Assembly: GCA_030672285.1 (NCBI GenBank)
Contig: DAOVGS010000028.1
Location: 1 to 38,672 of the forward strand
Source of the DNA: Hadesarchaea archaeon
Lineage (GTDB): Archaea; Hadarchaeota; Hadarchaeia; Hadarchaeales; Hadarchaeaceae
Length of the DNA: 38,672 bases
Direction of reading: 5' to 3'
Every line of letters starts with the position of its first letter. Position 1 is the stretch's first letter. Shown here piece after piece: positions 1 through 38,672 of the stretch. The position numbers and the translations under genes are program-made. Under the pieces are notes generated by a model. The model was not told where the DNA came from. It saw only the letters and a program-made list of their open reading frames with translations, and ran no database searches.

Positions 1-297
1 GATGCGCTAAATATCTTGATGGAAGCGAGCCCAGGCGCGGAAGTCTTGGCCGAGATAAATCGGGTTGTCATGGGTGTGCCGGGCGTGCTGGGATGCCACC
101 GATGCCGTGCCCGCAGGGTGGGGTCCCGCATATTTGCAGACGTGCACATCTACGTTGACCCAAAAATGAGCGTAGCTAGAGCGCACGAGGTAGCGACGCG
201 AGTTGAGCACGATTTAAAAACACGAACAGCCGACTTAACCTCGGTGGTCGTGCACATAGAACCAGCTAGAGGGCGCGCACATGGCAAAAAGCGTTGA
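1..297 (+). CDS. Cation diffusion facilitator (FieF-like) transporter, C-terminal dimerisation domain; 5' part outside the window
   Basis: Frame is open from base 1 (DALNILMEASP...). Contains RARRVGSRIFADVHIYVDPKMSVARAHEVA...VVVHIEP, typical of the CDF ZT_dimer domain. Confidence 0.88.
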   Translation, partial: DALNILMEASPGAEVLAEINRVVMGVPGVLGCHRCRARRVGSRIFADVHIYVDPKMSVARAHEVATRVEHDLKTRTADLTSVVVHIEPARGRAHGKKR

Positions 298-1486
298 GGA
301 AGTTCGGGCTGAGATTCCCTTCTTGCGTACTGGCATCATCTACTTGGACAACGCTGCGACGACGCCGACGCCCCAGCCCGTGCTCGACGCGATGCTCGAG
401 TATTTCCGCGAGTACGGTGCAAACGTTGGGCGGGGCCTACACCGTGCGACGCGACGCGCGACCGAAGCGTTTGAGGCGACCCGTGAAAGGCTCGCTCGGG
501 TGATCAACGCGAAGCCCGATGAAATAGCCTACACCAAAAATACTACTGAGGCCATCAACATCGTCGCCCAGGGCCTGAAGCTGCGGAAGGGGGACAAGGT
601 CGTGACGACGGTGCTCGAGCACCATTCGAACCTCCTCCCATGGCAGCGGCTGGAGCGCGAGCGGGGCGTGAAGCTCGAGCTCGTCCGGGTGCCGCGCGAG
701 TGCCTGATTGATCCGGCTGCAGTCGAGGCTGCGATTGATGATAAAACTCGGCTCATAGCAACCCATCACGTCTCCAACGCGATCGGGAGCATCCAGCCCG
801 TGGAGGAGATCGGCAAGCTCGCCCAGGATCGCGGCGTGCTTTACCTCATCGACGCGGCTCAGGCGGTCGGCCACATGCCCATCGATGTTCGAAAGCTCGG
901 GTGTGATTTCCTAGCCGCCCCCGGGCACAAGGGGCTACTTGGACCCCAAGGTACTGGCTTCCTCTACGCGCGCGAGGACCGCTTGACGGGGCTCGAGCCC
1001 CTCTTGGTCGGTGGAGGCATTGTGGAGCAAGTTGAAGAACACACGCACGATTTGGTCAAACCGCCTCAAATCTTCGACGCCGGGACCCCCAACATCCCGG
1101 GGATCATCGGGCTTGGCCGCGCCTGCGAGTACGTGCTCGAAATCGGAATAGAGCGAATTGCCGAACGCGAGCGAAAGCTGACCGAGCAAATGCTGCGCAT
1201 CGCGGACCTCGAGCACATCGAAGTCTACGGCCCCCGTGGCACCGAGCAACGAGGAGGTGTCGTGAGCTTCAACATCAGCGGTTTGGGGCACCACGATGTG
1301 GCATCAATGCTGGACGAGCTTGCTCAGATAGCGGTTCGCTCGGGGCATCATTGTGCACAACCGACCATGCGCCTTCTGGGAGTTGAGGGCACCGTGCGAG
1401 CTTCGGTTCACTATTACAACCTCGAAGGGGAGATCGAGCGCTTTACGACGACGCTCGAGCAGATCGCACGTGAGTTTGGCGATTGA
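281..1486 (+). CDS. sufS: Cysteine desulfurase, SufS/class-V PLP family
   Basis: Motifs YLDNAATT, EHHSN, DAAQ, GHK (PLP lysine), GTPN and the group-II catalytic RSGHHCA. Confidence 0.9.
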   Translation: MAKSVEEVRAEIPFLRTGIIYLDNAATTPTPQPVLDAMLEYFREYGANVGRGLHRATRRATEAFEATRERLARVINAKPDEIAYTKNTTEAINIVAQGLKLRKGDKVVTTVLEHHSNLLPWQRLERERGVKLELVRVPRECLIDPAAVEAAIDDKTRLIATHHVSNAIGSIQPVEEIGKLAQDRGVLYLIDAAQAVGHMPIDVRKLGCDFLAAPGHKGLLGPQGTGFLYAREDRLTGLEPLLVGGGIVEQVEEHTHDLVKPPQIFDAGTPNIPGIIGLGRACEYVLEIGIERIAERERKLTEQMLRIADLEHIEVYGPRGTEQRGGVVSFNISGLGHHDVASMLDELAQIAVRSGHHCAQPTMRLLGVEGTVRASVHYYNLEGEIERFTTTLEQIAREFGD

Positions 1487-1751
1487 CCCACCCTAAGAGG
1501 GCCGCGAGCGAAGCCCGGTGAGTCCGGAGATCCTCCTTGAGTATCTTCAGTGATGGTTCTTTGTCGATCACGATGGCGAGCTTCAGCAGGAGTTCTAGGT
1601 TAGGGTTCGAGGGATGTGTCGAATTTAACCACTTGCGGACAGCACCCTCGGTGACGCCGATTTTCCTCGCGAGTTCCCCCGTGGAGCCGAGTCCCTCGAG
1701 CAAAAGTTCAACGAGCTCGGTCCTAGCGGTCCTGCTTAGGTACTCGCATAT
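1443..1751 (-). CDS. Small helix-turn-helix (XRE/cI-like) DNA-binding protein; start uncertain
   Basis: STGELARKIGVTEGAVRKWLNSTHPSNPNLELLLKLA is a clear HTH. The frame stays open upstream of TTG1703 (WHGICEYLSRTARTELVELL) to a stop at 1884-1886, with no in-frame ATG/GTG. ATA1751 is used provisionally. The 3' end overlaps sufS by 44 bp on the opposite strand. Confidence 0.75.
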   Translation of the reverse strand: MCEYLSRTARTELVELLLEGLGSTGELARKIGVTEGAVRKWLNSTHPSNPNLELLLKLAIVIDKEPSLKILKEDLRTHRASLAALLGWVNRQTHVRSARASS

Positions 1752-1775
1752 GCCGTGCCACTCTCCGTTTGTTTT

Positions 1776-1985
1776 CGTACTCCCCGGTACGGATTTACGG
1801 GGAGGTTGTTTATAAGGCGAAAAATCGTACTCCCCGGTACGAACGTCATCGTGGTGCTCGAAATTCGTACTCCCCGGTACGATTTAGCCGTACCCCCCAG
1901 TACGATTTCACAATCGGCGAGCGGATTCGTACTCCCCGGTACGAATGGCAAATTAATTCAGATACCGATCGTACTCCCCAGTACG
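1776..1985. repeat. Array of six 16-bp palindromic repeats CGTACTCCCCGGTACG with unique spacers
   Basis: Copies at 1776-1791, 1826-1841, 1866-1881 and 1928-1943 are exact; 1889-1904 is CGTACCCCCCAGTACG and 1970-1985 is CGTACTCCCCAGTACG. Arms CGTAC/GTACG are invariant. Spacers are 34, 24, 7, 23 and 26 bp. Confidence 0.95.
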
Positions 1986-2019
1986 GTTCGGCCATCGTCG
2001 TTCAACTTAAATACAACAA

Positions 2020-2035
2020 TTTTTTTGCGAAAAAA
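2020..2035. terminator. Putative bidirectional oligo-T terminator (T7-GCG-A6)
   Basis: T6 on the minus strand immediately follows the lrp stop (2036-2038). T7 on the plus strand lies just downstream of the repeat array. Confidence 0.5.
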
Positions 2036-2515
2036 TCAAACCGGAATTGAACCCGTCTCCTTCTCCGTCTTGAGCACGACCAGCGTTCGCGTGCTGCTGA
2101 CCCCGGGAATTCGGTCGATCTCGTGCAGAACCTTGTTCAGCCCCAGCGTGTCGTCGATGATCAGCTTGAGGAAGAGGTCGTGCTCCCCGACCACCTCATG
2201 GATCTCAAGTACCTCTGGCCTTCGGTTGAGTTGTGCAATTACCTCCCCGCAGGTGCCGGGTGAGGTGGAAACGCCGATAAAAGCCTTCAACTTTTTCCCG
2301 ACCGCCTGAGGGTCAACCACGACGACGAATTTCTTGATAACCCCCGCATCCACCAACCGCTTCACCCGCTTGTGAATCCCCGAGGAGCTTATGCCCAGCC
2401 GCTTGGCGAGCTTGGCGTAGGGCACCTTCGCATCGCCCTGCAGGAGGTTGAGCAGCTTTCGATCGGTCTCGTCCAGTTCCACGATTTCCACTTTTCCAGC
2501 CCGTACGAGGCTCAA
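2036..2515 (-). CDS. Lrp/AsnC family transcriptional regulator, divergent from the his operon
   Basis: LDETDRKLLNLLQGDAKVPYAKLAKRLGISSSGIHKRVKRLVDAGVI wHTH, plus a RAM domain (EVLEIHEVVGEHDLFLK...GVSSTRT). Alternative start GTG2491. Confidence 0.93.
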   Translation of the reverse strand: MSLVRAGKVEIVELDETDRKLLNLLQGDAKVPYAKLAKRLGISSSGIHKRVKRLVDAGVIKKFVVVVDPQAVGKKLKAFIGVSTSPGTCGEVIAQLNRRPEVLEIHEVVGEHDLFLKLIIDDTLGLNKVLHEIDRIPGVSSTRTLVVLKTEKETGSIPV

Positions 2516-2536
2516 TCATACCATCATTGTGGATAA

Positions 2537-2602
2537 TATTTAAATTTTTCGCTTTTTAGGAAATAATTTGTCCTAAATCAAGAAACTAGTAAAATTTATA
2601 TA
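2537..2602. promoter_or_regulatory. Divergent lrp/his promoters with a central palindromic operator
   Basis: Minus-strand TATA TTTAAATA (2544-2537) has a BRE-like CGAAAAA upstream. Plus-strand TATA TTTATATA is at 2595-2602. Inverted repeat TTTAGGA-N9-TCCTAAA is at 2555-2577. Confidence 0.7.
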
Positions 2603-2632
2603 CGAAAATGACCAATTCAGGCAGGGAATACC

Positions 2633-3601
2633 ATGGGGAAGTCCCTCGAAGTGCTCGTGAAGGAGTCGAGCTACGCGCTGGTCTTAGGTATAGGTGGAGG
2701 GGGCGATGTAGTGGGAACTCTACCGACCTCACGCTACCTGCGCTTGCTGGGAATCCGAACGCTGGTCGGGGGGCTGACCTGGGAGCGCTACGTGAACGAC
2801 CCGGAGCCGGGCCCCCGCAAGATGGAAGAGATAGTCGAGATTAAGCGGCTCTCAGCGACGGTAGGGCTCGCGAACGCCCGAACGCGAACGACCAAGGAAA
2901 TCCGCTTTACCGAGTCGGTCGTGGCCGAGGTGCTGGGCGAGGAGACCGTGCTCGTGGACCTCAACCGTGGGGTGCAAGGGGCAATCGATGGTCTGAACGA
3001 GGCAATCGAGCAGCTGGGGGTAGATCTGTTTGTGGGGGTCGACGTTGGAGGTGACGTCCTGGCCAAGGGTTCGGAGGTGGGTGTTCACAGTATGTTGGCG
3101 GATAGTATGGTGCTGGCTTCGATGGTCAACTTGAAAGTGCCCGTGGTGCTGGGGGTGCTGGGTTGCGGCACCGACGGCGAGCTCAGCTTCGAGCAGTTCA
3201 ACCAACAAGTCGCTCGCATCGCCGGCTACGGTGGATTTTTGGGCGCCCGGGGCCTGACCCCCGATGATTTGAAGGTGCTCGATGAGGTGATCCCCAAGAC
3301 TAAAACTGAATCAAGCGCGCTGGCGGTCAAGGCGGCCCGGGGGCTTCAAGGGGAAATCGAAATTCGCGAAGGCCGTCGCAAAACCATGCTGACCCCTATG
3401 TCGGCGATGACGCTCTACTTAGACCCTCGGGTGGTATTCGATCGGATAAACGGGGTGGCGAAGGAGCTGGTGCCCACCCGCAGCTTGGAAGAGGCCCAAG
3501 GGGTGCTCGAGCGCCTGGGGGTGCCCAGCGAGCTGACGTACGAGCGGAAATACGTGTGGAAGCGCCGCGCCAGCGACCGACCCTCCGGAGGCAAAAAATG
3601 A
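2633..3601 (+). CDS. DUF1152 family protein, first gene of the his operon
   Basis: GIGGGGDVV, DVGGDVLA.G.E, LADS and G.DGEL motifs of DUF1152. Stop overlaps the hisC start (ATGA, 3598-3601). Confidence 0.82.
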   Translation: MGKSLEVLVKESSYALVLGIGGGGDVVGTLPTSRYLRLLGIRTLVGGLTWERYVNDPEPGPRKMEEIVEIKRLSATVGLANARTRTTKEIRFTESVVAEVLGEETVLVDLNRGVQGAIDGLNEAIEQLGVDLFVGVDVGGDVLAKGSEVGVHSMLADSMVLASMVNLKVPVVLGVLGCGTDGELSFEQFNQQVARIAGYGGFLGARGLTPDDLKVLDEVIPKTKTESSALAVKAARGLQGEIEIREGRRKTMLTPMSAMTLYLDPRVVFDRINGVAKELVPTRSLEEAQGVLERLGVPSELTYERKYVWKRRASDRPSGGKK

Positions 3602-4671
3602 TTTCAAAACGCGTTAGCGAGATGCTGCGATTGCGGGTTTCGTATCCGCTTGCCCGCAAATACGATGTCAGGGCAGCGGGGACCATCAACCTCGCCTCCA
3701 ACGAGAGCCCCTACGGTCCATCCCCCCGCGTGCTTCGAGCGCTCAAGCGGGAGGCGGCGCGCGTTGGTTCATACCCCGACCCCCGAGCCACGGAACTCAG
3801 GCGCGCGATAGGTAGCTACATCGGCGTCGAGATCGAGTGCGTGGCGATCGGGAACGGCTCAGACGAACTCGTGGACCTCGCATGCAAAGCTTTCCTTAAC
3901 CCCGGCGAGCGAGCGCTCATCCCCCTCCCCACGTTTGCGATGTACGAGCTCGCGTGCCGCGTCAACGGAGGGGTGCCCAAATTTTTCGAACTGTCGAACT
4001 TGGAGTGGCGTGTCACCGAACTCAAGCGCGCCTTGGAGGGGACGAAATTGGCGTTCATCGGCAGGCCGAACAACCCAACCGGCAACGGCATGAGTTTGAG
4101 AGACCTGAGGAGCCTGCTGGCGAGCGGAAGGCTGATCATCGTCGACGAGGCGTACGCCGAGTTCGCGGACGACTCGGTTGCAAAGCTCGCGACCAAGACG
4201 GGAAACCTGCTGGTGCTCCGCACGTTCTCCAAAGCTTTCGGGCTCGCGGGTTTGAGGGTCGGCTACGCGGTGGGCAACCCCAAGTTAATCGAGGCGCTTG
4301 AGGGAATCCGCGCCCCCTTCAACGTCAACCGCCTAGCCCAAGCCGCGGCGATTGCGGCCCTACGGGACAAGCGATACATGCGCAGGGTCGTGGGGAAAGT
4401 GAGACGGGGAAGGACGTACATACGCCGCGAGCTCACGAAGCTCGATTTTCGGGTCCTACCATCTGACGCGAACTTTTTGATGGTCGATGTTAGTCCAATG
4501 GGGTTAGATGCGTCCGAAGTATTCGATTTTCTCGCCGAGCGTAAAATTTTCGTGCGGGATCTCTCGAACTTTCGCGGCGCTGGTTCGGATTACATCAGGA
4601 TAACCGTCGGCACGCCGCGGCAGAACGAGCGGCTCGTGAAGACGATAAAGCAGTTCAAGGGAGGTGGTTAG
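3598..4671 (+). CDS. hisC: Histidinol-phosphate aminotransferase
   Basis: LASNESPY, GNGSDE, PNNPTG, DEAY, RTFSKAFGLAGLRVGY. ATG3598 is coupled to the upstream stop. Confidence 0.95.
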   Translation: MISKRVSEMLRLRVSYPLARKYDVRAAGTINLASNESPYGPSPRVLRALKREAARVGSYPDPRATELRRAIGSYIGVEIECVAIGNGSDELVDLACKAFLNPGERALIPLPTFAMYELACRVNGGVPKFFELSNLEWRVTELKRALEGTKLAFIGRPNNPTGNGMSLRDLRSLLASGRLIIVDEAYAEFADDSVAKLATKTGNLLVLRTFSKAFGLAGLRVGYAVGNPKLIEALEGIRAPFNVNRLAQAAAIAALRDKRYMRRVVGKVRRGRTYIRRELTKLDFRVLPSDANFLMVDVSPMGLDASEVFDFLAERKIFVRDLSNFRGAGSDYIRITVGTPRQNERLVKTIKQFKGGG

Positions 4672-5532
4672 GTGGTGGTGAAAATTGCAGTTCCAAAGGG
4701 GCACTTGGAGGAGCCAACGGTTCGCTTGCTTGAGGACTCGGGCATTGGGATCGTCGACAAGGAGGCTCGCCAGCTCTTCGCGCGTACCCGTGATCCCGAG
4801 GTAGAGCTCGTGTTCGTTCGGGCCCAAGACATACCGGACCTCGTGGCGAAGGGAGCAACGGATCTCGGCGTCACGGGTCTCGACTTGGTAAAGGAGAGCG
4901 GGGGTGATGTGGTCGAACTCTTGGACCTCGGCTATGGCCTCGCTCGGATAATAGTTGCAACCCACGAGAAGTCGGGCGTAAAAACGAGCGGGGACGTGAA
5001 GCCGGGCATGAGAGTCGCGACCGAGTTCCCAAGGCTTGCGGAACGCTACTTCGCGGAAAAGGGCGTCGAGGTCGAAATCGTGCGCGTCACGGGGGCAGCT
5101 GAAATAACCCCTCTGATAGGGGTTGCTGACCTCATCGTGGACGTAATGAGCACGGGCACGACTTTACGCACGCACGGGTTGAGGATTGTGGGCACGATTC
5201 TTGAAAGCTCGGCCAAGCTAATTGCGAACCCTCGAAGCCTGCAGGAGAAAAAGTCGAAGATCGAGGGCATCGTTATGGCGATGAAAAGTGTGGTCCAGGC
5301 GAGGGGTCGAAAGCTCATCCTCATGAACGTGCCCGAAGCCAAGCTGCCTGAGATAAGGCGAATAATGCCTGGGATGGCTGGACCCACCGTTTCCAAGGTT
5401 GAAGCTGCCGAGCCCATGCTTGCTGTACAGGCGGTCGTCGAGGCGGATAGGGTCTACGAGGTCGTGCGGCAGGCGAAGCAGGCGGGAGCACGCGATATCC
5501 TCGTCTTGCCCATCGAGCGGGTGTTGTCGTGA
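4672..5532 (+). CDS. hisG: ATP phosphoribosyltransferase, long form with C-terminal regulatory domain
   Basis: KIAVPKG, RAQDIP, DLGVTGLD, GAAE, D(V)MSTGTTL, C-terminal PGMAGPTVS...GARDILVLPIE. Confidence 0.96.
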   Translation: MVVKIAVPKGHLEEPTVRLLEDSGIGIVDKEARQLFARTRDPEVELVFVRAQDIPDLVAKGATDLGVTGLDLVKESGGDVVELLDLGYGLARIIVATHEKSGVKTSGDVKPGMRVATEFPRLAERYFAEKGVEVEIVRVTGAAEITPLIGVADLIVDVMSTGTTLRTHGLRIVGTILESSAKLIANPRSLQEKKSKIEGIVMAMKSVVQARGRKLILMNVPEAKLPEIRRIMPGMAGPTVSKVEAAEPMLAVQAVVEADRVYEVVRQAKQAGARDILVLPIERVLS

Positions 5533-5538
5533 AAAATA

Positions 5539-5566
5539 AACAGGGGTGTTGATTAACAGGGGTGTT
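5539..5566. repeat. Tandem duplication of palindromic AACAGGGGTGTT in the hisG-hisA spacer
   Basis: Exact 12-mers at 5539-5550 and 5555-5566 (16-bp period). Each contains the SD-like GGGGTG. Confidence 0.8.
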
Positions 5567-5571
5567 TAGTC

Positions 5572-6282
5572 GTGCTGGTGATCCCGAGCGTTGACATCAG
5601 GCGCGGACGATGTGTGCAGCTGGTCGGTGGCAGACCTGAGACCGAGCGGGTTTACGGCGACCCCGTCGAGCTAGCACAGCGCTGGGTGGCCGAGGGAGCG
5701 ACCCACCTGCATGTGGTCGACCTCGATGCCGCGATGGACGTGGGCGACAATTTCACAAAGGTGGCAGAGGTATTGGCGAGCGTTCGCGTTGGCGTTCAAG
5801 TTGGCGGCGGCGTTCGGACCCTCGAGCGTGCGTGCGAGCTCCTCGGAATAGGGGCGAGCCGCGTGATATTAGGCACGGCCGCGGTAAAGAATCCAGAATT
5901 CGTGCGTGAGCTCCTCAAGCTTGCAGGGGGCAAGCGGGTGATGGTGGCGCTCGATGCGCGTTCGGGCAAGGTGGCGATCGAAGGCTGGCGAGAGCAGACG
6001 GAAAAATCTGTGCTCGAGCTCGCGCGGGAATTCGAGCGCATGGGCGTGGGGTCGCTGCTCTTCACGAGCGTCGATGTCGAGGGAAGCATGCGAGGCGTAG
6101 CAGCGCGAGAAATAAGGGAGCTCGTGGGGGCGGTCAAAATTCCGGTCTTCGCATCGGGCGGAGTTGGGGCGCTCGACGACGTGCGCATCGCGCGGGAAGC
6201 TGGGGCAGCAGGCTTGGTGGTCGGGATGGCATTATACAAGGGCAAGTTCACTTTAAGGCAGGCGATGGATGTGATCCGATGA
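5572..6282 (+). CDS. hisA: ProFAR isomerase
   Basis: VIPSVDIRRGRCVQL, LHVVDLDAA, QVGGGVR, VALD, FTSVDVEG, ASGGV. Confidence 0.95.
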   Translation: MLVIPSVDIRRGRCVQLVGGRPETERVYGDPVELAQRWVAEGATHLHVVDLDAAMDVGDNFTKVAEVLASVRVGVQVGGGVRTLERACELLGIGASRVILGTAAVKNPEFVRELLKLAGGKRVMVALDARSGKVAIEGWREQTEKSVLELAREFERMGVGSLLFTSVDVEGSMRGVAAREIRELVGAVKIPVFASGGVGALDDVRIAREAGAAGLVVGMALYKGKFTLRQAMDVIR

Positions 6283-6854
6283 GGGTTGGCAGGGGCAGGC
6301 GAAAGACGAAGGAAACGAGGGTTGAGGTTAGGATAAACTTGGATGGTTCGGGCAGGACGAGGGTTGACACTGGCATAAAATTCCTCGACCACCTGCTCGC
6401 GAGCTTCGCCAAGCACGGCTGTTTCGACCTCGAGCTTAAGGCGCGTGGCGACTTCGAGCACCACATCGCCGAGGATGCCATGATTGCGCTGGGTGAGGCT
6501 ATCGAGCGGGCTCTGGGGAAAAAGGCAGGCATCCAGCGCATGGGCGACGCGGCGGTGCCGATGGACGACGCACTGGTGCTCGCCGCGGTCGATCTCAGCG
6601 GGCGAGCTTATCCGGACATCGAGGCAAAGTTCACGAAGCGAAAGCTGGACGATTTGAGCAGCGATATGGTCGTGCACCTGCTCGAAACCCTCGCGACGAA
6701 CGGGAGGTTCAACCTACACGTAAAGGTGCTTCGCGGCAAGAATGACCACCACAAGGCAGAGGCAATCTTCAAGGCGCTGGGGGTAGCGTTAGCCCGAGCA
6801 GTGAGCAGGGCGCCCCGGAGGCGAGGCGTGCCGAGCACCAAGGGGGTACTGTAG
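6279..6854 (+). CDS. hisB: Imidazoleglycerol-phosphate dehydratase (monofunctional)
   Basis: RKTKET, FLDHLL, HHIAED, PMDDAL, NDHHKAEAIFKA, PSTKG. No N-terminal phosphatase domain. Confidence 0.96.
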   Translation: MRVGRGRRKTKETRVEVRINLDGSGRTRVDTGIKFLDHLLASFAKHGCFDLELKARGDFEHHIAEDAMIALGEAIERALGKKAGIQRMGDAAVPMDDALVLAAVDLSGRAYPDIEAKFTKRKLDDLSSDMVVHLLETLATNGRFNLHVKVLRGKNDHHKAEAIFKALGVALARAVSRAPRRRGVPSTKGVL

Positions 6855-7610
6855 TTGTACAAGCGAATAGTCCCCTGCCTCGACACGAGACACGGGAAAC
6901 TCGTCAAGGGCGTGTGCTTCAGGGACGTGGAAGAGGTCGGCGACCCAGCTGAGTTCGCCAAGCGTTACGAGAAAGATGGGGCGGACGAGCTAGTGCTTCT
7001 AGATATCACGGCAACCCCTGAGAACAAACCGACTTTGCCCGAGGTTGTTCGAGAGGTAGCAAGTGTGATTTCGATCCCGCTAGCCGTCGGTGGAGGCATA
7101 CGAAGCGTTGAGGATGCTAGAGCTATCCTAGATGCCGGGGCTAGCAAGGTCTCGGTGAACACCGCCGCAGTTAGAAGGCCAGAGCTCCTGCGTGAACTCT
7201 CTCGCGAGTTTGGTAGGGAGAGGGTGGTGAGCGCCATCGATGGAAAGGTCATTGCAAAAGGAAAGTGGGAGGTGTGCGTCTCTGGCGGGATGAAACCCAC
7301 TGGAATTGACATGATAGAGTGGGCGAGGCGGGTCGAATCGCTGGGCGCTGGTGAGATCCTCTACACGGGTGTGCACACCGATGGCACGCAAGAGGGTTAC
7401 GATATCGAAGGAACGCGCGCGATCGCTGAGGCAGTAGACATACCGATTATCGCCTCAGGGGGTGCTGGCAAGCTCGAGCACATCTACGAGGTTTTGACCG
7501 ATGGCAAGGCGGATGCCGCGCTAGCCGCAAGCATCTTTCACTTCGGCACCTACACGGTCGAAGGGGTCAAGCGCTACCTGCAAGAGCGTGGCGTGGCGGT
7601 GAGGGTATAA
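6855..7610 (+). CDS. hisF: Imidazole glycerol phosphate synthase cyclase subunit
   Basis: KRIVPCLD, VKG, GADELVLLDITA, VGGGIRS, SAID, GAGEIL, DGT, ASGGAG, LAASIFH. Confidence 0.95.
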   Translation: MYKRIVPCLDTRHGKLVKGVCFRDVEEVGDPAEFAKRYEKDGADELVLLDITATPENKPTLPEVVREVASVISIPLAVGGGIRSVEDARAILDAGASKVSVNTAAVRRPELLRELSREFGRERVVSAIDGKVIAKGKWEVCVSGGMKPTGIDMIEWARRVESLGAGEILYTGVHTDGTQEGYDIEGTRAIAEAVDIPIIASGGAGKLEHIYEVLTDGKADAALAASIFHFGTYTVEGVKRYLQERGVAVRV

Positions 7611-7620
7611 CTGAGGGGTC

Positions 7621-8919
7621 ATGATGTTGAAAATCATTTGCATTTGGAAGTGCTCGCAGGCGGAACGGGAAGAGCTGCTCAAACGCTCTGAACTTGATAT
7701 CTCATCGGCCATGCCTAAAGCGGCCAAAATCGTGGCCGACGTGCGGGAGCGTGGGGACGAAGCCCTACTTGAGTACACGAGAAGCCTCGATGGCGTCAGG
7801 CTTGATCGAAAACAGCTTCACGTTAGCGGGCGGGAGATCGATGCCGCTTACAGGCAGGTCGACGGAAAGACGGTAAAAGCGATCAAGCGTGCGGCGGCGG
7901 CGATCGAGAAATTTCACCGCAGGCAGCTTCCCCGTGAGTGGTCGATGAAGCTCCAGCCGGGCATCAGGGCAGGGCAACTCGTGCGTCCCTTGGCGAGGGT
8001 TGGTATTTACATCCCGGGCGGATTGGCGAGCTATCCTTCGAGCGCGCTCATGGCTGCAATCCCAGCGCGAATTGCCGGGGTCGGGCAAATAATCGCATGT
8101 ACTCCGCCCAAGAAGGATGGCAGGGTTAACGCGGTCGTGCTGGTGGCTGCTGATGTGGCTGGCATCGATGCTGTCTTCAAGGTCGGCGGCGCTCAGGCGA
8201 TAGCGGCGATGGCATATGGCACCGCGACAATCCCAAAGGTCGATAAGATAGTCGGGCCGGGAAACGTCTATGTGGTAGCCGCTAAGCAAGTTGTCGCACC
8301 AAATGTCGATGTAGATTTTGCCGCAGGTCCGAGCGAGGTTTTGATCATCGCGGATGCTTCGGCCAATTCAGCGTACGTCGCGGCGGACATGTTGGCACAG
8401 GCTGAGCATGACCCAGCGGCAGCAGCGGTTCTCGTAACGACATCTCAAGGGTTAGCGTCCAAGGTATGTGAGTCCATCAAGGAAATGCTTAAAGGAAATC
8501 CACGGTCAGCGATCGTCAGACGGGCCCTCGAGAAGTACGGACGAGTGATAGTGACGGCTAACCTCGAGCAGGCGTTGGAGTTCGCGAACGATTACGCCCC
8601 CGAGCACCTCGAGCTAATGGTAAATCGCCCGAGGCAAGTTTTGAGGCGAGTGAAGAATGCGGGTGCAATTTTTGTTGGACCTTACTCGCCGGTGGCAACG
8701 GGTGATTTCGCGGTAGGACCCAATCATATCTTGCCAACGGGTGGTGGGGCTAAGAAACGCTCGGGACTCTCGGTGCTCGATTTCGTCAGGCTGCCCACCT
8801 TCCAGACTTTAACCAAGCGTGGCCTGAAGCGCGTGGCGGCTACCGCAGAAAGGCTTGCCAAGGCTGAGGGTCTTCTGGGGCACGCTCAAAGCATCCGTGA
8901 AAGGTTAAAAGGGCGATAA
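7621..8919 (+). CDS. hisD: Histidinol dehydrogenase
   Basis: YIPGG, GGAQAIAAMAYG, KIVGPGNVYV, AGPSE, QAEHD, APEHL, GPNHILPT. Confidence 0.96.
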   Translation: MMLKIICIWKCSQAEREELLKRSELDISSAMPKAAKIVADVRERGDEALLEYTRSLDGVRLDRKQLHVSGREIDAAYRQVDGKTVKAIKRAAAAIEKFHRRQLPREWSMKLQPGIRAGQLVRPLARVGIYIPGGLASYPSSALMAAIPARIAGVGQIIACTPPKKDGRVNAVVLVAADVAGIDAVFKVGGAQAIAAMAYGTATIPKVDKIVGPGNVYVVAAKQVVAPNVDVDFAAGPSEVLIIADASANSAYVAADMLAQAEHDPAAAAVLVTTSQGLASKVCESIKEMLKGNPRSAIVRRALEKYGRVIVTANLEQALEFANDYAPEHLELMVNRPRQVLRRVKNAGAIFVGPYSPVATGDFAVGPNHILPTGGGAKKRSGLSVLDFVRLPTFQTLTKRGLKRVAATAERLAKAEGLLGHAQSIRERLKGR

Positions 8920-8920
8920 T

Positions 8921-9319
8921 TTGAAGTTGACCCCCCTTAAGGCAAGAGAAGTAGTAAAAGCCCTCAACTTCAGGGATGGCTTCGTCACAGCCGTTGCACG
9001 GGACTTCAAAACAAAACAAGTGCTCATGGTAGCGCACCAGACCAAGCAGGCGGTATTGAAGACCCTGACTACAGGCATGATGCACTACTGGAGCCGATTG
9101 CGGCGCAAACTATGGCTGAAGGGCGAGCAATCGAAGCACTACCAGCGAGTTCGTGATGTGTGGGTCGATTGCGATGGCGATGCCTTGGTCTTCGATGTCG
9201 AGCAGGTGTGTGCGGCGTGCCACGAGGGGTATCGTTCCTGCTTCTACCGTAAGGTCAGGCGGGGCAGGCTAACTCGGGTGCTGAAGCGGAAGTTCAAGCC
9301 TGAGGATGTTTACGGCTAG
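8921..9319 (+). CDS. hisI: Phosphoribosyl-AMP cyclohydrolase (monofunctional, no HisE domain)
   Basis: YWSR.R.KLWLKGEQS, DCDGD, ACHEGYRSCF. Confidence 0.95.
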   Translation: MKLTPLKAREVVKALNFRDGFVTAVARDFKTKQVLMVAHQTKQAVLKTLTTGMMHYWSRLRRKLWLKGEQSKHYQRVRDVWVDCDGDALVFDVEQVCAACHEGYRSCFYRKVRRGRLTRVLKRKFKPEDVYG

Positions 9320-9335
9320 CAAGCGCCGAGGTGGA

Positions 9336-10229
9336 ATGGTGAACCCCGCGAGGAGGACGCTCGACGCTTTCAGGCGGAGTTCCTCGGCGATATCTCTCGT
9401 CATCGTCTTGGGCCTGCTCGTGATGGTCCTGAGCTCTGCCTACTGTATCCTAGCTTACAATCCATCCGAGTTCTTGGAGCAACCGGGGGCACAGGAGTAT
9501 GAGAACGCGCTCGAGAACGTCGGGCGGATGGACGAGTGGGCGCGGACGCAGTACTATTGGTCTCACAACTTGAGGGTCGCCGGGCTGTACGTGGCCGGAA
9601 CCCCAGCCTACCTAAGCTTCCCGTCGCTACTACTCGGCAGTTACTTTACTGGGATGAACCTCTCCTACTGGTACCACTTTGCAGGGGCGGAGGTATTCCT
9701 AGCGTTCGTGGCAAGCATCTTTGTTCATGGCGTGCTTGAACTCACGGGCATCTTCATCGTCGCGGCGATTGCACTGCGGGCGGCTTGGGCTCTCTGGAAG
9801 GGAATGGGACACATGGCGGCGGTGGCGAAGCGCGGTGGAAAGCTATGGACGTGGGGTTTCTCGAGGGAGGAAAAACGGGAGCTTCGGAGGCACAAGGGTG
9901 AGGTCAAGGAGTTCTTGGTGGATTTCCTCTTGGTGGCCGGAGTGGGTGCGTTTTTGATTTTCCTCGCGGCACCGATTGAGGCTTACGTTTCACCTGGGAT
10001 CTTCTGGAACTTCATGACGACGCCACTACTTGCGGTGGTTTTCTTAGCAGTTGTTGCATTTCTCTACTTTTTAGTGGTCGTATGGGGGATCAGGGGTGTG
10101 CGGAAGAATATGGGAGCGATTTACAAGGACCTCAAGTTTGTTTTCAAACGCAGGTGGCGGCCAGCACAGCTTTCAATTTTGATGTTCGCGGTGTTTTCCA
10201 TAATGGTGTTGATCAGCTTCTTGACCTGA
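9336..10229 (+). CDS. SpoIIM/DUF95 family integral membrane protein
   Basis: Multiple hydrophobic segments, HN, HGVLEL and LAAPIEAYVSP motifs. SD GAGGTGG precedes ATG9336. Confidence 0.75.
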   Translation: MVNPARRTLDAFRRSSSAISLVIVLGLLVMVLSSAYCILAYNPSEFLEQPGAQEYENALENVGRMDEWARTQYYWSHNLRVAGLYVAGTPAYLSFPSLLLGSYFTGMNLSYWYHFAGAEVFLAFVASIFVHGVLELTGIFIVAAIALRAAWALWKGMGHMAAVAKRGGKLWTWGFSREEKRELRRHKGEVKEFLVDFLLVAGVGAFLIFLAAPIEAYVSPGIFWNFMTTPLLAVVFLAVVAFLYFLVVVWGIRGVRKNMGAIYKDLKFVFKRRWRPAQLSILMFAVFSIMVLISFLT

Positions 10230-10233
10230 GTGG

Positions 10234-11298
10234 CTACCTACGAGCGAATCCCAGCCCCTCGACCCGGATGCGTCCAGGTTGCCCTCGCTGCCCCTCGACC
10301 TCAAATTTCACGCCGAGGATTTGCTTAACCAGCGCGATGTTCGTCAGCGCGTGCGAGGTGAGTTCGGCGCTCGTTATCTCAGATGTGCCTTCGGCGAGCG
10401 CGAGGTAGAGCACGAGTTGATCGGTCAGGTGGCTGTCGACCGCGCAGCCCGTTTGAAGTTGCTTGAGCAAGCTCTCGGCAGCTTCCCGCCCAACTTCTTC
10501 GGCCGGCTTTCCCTGTTTGCCCAGCGAGCTCGCCCCTAGGATTGTGCCGCCCTCGGTTTCGGCCCAGAGGGTTATCCCGGTCCCAGGGCCGAGGTGGGGG
10601 TCTCGGGTTGGGGGGTAGGACTCGGCTTTGATGTCGACCTTGGCTTGGCCAGCCTTGATCAACGCCATGCTCGCCGCGTGGGCCATCCGGGTCGCGATGT
10701 GAGCGGGGAGGCGAACGCAGTGCGCTACTCCCGCGATGTGGACCACCCTCCCGGGCTCCGTTAACTTGAGCGCTCCCAGTTTTTCGACGGGTTCGATTCG
10801 GGCGCGCACGATCCCTCCGCCTCGCGGGTAGTGGCCCCGCTGGACGCACTCGACCTCACCCCGATATTCCATCTTGCGCAGCGTGGGCAGGGTGATGTTT
10901 TTTAAAAAGTCGATGGGGGGCGCGAACGGGTTGTCGGTCCCGCCTGTGATTTCAACCTCCACGGGCTTGCCGGCGAAAGCCGCGGCCGGCATCAAGATCT
11001 GTAGAATTAGCGTGGTACTGCCCGCGGTCCCTATGTCGACGCGATATCTGCCGCCCTCTATGGCGCTGGGCTCGAACTTTAGCTCCTTCGAGTGAAGCTC
11101 CAGCCCTTCAACCCGGGCGTTCGTGAGCTTGCTGAGTGCTTCGACCCCTCGCAGGTGTTGGGGCTGGAGCCCGGGTTTCGTCCGTTTCGCGCGGATGTTG
11201 TAAATGTGGATGGGCTTCCAACTGACCGCGCTCAGTCCTAGTGCCGTTCGGAGCACCGCCCCGCCGCCCTCGCCCATCGAGCCATCTACCTCGATCAT
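10234..11298 (-). CDS. rtcA: RNA 3'-terminal phosphate cyclase
   Basis: IEVDGSMGEGGG, RAKRTKPGLQPQH, GGTD, RGHYPRGGG, DSHLTDQL, TSHALTN. Confidence 0.95.
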   Translation of the reverse strand: MIEVDGSMGEGGGAVLRTALGLSAVSWKPIHIYNIRAKRTKPGLQPQHLRGVEALSKLTNARVEGLELHSKELKFEPSAIEGGRYRVDIGTAGSTTLILQILMPAAAFAGKPVEVEITGGTDNPFAPPIDFLKNITLPTLRKMEYRGEVECVQRGHYPRGGGIVRARIEPVEKLGALKLTEPGRVVHIAGVAHCVRLPAHIATRMAHAASMALIKAGQAKVDIKAESYPPTRDPHLGPGTGITLWAETEGGTILGASSLGKQGKPAEEVGREAAESLLKQLQTGCAVDSHLTDQLVLYLALAEGTSEITSAELTSHALTNIALVKQILGVKFEVEGQRGQPGRIRVEGLGFARR

Positions 11299-11356
11299 CA
11301 GCAGAAGTTAGGTCCTTCAAATATAAGAGTTGAAAGCGAATATCCTCACGGGTCAA

Positions 11357-11707
11357 ATGTCGAGATTTCAGGCGAGCGTTTTGGGGTTGGTATCAAAGGT
11401 TCTCAAGGGCAAGGTGACGACTTACAAGGAACTTGCACGAGCTCTGGGTAGGCCTCGCGCGTGGAGAGCTGTCGCCAATGCTCTAGCTAGAAACCCCAAC
11501 CCGATAAAAATACCCTGCCATCGCGTGGTGAGGTCGGATGGCAAAATTGGGGGTTATAAGTTAGGCGTTCAACGAAAGGCGAGGTTGCTCATCGAGGAAG
11601 GCGTTGAAATTAGGGGAGAAAAAATCGATCTTGAAAAATATTTGTTGAATTTAAAAATTGATACCGTGCTCGAGCGACGCGCGAGATCAAAGCCGTTGAG
11701 CGGCTGA
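11357..11707 (+). CDS. ogt: Methylated-DNA--protein-cysteine methyltransferase (MGMT, single domain)
   Basis: GKVTTYKELA, RAVANAL, NP..IPCHRVV active site, GGY, LL..EG. Confidence 0.88.
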   Translation: MSRFQASVLGLVSKVLKGKVTTYKELARALGRPRAWRAVANALARNPNPIKIPCHRVVRSDGKIGGYKLGVQRKARLLIEEGVEIRGEKIDLEKYLLNLKIDTVLERRARSKPLSG

Positions 11708-11726
11708 AAGATTTATCAAAAGCCGC

Positions 11727-13019
11727 TTATTCCAAATAGACCAGTTGCGTATGAACGCTGACGGCATTCTTGTAGCTTACACCCTGTTGAATGGCTTCCT
11801 GTTGAATTACATATGTGAGCTGGATATCCAAGATATTGCTGTAACAATTGCTATCCTTCCCGCGTGGGGGAGATCCAGCTGAGACTGAGTCTGTTGAGGT
11901 TGTGGGAGGAGCGTAATAAAAGTCCACCCCACTGTCCGAGCTCGCCTCCCAAGTCAGGATCATATTGTCTACAGCGTATGTCGAGCCGTCATGGGCAGGA
12001 TAAGAATCTCTTTTTGAGGTGTAGATTAGTTCCTGGTATGTGCCGTTCGTTTTCTCTGCTATTTCTTTGAAGATACTTACCCCGTTCACATAACCAGTTA
12101 TTCCACTGCAGCCTATGACATGAATTTTGATACCCTTCTCCTTAGCAATCTCTACTTCATTTCTATAATCATAATCGTCCTCATAGTCCATATGGGGTGG
12201 CGCATCACCTATGAGGAATACCATCTTTACATGATCGTCATTACCCCAATTGCAGTCGTTTATCGCCACATGCAGAGCTTCATTCACTGATTCAGGACCA
12301 TCACCGCCTCCCTGGGCCTGTATACTCCTGAGAAATGTTTTGATGTCCTCTACATCTTCTGTAAAGTCAAAGAGCATTGTAACGTATGTATCGCCTCTGT
12401 CCCTGTAGGTAACGATAGCATATCTCACATCTGGTTTTGGGGTGCCGTTCTGTACCCCAAATATGATTTCCTCTATCTTATCTTTTACAACCAGTATTTC
12501 ATCGTCCATGCTACCAGTGCTGTCTAAAAGGAATAGCACATCGATTCGAGGTGGCGTTGTTTCAGAATCATCAGTATCACCAGAGTCATCATCATCGTCT
12601 GGCTCGTCAGGGACATCTGGTTGATTTGGAGTATCGGGGTCATCTGGCTGGTTCTCTTCAATCATTCTAATCGCGTTTTGGGCCAACCTCTTCGCGGAAT
12701 TCGCCAATCCGTAAGCCCGACCATATCTCCCTTCATCATAAGCTTCCTTCGCGTTGTCAAGATGTTCTTTCGCTTCCTCAAAAAGCACCGTCGCGCTCTG
12801 AGGAATATCATTTTCCAAAGAGTCGATCAGATTTTCTGCACGTTCTATCACAGCCTCCGCTGCTTCTATCTCTTCTAGCGCTCTCTGCTGCTGTCCCTCG
12901 TTGTTTTCATGCCCACCGCTTAACATCAAATTTTGGTGTTCCATTGACCTAGCACAAACAGTGCCGGCCGAAACTGTGATGGCTGCTATCAGGATGATGG
13001 TGGCCCCAAACCATTTCAT
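11727..13019 (-). CDS. Secreted protein: signal peptide, helical bundle, acidic Pro/Asp linker and vWA domain
   Basis: Hydrophobic N-terminus; linker QPDDPDTPNQPDVPDEPDDDDDSGDTDDS; MIDAS DVLFLLDSTGSM, YRD, GGGDGPE, LIGDAPPH. Confidence 0.85.
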   Translation of the reverse strand: MKWFGATIILIAAITVSAGTVCARSMEHQNLMLSGGHENNEGQQQRALEEIEAAEAVIERAENLIDSLENDIPQSATVLFEEAKEHLDNAKEAYDEGRYGRAYGLANSAKRLAQNAIRMIEENQPDDPDTPNQPDVPDEPDDDDDSGDTDDSETTPPRIDVLFLLDSTGSMDDEILVVKDKIEEIIFGVQNGTPKPDVRYAIVTYRDRGDTYVTMLFDFTEDVEDIKTFLRSIQAQGGGDGPESVNEALHVAINDCNWGNDDHVKMVFLIGDAPPHMDYEDDYDYRNEVEIAKEKGIKIHVIGCSGITGYVNGVSIFKEIAEKTNGTYQELIYTSKRDSYPAHDGSTYAVDNMILTWEASSDSGVDFYYAPPTTSTDSVSAGSPPRGKDSNCYSNILDIQLTYVIQQEAIQQGVSYKNAVSVHTQLVYLE

Positions 13020-13063
13020 CTCTTATCCCTGAGTTAAGAATGGCGCGTAGAAGTATTTATAAA

Positions 13064-13083
13064 AAGTTTCAAATGTGAGACTT
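13064..13083. promoter_or_regulatory. Palindromic operator AAGTTTCA-N4-TGAGACTT adjoining the vWA gene TATA box
   Basis: Matches the two sites at 13936-13982. Minus-strand TTTATAAATA lies immediately on the gene side. Confidence 0.65.
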
Positions 13084-13131
13084 AATTAAATCTACAAAAA
13101 TTCCAAAATGAATTTATGGATTTTAGTGGCA

Positions 13132-13929
13132 CTACACCAATTCCCGCTTACCAACATATTTGTAGACGTGGCTCGGCTTGCCCCTACCGCCGAGCCCATT
13201 CGCCGCGAGTTTCGTTTGCTCGGTCGGTTTCACAAGCCCCCGCTCGACCAGCTTCTGGACCGTTCGCCAGACCGTGACCTTGGAGGTCTTTGTCAGTTTC
13301 ATGAGCTCAGGGATGGTGAACTCCTTCAGCTCCATTATGTGCCCCACTATCTCCACATCTCTCACCGTCATGTCGTGGAGCCCGTGCTCGAGCAGCGTCG
13401 ATGTCGCGCCGCCCCACATCTGCCGATACCCAGCCCAAACGGCGAGAGCCACGACCCCCATCGCGATACCGATGCTCGCGGCGATCGGCAGGGCATTGAT
13501 CGGCTTTGTCTCCGTAGTCGTCGTGTTGGCAACGGTAACAGGATCTCTAGTTGCTTGTGCTTGTTCATAGGCGTTTGTTGGCACGTTTATCTGAGATACC
13601 CCGAGCCTACCCCCATCACCTACTAAAGCGGCTGGCGCCGGGGTTAGGACAGGGGCGTCATCATAATCTTCATAACCTGAGTAGTACCACAGGTTGTAAA
13701 AACCTACATTATCCGCGCTTAGAACAAATTCCACGTTCTCCACATCATACTGTACATTGTCTATGGATATCTGTTGTCCAAAGTTCTCGATAACTACAGT
13801 TTGGGTTGAGGTGATGACATATCTTTCGCCGTAAAAATGGTCGAGAGCAACGTAGGACGTGACAGCAGCCGCCCCCAGCACCACCAAAGCTATCATCGCA
13901 CCAAGAAACCAACGACGCATGCCCAGCAC
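13132..13929 (-). CDS. Membrane-anchored winged-HTH transcriptional regulator
   Basis: N-terminal hydrophobic segment, ~130-aa extracellular part, TM (LPIAASIGIAMGVVALAVWAGY), then a wHTH (MTVRDVEIV...FTIPELMKLTKTSKVTVWRTVQKLVERGLV...GRGKPSHVYKY). Confidence 0.82.
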   Translation of the reverse strand: MLGMRRWFLGAMIALVVLGAAAVTSYVALDHFYGERYVITSTQTVVIENFGQQISIDNVQYDVENVEFVLSADNVGFYNLWYYSGYEDYDDAPVLTPAPAALVGDGGRLGVSQINVPTNAYEQAQATRDPVTVANTTTTETKPINALPIAASIGIAMGVVALAVWAGYRQMWGGATSTLLEHGLHDMTVRDVEIVGHIMELKEFTIPELMKLTKTSKVTVWRTVQKLVERGLVKPTEQTKLAANGLGGRGKPSHVYKYVGKRELV

Positions 13930-13935
13930 CGCATA

Positions 13936-13982
13936 AAGTATCGTTTATGAAACTTATAAATTATGTTTCTTTTATGAAACTT
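13936..13982. promoter_or_regulatory. Two palindromic operators in the divergent regulator/beta-propeller promoter
   Basis: AAGTATCGTTTATGAAACTT (13936-13955) and ATGTTTCTTTTATGAAACTT (13963-13982) flank TATA-like CTTATAAA and abut TTTAAA. Confidence 0.7.
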
Positions 13983-14025
13983 AATTTAAATCCGAGGTTT
14001 GACCATCTTTAATTGGTGAAACAAA

Positions 14026-15984
14026 ATGAGGCGCTGGCTTCCGCCCGTGTCGGCATGGTATCTGATAGAGGCTAAATTATCGTTTGTGGCGCTCATTCTG
14101 ATTGTGGCCACTGTAACAACTTTGGCTACTCCAATTCTCATCGTCGCGGCGGGGCTGAACGCTGAAGAAGATTTGAGCTACGGTGGGCAGAATTACTTAA
14201 ATAAATTCTCATCCTACGAGGAGCTGAAAAATTTTGTGAAGGGAAGTGTTGGTTATGACGACGCTTATTACCCTGAATCAATCCTGCCGGTTCCAATGGT
14301 TCCAAGTTCCAACTCGTTGACGAACACATGGACAGGCACAAGATTTGTTGCAGGTTCAGCCGCCCAAATAGATTCAGATTATGTAACTTATGAAATCAAC
14401 GTAACGACGGACACCCAAACAGATTATTCAACGACAAATATCCAAGTTGAGGGCGTCGATGAGGCGGACATCGTGAAGAGCGACGGGAAATACATTTATG
14501 TCGTTTCTGGAAGCAAGGTAGTCATCATCGACGCATATCCAGCCGAAAATGCCAGAATTCTTTCCGAGATAGAAGTGAACGGAAATCCGGTTGAGATATT
14601 TATAAACGGAAACAAACTCGTCGTGCTCGGATGGGCGTACATCAAAGTTTACGATGTTTCAGACAGGGAGAACCCCATCCTAACAAGAGACGTTTCCTCC
14701 GATGGCTATTATTCCGATTCGAGAATGGTGGGGAGTTATGTTTACGTGATAATAAATTCACCAATTTACTATCGGGTGGAGGAAATAGATCTACCCTACA
14801 TTTCCTCCAATGGCGACACCAAAACAATTCCAGCGACTGAAATTTACTATTTTGAAAATATTCAAGATTATTCGTACGAGTTCACGACCATCATGGCGAT
14901 AAACACGCAAGAGGATGATGAGGAGATAACAAGCGAAACGTTCCTCATCGGCATAACCCAGAACGTCTTCGTTTCCTCGAACAACATTTACATAACATAC
15001 ACCGACAGCTGGTACACTCCATACACTGACAGGGATGAGGATCAGTGGACTGAGAAAACAATTATTCACAAAATATCCATAGCTGGTGGGATAATCGAAT
15101 ACAAATCGCAGGGGGAGGTTCCGGGGCACGTCTTGAACCAATTTTCCATGGACGAATACCAGGGATATTTCAGGATAGCGACCACAACGGGGGAGGTTTG
15201 GGGCGGTGGAGCCCGGAATCACGTTTATGTTCTCGATGAAGATCTTAACATCGTTGGTAGATTAGAGGACCTTGCCCCCGGAGAAAGAATTTACTCCGCA
15301 AGATTTATGGGCGGCAGGGCTTACCTCGTGACGTTCAAAAAAATTGATCCTTTATTCGTGTTAGATTTAAGTGATCCCCGTAACCCAAGAGTTCTTGGAG
15401 AGTTGAAAATACCGGGGTACTCCGATTACCTGCACCCCTACGATGAAACTCACCTGATAGGCGTGGGCAAGGACACCGTGGAGTCGGAATGGGGAAACTT
15501 CGCGTGGTATCAGGGCGTAAAGATAGTCCTCTTCGATGTGAGCGACCCAGAAAACCCAATAGAAATATCAAAATATGTGATAGGCGACCGGGGGACCGAT
15601 TCTTACGCTTTGAGCGATTCTTACGCTTTGAGCGATCACAGGGCATTTTTGTTCAGCAGGTCGAAGAACCTCCTCGTGATTCCCATCTTGCTTGCCGAGA
15701 TAAACGAGGAACAATACTTTGGAGGAGTTCCGCCCAACGCTTATGGGGAATACACTTGGCAGGGCGCCTACGTATTTGACATCTCCTTGACCGATGGTTT
15801 GGTGCTTAAGGGAGGAATAACTCATTCGGAGGACAACGCCCAGCTAGGGTGGGGTTGGTATTATTCATTCCGCTCCGTCAAGAGATCCCTCTACATAGAC
15901 AACGTGCTCTACACCATCTCGGATGAACTGGTGAAAATGAACAACCTGGAGGACTTGAGCGAGATAAGTGAAGTAGAATTATAA
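14026..15984 (+). CDS. Secreted/membrane-anchored beta-propeller domain protein (Beta_propel family)
   Basis: YSTTNIQVEGVDEADIVKSDG, VPGHVLNQFSMDEY, GERIYSARF, VTFKKIDPLFVLDL, LGELKIPGYSDYLHP. Confidence 0.9.
   Translation: MRRWLPPVSAWYLIEAKLSFVALILIVATVTTLATPILIVAAGLNAEEDLSYGGQNYLNKFSSYEELKNFVKGSVGYDDAYYPESILPVPMVPSSNSLTNTWTGTRFVAGSAAQIDSDYVTYEINVTTDTQTDYSTTNIQVEGVDEADIVKSDGKYIYVVSGSKVVIIDAYPAENARILSEIEVNGNPVEIFINGNKLVVLGWAYIKVYDVSDRENPILTRDVSSDGYYSDSRMVGSYVYVIINSPIYYRVEEIDLPYISSNGDTKTIPATEIYYFENIQDYSYEFTTIMAINTQEDDEEITSETFLIGITQNVFVSSNNIYITYTDSWYTPYTDRDEDQWTEKTIIHKISIAGGIIEYKSQGEVPGHVLNQFSMDEYQGYFRIATTTGEVWGGGARNHVYVLDEDLNIVGRLEDLAPGERIYSARFMGGRAYLVTFKKIDPLFVLDLSDPRNPRVLGELKIPGYSDYLHPYDETHLIGVGKDTVESEWGNFAWYQGVKIVLFDVSDPENPIEISKYVIGDRGTDSYALSDSYALSDHRAFLFSRSKNLLVIPILLAEINEEQYFGGVPPNAYGEYTWQGAYVFDISLTDGLVLKGGITHSEDNAQLGWGWYYSFRSVKRSLYIDNVLYTISDELVKMNNLEDLSEISEVEL
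15597..15636 (+). repeat. Perfect in-frame 18-bp tandem duplication (DSYALS x2)
   Basis: GATTCTTACGCTTTGAGC at 15598-15615 and 15616-15633. Confidence 0.92.
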
Positions 15985-16002
15985 AAAAAGAATTTTGTAG
16001 CT

Positions 16003-17336
<1,334 letters not shown>

Positions 17337-17379
17337 TCTACCCCATCGCCTGCCGCAGATTTGGCGCAAGGGGAGAATG

Positions 17380-17634
17380 CTACTTCTTCTCCCCTTTGGT
17401 CTGGTCGTACTGCGTCCAGTTATTTGCCCAATCTTGCTTTATCTTGCCAAGTCGGTCCAAGACCATGGTTCGAATCTCGCTCGTCGGCATCTGGTCGCGC
17501 GCTGATTTCTCGATTTCGTCGGCTATGCTGGCGGCGACATCTGCGGGGGCCCCTACGGCCGTACACGCGTTGACTATTTTCTGGCGCTGAAAGGGTTCGG
17601 TCTTACCATCTTTTTTAACTACTTGAACTGCCAT
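17380..17634 (-). CDS. Stand-alone ATP-cone domain protein
   Basis: VVKKDGKTEPFQRQKI...TSEIRTMVLDRL. SD GGAGGTG lies 5 nt before the ATG. Confidence 0.85.
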   Translation of the reverse strand: MAVQVVKKDGKTEPFQRQKIVNACTAVGAPADVAASIADEIEKSARDQMPTSEIRTMVLDRLGKIKQDWANNWTQYDQTKGEKK

Positions 17635-17726
17635 TCGGCCACCTCCAGTTTTATAACTAAACCTCCGGACTTAAAAAATGAAAGCCTTTTTCAACTCAAG
17701 CAAGCACTTTGTATCGAGGTCAAATT

Positions 17727-19001
17727 ATGCAGATGGAGGAGGCCAAGCGCGGCGCGGTGACGCCCGAGGCGGAGGCGGTCGCGAAAGCCGAGGGAAAGCC
17801 AGTTAAATTTTTATTACGGGGGCTAGCGGCGGGCAGGCTGATCATCCCCCGCAACGCGAGGCGTGAAAATGTCAGCGTTCGGGGCATAGGCGAGGGATTG
17901 CGGACGAAAATAAACGCCAACATCGGTACCTCGCCCGACTACGCGGACATCGATGAGGAAGTCGAGAAGGCAAAGGTCGCGGTCAGGTATGGGGCCGACA
18001 CGGTGATGGACCTCAGCATAGGCGGCGACGTCGATGAGGTCAGAAGGCGGATCCTCCGCGCCGTGAACGTACCCGTGGGGACCGTTCCAGTTTACCAAGC
18101 GTGGATTAAGGCGGCCTCGAGAGGCGACGCAGAGGGCATGACTTCAGATGACCTCTTCAACGGGATTCGAAGGCATGCTCGGGATGGTGTGGACTTCGTA
18201 ACCGTACACTGCGGCGTGACTCGCGCGGCGATTGAGACTTTGAAGCGCAGTGGAAGATTGCTCGACGTTGTCAGTCGGGGGGGAGCTTTCCTAGCGGCTT
18301 GGGTCCTTCACAACGAACAGGAGAACCCCCTTTACAAGGAGTTCGATTACCTACTCGAGCTTGCGCGGGAGTTCGATCTGACGCTCAGCTTGGGGGACGG
18401 GATGCGCCCGGGGTGCTTGGCAGACGCCTCCGATGTGGTGCAATTTCAGGAGCTGCTCACGCTCGGAAAGCTGGTTGAGCGGGCGTGGGCCAAGGATGTG
18501 CAAGTGATGGTGGAAGGTCCCGGACACCTGCCACTTGACCACATCGAGGCCAACGTCAAAATCGAGAAGGCAATGTGCAAAGGGGCGCCTTTCTACGTTT
18601 TAGGCCCCTTGGTTACCGACATCGCCCCAGGATATGATCACTTGGTTGGGGCCATCGGGGGAGCCCTTGCGGCGTGGGCGGGGGCTGATTTTCTCTGTTA
18701 CCTTACCCCAGCCGAGCACCTCTGTCTACCCTCAATCGAAGATGTCAAGGATGGAGTTGTGGCAACGAAAATCGCTGCTCACGTGGCGGATCTCGTTAAG
18801 GGAATTGGGGCTAAGCGTGACGATGAGATGGCGAAAGCACGAAAAGAGTTGGATTGGGCTAAGCAGTTCAGGCTGGCCATAGATTCTGAAAAGGCGCAAG
18901 AGTTCAGAAAGCGGAGACCACCCCTGCTTGACTCGAAAGTCTGCACCATGTGTGGACGTTGGTGTGCCATCAAAATGATCAACACTTATCTAAAGAAATG
19001 A
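17727..19001 (+). CDS. thiC: Phosphomethylpyrimidine synthase
   Basis: TKINANIGTS, MDLS, GTVPVYQ, VSRGG, LGDGMRPG, EGPGH, GYDH, TPAEHL, C-terminal CTMCGRWC. A Bza-type paralog is not excluded. Confidence 0.9.
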   Translation: MQMEEAKRGAVTPEAEAVAKAEGKPVKFLLRGLAAGRLIIPRNARRENVSVRGIGEGLRTKINANIGTSPDYADIDEEVEKAKVAVRYGADTVMDLSIGGDVDEVRRRILRAVNVPVGTVPVYQAWIKAASRGDAEGMTSDDLFNGIRRHARDGVDFVTVHCGVTRAAIETLKRSGRLLDVVSRGGAFLAAWVLHNEQENPLYKEFDYLLELAREFDLTLSLGDGMRPGCLADASDVVQFQELLTLGKLVERAWAKDVQVMVEGPGHLPLDHIEANVKIEKAMCKGAPFYVLGPLVTDIAPGYDHLVGAIGGALAAWAGADFLCYLTPAEHLCLPSIEDVKDGVVATKIAAHVADLVKGIGAKRDDEMAKARKELDWAKQFRLAIDSEKAQEFRKRRPPLLDSKVCTMCGRWCAIKMINTYLKK

Positions 19002-19059
19002 CGTAAGAACTATTTTTTAAATCAGTATTTTAAGAACCGAATCACAGTAGTAGAGAGGC

Positions 19060-20130
19060 ATGCACATGAAACTTTTCACCGTTGGACCAGTCGCCTGCCG
19101 GCCAGAAGTTCTTGAAGAGATGAGCAGTCAGATGTTCAGTCACCGGAGCGAGGATTACAAGGAGCTTCATCGTGAAACGGTCGAACGGCTGCGGCGATTT
19201 CTTGAAACTGAGAACCAAGTTTTCCTTTTTCCAAGCTCCGGGTCGGGTGTGATGGAGGGCACCGTACGAAACTGCGTCGAACGAAAGATGCTGTGCTGTA
19301 TAAACGGAGAGTTCGGAAAGCGCTACGCAAGGGTCGGTGAATCCAATGGAAAAGAGGTCGAGCGACTCGAGGTGGAGCTTGGTAAATCTATCACCCCTGA
19401 ATCATTGGATGAGTTGCTTTCCTCAAGTCCGGATGTTGAGGCAGTCGCGATAACCTACAACGAGACAAGCGTCGGACTGTTGAACCCTCTCCCAGAGCTG
19501 GCTAAGGTCGTCAAAAAACACGGGAAGCTTCTGTTTGTCGACGCGGTGAGCGCGATGGGCGGGGTCGAGCTGAAAGTTGACGAATGGGGGATAGACGTCG
19601 GTTTCACGAGTTCACAGAAGTGCTTCGGGGTTCCCCCCGGATTAGCTCTCGCGAGCGTGAGCGAGGAAGCTTTGAAACGATCGGAGCGAGCCAAGGACAA
19701 AGGATGGTACTTCGATTTCAAACTCTATGAGAAGTATCAACAGGAGGGGAGTAGTACCCACATGACTCCTCCCATCCCACAAATCCTCGCCCTTAACAAG
19801 GAGCTCGAGATCATCGAGCAGGAGGGCGGCAAGCAAAAGCGTTTTAAGCTTTACTCCGAACGAATGCAGAAAATTAAACAAGGAATCAAAGCTCTGGGTC
19901 TCTCCCTATTCCCCGAGCCTGGGTACGAAAGCCCAACTGTAGGTTGTGTGAACGCTCCCGAGGGGATAAGCGGACTTGAGGTGTACGAGCGGATGCGCGA
20001 GCGCGGATTTGAGCTGGCGAAGGGATACGGGAAGCTGAAGGAGCGGACCTTCAGGATAGGGAACATGGGATACATTCGCCTCGAGGATGTGGCTGAGATG
20101 CTTCAGGCTCTTGCGGAGGCAGCGAAGTAA
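19060..20130 (+). CDS. Class-V aminotransferase (serine-pyruvate/alanine-glyoxylate family)
   Basis: LFTVGP, SHRS, NETS.G, VDAVSAMG, SSQKCFGVPPG, FRIGNMG. Confidence 0.9.
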   Translation: MHMKLFTVGPVACRPEVLEEMSSQMFSHRSEDYKELHRETVERLRRFLETENQVFLFPSSGSGVMEGTVRNCVERKMLCCINGEFGKRYARVGESNGKEVERLEVELGKSITPESLDELLSSSPDVEAVAITYNETSVGLLNPLPELAKVVKKHGKLLFVDAVSAMGGVELKVDEWGIDVGFTSSQKCFGVPPGLALASVSEEALKRSERAKDKGWYFDFKLYEKYQQEGSSTHMTPPIPQILALNKELEIIEQEGGKQKRFKLYSERMQKIKQGIKALGLSLFPEPGYESPTVGCVNAPEGISGLEVYERMRERGFELAKGYGKLKERTFRIGNMGYIRLEDVAEMLQALAEAAK

Positions 20131-20229
20131 GGAACCTCCAACCCCACGACGGGTGATGCTTCTAATAGGAAAATTTCAGGGAATGACACTATCATTATAA
20201 AGAAGCGGGAAAATCGTGTTGTGAGGCAG

Positions 20230-21153
20230 ATGGGATTAACACCAACGAAGTTCATCTGGATGGACGGAAAACTCGTTCCGTGGGAAGAAGCAAACGTGCA
20301 CGTGCTCACCCACACCCTCCACTATGGTTTGGGTGTCTTCGAGGGTATCCGCTGCTACAAAACCGAGAAGGGCCCAGCGGTTTTCAGACTCAAGGATCAC
20401 ATCCAAAGGCTGGAGGATTCGGCAAAACTCGTTGGGATGAAACTCCCGTACTCGGTCAAGGAGCTGGTAAAAGGGGTCAAGGAAACGATAAAGGCGAACG
20501 AGATCGGGGAGTGCTACATCCGTCCCATCGCCTTCTACGGCTACGGCGTCATGGGGCTGAACCCAGAGGGCTCTCGGGTCAACGTGGCGATAGCGGTCTG
20601 GCCTTGGGGTACCTACCTGGGTGAGGAGGGCCTCGAACGCGGAATCCGGGCGAAGATCTCCCCTTGGCTTCGAATTCATCCTCGCATCCTCCCGCCTCAA
20701 GCGAAGTTGGTGGCAAACTACGCCAACTCGATTCTCGCGAAGGTGGACGCGCTCAACTCAGGGTACGACGAGGCCATCCTCCTGAACATAGATGGGTTCG
20801 TCGCGGAGGGTCCAGGGGAGAACCTCTTTATAGTGGAAAAAGGCAAGCTCGTGACCCCGCCGCTCTCTTCCGGTGCGCTCGGGGGCATCACTCGGGACTC
20901 GATTATAAAAATCGCCCGTGATAAAGCAATTCCGTTCAAAGAAGAAGACATCTCGAAAGACAGACTTTACCGCGCCGACGAAGCTTTCTTCACGGGAACC
21001 GCGGCAGAGGTAACACCCATCCGGGAAGTGGATGGCAACTGCATAGGGAGCGGGAAGCGAGGGAAAATCACCGAGGAACTCCAGCACATATTTTTCGAAG
21101 CGGTTCGGGGGAAGGAGCTGAAGTACGAGGCTTGGCTGGATTACGTGAGGTAG
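20230..21153 (+). CDS. ilvE: Branched-chain amino acid aminotransferase
   Basis: [48 protein letters not shown]. Confidence 0.93.
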
Positions 21154-21245
21154 TCAAGTGGCACGATTCATAAAAGAAAAACGTGTGGCAAGTGTTTAAA
21201 TCCAGACAAATGCTAAATCAGATTGGGGAAAGTTGGGGTGAAACT

Positions 21246-21998
21246 TTGGCGAAGAAGAAAAAATCGCGGCGAAGAAAAAAATTGGAAGAAATGCTTAAAA
21301 TGCTAGATGAGAGGCTCATCCGCGGTGAAATCTCCGAGCCCACGTACAAGGAACTCAAAGCGAAGTATAGCGCCGGATTGGAGGAGATTGCAGAAAAACC
21401 AGCCGCACCGAAAATTGCCGTGGCAGAAAAGCCCACAGCGCCTGCGCCTGCGGTGGAAAAGCCTCCGGAAAAACCAGCACCGAAACCTGGGAAAACTCCA
21501 TGGGGGAAGTGTCCCGTATGCGGTGGGGAGTGGCCACCTGAACTAGACGGGTGCAAGGGATGTAAAGCTACAGTGTTGGCCGCGCACTCGATTCACAAAA
21601 ATCGTTCATTGCTTGCGTTAGGCCCACGTGGTAAACGTGCCAGAGGTTTTGTGCACGCCGAGTATGGGGCGCGAAGAATCGCTTTTCTGATAGACTGGTT
21701 GCCGATCAGCGAGTTTTCCGATGGTGCCACCCTCATCAAGAGATATAGGGATGGCACGAACGATCGTGCCCGCTTTAAACTGAAGACTCGGGAGTGGGAT
21801 GTACATTTTCATAAAGGCATTACCAATCCAGAAAAAATACTGGGCTTCTTTACCCACCCATCAGAGCGCCCAGCAGAGGTCGTGCCGAGTAAACCGGCGG
21901 AGAAGGCAAACATCTGTTCTAACTGCAGTGTAAAACTGGAACCGGGTGCAAAATTCTGCCCAAATTGTGGACGCAAAGTGGAACCATCCAAAGCGTAA
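21246..21998 (+). CDS. Zinc-ribbon protein with N-terminal SHOCT-like helices and a Pro/Ala/Lys linker
   Basis: SD GGGGTG precedes TTG21246. Contains LDERLIRGEISEPTYKELK, CPVC...CKGC and C-terminal CSNC...AKFCPNCG. Confidence 0.75.
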   Translation: MAKKKKSRRRKKLEEMLKMLDERLIRGEISEPTYKELKAKYSAGLEEIAEKPAAPKIAVAEKPTAPAPAVEKPPEKPAPKPGKTPWGKCPVCGGEWPPELDGCKGCKATVLAAHSIHKNRSLLALGPRGKRARGFVHAEYGARRIAFLIDWLPISEFSDGATLIKRYRDGTNDRARFKLKTREWDVHFHKGITNPEKILGFFTHPSERPAEVVPSKPAEKANICSNCSVKLEPGAKFCPNCGRKVEPSKA

Positions 21999-22152
21999 AC
22001 GCTTTCCGGCATGGACAAAGGATCCCCCCTTCATGACGTGTTTAAATTACGGGGAGTGCTAGAACGTATACCCGCCAAAGTTCTAGAACCAAAGGATAAA
22101 AGCCTAGAAAACATTTAAAAGAGCAAAAACAACCGTCTTTGGAGGTAAATAA

Positions 22153-23043
22153 TTGAAGCAAAAAGGAATCTCCGCAATGGGCATCGTGATAGTGATTATT
22201 GTAATCGTAGTTGCAGCGGGCGCGGGCACATACTTCTTAGTGCTAAAAGGACCGGGCGACTTTGGCGAAGCATACATCACGGGGCTCGTGGACGAGAACG
22301 GGAACACAATAGTTAGCGGTGGCACAACCGACCAAAAAGTGCAGCACATCAAGGGGACGGTGAAGAACCCCCAACCAGATGAAACGACATTTAAGGGCAA
22401 GGTCTATCTGAACTTCAACGGTGCAGATGAAGAAATTCCCGCATACAATGATGGCACACACGGCGACGAAACGGCGGGAGATGACATCTGGGCCTTTTAT
22501 GAGACGCGTGTGTTGATAAGCGGCGCAAACACGTTCCTGATAATAGTCAAGGATGAGGCAGGGAACACCGTTGCCCAAAGCGATGAATTTACAGTGACTG
22601 CTAACATCCCGGTGATGGACATCTGGATACAGCTCACGTGGGACACCGACGGAACGGATGTCGATCTACACGTATGGGACCCAGGTAACGAGCATACCTA
22701 CTTTGGACAAAAAACTGAAGCCGCAGGTGGAATATCGGGCGCGGAACTGGATGTCGATGATGTAAATGGTTATGGTCCAGAGCACTTCACGATGCAGAGC
22801 GCCCAGGTTGGCGACTATGTCGTTAAAGTAAGATATTACAGCGCTCATGGTGTTACTGCAAATACCACTGCAACGGTCAGGATAAGCATCGCAGGGGGGG
22901 CATACCACACATACACACACACTTTCACTCCTGATGACGTTACAACAGAGACCGGCTACAGCACTACTTCTGGTTATGACTGGCATGTCGCGACGCTGTC
23001 GATGACGGGCACCGGTGGCGGCACAGTTACTGCTAGTACATGA
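22153..23043 (+). CDS. Membrane-anchored YfaP/DUF2135-like protein with class III (prepilin-like) signal
   Basis: MKQKG|ISAMGIVIVIIVIVVAAG; NDGTHGDETAGDDIW motif; LTWDTDGTDVDLHVWDP and LDVDDVNGYGPEHF. Confidence 0.8.
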   Translation: MKQKGISAMGIVIVIIVIVVAAGAGTYFLVLKGPGDFGEAYITGLVDENGNTIVSGGTTDQKVQHIKGTVKNPQPDETTFKGKVYLNFNGADEEIPAYNDGTHGDETAGDDIWAFYETRVLISGANTFLIIVKDEAGNTVAQSDEFTVTANIPVMDIWIQLTWDTDGTDVDLHVWDPGNEHTYFGQKTEAAGGISGAELDVDDVNGYGPEHFTMQSAQVGDYVVKVRYYSAHGVTANTTATVRISIAGGAYHTYTHTFTPDDVTTETGYSTTSGYDWHVATLSMTGTGGGTVTAST

Positions 23044-23055
23044 ACAAAAGGCAAA

Positions 23056-23097
23056 GGGGGCTCTAACGCAGCTCGTGGCCCCCAACTTTTTTATTTT
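23056..23097 (+). terminator. Stem-loop plus T-tract terminator
   Basis: GGGGGC (23056-61) pairs with GCCCCC (23078-83), followed by TTTTTTATTTT. Confidence 0.6.
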
Positions 23098-23157
23098 GTT
23101 GAAAGCCTGCACGCGCAAAGGTTAATTTAACCGTCCCCTAACCAACTTCGTGGTCGA

Positions 23158-24126
23158 ATGCGGCTAGGCAGGAACTTCACGAATTTGCTCTACTTCGAGT
23201 ACCTGAGTGAGGCGGACAAGCGCAGGCTCGAGTTAGGTGAGCTAAGCGTCGCGGACATGGATGCCACCGTTCAGGTAACGGCGAAAGGAGATATCGCGCG
23301 ACAGGTCCAAGTGGCTAAGGCGATGGGTCTTGATCACGTAGAGCTAGATGGCGCGGTACCGAACCCTTACCTCACCTTCACCGGGGAAGCCAAGCGGGAA
23401 GCTAAAAGCGCGGCCGAGCGAGCCGGCATATCCCTCTCGCTTCATCTACCATACACCTACGTCGGCGCTGGTGTCTGCGCACCCGATGAGATCGACCGTC
23501 GGGCAGCAGTTAAGCTCCACAAGCGTTACCTCGAGTTCGCCTCCAGCATAGGTTGCGAGTACTGCAACATACATCCCGGAGTAGTGCCGTTTTATCATGC
23601 GAGCGGCAAGTACTTCGATCTAATTCGGGCTAGCTTGGTCCGCAGCATGCTCGAGCTGGGCGAGTTCGCGGCTGCTCGGAAAGTCGTGCTCCACCTCGAG
23701 AACAACACGGCCTTTGACGCTGTGTTCGTAGAGCCCGAGGAAATTTCTAGCGTGATCGAGGAAGTTCGAGGGCAGGGGGTAGAGGTCTACTTCAACTTCG
23801 ATATTGGGCACTGGTTCACCCGCGCGGATGTCGGTAAGCCGGTGCCGGACCCGCCGGAAAAAATCATCGAGGAAATCCCCGATGGCATGTTCAAGGAAGT
23901 GCACCTGAACGACTACGTGCCGGGCAAGCGCATCTTCCACCCGCCGCTACAGGAGGGCCTGGGCCTGTTCAAGCGAGAGAATCTAGTGCGTTATGCGCAG
24001 CTCGTTCGCGACAAGGGCGCCGAGCTAATCGTGGTCGAGACGGCAATCAAGACAAAAGAGCAAGTGATGCGCCGCAACGAGATCATGCAGGGGGAGAACG
24101 GGTTTTTAAGAACGATTTTCGGGTGA
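23158..24126 (+). CDS. Xylose-isomerase-like TIM-barrel protein (sugar phosphate isomerase/epimerase / AP_endonuc_2 family)
   Basis: HVEL, LSLHLP, NIHPG, LHLEN, FDIGHW, EVHLND, HPP, VVET metal-ligand pattern. Confidence 0.82.
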   Translation: MRLGRNFTNLLYFEYLSEADKRRLELGELSVADMDATVQVTAKGDIARQVQVAKAMGLDHVELDGAVPNPYLTFTGEAKREAKSAAERAGISLSLHLPYTYVGAGVCAPDEIDRRAAVKLHKRYLEFASSIGCEYCNIHPGVVPFYHASGKYFDLIRASLVRSMLELGEFAAARKVVLHLENNTAFDAVFVEPEEISSVIEEVRGQGVEVYFNFDIGHWFTRADVGKPVPDPPEKIIEEIPDGMFKEVHLNDYVPGKRIFHPPLQEGLGLFKRENLVRYAQLVRDKGAELIVVETAIKTKEQVMRRNEIMQGENGFLRTIFG

Positions 24127-24130
24127 GCCC

Positions 24131-24742
24131 TTGCCTAACGTTTTTTTGATCGGCAGGCCGGGCTGCGGGAAGTCTGCGGCCTATCATGTACTCGAGGAGG
24201 AACTTCGAGCGCGAGGCTATGGGGGCGAGCTCAAGCGCATCGACGATTTTCCGTTTTTGAAACACATCTTCGACACGGATGTTGAGTATAAAAGGCACCG
24301 CCCAGCCCCAGGGGGAGGGGTAAAGATCATCGATGATACGGTTTGGGACGACCTCGCGCGAGCGCTGAACCAAGAGGCGCTTAAGCTGCAGTCACCGAGC
24401 CGATTGTTGTTTATCGAGTTTTCGCGTGATAATTATCGACGGGCATTCAAACACTTTGATCCCGAGTTGATACGCGGCTCGCTCATCGTTTACGTCGACT
24501 GTTCATGGGACATGTGCTGGGAACGGAATGTTCGGCGGGCCAAGCTAGAGAAAGGACTGGATGCACACTTAGTTTCAAGGGAGGAAATGGAGATTACTTA
24601 CAAATACGATGATCACGGGGAGCTCTCAAAACACATCGGGGCGCCCGTGCTCGTGGTAAGGAACGATTCGGACGACCTCGAGAAGTTGCGAGGGGAACTC
24701 CGGAAAGTCATTGAAAAGCTTAAGGAGGCGATAAAGAAGTAG
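24131..24742 (+). CDS. P-loop nucleotide/small-molecule kinase-like protein
   Basis: VFLIGRPGCGKS Walker A, FIEFSR, VYVDCS..C.ERN..R lid motif. Confidence 0.8.
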   Translation: MPNVFLIGRPGCGKSAAYHVLEEELRARGYGGELKRIDDFPFLKHIFDTDVEYKRHRPAPGGGVKIIDDTVWDDLARALNQEALKLQSPSRLLFIEFSRDNYRRAFKHFDPELIRGSLIVYVDCSWDMCWERNVRRAKLEKGLDAHLVSREEMEITYKYDDHGELSKHIGAPVLVVRNDSDDLEKLRGELRKVIEKLKEAIKK

Positions 24743-24756
24743 TTTTTGAGATTTAC

Positions 24757-25869
24757 ATGGATGAGAGAGGAAGCACCACTTCAGTGATTATTGCGGTAGT
24801 TGTTGTGGCTGTAGTTGTAGTGGGAGTTAGTCTTTACTTTTTGAGCAACTTTGGCGGCGACAATCTGGGATCAGGCCCAATCACTTTCACGTATTCCCCA
24901 CTGGAAGAAAATTTGATCGACAGTATAACCCCCCTAGGAAACCTCAATCCTCCTGGCCATACCTTTCCCACTGACCATATCTATCTTAATCTTAGTGAGG
25001 GCCAGGATGCTCCTCCATACGCTATGATCAGAGCTCCCGCAGATGGGATTATAACAGGGATTGAGTTGGGGGTCTATGACCGGCCAGATGGTGGTGGCAC
25101 ATACGAAGATTACGCACTAGATTTCACCTATACCTCAACGTTCAAGGGTTACTTCTACCACCTAAACGGGCTTGACCAGTCAATTTTGCAAGAGGCAGGC
25201 ACACTAAACACGGATGGTTACACTGATGTTCACATCCCCGTCGAGGCGGGGGATGTTTTGGGAAAAATCGAGTGGATCCAGCCATATGGGTACGGTATGG
25301 ATTGGGGAGTAATAGATTATGATGTTACGCTAGGGTTCACAAATTCAGACAGATATGAAGACCCGTGCCATCCCCCACTTCATTCTGTTTGTCCACTTGA
25401 CTACTGTGCAGAACCCCTGAAAACTTCCCTTTACGAGAAAGTTGGTCGAACGGCCGAACCGAGGGGAGGCAAAATTGATTTTGATCAGCCGGGCAAACTC
25501 GTAGGTAACTGGTTCGCGGAGGGAATTGACGAATCCGACCCGCTAGGGGATTGGTCTAATCACTTGGCTTTTGTTTATAATCTGTATGATCCAACTCAGA
25601 TAAAAATCTCCATTGGGGGAAATCTCTCGATAACTGGGCTATACTCTGTTGTGGGGAACTTTCCCGACCCAGCCGATGTTTCTATCGAGACTGGAAAAGT
25701 CTGTTATCAACTCCAAGGGACACCCATGGAGTCAGGGGGCGGACAGCAAGAGGGAGTTCTCATCGCCCAAGTGGTGGATACTAACAGAATAAAAGTGGAT
25801 ACAATAGAGGGCGTGCAAGCTAGCTCCGACCCAGATTTCACCGAGAATGCCAAGTATTACATAAGGTAG
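24757..25869 (+). CDS. Membrane-anchored extracellular protein with degenerate M23/hybrid-motif domain
   Basis: MDERG|STTSVIIAVVVVAVVVVG; PTDHIY, RAPADGIIT, YFYHL, VEAGDVLG. Confidence 0.65.
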   Translation: MDERGSTTSVIIAVVVVAVVVVGVSLYFLSNFGGDNLGSGPITFTYSPLEENLIDSITPLGNLNPPGHTFPTDHIYLNLSEGQDAPPYAMIRAPADGIITGIELGVYDRPDGGGTYEDYALDFTYTSTFKGYFYHLNGLDQSILQEAGTLNTDGYTDVHIPVEAGDVLGKIEWIQPYGYGMDWGVIDYDVTLGFTNSDRYEDPCHPPLHSVCPLDYCAEPLKTSLYEKVGRTAEPRGGKIDFDQPGKLVGNWFAEGIDESDPLGDWSNHLAFVYNLYDPTQIKISIGGNLSITGLYSVVGNFPDPADVSIETGKVCYQLQGTPMESGGGQQEGVLIAQVVDTNRIKVDTIEGVQASSDPDFTENAKYYIR

Positions 25870-25908
25870 TTACACTCGATTAACTTGGATGACTCTCAAT
25901 AAGCGTCG

Positions 25909-28896
25909 TCATGCTCCCGGGAATGACTTACGTTGAATTCCTCGAGCGCGCTTTGGTCGATGACTAATCCAAATTATAACACCGGCAACAACACACACCG
26001 CGACGATCGCCGCAACTATAAGAAGAATGTTTAACTCCTCTTCTGCGGGCTTGGTCAGGGTGAAATCGTCAGCGGTAGAGAAGCTGCTTTCATTACTAGC
26101 CTCGTCAATTGCGCTAACCTTCCAATAGATCTTTCCCTCGGGAAGGTCACTTGCGGGCGTGTATGTGTTTTCAGTTATGGTGTCGTCTACAATCGGGCTA
26201 CTGAAGTCAGGGTTGTCGTCTATCAAGATGTGATATCCCGTAGCATCCGGCACATCCGACCAATCAAGGGTTGGAGTCGGGTCTTCGGTCGGGTCCGGCG
26301 TGTATTCAGTTAGTGATGGGACGGCTGGAGCAACAGTATCCACAGTGAGCGACCAAAATGCGGACCAAATAGCTGGCACTTCTGAGTTCTCTCCTCGAAC
26401 TCGCCAGTAGTAGATACCGTCTGGGAGTTGGTTTTCATCTGGGAGCACCAACGTGGTATTGGTTAGTCCCATATTCTCATAAATCAGCGGAAGTGTGAAG
26501 GCGTTTTCGTTATCGAGTTGAAGGGTGTACCCCTCTGCACCCAGAACACTCTCCCAGCTGAAAGTGGGTGAATTATCGTTCGTAGCTGTGCCATCCGAGG
26601 GCGATATTAGAGCAGGGGCTGAGAGCGCGCTCGAATTTATCTCTAAATGCCATATGGGGGACCAATCGCTCTTTATTCCTCCACCCTCTGCTAGGGCACG
26701 CCAGTAATAGTCGTCGTCCGGTAACCCATCTCCTGCCACGTAGATAGACGCTAATAGCCCCGGGTAATCGATTATAGGTGATGAGAAGTCAGTGTTATTA
26801 TCGATCTGCAACCAGTAGTTCTCAGCGTTTGTGACGTCGGACCAATCAAAGGTTGGCGTGTTGTCGTTTGTGATCGTGTCGTTAGGGGGCGATATCAAGG
26901 ATGGTGCTGAGAGCGTGACTGGGCTCACCTCTACACTGTGAGAGATTGTGTCTGTAGCGCCACCGTTATCCGTAACCGTTAGAGTTACGGTATAGGTTTC
27001 GGAGTGAGTGTAGGAGTGAGTCGGGTTCTGTAAGGCGCTTGTCGTTTCATCCCCAAAGTTCCAAGACCAATTCTCAATGGTCCCATCCGGGTCCGTTGAC
27101 TCATCCGTAAACTGGATTGTTTGCCCAACATTCGGAGAACTCGGAGAGTACGAAAAATTAGCAGTCGGGGGCTGATTAACTCCCGGAGCAGTATAGACCT
27201 CGAAGTGCCATGTGGAGGACCAATCGCTCTGGTGTCCGAGTTCATCCTCGGCACGGACTTTCCAGTAGTAATTGTCATCAGATAAATTGCTTCCCGGCGT
27301 GTATGTGGATGCGGTCAATTCAGAGTTATCTATTACGGGAGATAAGCAGTCGGGGTCATCATCAACTACTAACTGATACGTGAAGTTTGACAAGTCGGTT
27401 GAGTCCGTCCAATCGAATGTTGGGGTATGATCGGTTGTGGCGCTATCATTGGGAGGGGAAATTAGATCAGGTATAGAGGGTGACTGGGTGTCAAGTGTGA
27501 AGTTGTCGGTGGCCGAGAAGTCAGTTTCGTTTTCAAATACATCTCTCGCACTTACTCGCCAGAAGTATGTTCCGTCATCATAACCAGTAGGGCCATAATT
27601 ATAATATGACCCCGACGGATACGCTTCGAATGGGCTGCTAAACTCTGGGTTGTCATCCAGCTGAATGTGGTATCTATCGGCCCCCGTAACGTCAGACCAG
27701 TCAAAATTGAAGGTATCACTGTCGGTTGGATCGGTCATGGGGACTAGAGTTGGAATATCTAAAGGTGTCATCCAAAGCTGGGCAGTGTCCAGTTGAGTAT
27801 TGTAGGTCCCCACGTACAATTTAGTAGTAGGAATAGGACCAAAAGTGGCCATTGATGATATTTCTTTATTATTTACATCTCCAAAACCATTGGAGTTAAC
27901 CTGTTCCCATGTTGACCCATCGTACTTCCACAGTTCGGCCCCATCAGATAAATTTTTGGTCCCGACGTATAGTTCGTCGTTTAAAATCGCAAATGATTCT
28001 GTAAGGGTATTGTTTCCATCCCCAAAACCATTATCGTTTATCTGGGTCCAACTACCTCCGGATCTCCACCTCACTTGACAGCCACTGTGAGGGTTACATA
28101 CGCCAGCATATAGTCTCTCAGAAGCGAATGGACCCAAAAATGTCCCTAGCCATCCAATTGTGTAATTATTTTCGTCGCCAAATCCATAGGGATAAACGTC
28201 CACGGACCATCCTGGTGCATCTCCTCCAGGAGTTCGCCAGATCCTTGCCCCAGTATTAGAGTTAGCGACCCCTGCGTAGAGATAGCCATTAAAGGCCACC
28301 ATTGAGTCCACTCTAGTATTATTCTCATTAGCGAATCCGTAATAGAGCACTTGATTCCAAGTTGTGCCATCGGAAGTTCGCCAGATTTCCGCGCCAGTGC
28401 CATAATTGCTAGTTCCTGCGTAAAGATATCCATCAAATACCGCCATCGAGGTTATGTAAATATTATTCTCATTGCCAAACCCATTTTCATTTGCCTGACT
28501 CCAATTCGTGCCGTTTGAAGAACGCCAAATTTTCCCACCACTAGTTCCCACATAGAGATAGCCGTCGAATACAGCCATCGAAGCAATTCTTATGTTATTC
28601 TCATTACCAAATCCATCTGAATTAACCTGTTCCCATGTCGTTCCATCGTCACTTCTCCAGAGCTCGCACCCCTCAAATTGGAAAGGGTCTTTATAAGTTC
28701 CTGCATACAGGTAGTCCCCGAACGTTATTAGGGACTCGATTGAAAGATTGTGAGGATCTTCAAATCCATCACTTACTTTTGCCCACGTGGGCTGCGCCCC
28801 AGGGCCGGGGTCCGCGCTAGCTTTCCCCGAAAATGTTGCGAGCCAGAAGAAAACCAAGAGCACGATTGCAAATGCCCAAACCCTTTTGATACTCAC
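25909..28896 (-). CDS. Large cell-surface protein: beta-propeller repeats, ~5 Ig/FN3-like repeats, PKD domain, C-terminal TM anchor
   Basis: Signal peptide; repeats of F.GYLY.GT...IWR.S.GTTW.QVN..GFG.ENN; P.LISP...DNTPTFDWSDV...YYWRV repeats; PKD WSWNFGD...NPTHSY; TM plus basic tail. Confidence 0.88.
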   Translation of the reverse strand: MSIKRVWAFAIVLLVFFWLATFSGKASADPGPGAQPTWAKVSDGFEDPHNLSIESLITFGDYLYAGTYKDPFQFEGCELWRSDDGTTWEQVNSDGFGNENNIRIASMAVFDGYLYVGTSGGKIWRSSNGTNWSQANENGFGNENNIYITSMAVFDGYLYAGTSNYGTGAEIWRTSDGTTWNQVLYYGFANENNTRVDSMVAFNGYLYAGVANSNTGARIWRTPGGDAPGWSVDVYPYGFGDENNYTIGWLGTFLGPFASERLYAGVCNPHSGCQVRWRSGGSWTQINDNGFGDGNNTLTESFAILNDELYVGTKNLSDGAELWKYDGSTWEQVNSNGFGDVNNKEISSMATFGPIPTTKLYVGTYNTQLDTAQLWMTPLDIPTLVPMTDPTDSDTFNFDWSDVTGADRYHIQLDDNPEFSSPFEAYPSGSYYNYGPTGYDDGTYFWRVSARDVFENETDFSATDNFTLDTQSPSIPDLISPPNDSATTDHTPTFDWTDSTDLSNFTYQLVVDDDPDCLSPVIDNSELTASTYTPGSNLSDDNYYWKVRAEDELGHQSDWSSTWHFEVYTAPGVNQPPTANFSYSPSSPNVGQTIQFTDESTDPDGTIENWSWNFGDETTSALQNPTHSYTHSETYTVTLTVTDNGGATDTISHSVEVSPVTLSAPSLISPPNDTITNDNTPTFDWSDVTNAENYWLQIDNNTDFSSPIIDYPGLLASIYVAGDGLPDDDYYWRALAEGGGIKSDWSPIWHLEINSSALSAPALISPSDGTATNDNSPTFSWESVLGAEGYTLQLDNENAFTLPLIYENMGLTNTTLVLPDENQLPDGIYYWRVRGENSEVPAIWSAFWSLTVDTVAPAVPSLTEYTPDPTEDPTPTLDWSDVPDATGYHILIDDNPDFSSPIVDDTITENTYTPASDLPEGKIYWKVSAIDEASNESSFSTADDFTLTKPAEEELNILLIVAAIVAVCVVAGVIIWISHRPKRARGIQRKSFPGA

Positions 28897-28982
28897 ACCC
28901 CTTATGGCTCTTATTCGGCTCCTTTTAAGTGTTTTTTTTGAGCAAGCCAGCTATTTACATCGTCATATCTAAATTGGGATTA

Positions 28983-30041
28983 ATGAACAAGCTTGCATTT
29001 GAGCCGGTGTGGTTTGACTCGCTCGGGGCGAAGTCATCATGCACCTTAGTCAAAACACCTGATGTTTCGGTCCTTATTGATCCAGGGGTCGCGGTGATGC
29101 AACCGAGTTTTCCGGCATCTTGGGCGAAAAAGCTCTACTGGGAGGCTCAAGGGAGGCGCGCAATCGGGAAGGCGAGCCGCAAAGCAGATGCGATTGTGAT
29201 TTCCCACTACCACTACGACCACTTCACAGACTTCGACCGCGGGCTTTACAAGGGAAAGCTCCTGTTAACGAAGAACCCGAACGAGTACATCAACGACTCC
29301 CAGCGGGGACGGGCCGAGCACTTCTTCGATAACCTCTGCCGTGCGTTTGGCGGGGGCGGGCTCGAGGAGGTACTGCGAGAGCGTGAGCCAAAAACCTACG
29401 GCGACCCGCTCAAGGACATCCCCCGCGCTCGCGACAAGGACTTCGGCGACTATAATCGGCGTCGGAGGGAGCTTTTCAGAAAAGGGCGCAAGTGGTTCCA
29501 GAATCGGGTAAAGAATTGGAAATCAGCAAAGTTGATCCCCGAACTGAAGTTCAAAAATATTGAAGTGAAGTTTCCGGAGGGCAAGGAATTCAAATTTGGG
29601 CGCACCAAACTCAGGTTCACTCCCGCGCTTTTCCACGGTATCGAGTTCTCACGCGTGGGTTGGGTGTTCGCGACAATCATAGAGCGGGATGGGGAGAAAC
29701 TGATTTATTCCTCCGACCTCGATGGTCCAATCATCGAGGATTATGCAGACTGGATCATCCGAGAAAATCCTGATGTGCTGATTCTAGACGGCCCCATGAC
29801 TTATATGAGGGGTTATTTGCTCACGAAAACCACCATGAGACGCGTGGTAGCAAACGCCGTGCGGATTCTAGAGAAAAGCGACGTAAAGCTGATGATTTAC
29901 GATCACCACTTGCCACGCGAGCCGAAGTTCAAAGAGTGGACGCGGGAGGTATGGGAAGAGGGTAAGCGCCGACGGAAGAAGGTCTTGACAGTTGCAGAGT
30001 ACTTGGGTAAAAAGCCGGTCGTGCTTGGCCTAGGCAGATAA
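28983..30041 (+). CDS. Metallo-beta-lactamase fold hydrolase (archaeal UPF0282-like)
   Basis: FDSLGAKS, LIDPG, ISHYHYDH, FHG, SSDLDGP, LDGP, YDHH, TVAEYLG. Confidence 0.85.
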   Translation: MNKLAFEPVWFDSLGAKSSCTLVKTPDVSVLIDPGVAVMQPSFPASWAKKLYWEAQGRRAIGKASRKADAIVISHYHYDHFTDFDRGLYKGKLLLTKNPNEYINDSQRGRAEHFFDNLCRAFGGGGLEEVLREREPKTYGDPLKDIPRARDKDFGDYNRRRRELFRKGRKWFQNRVKNWKSAKLIPELKFKNIEVKFPEGKEFKFGRTKLRFTPALFHGIEFSRVGWVFATIIERDGEKLIYSSDLDGPIIEDYADWIIRENPDVLILDGPMTYMRGYLLTKTTMRRVVANAVRILEKSDVKLMIYDHHLPREPKFKEWTREVWEEGKRRRKKVLTVAEYLGKKPVVLGLGR

Positions 30042-30056
30042 ACGAGGTGAGCGCCG

Positions 30057-30149
30057 TTGGAAGGCTTAGAGGGAAAGTATGCCGATATCGACCTTTCTGG
30101 GATTGACAAAAAACCAATTCGGCGGAAAAAGCACTACACTTCAACTTAA
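30057..30149 (+). pseudogene. 30-codon ORF with strong SD; possible truncated aldehyde:ferredoxin oxidoreductase N-terminus
   Basis: GAGGTGA then TTG30057: MEGLEGKYADIDLSGIDKKPIRRKKHYTST*. The first 14 aa resemble the AOR-family start (M.G..GK...VDLS). Confidence 0.4.
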
Positions 30150-30182
30150 GTTTTTGTCGTGCAAATTGTCGTAGGGTCGAAC

Positions 30183-31247
30183 ATGGCAGAAGGCGGAAGG
30201 GAACCCTCAAACGGCCAGCCCACAGTCAGGAGAGCACTGCTTTGGGAGGAGTTGCCCGATAAACGAGTGCAATGCAACCTCTGCGAACGGCGATGCAAGC
30301 TCGCCCCTGGCGCGCTCGGCTTCTGTAAGACGCGTAAGAACATTGGCGGCAAGCTCTACACGCTCGTCTATGGTGACATAAGCTCAATCTCTGCGAATCC
30401 CATCGAGAAGAAACCCCTCTATCATTTTTGGCCCGGCAGCGTTGCGCTTACGATCGGTACGTGGTCGTGCGATCTTACGTGTCCTTGGTGTCAAAATTGG
30501 CACATTTCGAAATCACCACCCAACCCGAAGCTAGCAAACTATCTCAGCCCAGAGGAGTTCGTCGCCCAAGCGCTTCGCGAGCGTTGTCAAGGTACTTCGA
30601 TTTCGTTTAACGAGCCAACCCTGCTCTTCGAGTACTCGCTCGACGTTTTCAGGCTGGCGAGGAAGCAGGAGTTCTACAACACCTACGTCACGAATGGTCA
30701 TATGACGCTCGAGGCGCTTCGAATGCTCCACGGTGCTGGGCTGGATGCGATGTGCATAGATGCCAAGGGCGATGCGGCGGTGGTTCGCAAATATTGTGGC
30801 GGGGACATCGAAGTCGTGTGGCGGAACGTGCGTGAGGCGAAAAAGCTCGGGATGCACGTAGAAGTCGTGAACCTCATCATCCCCGGCATCAACGATCGAG
30901 ATGAGCAATTGCGCGAGCTGGCCAAGCGTCACCTTCGTGAGGCGGGCAAGCAAACGCCGCTCCACTTCACCGCTTATTACCCTGCTTACAAATTCGATGC
31001 TCCGCCCACGCCGGTGGCAACACTTGAGCGGGCACGCGACATGGCCGTGTCAGAGGGCATCGAGTTTGTCTACCTCGGCAACGTCCCCGGACATCGGTAC
31101 GAGAACACTTATTGCCCGGGGTGCGGGGAGCTACTGATTGAACGTCGTGGGCTGGAACTCGTCGAGGCCAGATTGGTAAATGGACGGTGCCCGAGCTGCG
31201 GACGTGAAATTCCCATCATTGAGGGAGTTGATAAAACAAGGCGATGA
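30183..31247 (+). CDS. amrS: AmmeMemoRadiSam system radical SAM enzyme
   Basis: VQCNLCERRC...GFC..R, PIEKKPLYHF.PG, CDLTCPWCQNWHIS, FNEP, VYLGNV, TYCPGCG...CPSCG. Confidence 0.9.
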   Translation: MAEGGREPSNGQPTVRRALLWEELPDKRVQCNLCERRCKLAPGALGFCKTRKNIGGKLYTLVYGDISSISANPIEKKPLYHFWPGSVALTIGTWSCDLTCPWCQNWHISKSPPNPKLANYLSPEEFVAQALRERCQGTSISFNEPTLLFEYSLDVFRLARKQEFYNTYVTNGHMTLEALRMLHGAGLDAMCIDAKGDAAVVRKYCGGDIEVVWRNVREAKKLGMHVEVVNLIIPGINDRDEQLRELAKRHLREAGKQTPLHFTAYYPAYKFDAPPTPVATLERARDMAVSEGIEFVYLGNVPGHRYENTYCPGCGELLIERRGLELVEARLVNGRCPSCGREIPIIEGVDKTRR

Positions 31248-31260
31248 TAACCTGCCTAAA

Positions 31261-33177
31261 CTATTTGCTCCTCCATCCCCTCGCCCATTTCGTGAGCGAT
31301 ACCCTTTTGCTCACACCATAGCCCATCCTACTGATTATCCCCTTGTCCTCGAGCCTTTGCAAGATGCGTGACATGGTCGCCTTGGGGATGCCCGTTTTGT
31401 CACATAATGCCTTCTGGGTCAAGTCGTCTTTTCTAATCAGTTCCTCTACGATTTTTCTCTCGTGAGCTGTCAGCATCCCCAATATTTTTCCAACATCCTC
31501 CCTAGAGAGTGCTGGGGGAAGCTCCACTTTTTTAGGTATTTTTTCTTTGGGCTTCCTCATCGATTTGATTTTTAAAAACGCTCCAACAGCTGCCAAGGAC
31601 GTAGCGACTCCCGCCAGAAAGACGATGTAGGGGGATAAGGGGGCCAGCATCGAAGGGGAGGTGGTGAACTCTTCGTCGCCTGAAACCTCAGTATTTTTCG
31701 TCGCATCGCCTGACTTCACCCTGTAGTGATAAGTCGTGCCCGCCAACAGATTTGTCAAAGTTATGGAGTGGTTCGTGACTAGAGAGTTGTCCGATTGGGG
31801 GGGCAACTCATAAGTGGTAGTCGTCCCGTACTCCACGACGCTGTCGGCAGGCTCATCGGTGGTCCACTCGATTGTGATTGAGTTCTGACTGACGTTCAAC
31901 TCTGTTAACCCTGAGATCGTGGGCGCCGTGACATCGACTCGGAAGGAGCGCTGCGAGTTTCCCCCGATGTTGCCAGCGTTGTCCTTCGCCTGAACTCTCC
32001 AGTACCACACACCCTCAGCGAGCTCGGTCGTGAGCTGGTAGTTATCGCTTAGGGTCCAGCCATCAGAGTTCTCGTTCTCATATGGGAACTCAGAATTATC
32101 GCTCACCGCAACATAATAACGGACAGGGGTGGAGTTCTCAATTGGGTCGAGGTTCTCCCAAGTGAGGTTCGGGGTATTGTCGTTCATATTCTCGTTGTTA
32201 TTCGGCGAGCTGAGGGATGGTGCCGGAGGCGCCACGGTGTCAACGCGGAAGGATCGGACGGAGGAGAATATGCTTTCATCCGCCCCCCGATAGCCGCGAA
32301 CGCGCCAGTAAAATAAGTTGTCAGCGAGCTGAGTCGGAGTGTAAGAATTACTGGTAGTGTTGTCAACGATTGCGGTCGACCAGTCACTCTTGTTGTCGAT
32401 CCATATCTCCCAGTTGTCGGCTACAACTTTGTTCTCCCAACTGAAGGTTGGAGTATTGTCCTTCGTATTCACTCCATCATCCGGGGAAATCAGTTCCGGC
32501 ATGAGCTTGTCGACCTGGAACTTCCACCAGGGGGAGTTATCACCGATGTTGCCCGCGTTGTCCTTCGCCCGGACATGCCAGTACCAGGTGCCGTCGGTTA
32601 GTTCAGTCGTGAGCTGATAGTTATCGTCTTCGATCCAGCCCGAGTTGTCATTCTCGTATGGGAACTCCGAATTGTCGCTCACGGCGACGTAATAGAGCAC
32701 GGGCTTGCTGTTCTCCTCTACGGTGGCCCAGCGTAGGTTAGGAGTGTTATCGTTCACGTTCTCGTTGTTCTCAGGCGAGGTTAGGTCAGACGCAGCCGGT
32801 GCTAGAGTGTCGACCCTGAAAATCCAGTTCTCGGACCAAGAGCCTAGGCCGTCAGTATTCTCCGCCCGAACGTGCCAATAGTATGCTCCATCGGGTAGCG
32901 CGTTCTCGTCCGGAACCGTATATTGGCTTACACTCCCCACGTTATCGTTATCCACGTTGGGTGAGGAATAATCGCTGTCGTTGTCGATTTGTATGTGATA
33001 ATTGTCCGCTCCAGTAACGTCCCCCCAATCCATGAGGGGTGTATTGTCTTTTGTGTTCTCGTTGTTCTCTGGTGAGACGAGTGTCGGCTGGCCCGGCTGT
33101 GCAGACGCAGATAAATTAATGATCACAAGCAGCGCTAGGGCCAAGAGCATGCCGACGACGAAGCGCGATCTTCGTAT
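31261..33177 (-). CDS. Transmembrane regulator: signal peptide, four Ig-like repeats, FN3 domain, TM, C-terminal winged HTH; start uncertain (GTG33186, ATA33177 or ATG33150)
   Basis: P.L.SP.N.EN..DNTP...W repeats; WTTDEPADSVVEYG...YHYRV; TM YIVFLAGVATSLAAVGAFL; LTAHERKIVEELIRKDDLTQKALCDKTGIPKATMSRILQRLEDKGII. Confidence 0.88.
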   Translation of the reverse strand: MRRSRFVVGMLLALALLVIINLSASAQPGQPTLVSPENNENTKDNTPLMDWGDVTGADNYHIQIDNDSDYSSPNVDNDNVGSVSQYTVPDENALPDGAYYWHVRAENTDGLGSWSENWIFRVDTLAPAASDLTSPENNENVNDNTPNLRWATVEENSKPVLYYVAVSDNSEFPYENDNSGWIEDDNYQLTTELTDGTWYWHVRAKDNAGNIGDNSPWWKFQVDKLMPELISPDDGVNTKDNTPTFSWENKVVADNWEIWIDNKSDWSTAIVDNTTSNSYTPTQLADNLFYWRVRGYRGADESIFSSVRSFRVDTVAPPAPSLSSPNNNENMNDNTPNLTWENLDPIENSTPVRYYVAVSDNSEFPYENENSDGWTLSDNYQLTTELAEGVWYWRVQAKDNAGNIGGNSQRSFRVDVTAPTISGLTELNVSQNSITIEWTTDEPADSVVEYGTTTTYELPPQSDNSLVTNHSITLTNLLAGTTYHYRVKSGDATKNTEVSGDEEFTTSPSMLAPLSPYIVFLAGVATSLAAVGAFLKIKSMRKPKEKIPKKVELPPALSREDVGKILGMLTAHERKIVEELIRKDDLTQKALCDKTGIPKATMSRILQRLEDKGIISRMGYGVSKRVSLTKWARGWRSK

Positions 33178-33190
33178 ACCTGTCACCTCC

Positions 33191-33655
33191 TTAGAGCGGA
33201 AAGTGCCCCTTGAGGACATCGGAGAGCCTCACCACCTCGATAGATTCAATCCCTCCGCTTTTTTGCATTTGCTTCGCTATCTCGTTCGTCCGTCTCCGGT
33301 CGTTGGTCGCCGTCATCGCGATCAGCTCTGCGGATTCGACCGAGGTCGCGATGAATTTTACCTCCTCGAGTTTTCCGAAGTCGTCCGCTAGCTCCTCGAG
33401 TCGCTCGCTCGTCAGGTGGGGCATCACCTCGCTCTCTATCTTCAGCTTGATGAGGGCGACATCGGGAAGCCCAAATTCACGGGGATCGACCCGAGCGGTG
33501 AACCCCTTGAGCACCCCGAGCTGTTGGAGGCGCTTGATGCGGAAGTGAATGGTGGTGTCGGGGACCTTGAGCTCGCGCGCCAGCTTGAGGAAAGACACCC
33601 GCCCGTCGTGCAGCAATCGCTCGAGGATCCCGAAATCGATCCTGTCAAGTGGCAT
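33191..33655 (-). CDS. Lrp/AsnC family transcriptional regulator
   Basis: LDRIDFGILERLLHDGRVSFLKLARELKVPDTTIHFRIKRLQQLGVLKGF, plus a divergent RAM domain. Confidence 0.9.
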   Translation of the reverse strand: MPLDRIDFGILERLLHDGRVSFLKLARELKVPDTTIHFRIKRLQQLGVLKGFTARVDPREFGLPDVALIKLKIESEVMPHLTSERLEELADDFGKLEEVKFIATSVESAELIAMTATNDRRRTNEIAKQMQKSGGIESIEVVRLSDVLKGHFPL

Positions 33656-33685
33656 ATAATCGCGTTTCAGGTGGGTTTTGGGCGC

Positions 33686-33792
33686 ATATTAAATTATCTG
33701 CGAGGTTCGCAACGAGCCGAGCCGGGGTTTATAAGGGGTTTGGCTTACTGCGATGTTCGCAAAAATCGTTGTGAATGTCGCAACCTTAATAA
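33686..33792. promoter_or_regulatory. Divergent promoter with three 15-bp palindromic boxes
   Basis: CTGCGAGGTTCGCAA (33698-33712), CTGCGATGTTCGCAA (33748-33762), TTGTGAATGTCGCAA (33769-33783). TATA-like elements at 33686-33693 (-) and 33785-33792 (+). Confidence 0.72.
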
Positions 33793-33821
33793 GCCCTCGT
33801 TTACACTACTTTATCAAGGCG

Positions 33822-36017
33822 ATGAAAGTGAAGGTCACCTCGCTCGTTGTAATGGTCGTGGTGGCGATCACCTTGATCAGCGTTGCTCCTGTTGCATTTG
33901 GAACTCATTTGGTGACCACACCTACGTTTGGCTCTCATGAGATTTCGGATTTTTCCGCAGAGGGCGGGGAATTATGTATTGCAGTAAAAAATCCTGTGTT
34001 GACCATCGAAACGACAAACAAAGAGTCAGCATCTTTCGCTGGGCAAGAACTAATCGTGAATGGAGATTTCTCCACAGGTGACGCTACCGGCTGGACGTTT
34101 GGATGTGCAACCGAGCCATGGTATGGTTCAGAACCGACTTACGAGATCGTGGACCAGACGGCACGGATTTACCGCACCGGGGCGGGGAGCACGGGGAGAG
34201 GGGCTTGGTTGTACCAAGAGCCGAACGCATACGTTGGCGATGCGAGTAAGCTGATCCTCTCATTCAGGGTTAAAGTTGACTACCAAAGCCTTGCCCGCCC
34301 CGGCGATTCCAACAGTGAATTCGCTGCGGATGTAATAGTTCGCTACATAGATGTGAATGGGAATCCGGGTGTTTTCACGCGCGGTTTCTCATACGTTGGC
34401 CCGAGCACCTATCCGAACGCTGAGACGATACCTCAAAGCACATGGGTCTCCCGCTCGTATGATTTGGCATCACTTTCACCAAAGCCAGCGACCATAACGA
34501 GAGTGCTCCCAGATGCTAACGGCTGGGACTACGATGTCAGCTTCGACGACGTGAGCCTCGTCTACATTGCGCGGGACGCGATGGACACGACGCTACCAAC
34601 CTCAGCGGTCGACCCGATCGAGCCCTATTGGCAGAATGCTGACATGGTTCCGTTCACCATAACCGCGACTGCCTTGGACGATCTAAGCGGCGTGGCAAGC
34701 GTCGAGCTATTCTACCGCTACTCGAGCGACAATGTTACATTCAGCCCGTGGACATCTTTTGGGGTCGATACTGCCGCGCCTTGGGAGTGGTCGTTCACCG
34801 CACCCGTCGGCCACGGCTTTTATGAGTTTTATTCCATAGCCCGCGACGTAGCAGGAAACGTCGAGGAACCACCTGATGTCGCAGATGCCGCATGTGGCGT
34901 TGCGGTGTCTGTCGTGGTACCTGCAACGATTGACATCGACCCGGACACGCTCAACCTGAAGAGCGAGGGCAGGTGGATAACCGCTTACATCGAGTTGCCA
35001 ACTGGTATCGAATCACCAACCCCTCTCGTTTTACTCGAAGATGATTTCAACGATGGAAACGATGAGGGATGGACGGTATTTCAAGGCAACTGGCAAGTAA
35101 TCAATGGCGAATATGTGTATGGCGCAAATGGTATTACCTACGTGGATGGGGTAACGGTTGCTGGAGATGTGAGTTGGGAAAACTATACCTTCGAATCGAG
35201 GTTCAAATTAATCGAAGGAGATCCGGAGATATACGTTTTGTTCAGGTTCACCGATTACGTGACATACGAGAGATATAATGGATACAGTTTTCAATACTGG
35301 CCAGACAGATGGTCCTTGTTGAGGTGGGAAATTGAAAAAGGATGGCCATGGTGTTCCATAATATCAAGGGAGCCCAACCCCTCTTCAATCACATCTGGTG
35401 AATGGTATGACGTAAGGGTTGAGTTGTCAGGCGACCGCATAAAGTGCTACGTCAACGATGAATTGAAAATAGACGTGCATGATTCAATGTTTCCGAATGG
35501 TCGCATCGGGTTAAGAGCTGACGTGTCTAAAGTCGCTTTCGATGACATCAGAGTTTATACGCTTGCACCTCTTTCAGCTGTCCGGTACGATGTCGCGGAC
35601 ATCGATATCGACACAATTCTTCTTGAAAGTACCGTGCCTGCAGAACCGTGGCCAACTGAAATCGGAGATCACGATGGCGACGGAATTCCGGACCTGATGA
35701 TCAAGTTCGACTGCTCGGCCTTGCAGGACCTCGTAAGCGTTGGCGACGTGGAGCTGACGGTTACTGGAAAGGTTGGTGAGGTGCCCTTCGAGGGCAGCGA
35801 TGTCATCAGAGTAATCGATCCGGGCGAGGGACGACCGGAAGTGCCTCATGAAATTGATGATTCTCGTGGGGATGATACTCCTTCTGGCAACACATCTGGA
35901 GCGGACGGATCAGTGGATAGCACGGATGATATGAGTGACACATCAGGCAAAGGAGGAACGGACAGAACCGAACCAGGTAATTCGGCTTGGGGTCACAGCC
36001 ACAATCGTTCTAAATGA
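33822..36017 (+). CDS. Secreted multidomain protein: CBM/galactose-binding-like, Ig-like, DUF1080/ConA-like and a split C-terminal domain
   Basis: Signal peptide from ATG33822; LIVNGDFSTG...FDDVSL; DTTLPTS...SGVASVELFYR...YEFYSIARDVAGNVE; EDDFNDG...GRIGL...FDDIRV; GDHDGDGIPDLMIKFD. Confidence 0.82.
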   Translation: MKVKVTSLVVMVVVAITLISVAPVAFGTHLVTTPTFGSHEISDFSAEGGELCIAVKNPVLTIETTNKESASFAGQELIVNGDFSTGDATGWTFGCATEPWYGSEPTYEIVDQTARIYRTGAGSTGRGAWLYQEPNAYVGDASKLILSFRVKVDYQSLARPGDSNSEFAADVIVRYIDVNGNPGVFTRGFSYVGPSTYPNAETIPQSTWVSRSYDLASLSPKPATITRVLPDANGWDYDVSFDDVSLVYIARDAMDTTLPTSAVDPIEPYWQNADMVPFTITATALDDLSGVASVELFYRYSSDNVTFSPWTSFGVDTAAPWEWSFTAPVGHGFYEFYSIARDVAGNVEEPPDVADAACGVAVSVVVPATIDIDPDTLNLKSEGRWITAYIELPTGIESPTPLVLLEDDFNDGNDEGWTVFQGNWQVINGEYVYGANGITYVDGVTVAGDVSWENYTFESRFKLIEGDPEIYVLFRFTDYVTYERYNGYSFQYWPDRWSLLRWEIEKGWPWCSIISREPNPSSITSGEWYDVRVELSGDRIKCYVNDELKIDVHDSMFPNGRIGLRADVSKVAFDDIRVYTLAPLSAVRYDVADIDIDTILLESTVPAEPWPTEIGDHDGDGIPDLMIKFDCSALQDLVSVGDVELTVTGKVGEVPFEGSDVIRVIDPGEGRPEVPHEIDDSRGDDTPSGNTSGADGSVDSTDDMSDTSGKGGTDRTEPGNSAWGHSHNRSK

Positions 36018-36051
36018 TGAATATGCTAAAGCTACTTTTACTATTCTAAAC

Positions 36052-37062
36052 CTACCTACCCATCGTCAGCGCCAGCACCGCCATCTGAGCGTGCAACCGG
36101 TTCTCCGCCTGGTCGTAGATTACCGAGTGGGGGCCATCCATGACTTCGTCGGTTGCCTCCTGCTCCCTGAACACAGGCAGCACGTGCATGATGATCGACT
36201 TCGGGTCCATCAGGTCGACCAGTTCTCGATTCAAAATCCAGTCGCGGTGCTTCTCATGCAGCTTGACCTCGTTTGCCTTGCCGAACTTGTCCATCCCCTG
36301 CATCACGCACGCGTGGGACGCCCAGCTGCGGGGGAAGACGATGTGGGCGCCCTTGAGTGCACCCTTGAGATCATCGGTGACCTCGAAGTCCGCACCGCTC
36401 CCCTTCGCGTTCTTGCGGCAGAGGTCCATGATATTCGGGTCGAGCTCGAACCCCTTGGGAGCCGCGACCGAAACATCGACCCCGTAGCGGCTCATTATCA
36501 GCGCCTCCTCCTGAACGCTCCCCCATGAGCGCACCTTGTCCGAGTAGGCCCACATGATAACATAGCGCTTCCCTTCGGGCTTCGGAATTTTTTCTTGAAC
36601 GGTGAGCATGTCCGCGAGCCCTTGACAGGGGTGATAAATATCATCTGCCATATCGATCACCGGAACCTCGCAGTGCTTCGCGTACTCACGAATCATCGCA
36701 TTACCATTGCCGTAAACGTAGTTGACTGCAGACTCCAAGATGCGAATGCCGAGGCCATGCCCATAGCGCTCGTACATTCGTGCCATATCCTTGGGTTGCT
36801 CCCCCTCGCCAGCCCTTGTCGTAGTGACATCCACGAACTGCGCATGACCCCCCAGAGCTGTCATCGCCGCCTCGAACGATGCGCGGGTGCGGGTGGAAGT
36901 ATTATAGAAGAGCATGAAAAACGTCTTGTCCTTAAGGAGAGGCTGAAGCTGGCGGACGTAGTATTTGCGCTTCAAATCCTTCGCGAGCTCGAACGTCGCG
37001 TCGAGTTCCTCGCGCGACCACTCCTGCGTCGTTATCAGATCACGGCCATAGAGCTCGACCAT
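36052..37062 (-). CDS. Ornithine-carbamoyltransferase-family protein, knotted (AOTCase/YgeW-like) type
   Basis: STRTRASF, HPCQ, QAENRLH. Has MWAYS, PRSWAS and MHVLP in place of the canonical OTCase DGNN, SMG and HCLP. Confidence 0.85.
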   Translation of the reverse strand: MVELYGRDLITTQEWSREELDATFELAKDLKRKYYVRQLQPLLKDKTFFMLFYNTSTRTRASFEAAMTALGGHAQFVDVTTTRAGEGEQPKDMARMYERYGHGLGIRILESAVNYVYGNGNAMIREYAKHCEVPVIDMADDIYHPCQGLADMLTVQEKIPKPEGKRYVIMWAYSDKVRSWGSVQEEALIMSRYGVDVSVAAPKGFELDPNIMDLCRKNAKGSGADFEVTDDLKGALKGAHIVFPRSWASHACVMQGMDKFGKANEVKLHEKHRDWILNRELVDLMDPKSIIMHVLPVFREQEATDEVMDGPHSVIYDQAENRLHAQMAVLALTMGR

Positions 37063-37196
37063 TTGACCACTATTTATCATAATCCGCGGCGACGTTTTAG
37101 CCTTTCGCTGGCATTCGGCGCTTCGCCAGATCTCGTGCCACATCGGTCAACCAAATTTTTCAGAATATTTTTATATATATAACTAAATTGCTAACC

Positions 37197-37922
37197 ATGC
37201 GCGAATCCATCGTCATCGAGGGGCTGAGCAAGTACTACGACGGCTTCCTAGCCCTCGACAAACTCTCGCTGAAAATTAAGAAGAATGAGGACGTTGCACT
37301 TCTCGGCCCTAATGGCGCGGGGAAGACCACCACCCTCAAGCTCCTGTGCGGGCTCCTCCGCCCTTCCTCGGGCACGGCCTACATCAACGGCGTCAACGTC
37401 ATGGAAGAGCGCGAACGAGCGATTTCGATGGTGGGGGCCATCTTGGAGACACCTGAATTTTATCCCTTCCTAACCCCAGTGGAAACCCTCAGCTACTTGG
37501 GGAGGCTCCGGGGAATGAGCGGGCAGGGGTTGGAAAGTAGGATAGAGGAGGTCATCAAACTTGTCAGGCTTGAAGAATGGGCCAAAGTCAAAATAGAAAA
37601 ATTCTCGCGCGGGATGAAACAGCGCCTAGCCCTTGCGCAGGCATTGCTCCACTATCCGCCGATCTTGATCCTTGACGAGCCGGCGTTAGGCCTTGATCCC
37701 AGGGGCATGATGGAGGTGCGGGAAATCCTAAAGAAGGCGAGAAAAGAGAAAACGGTCTTCTTGTCCTCACACCTCATTACAGAAGTCGTTCAAGTGTGCG
37801 ACAAAGTGGCGCTGATTGATCACGGTCACTTGCTCGTCTATGACAGTATCCCTCGCCTAAAGCGAAAGTATCGAACGTCATTGGAGGGTGTTTACCTCAA
37901 GCTCACGGAGGCGACCATTTGA
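37197..37922 (+). CDS. ABC-2 type exporter ATP-binding subunit
   Basis: GPNGAGKTT, FSRGMKQR, LILDEP, SSH. Confidence 0.93.
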   Translation: MRESIVIEGLSKYYDGFLALDKLSLKIKKNEDVALLGPNGAGKTTTLKLLCGLLRPSSGTAYINGVNVMEERERAISMVGAILETPEFYPFLTPVETLSYLGRLRGMSGQGLESRIEEVIKLVRLEEWAKVKIEKFSRGMKQRLALAQALLHYPPILILDEPALGLDPRGMMEVREILKKARKEKTVFLSSHLITEVVQVCDKVALIDHGHLLVYDSIPRLKRKYRTSLEGVYLKLTEATI

Positions 37923-38672
37923 GCGAGTTCGAAAAGCTGAAGATAGTGACGAAATACGAGTTGCTGAAGCAGTTCCGGAGGAAGAGATTTTACGGAGCTT
38001 TGGTGCTTACCCTCCTCGCCGTGATTTTGGTCATAGTGCTCTACAAAGGGTTGGATATCCCTGGGAAGTTATCTCCCTTCATCACCGAGGATTCCCCTGA
38101 ACTTTTTGCGTTATTCGTAACGTCGGCAGGTGCAACCATACCAATTTTTGCAGCTGTGTTCTTCGCTGGGGACTCCATCGCTTCAGAATTCGAACATAAA
38201 ACTGGTTACATCCTTTTCCCAAATCCGGTAAAGCGAAGCACCCTTGTCGTCGGGAAATATATCGCATGCCTTGCTGTCACAGCGCTTATTGTCATTTTGG
38301 CCTACGTCGCCACGATGATAGCGTTAGTCGGGATATATCAACAGTTGCCAATCGAGGTATTTGGTTCGCTTGCCCTCGCATTGGTTTATGCGAACAGTGT
38401 GCTGGGTATCGCATTTCTCTACAGCTCAGTGCTCAAGGGAAGCATGGGTGCCACGATAGCCACACTTTTAACAATAATGCTAGTTTTTGGTGTCATCGAA
38501 ATCAGTTTGATATTTGCAAACATTGAACCGTGGTTCATGCACGGATATGCGGGCGATTCGGTCGGTAGCGTGTACGGGGCTTCTTTCGCGGCGTTCGGTG
38601 GGGCGATGCCCGGGGGCGGGATGGAGAGGAACCCGAATCCTATCACAAGCTTTTTTGTAATGTTAGGATACT
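37919..38672 (+). CDS. ABC-2 type exporter permease, 3' end outside the window
   Basis: Not in the ORF track; translated by hand from TTG37919: MSEFEKLKIVTKYELLKQFRRKRFY...GDSIASEFEHKTGYILFPNPVKRSTLVVGKY, with multiple TM segments and open to the window end. Confidence 0.88.
   Translation, partial: MSEFEKLKIVTKYELLKQFRRKRFYGALVLTLLAVILVIVLYKGLDIPGKLSPFITEDSPELFALFVTSAGATIPIFAAVFFAGDSIASEFEHKTGYILFPNPVKRSTLVVGKYIACLAVTALIVILAYVATMIALVGIYQQLPIEVFGSLALALVYANSVLGIAFLYSSVLKGSMGATIATLLTIMLVFGVIEISLIFANIEPWFMHGYAGDSVGSVYGASFAAFGGAMPGGGMERNPNPITSFFVMLGY

What the first reader, a model, noticed from the sequence alone, without database searches (positions are those of the whole stretch)
1443..2035. 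Six-copy palindrome array with unique spacers coupled to a small HTH gene: candidate undescribed cis-array/binding-protein system
Seen: six same-orientation copies of CGTAC-TCCCCG-GTACG within 210 bp, with starts 50, 40, 23, 39 and 42 bp apart. The arms are invariant, the asymmetric C4/G4 core is nearly invariant, flanks are A/T-rich (copy 5 extends to ATTCGTAC...GTACGAAT) and the spacers are unrelated to each other. The array lies directly upstream of an HTH gene. A TATA-like TTTATAAG (1809-1816) sits between copies 1 and 2, so copy 1 would cover the predicted HTH transcription start. No cas, cdc6, parA or integrase gene is nearby. Inference: six near-perfect sites is more than simple autorepression needs. 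The HTH protein may nucleate a higher-order complex on the array, as a centromere-like site (cf. Sulfolobus SegB on palindromic sites), an iteron-like origin or a titration locus. Conservation of the asymmetric core suggests orientation matters.
Basis: partly seen in the sequence, partly recalled or inferred. Interest (0 to 1): 0.82.

Follow-up and report, generated by a model that had tools for sequence, protein, structure and literature searches.

The report
Archaeal repressor-like gene with six-palindrome operator array
Six identical short palindromes sit in front of a small DNA-binding (Cro/XRE-like) gene in an uncultivated Hadarchaeota archaeon; they are one example of a lineage-wide family of matched protein/palindrome pairs that behave as dispensable, duplicating cassettes, and are most likely self-regulating operator arrays, not a centromere or replication origin.

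Summary
Six same-orientation CGTAC-N6-GTACG sites lie at 1776-1985 (0.04 expected), and they are the only ones in the 958-kb genome.

The coupling to the HTH gene holds in relatives. All 32 distinct homologues that I looked at carry such palindromes beside the gene. There are about 20 classes: the arms differ between classes but stay complementary, and the GGGG core is invariant.

The protein is an XRE/Cro-like fold with a modelled symmetric dimer. The promoter-proximal palindrome starts 17 nt after a TATA box that matches the genome's standard promoter, so it lies over the expected transcription start. Other copies lie upstream of TATA, and in relatives also just after the gene.

In four genomes the CGTAC class occurs only at its own HTH gene (15 of 15 sites). 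Window 1489-2000 is missing from the closest relative. Another paralogue exists as two 98% identical cassettes bounded by palindromes.

Best reading (about 0.6): an accessory cassette whose HTH dimer binds these DNA palindromes and represses its own promoter cooperatively. Centromere and origin readings are not supported. No binding or RNA data exist. The gene has no canonical start codon at the family's N-terminus. I found no description of this family in print. Sister classes scattered before host start codons remain unexplained.

The parts
1776..1791 (-). Palindrome 1 (sense strand CGTAC-CGGGGA-GTACG). It starts 17 nt downstream of the TATA box, over the expected transcription start, and is the candidate repressing operator.
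   Evidence: The same TATA-17/18 nt-palindrome geometry is seen in 8 homologous loci.
1809..1816 (-). TATA box (CTTATAAA on the - strand) of the HTH promoter.
   Evidence: It matches the TATA plus C-rich stretch of a promoter consensus found at 14 other places in the own genome. No transcription start has been mapped.
1826..1841 (-). Palindrome 2, 9 nt upstream of the TATA box.
   Evidence: Identical in the G005 orthologue.
1866..1881 (-). Palindrome 3. It lies in a 24-nt segment that the G005 array lacks, so the arrays gain or lose copies.
1889..1904 (-). Palindrome 4 (core TGGGGG).
1928..1943 (-). Palindrome 5. Its arms extend to 8 bp (1925-1946).
1970..1985 (-). Palindrome 6 (core TGGGGA), 15 nt inside the right edge of the indel module.
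1443..1775 (-). The XRE/Cro-like HTH gene. The family profile matches 1473-1772. The start codon is unresolved: ACG 1778-1776, ATA 1751-1749 or TTG 1703-1701. The last 15 codons (1443-1488) run antisense into the 3' end of the cysteine desulfurase gene.
1489..2000 (.). The indel module (HTH gene plus array). In the closest relative G001 25 unrelated nt stand here. G002, G007, G008 and G009 show the two flanking genes 39-41 nt apart.
   Evidence: In one search, an X6 contig joins 1487 to 2036 with 61 other letters between.
2030..2035 (-). A T6 run directly after the Lrp stop codon (2038-2036). It is a candidate archaeal terminator that would keep Lrp transcription out of the array. This is an inference.
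   Evidence: Sequence read. Not tested.

Best explanation
The array is the operator region of an accessory, self-contained repressor cassette. The small protein is an XRE/Cro-like helix-turn-helix protein, about 110 aa, that dimerises through its conserved N-terminal segment and a long C-terminal helix. It most likely binds each 16-bp DNA palindrome as a dimer: the recognition helices would read the class-specific arms, and conserved parts of the protein would read or tolerate the invariant G4 centre. Site 1 covers the transcription start, so occupancy there would block RNA polymerase recruitment, which gives autorepression. Sites 2-6, upstream of the TATA box at roughly whole-turn spacings, would raise local occupancy or cooperativity and sharpen that feedback. 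What is shown: the sites are real. They are perfectly conserved while the spacers diverge. They are coupled to the gene across the phylum. The protein has an XRE fold. The cassette is dispensable. What is inferred: DNA binding itself, the dimer, the transcription start and the sign of regulation. The CGTAC class has no other site in the assembled genomes, so this copy seems to regulate only itself. Sister classes (TTTAC, TCAAC) also mark the start regions of host genes.
For: 1. Six sites against 0.04 expected, and they are unique in the genome.
2. Family coupling. 32 of 32 distinct homologues have at least one palindrome (5-bp arms with at most 1 mismatch, plus NGGGGN) within -350 to +200 of the gene. 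Each of the three classes in the own genome has its own paralogue.
3. Selection on the sites. Window against G005: 0 of 80 palindrome columns differ against 24 of 106 spacer columns (Fisher p = 5e-7). The gene has dN/dS 0.185 with dS 0.47.
4. Dyad symmetry is maintained through change. 88.8% of cells pair against 56% in shuffles, 47 cells change on both sides, and 8 of 8 pairs covary. G-T type mismatches are not enriched: 37 GT/TG and 27 AC/CA of 169 mismatches. That points to a DNA palindrome more than an RNA stem.
5. Promoter geometry. TATA-17/18 nt-palindrome occurs in 8 loci. In the other loci the sites abut the TATA box from upstream, where they would not be transcribed from that promoter. 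Three loci have all copies inverted relative to the gene.
6. The protein. Pfam HTH_3 scores 29.6-30.1 bits against a cut-off of 23. The AlphaFold model has pLDDT 93.2. The nearest folds are CapH, ClgR, P22 c2, lambda cI, R-M controller proteins and HigA (probability up to 0.99, but E-values only 0.19 or more). The homodimer model scores 0.42 against a best control of 0.00. That mark was reached by 20 of 30 solved homo-pairs and by 1 of 23 proteins solved as single chains. The runs agree in at least 28% of contacts, and partner pLDDT is at least 78. Dimeric XRE repressors have solved structures, so part of this pass may come from likeness to them.
7. Arms track the recognition helix. TEG goes with CGTAC, TEM with TAAAC, TER with CGGAC, and TQA with TTTAC against CPG with TTCAC. 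Partial Mantel r = 0.26, p = 0.006.
8. Co-occurrence. The AAC-N-GGGG-N-GTT motif averages 8.8 per genome in 21 genomes with the HTH family (control 2.6). It averages 2.35 (control 2.2) in 40 genomes without it. Spearman rho is 0.66. Related genomes are not independent.
Against: There is no binding, footprint, transcription-start or expression data. No listed sequencing run that holds the stretch is on record as RNA.

The gene has no canonical start codon at the family's N-terminus in the window, G005 or G023. Starting at TTG 1703 would remove the invariant E11, S14, R15 and R18 and part of the modelled dimer interface.

Variable arms with an invariant, asymmetric centre is the reverse of a textbook operator, and is also what an RNA or single-strand hairpin family would show.

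Sister-class palindromes sit 1-18 nt before start codons inside operons, with no TATA box upstream (MBH, the T2SS-like operon, hisA). A promoter operator does not explain those well. Their GGGGTG loop could act as a Shine-Dalgarno sequence.

In the partial Mantel test the arms correlate about as well with the rest of the protein (r = 0.23, p = 0.0006) as with the recognition helix. Shared descent could therefore explain much of point 7.

TTTAC or TTCAC palindromes persist in G001, G006, G010 and G013, where no HTH was found. All four genomes are incomplete (56-89%).

Foldseek E-values are weak (0.19 or more).
Confidence: 0.6

Rival explanations
1. A selfish or mobile palindrome cassette, REP/RAYT-like in logic. 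The palindromes are the ends and dispersed copies of an element that duplicates or moves by recombination at the palindromes. The HTH is the element's own site-binding protein. Autoregulation is secondary. This partly overlaps the best explanation.
For: Two paralogue copies in the own genome (C24 and C29) are 98.4% identical over 374 nt. The identity starts 2 nt before the proximal palindrome, and both contigs break in the downstream palindrome; their upstream flanks are unrelated. Three of 5 paralogues lie at contig ends. Palindromes flank the gene on both sides in 12 of 23 loci, often between convergent genes where no promoter is served. The window module is an indel between genomes that are 95% identical in the flanks. 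Its left edge (1488/1489) falls where other cassettes carry their downstream palindrome. The distribution is patchy: 23 of 66 phylum genomes, and 6 of 13 other genomes of the genus. Dispersed copies are letter-perfect: 9 TTTAC copies on 4 contigs. At the T2SS-like junction the HTH is present between palindromes in G000 and G003 and absent in G005, G006 and G012, where palindromes remain.
Against: No cassette I examined contains a transposase or recombinase, and an HTH alone cannot cut DNA. There is no target-site duplication. The empty site in G001 holds 25 unrelated nt and no palindrome. The CGTAC class has not spread: 15 of 15 sites lie at the gene. The same intergenic site holds an unrelated 3.8-kb insertion in G004, so it may simply be a variable spot.
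Confidence: 0.2
2. An RNA-level element. The copies are hairpins in a leader or a small RNA (loop GGGGAG on the sense strand, or C-rich loops on the antisense strand). They would present or hide a Shine-Dalgarno-like sequence, stabilise mRNA ends, or sponge an RNA-binding factor.
For: Arms covary while the loop is fixed. Single hairpins fold at -5.2 to -7.6 kcal/mol at 37 C. In sister classes the loop GGGGTG sits 5-7 nt before TTG or GTG start codons inside operons. A TATA-like TATTTAAG lies about 20 nt upstream of copy 6, so a long leader is conceivable. Palindrome 1's core aligns with the GGCGGGAG leader element of the genome's standard promoter.
Against: No Rfam family matches the array; the only hit in 1300-2700 is PyrD_leader at 2538-2603, E 8.1, far below its gathering score. 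G-U type pairs are not enriched. Many copies lie upstream of the TATA box or in antisense orientation to the gene. With the usual TATA-to-start distance the 5' arm of site 1 would not be transcribed. In the 251-nt fold only 2 of 6 local hairpins form in the minimum-energy structure, and z is -2.15. A conserved A-G mismatch in all 10 copies of the L014/L015 class points to sequence readout, not pairing.
Confidence: 0.1
3. Core sites of a site-specific recombinase: inverted binding arms around a 6-bp asymmetric crossover region. As direct repeats around the gene they would allow excision and integration of the cassette.
For: The sites have 5-9-bp inverted arms and a fixed asymmetric 6-bp centre. 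All copies in a locus point the same way in 22 of 23 loci. Cassette edges coincide with palindromes.
Against: No tyrosine or serine recombinase gene lies in or beside the cassettes I examined. The arms differ between classes, so one trans-acting recombinase could not bind them all. Sites of 16 bp are short for such enzymes. Arrays of six are not expected.
Confidence: 0.05
4. A centromere-like segregation site, an iteron-type replication origin or a titration locus. These are the first reader's options.
For: There is one cluster of 3-6 identical sites per genome, next to the gene of the presumed binding protein. This resembles parC/ParR or SegB sites in outline; that resemblance is recalled, not tested.
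Against: The module is absent from the closest relative and from four other genomes of the genus. No ParA/SegA-type NTPase, Orc1/Cdc6 or Rep gene lies within 16 kb. Cumulative GC skew rises steadily through the locus. Paralogues of the same family sit in ordinary operons.
Confidence: 0.03

Closest known systems
Cro/cI-type (XRE, Pfam HTH_3) phage and prophage repressors with multiple operators, such as lambda cI/Cro, P22 c2 and 434
   Same: A small helical HTH domain. A predicted symmetric dimer. Palindromic sites of about 16 bp whose half-site centres are about one helical turn apart. Several sites clustered at the protein's own promoter. As recalled for the 434 operator, the outer bases are contacted and the central bases tune affinity.
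   Different: Here the centre (GGGG) is invariant and the outer arms vary between about 20 classes. There are up to six sites. Sites also lie just downstream of the gene. The promoter is an archaeal TATA promoter. There is no prophage or divergent partner gene. No specific Pfam, NCBIfam or PHROG model is reached beyond generic HTH families.
Controller (C) proteins of restriction-modification systems and Aca/CapH-type HTH autoregulators of mobile defence or anti-defence modules
   Same: They are among the best structural neighbours (C.Esp1396I, C.BclI, C.EcoT38IS, CapH, Aca7). They are short autoregulators that bind inverted repeats at their own promoter inside accessory modules. One paper reports a C protein acting as an elongation roadblock (PMC6237814; I saw only its search listing and the start of its abstract). 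That would be a precedent for operon-internal sites.
   Different: No R-M, CBASS or acr gene follows the HTH. In the window it stands alone between two convergent housekeeping genes. PADLOC gives no hit for the window protein; 4 of the 20 family members get weak hits.
REP elements with their RAYT (HUH/Y1) genes in bacteria
   Same: A single gene is flanked by its own class of short palindromes. The same palindromes are dispersed in intergenic regions, often in tandem. Each class is specific to a lineage. The distribution is patchy.
   Different: The protein is an HTH, not an HUH endonuclease. The copies are direct repeats, not inverted pairs. The CGTAC class is not dispersed at all. The REP/RAYT features are recalled; the one paper listed (PMC6006769) I saw only as a search listing and the start of its abstract.
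Archaeal and plasmid centromere-binding adaptors (SegB, AspA, ParR/parC)
   Same: A small DNA-binding protein with a cluster of repeated sites beside its own gene, and probable autoregulation.
   Different: There is no adjacent motor NTPase, the locus is dispensable among close relatives, and it is chromosomal. The features of these systems are recalled, not taken from a call.

Membership tests
XRE / Cro-cI HTH (Pfam PF01381 HTH_3) | Sequence match above the curated cut-off | tested here: met
   29.6-30.1 bits against a cut-off of 23. 17 of 20 family members match HTH_3 at E <= 0.01.
XRE / Cro-cI HTH (Pfam PF01381 HTH_3) | Five-helix lambda-repressor-like fold | tested here: met
   Model pLDDT 93.2, helices at 15-29, 32-39, 43-51 and 57-70, plus a long helix 72-109. 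The top Foldseek rows are all XRE-type repressors, with probability up to 0.99 but E-values of 0.19 or more.
XRE / Cro-cI HTH (Pfam PF01381 HTH_3) | Binds a dyad-symmetric DNA operator as a dimer | not testable with these tools
   Only a homodimer model is available: 0.42 against a best control of 0.00. That mark was reached by 20 of 30 solved homo-pairs and 1 of 23 single chains. Runs agree in at least 28% of contacts and partner pLDDT is at least 78. The pass may partly reflect likeness to solved XRE dimers.
Centromere-like partition locus (ParB/parS, ParR/parC, SegB, AspA) | Adjacent partition NTPase gene (ParA/SegA/ParM) | tested here: not met
   The neighbours are a cysteine desulfurase-like gene, Lrp, DUF1152 and the his operon.
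Centromere-like partition locus (ParB/parS, ParR/parC, SegB, AspA) | Kept in close relatives with the same replicon | tested here: not met
   The site is empty in G001 (95% identical flanks), G002, G007, G008 and G009.
Iteron-type or ORB replication origin | Adjacent initiator gene (orc1/cdc6 or rep) and a turn in GC skew | tested here: not met
   No such gene in 1-16 kb. Cumulative GC skew rises steadily across 1-11 kb.
CRISPR array | Regular repeats of about 24-50 nt with spacers of similar length; cas genes | tested here: not met
   The repeats are 16 nt and the spacers are 7-34 nt and irregular. No cas gene was seen in 1-16 kb. No Rfam hit on the array.
REP/RAYT | The flanked gene encodes an HUH/Y1 transposase-like protein | tested here: not met
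   The gene encodes an HTH_3/YdaS-like protein only.
REP/RAYT | The same palindrome class is dispersed through the genome | tested here: not met
   For the CGTAC class, 15 of 15 sites in 46 genomes lie at the HTH gene. Sister classes TTTAC and TCAAC are dispersed.
Type II toxin-antitoxin (HigA/HipB-like antitoxin) | Adjacent co-transcribed toxin gene | tested here: not met
   The module holds one family-conserved ORF between two convergent genes. Neighbours of the homologues are diverse housekeeping genes.
R-M controller (C) protein | Located in an R-M operon with C-boxes | tested here: not met
   No methyltransferase or endonuclease gene is adjacent. PADLOC gives no hit for the window protein.

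The most novel reading that the evidence does not exclude
Hadarchaeota carry a previously undescribed class of self-propagating 'operator-repressor cassettes'. Each is a small XRE-like HTH gene bounded by direct repeats of its own palindrome (class-specific arms around an invariant G4 core). In this reading, the cassettes duplicate or move by recombination at those palindromes and diversify quickly into orthogonal protein/site pairs. They also seed solo palindromes that supply the ribosome-binding site, the start codon and sometimes the upstream stop codon of host genes. That would wire host operons (MBH hydrogenase, a pilus-like operon, hisA) to the cassette's repressor. The system would be REP/RAYT-like in logic but built on a DNA-binding protein with no nuclease.
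Probability: 0.2. Interest if true: 0.8.

Novelty: new variant of a known kind. Interest (0 to 1): 0.62.

Why it matters
Almost nothing is known about gene regulation in Hadarchaeota, an uncultivated subsurface phylum. This locus exposes a family with about 20 visibly different protein/site specificities and an easily read code (recognition-helix residues against arm bases). The family also marks a standard promoter of the lineage.

If the binding model holds, it offers a natural set of orthogonal archaeal repressor/operator pairs. It also offers a case of rapid co-evolution of a regulator and all of its sites.

If the cassette model holds, it would be a new kind of small mobile or duplicating unit that rewires host translation-start regions.

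Either way, both are directly testable without cultivation, using synthetic protein and DNA.

Tried and rejected
Steps that gave nothing:
- The Rfam scan of 1300-2700 gave no match on the array; its one hit (PyrD_leader, 2538-2603, E 8.1) lies outside it and far below its gathering score.
- The word-based protein search with the 110-aa reading found 54 candidates and none scored. That blank is not evidence that the protein stands alone.
- The profile search of 1.84 billion representatives found 1283 proteins at E <= 0.001 and 187 at E <= 1e-10. Many of these are long multi-HTH repeat proteins. Single-domain relatives of about 75-145 aa make up roughly half of the best 150. The library carries no names or context.
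No arrays were seen.
- PHROGs gave only generic repressor, HTH and small-terminase matches. PADLOC gave none for the window protein.
- No RNA holder was listed among 21 runs, so expression, start and strand could not be examined.
- Logan contigs of run X1 break inside the array. I read that as a repeat effect, not as absence.

Readings I considered and dropped:
- CRISPR-like mini-array: unit size and spacing do not fit, and there is no cas gene.
- Type I R-M bipartite target (AAC-N6-GTT-like): in such targets, as recalled, the spacer is not specified, whereas here it is conserved.
- G-quadruplex formed by the array: the G4 runs are 23-50 nt apart in the window, which is too far. It remains conceivable only for the 14-nt-spaced arrays of L011, L012 and L031.
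- Intrinsic terminators for Lrp: T runs do not consistently follow the hairpins.
- An ORF through the array (1769..2050 +, repeated RTPRY): this is a repeat artefact.
- The 3.8-kb insertion at the same site in G004 encodes a 955-aa ORF that reads like a glycoside hydrolase (my reading, not checked with Pfam). It has no palindromes.

Literature. Six searches listed no paper that describes this family. I saw only search listings and the starts of abstracts. The exception is PMC7565180, where I read passages with the find mode. It reports Hadesarchaea as outliers in G4-prone sequence, which is context only. Supplementary files were not opened. The library is partial, so 'not in print' holds only for these searches.


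Full report
OBSERVATION

The six sites are real. One search finds CGTACNNNNNNGTACG at 1776, 1826, 1866, 1889, 1928 and 1970 (+ strand coordinates). The expectation from shuffles is 0.04, and 0 of 100 shuffles reach six. The G run of the core lies on the - strand, which is the sense strand of the HTH gene. These six are the only matches in the whole own genome: 957,912 bases in 69 contigs, 82% complete. A contig from a different study (run X2) spans 1393-1952 with 18 differences. Fifteen of them are listed and none falls in a palindrome; three are not shown. The array is therefore not an assembly artefact. Relatives found by protein carry record titles naming Candidatus Hadarchaeota / Hadarchaeum.

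THE GENE

The listed 86-aa ORF (TTG 1703 to 1443) matches Pfam HTH_3 only from profile position 14. Homologues in relatives align from codon 1751, and the profile aligns from about 1772. The conserved N-terminal motif reads (W/F)(H/D)G-I-C-E-Y-L-S-R-x-A-R and includes the invariant E11, S14, R15 and R18. Upstream of that motif the window, G005 and G023 have no ATG, GTG or TTG in frame. In a Hadarchaeum relative (L049) a TTG stands just before C-E-H-L-S-R, where the window has ATA at 1751-1749. An in-frame ACG (1778-1776) lies where the genome's standard promoter places its start codon. The start is unresolved.

The gene is under purifying selection between the window and G005: 87 codons, dN/dS 0.185, dS 0.47. 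The last 15 codons run antisense into the 3' end of the cysteine desulfurase gene.

The AlphaFold model is confident (pLDDT 93.2). It shows the XRE helices plus a 38-residue C-terminal helix. Its Foldseek neighbours are XRE-type repressors: CapH, ClgR, P22 c2, lambda cI, R-M controller proteins, HigA and Aca7. Probabilities reach 0.99, but E-values are 0.19 or more. No specific family model is reached in Pfam, NCBIfam, PHROGs or PADLOC.

A homodimer model reaches the mark, with a score of 0.42 against a best control of 0.00. That mark was reached by 20 of 30 solved homo-pairs and by 1 of 23 proteins solved as single chains. The runs agree in at least 28% of contacts, and partner pLDDT is at least 78. 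The interface is formed by residues 5-15 and 68-101. This shows likeness to dimeric repressors. It does not show binding.

THE FAMILY PATTERN

The family occurs in 23 of 66 genomes of the phylum at E <= 1e-15. By family of genomes the counts are f1 15/45, f3 1/1, f4 6/9, f2 0/6, f5 0/3 and f6 0/1. I examined 32 distinct family proteins in the fetched loci. Two further rows, from L075, belong to a different multi-HTH protein and were dropped. All 32 of 32 have at least one palindrome within -350 to +200 of the gene, where a palindrome means 5-bp arms with at most one mismatch around NGGGGN.

There are about 20 arm classes, among them CGTAC, ACAAC, TAAAC, TTCAC, TTTAC, TACAC, TTAAG, TTAAC, TTCGC, TAAAG, TCAAC, GTAAC, CGGAC and GGACA. 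In an alignment of one representative per class the four G's are invariant. The eight arm pairs all covary: 88.8% of cells pair against 56% in shuffles, and 47 cells change on both sides. G-T type mismatches are not enriched. They make up 37 GT/TG against 27 AC/CA of 169 mismatches in 114 palindromes; the copies are not independent. This fits a DNA dyad better than an RNA stem.

PROMOTER GEOMETRY

In eight loci, the window among them, the proximal palindrome starts 17-18 nt after a TATA box. Where a canonical start codon exists, it follows the palindrome directly. In the other loci the palindromes lie upstream of the TATA box. What follows the TATA there is a conserved C-rich stretch, then GGCGGGA, then the start codon. 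That TATA-plus-leader consensus recurs at 14 other places in the own genome, in front of unrelated ORFs and one tRNA-like sequence. It is therefore the lineage's standard promoter, and the window's promoter is a variant of it.

In 12 of 23 loci palindromes also follow the gene's stop codon, often between convergent genes. All copies in a locus point the same way in 22 of 23 loci. In three loci (L013, L032 and L033) all copies are inverted relative to the gene.

SELECTION ON THE SITES

Between the window and the G005 array, the five shared palindromes differ at 0 of 80 columns, while the spacers differ at 24 of 106 (p = 5e-7). The window has one extra copy on a 24-nt insertion. Site spacings are 50, 40, 23, 39 and 42 bp in the window and 43, 39, 39 and 51 bp in G005. 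These are near whole helical turns, within about 2-3 bp. I note that but do not lean on it.

SPECIFICITY

Close relatives that differ at the first three residues of the recognition helix differ in their arms. TEG goes with CGTAC (4 proteins), TEM with TAAAC (2) and TER with CGGAC (1). TQA goes with TTTAC, while CPG goes with TTCAC. A partial Mantel test gives r = 0.26 (p = 0.006) for arms against the recognition helix, controlling for the rest of the protein. The converse, arms against the rest of the protein controlling for the helix, is r = 0.23 (p = 0.0006). This support is therefore modest.

CO-OCCURRENCE

Across 61 relatives, the 12-mer AAC-N-GGGG-N-GTT averages 8.8 per genome in the 21 genomes with the family, against 2.6 for the reversed control pattern. 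In the 40 genomes without the family it averages 2.35 against 2.2. Spearman rho is 0.66. Related genomes are not independent, and incomplete genomes may hide genes.

THE WINDOW'S CLASS IS SELF-CONTAINED

In 46 genomes of the family, CGTAC-N-GGGG-N-GTACG occurs in four: G000 (6 sites), G005 (5), G065 (3) and G023 (1). All 15 sites lie directly upstream of the cognate HTH gene, and control counts are zero.

THE MODULE IS DISPENSABLE

In G001, whose flanks are 95% identical, 25 unrelated nt replace window 1489-2000. G002, G007, G008 and G009 have the two convergent flanking genes 39-41 nt apart. G005 has the module. G004 has a 3.8-kb insertion there. In the remaining genomes of the genus the flanks lie on separate contigs or only one was found, and G010 had no match. 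A contig of run X6 joins 1487 to 2036 with 61 other letters between. The module's left edge (1488/1489) is about where other cassettes carry their downstream palindrome, at +256 to +305 from the anchor codon.

The syntenic HTH after Lrp in another genus (L015) is only 42% identical, while Lrp is 70% identical. It has six copies of a different arm class.

CASSETTE BEHAVIOUR OF SISTER CLASSES

The own genome has five paralogues, and three of them lie at contig ends. The C24 and C29 copies are 98.4% identical over 374 nt. The identity starts 2 nt before the proximal palindrome, and both contigs end in the downstream palindrome; the upstream flanks are unrelated.

TTTAC-class palindromes are letter-perfect: 9 copies on 4 contigs. 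They lie 1-18 nt before TTG, GTG or ATG start codons of MBH/Mrp subunits and of a T2SS-like ATPase and membrane protein, with no TATA box upstream. TCAAC, TAAAC and TTAAC-type copies precede hisA (window 5537-5568), a PyrK-like gene, a phosphoglycerate mutase gene and others.

At the junction between the T2SS-like ATPase and membrane-protein genes, the HTH sits between palindromes in G000 (TTTAC) and G003 (TTCAC). In G006 and G012 two palindromes remain without the gene. In G005, G002 and G009 the cores are degenerate. G006 keeps perfect sites although no HTH was found in it; it is 89% complete. That finding cuts against a strict dependence of the sites on the protein.

INTERPRETATION

The best-supported reading is a cognate repressor-operator module. 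An XRE-like dimer binds the DNA palindromes. Site 1 over the transcription start gives autorepression. Sites 2-6 add cooperativity or local concentration.

The invariant G4 centre may be kept for one of two reasons. It may double as the leader or Shine-Dalgarno element of the standard promoter, because palindrome 1's core aligns with GGCGGGAG. Or conserved protein residues may read it. Both ideas are inference. I give this reading 0.6.

The cassette-like duplication, the indel polymorphism and the palindromes on both sides of the gene keep a selfish or mobile reading alive at 0.2. That reading overlaps the first. An RNA-level role gets 0.1, mainly because of the operon-internal copies just before start codons. 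Recombinase core sites get 0.05. Centromere, origin or titration gets 0.03.

LIMITS

There are no binding, transcription-start or expression data. No RNA run was listed. Six literature searches listed no description of this family. They cover only the held library, and I did not open supplements.

Noticed in passing
window 5537-5568: Two tandem sister-class palindromes (TAAAC-AGGGGT-GTTGA and TTAAC-AGGGGT-GTTTA) fill the gap between the hisG stop codon and the GTG start of hisA (5572). The second ends 3 nt before the start codon, so its GGGGTG loop is placed like a ribosome-binding site.
   Followed up: partly
own genome G000: C9:1550, C41 (6 places), C8:4182, C28:7889, C31:14640, C49:12569, C30:790, C13:16827, C57:5584; window 1792-1816 in part: A promoter-plus-leader consensus of about 45 nt is strikingly conserved: a T-rich/CCCC stretch, TTATAAA, a C-rich CCTCCACCC-like stretch, GGCGGGA, then a start codon 2-5 nt later. 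It recurs before unrelated genes and before one tRNA-like sequence. It looks like the standard strong promoter of this lineage.
   Followed up: partly
window 1443-1488 and 1701-1778: The HTH reading frame has no canonical start codon at the family's N-terminus. It ends only after running 44 nt antisense into the 3' end of the cysteine desulfurase gene.
   Followed up: partly
L234 (G004:C38:2000-7300), about 730-4580: In another species of the genus, the same intergenic site between the cysteine desulfurase and Lrp genes holds a 3.8-kb insertion with a 955-aa ORF. The ORF reads like a glycoside hydrolase (my reading, not checked with Pfam). The site seems to be a hot spot for accessory DNA.
   Followed up: partly
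L037 (G000:C31) 10982-11329 and 13520-13535; L038 (G000:C28) 9043-9075 and 10070-10085: The 17-nt unit TTTACAGGGGTGTAAAG, single or in tandem, supplies three things at once. It gives the stop codon of the upstream gene (proteins ending ...FTGV), a Shine-Dalgarno-like GGGGTG, and the TTG start of the next gene. This occurs in a T2SS-like operon and in the MBH/Mrp operon.
   Followed up: partly
L241 (G005:C4), L246 (G002:C1), L244 (G009:C36) at the junction of the T2SS-like ATPase and membrane-protein genes: At the site orthologous to the TTTAC palindromes, these genomes keep the arms but have degenerate cores (GGGA, AGGG). No TTTAC- or TTCAC-class HTH gene turned up in them in my searches.
   Followed up: partly
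window 12000-16000 and 25000-29000: These stretches have lower G+C (0.44-0.49 against about 0.55-0.61 elsewhere). The first holds a VWA-domain protein (11727-13019, -) and a beta-propeller protein (14026-15984, +). This may be laterally acquired DNA.
   Followed up: no
L022 (G019:C66) and L031 (G024:C18), next to the HTH genes: ORFs beside two of the HTH cassettes read to me like IS605-type TnpB fragments (translations). I did not check them with Pfam.
   Followed up: no
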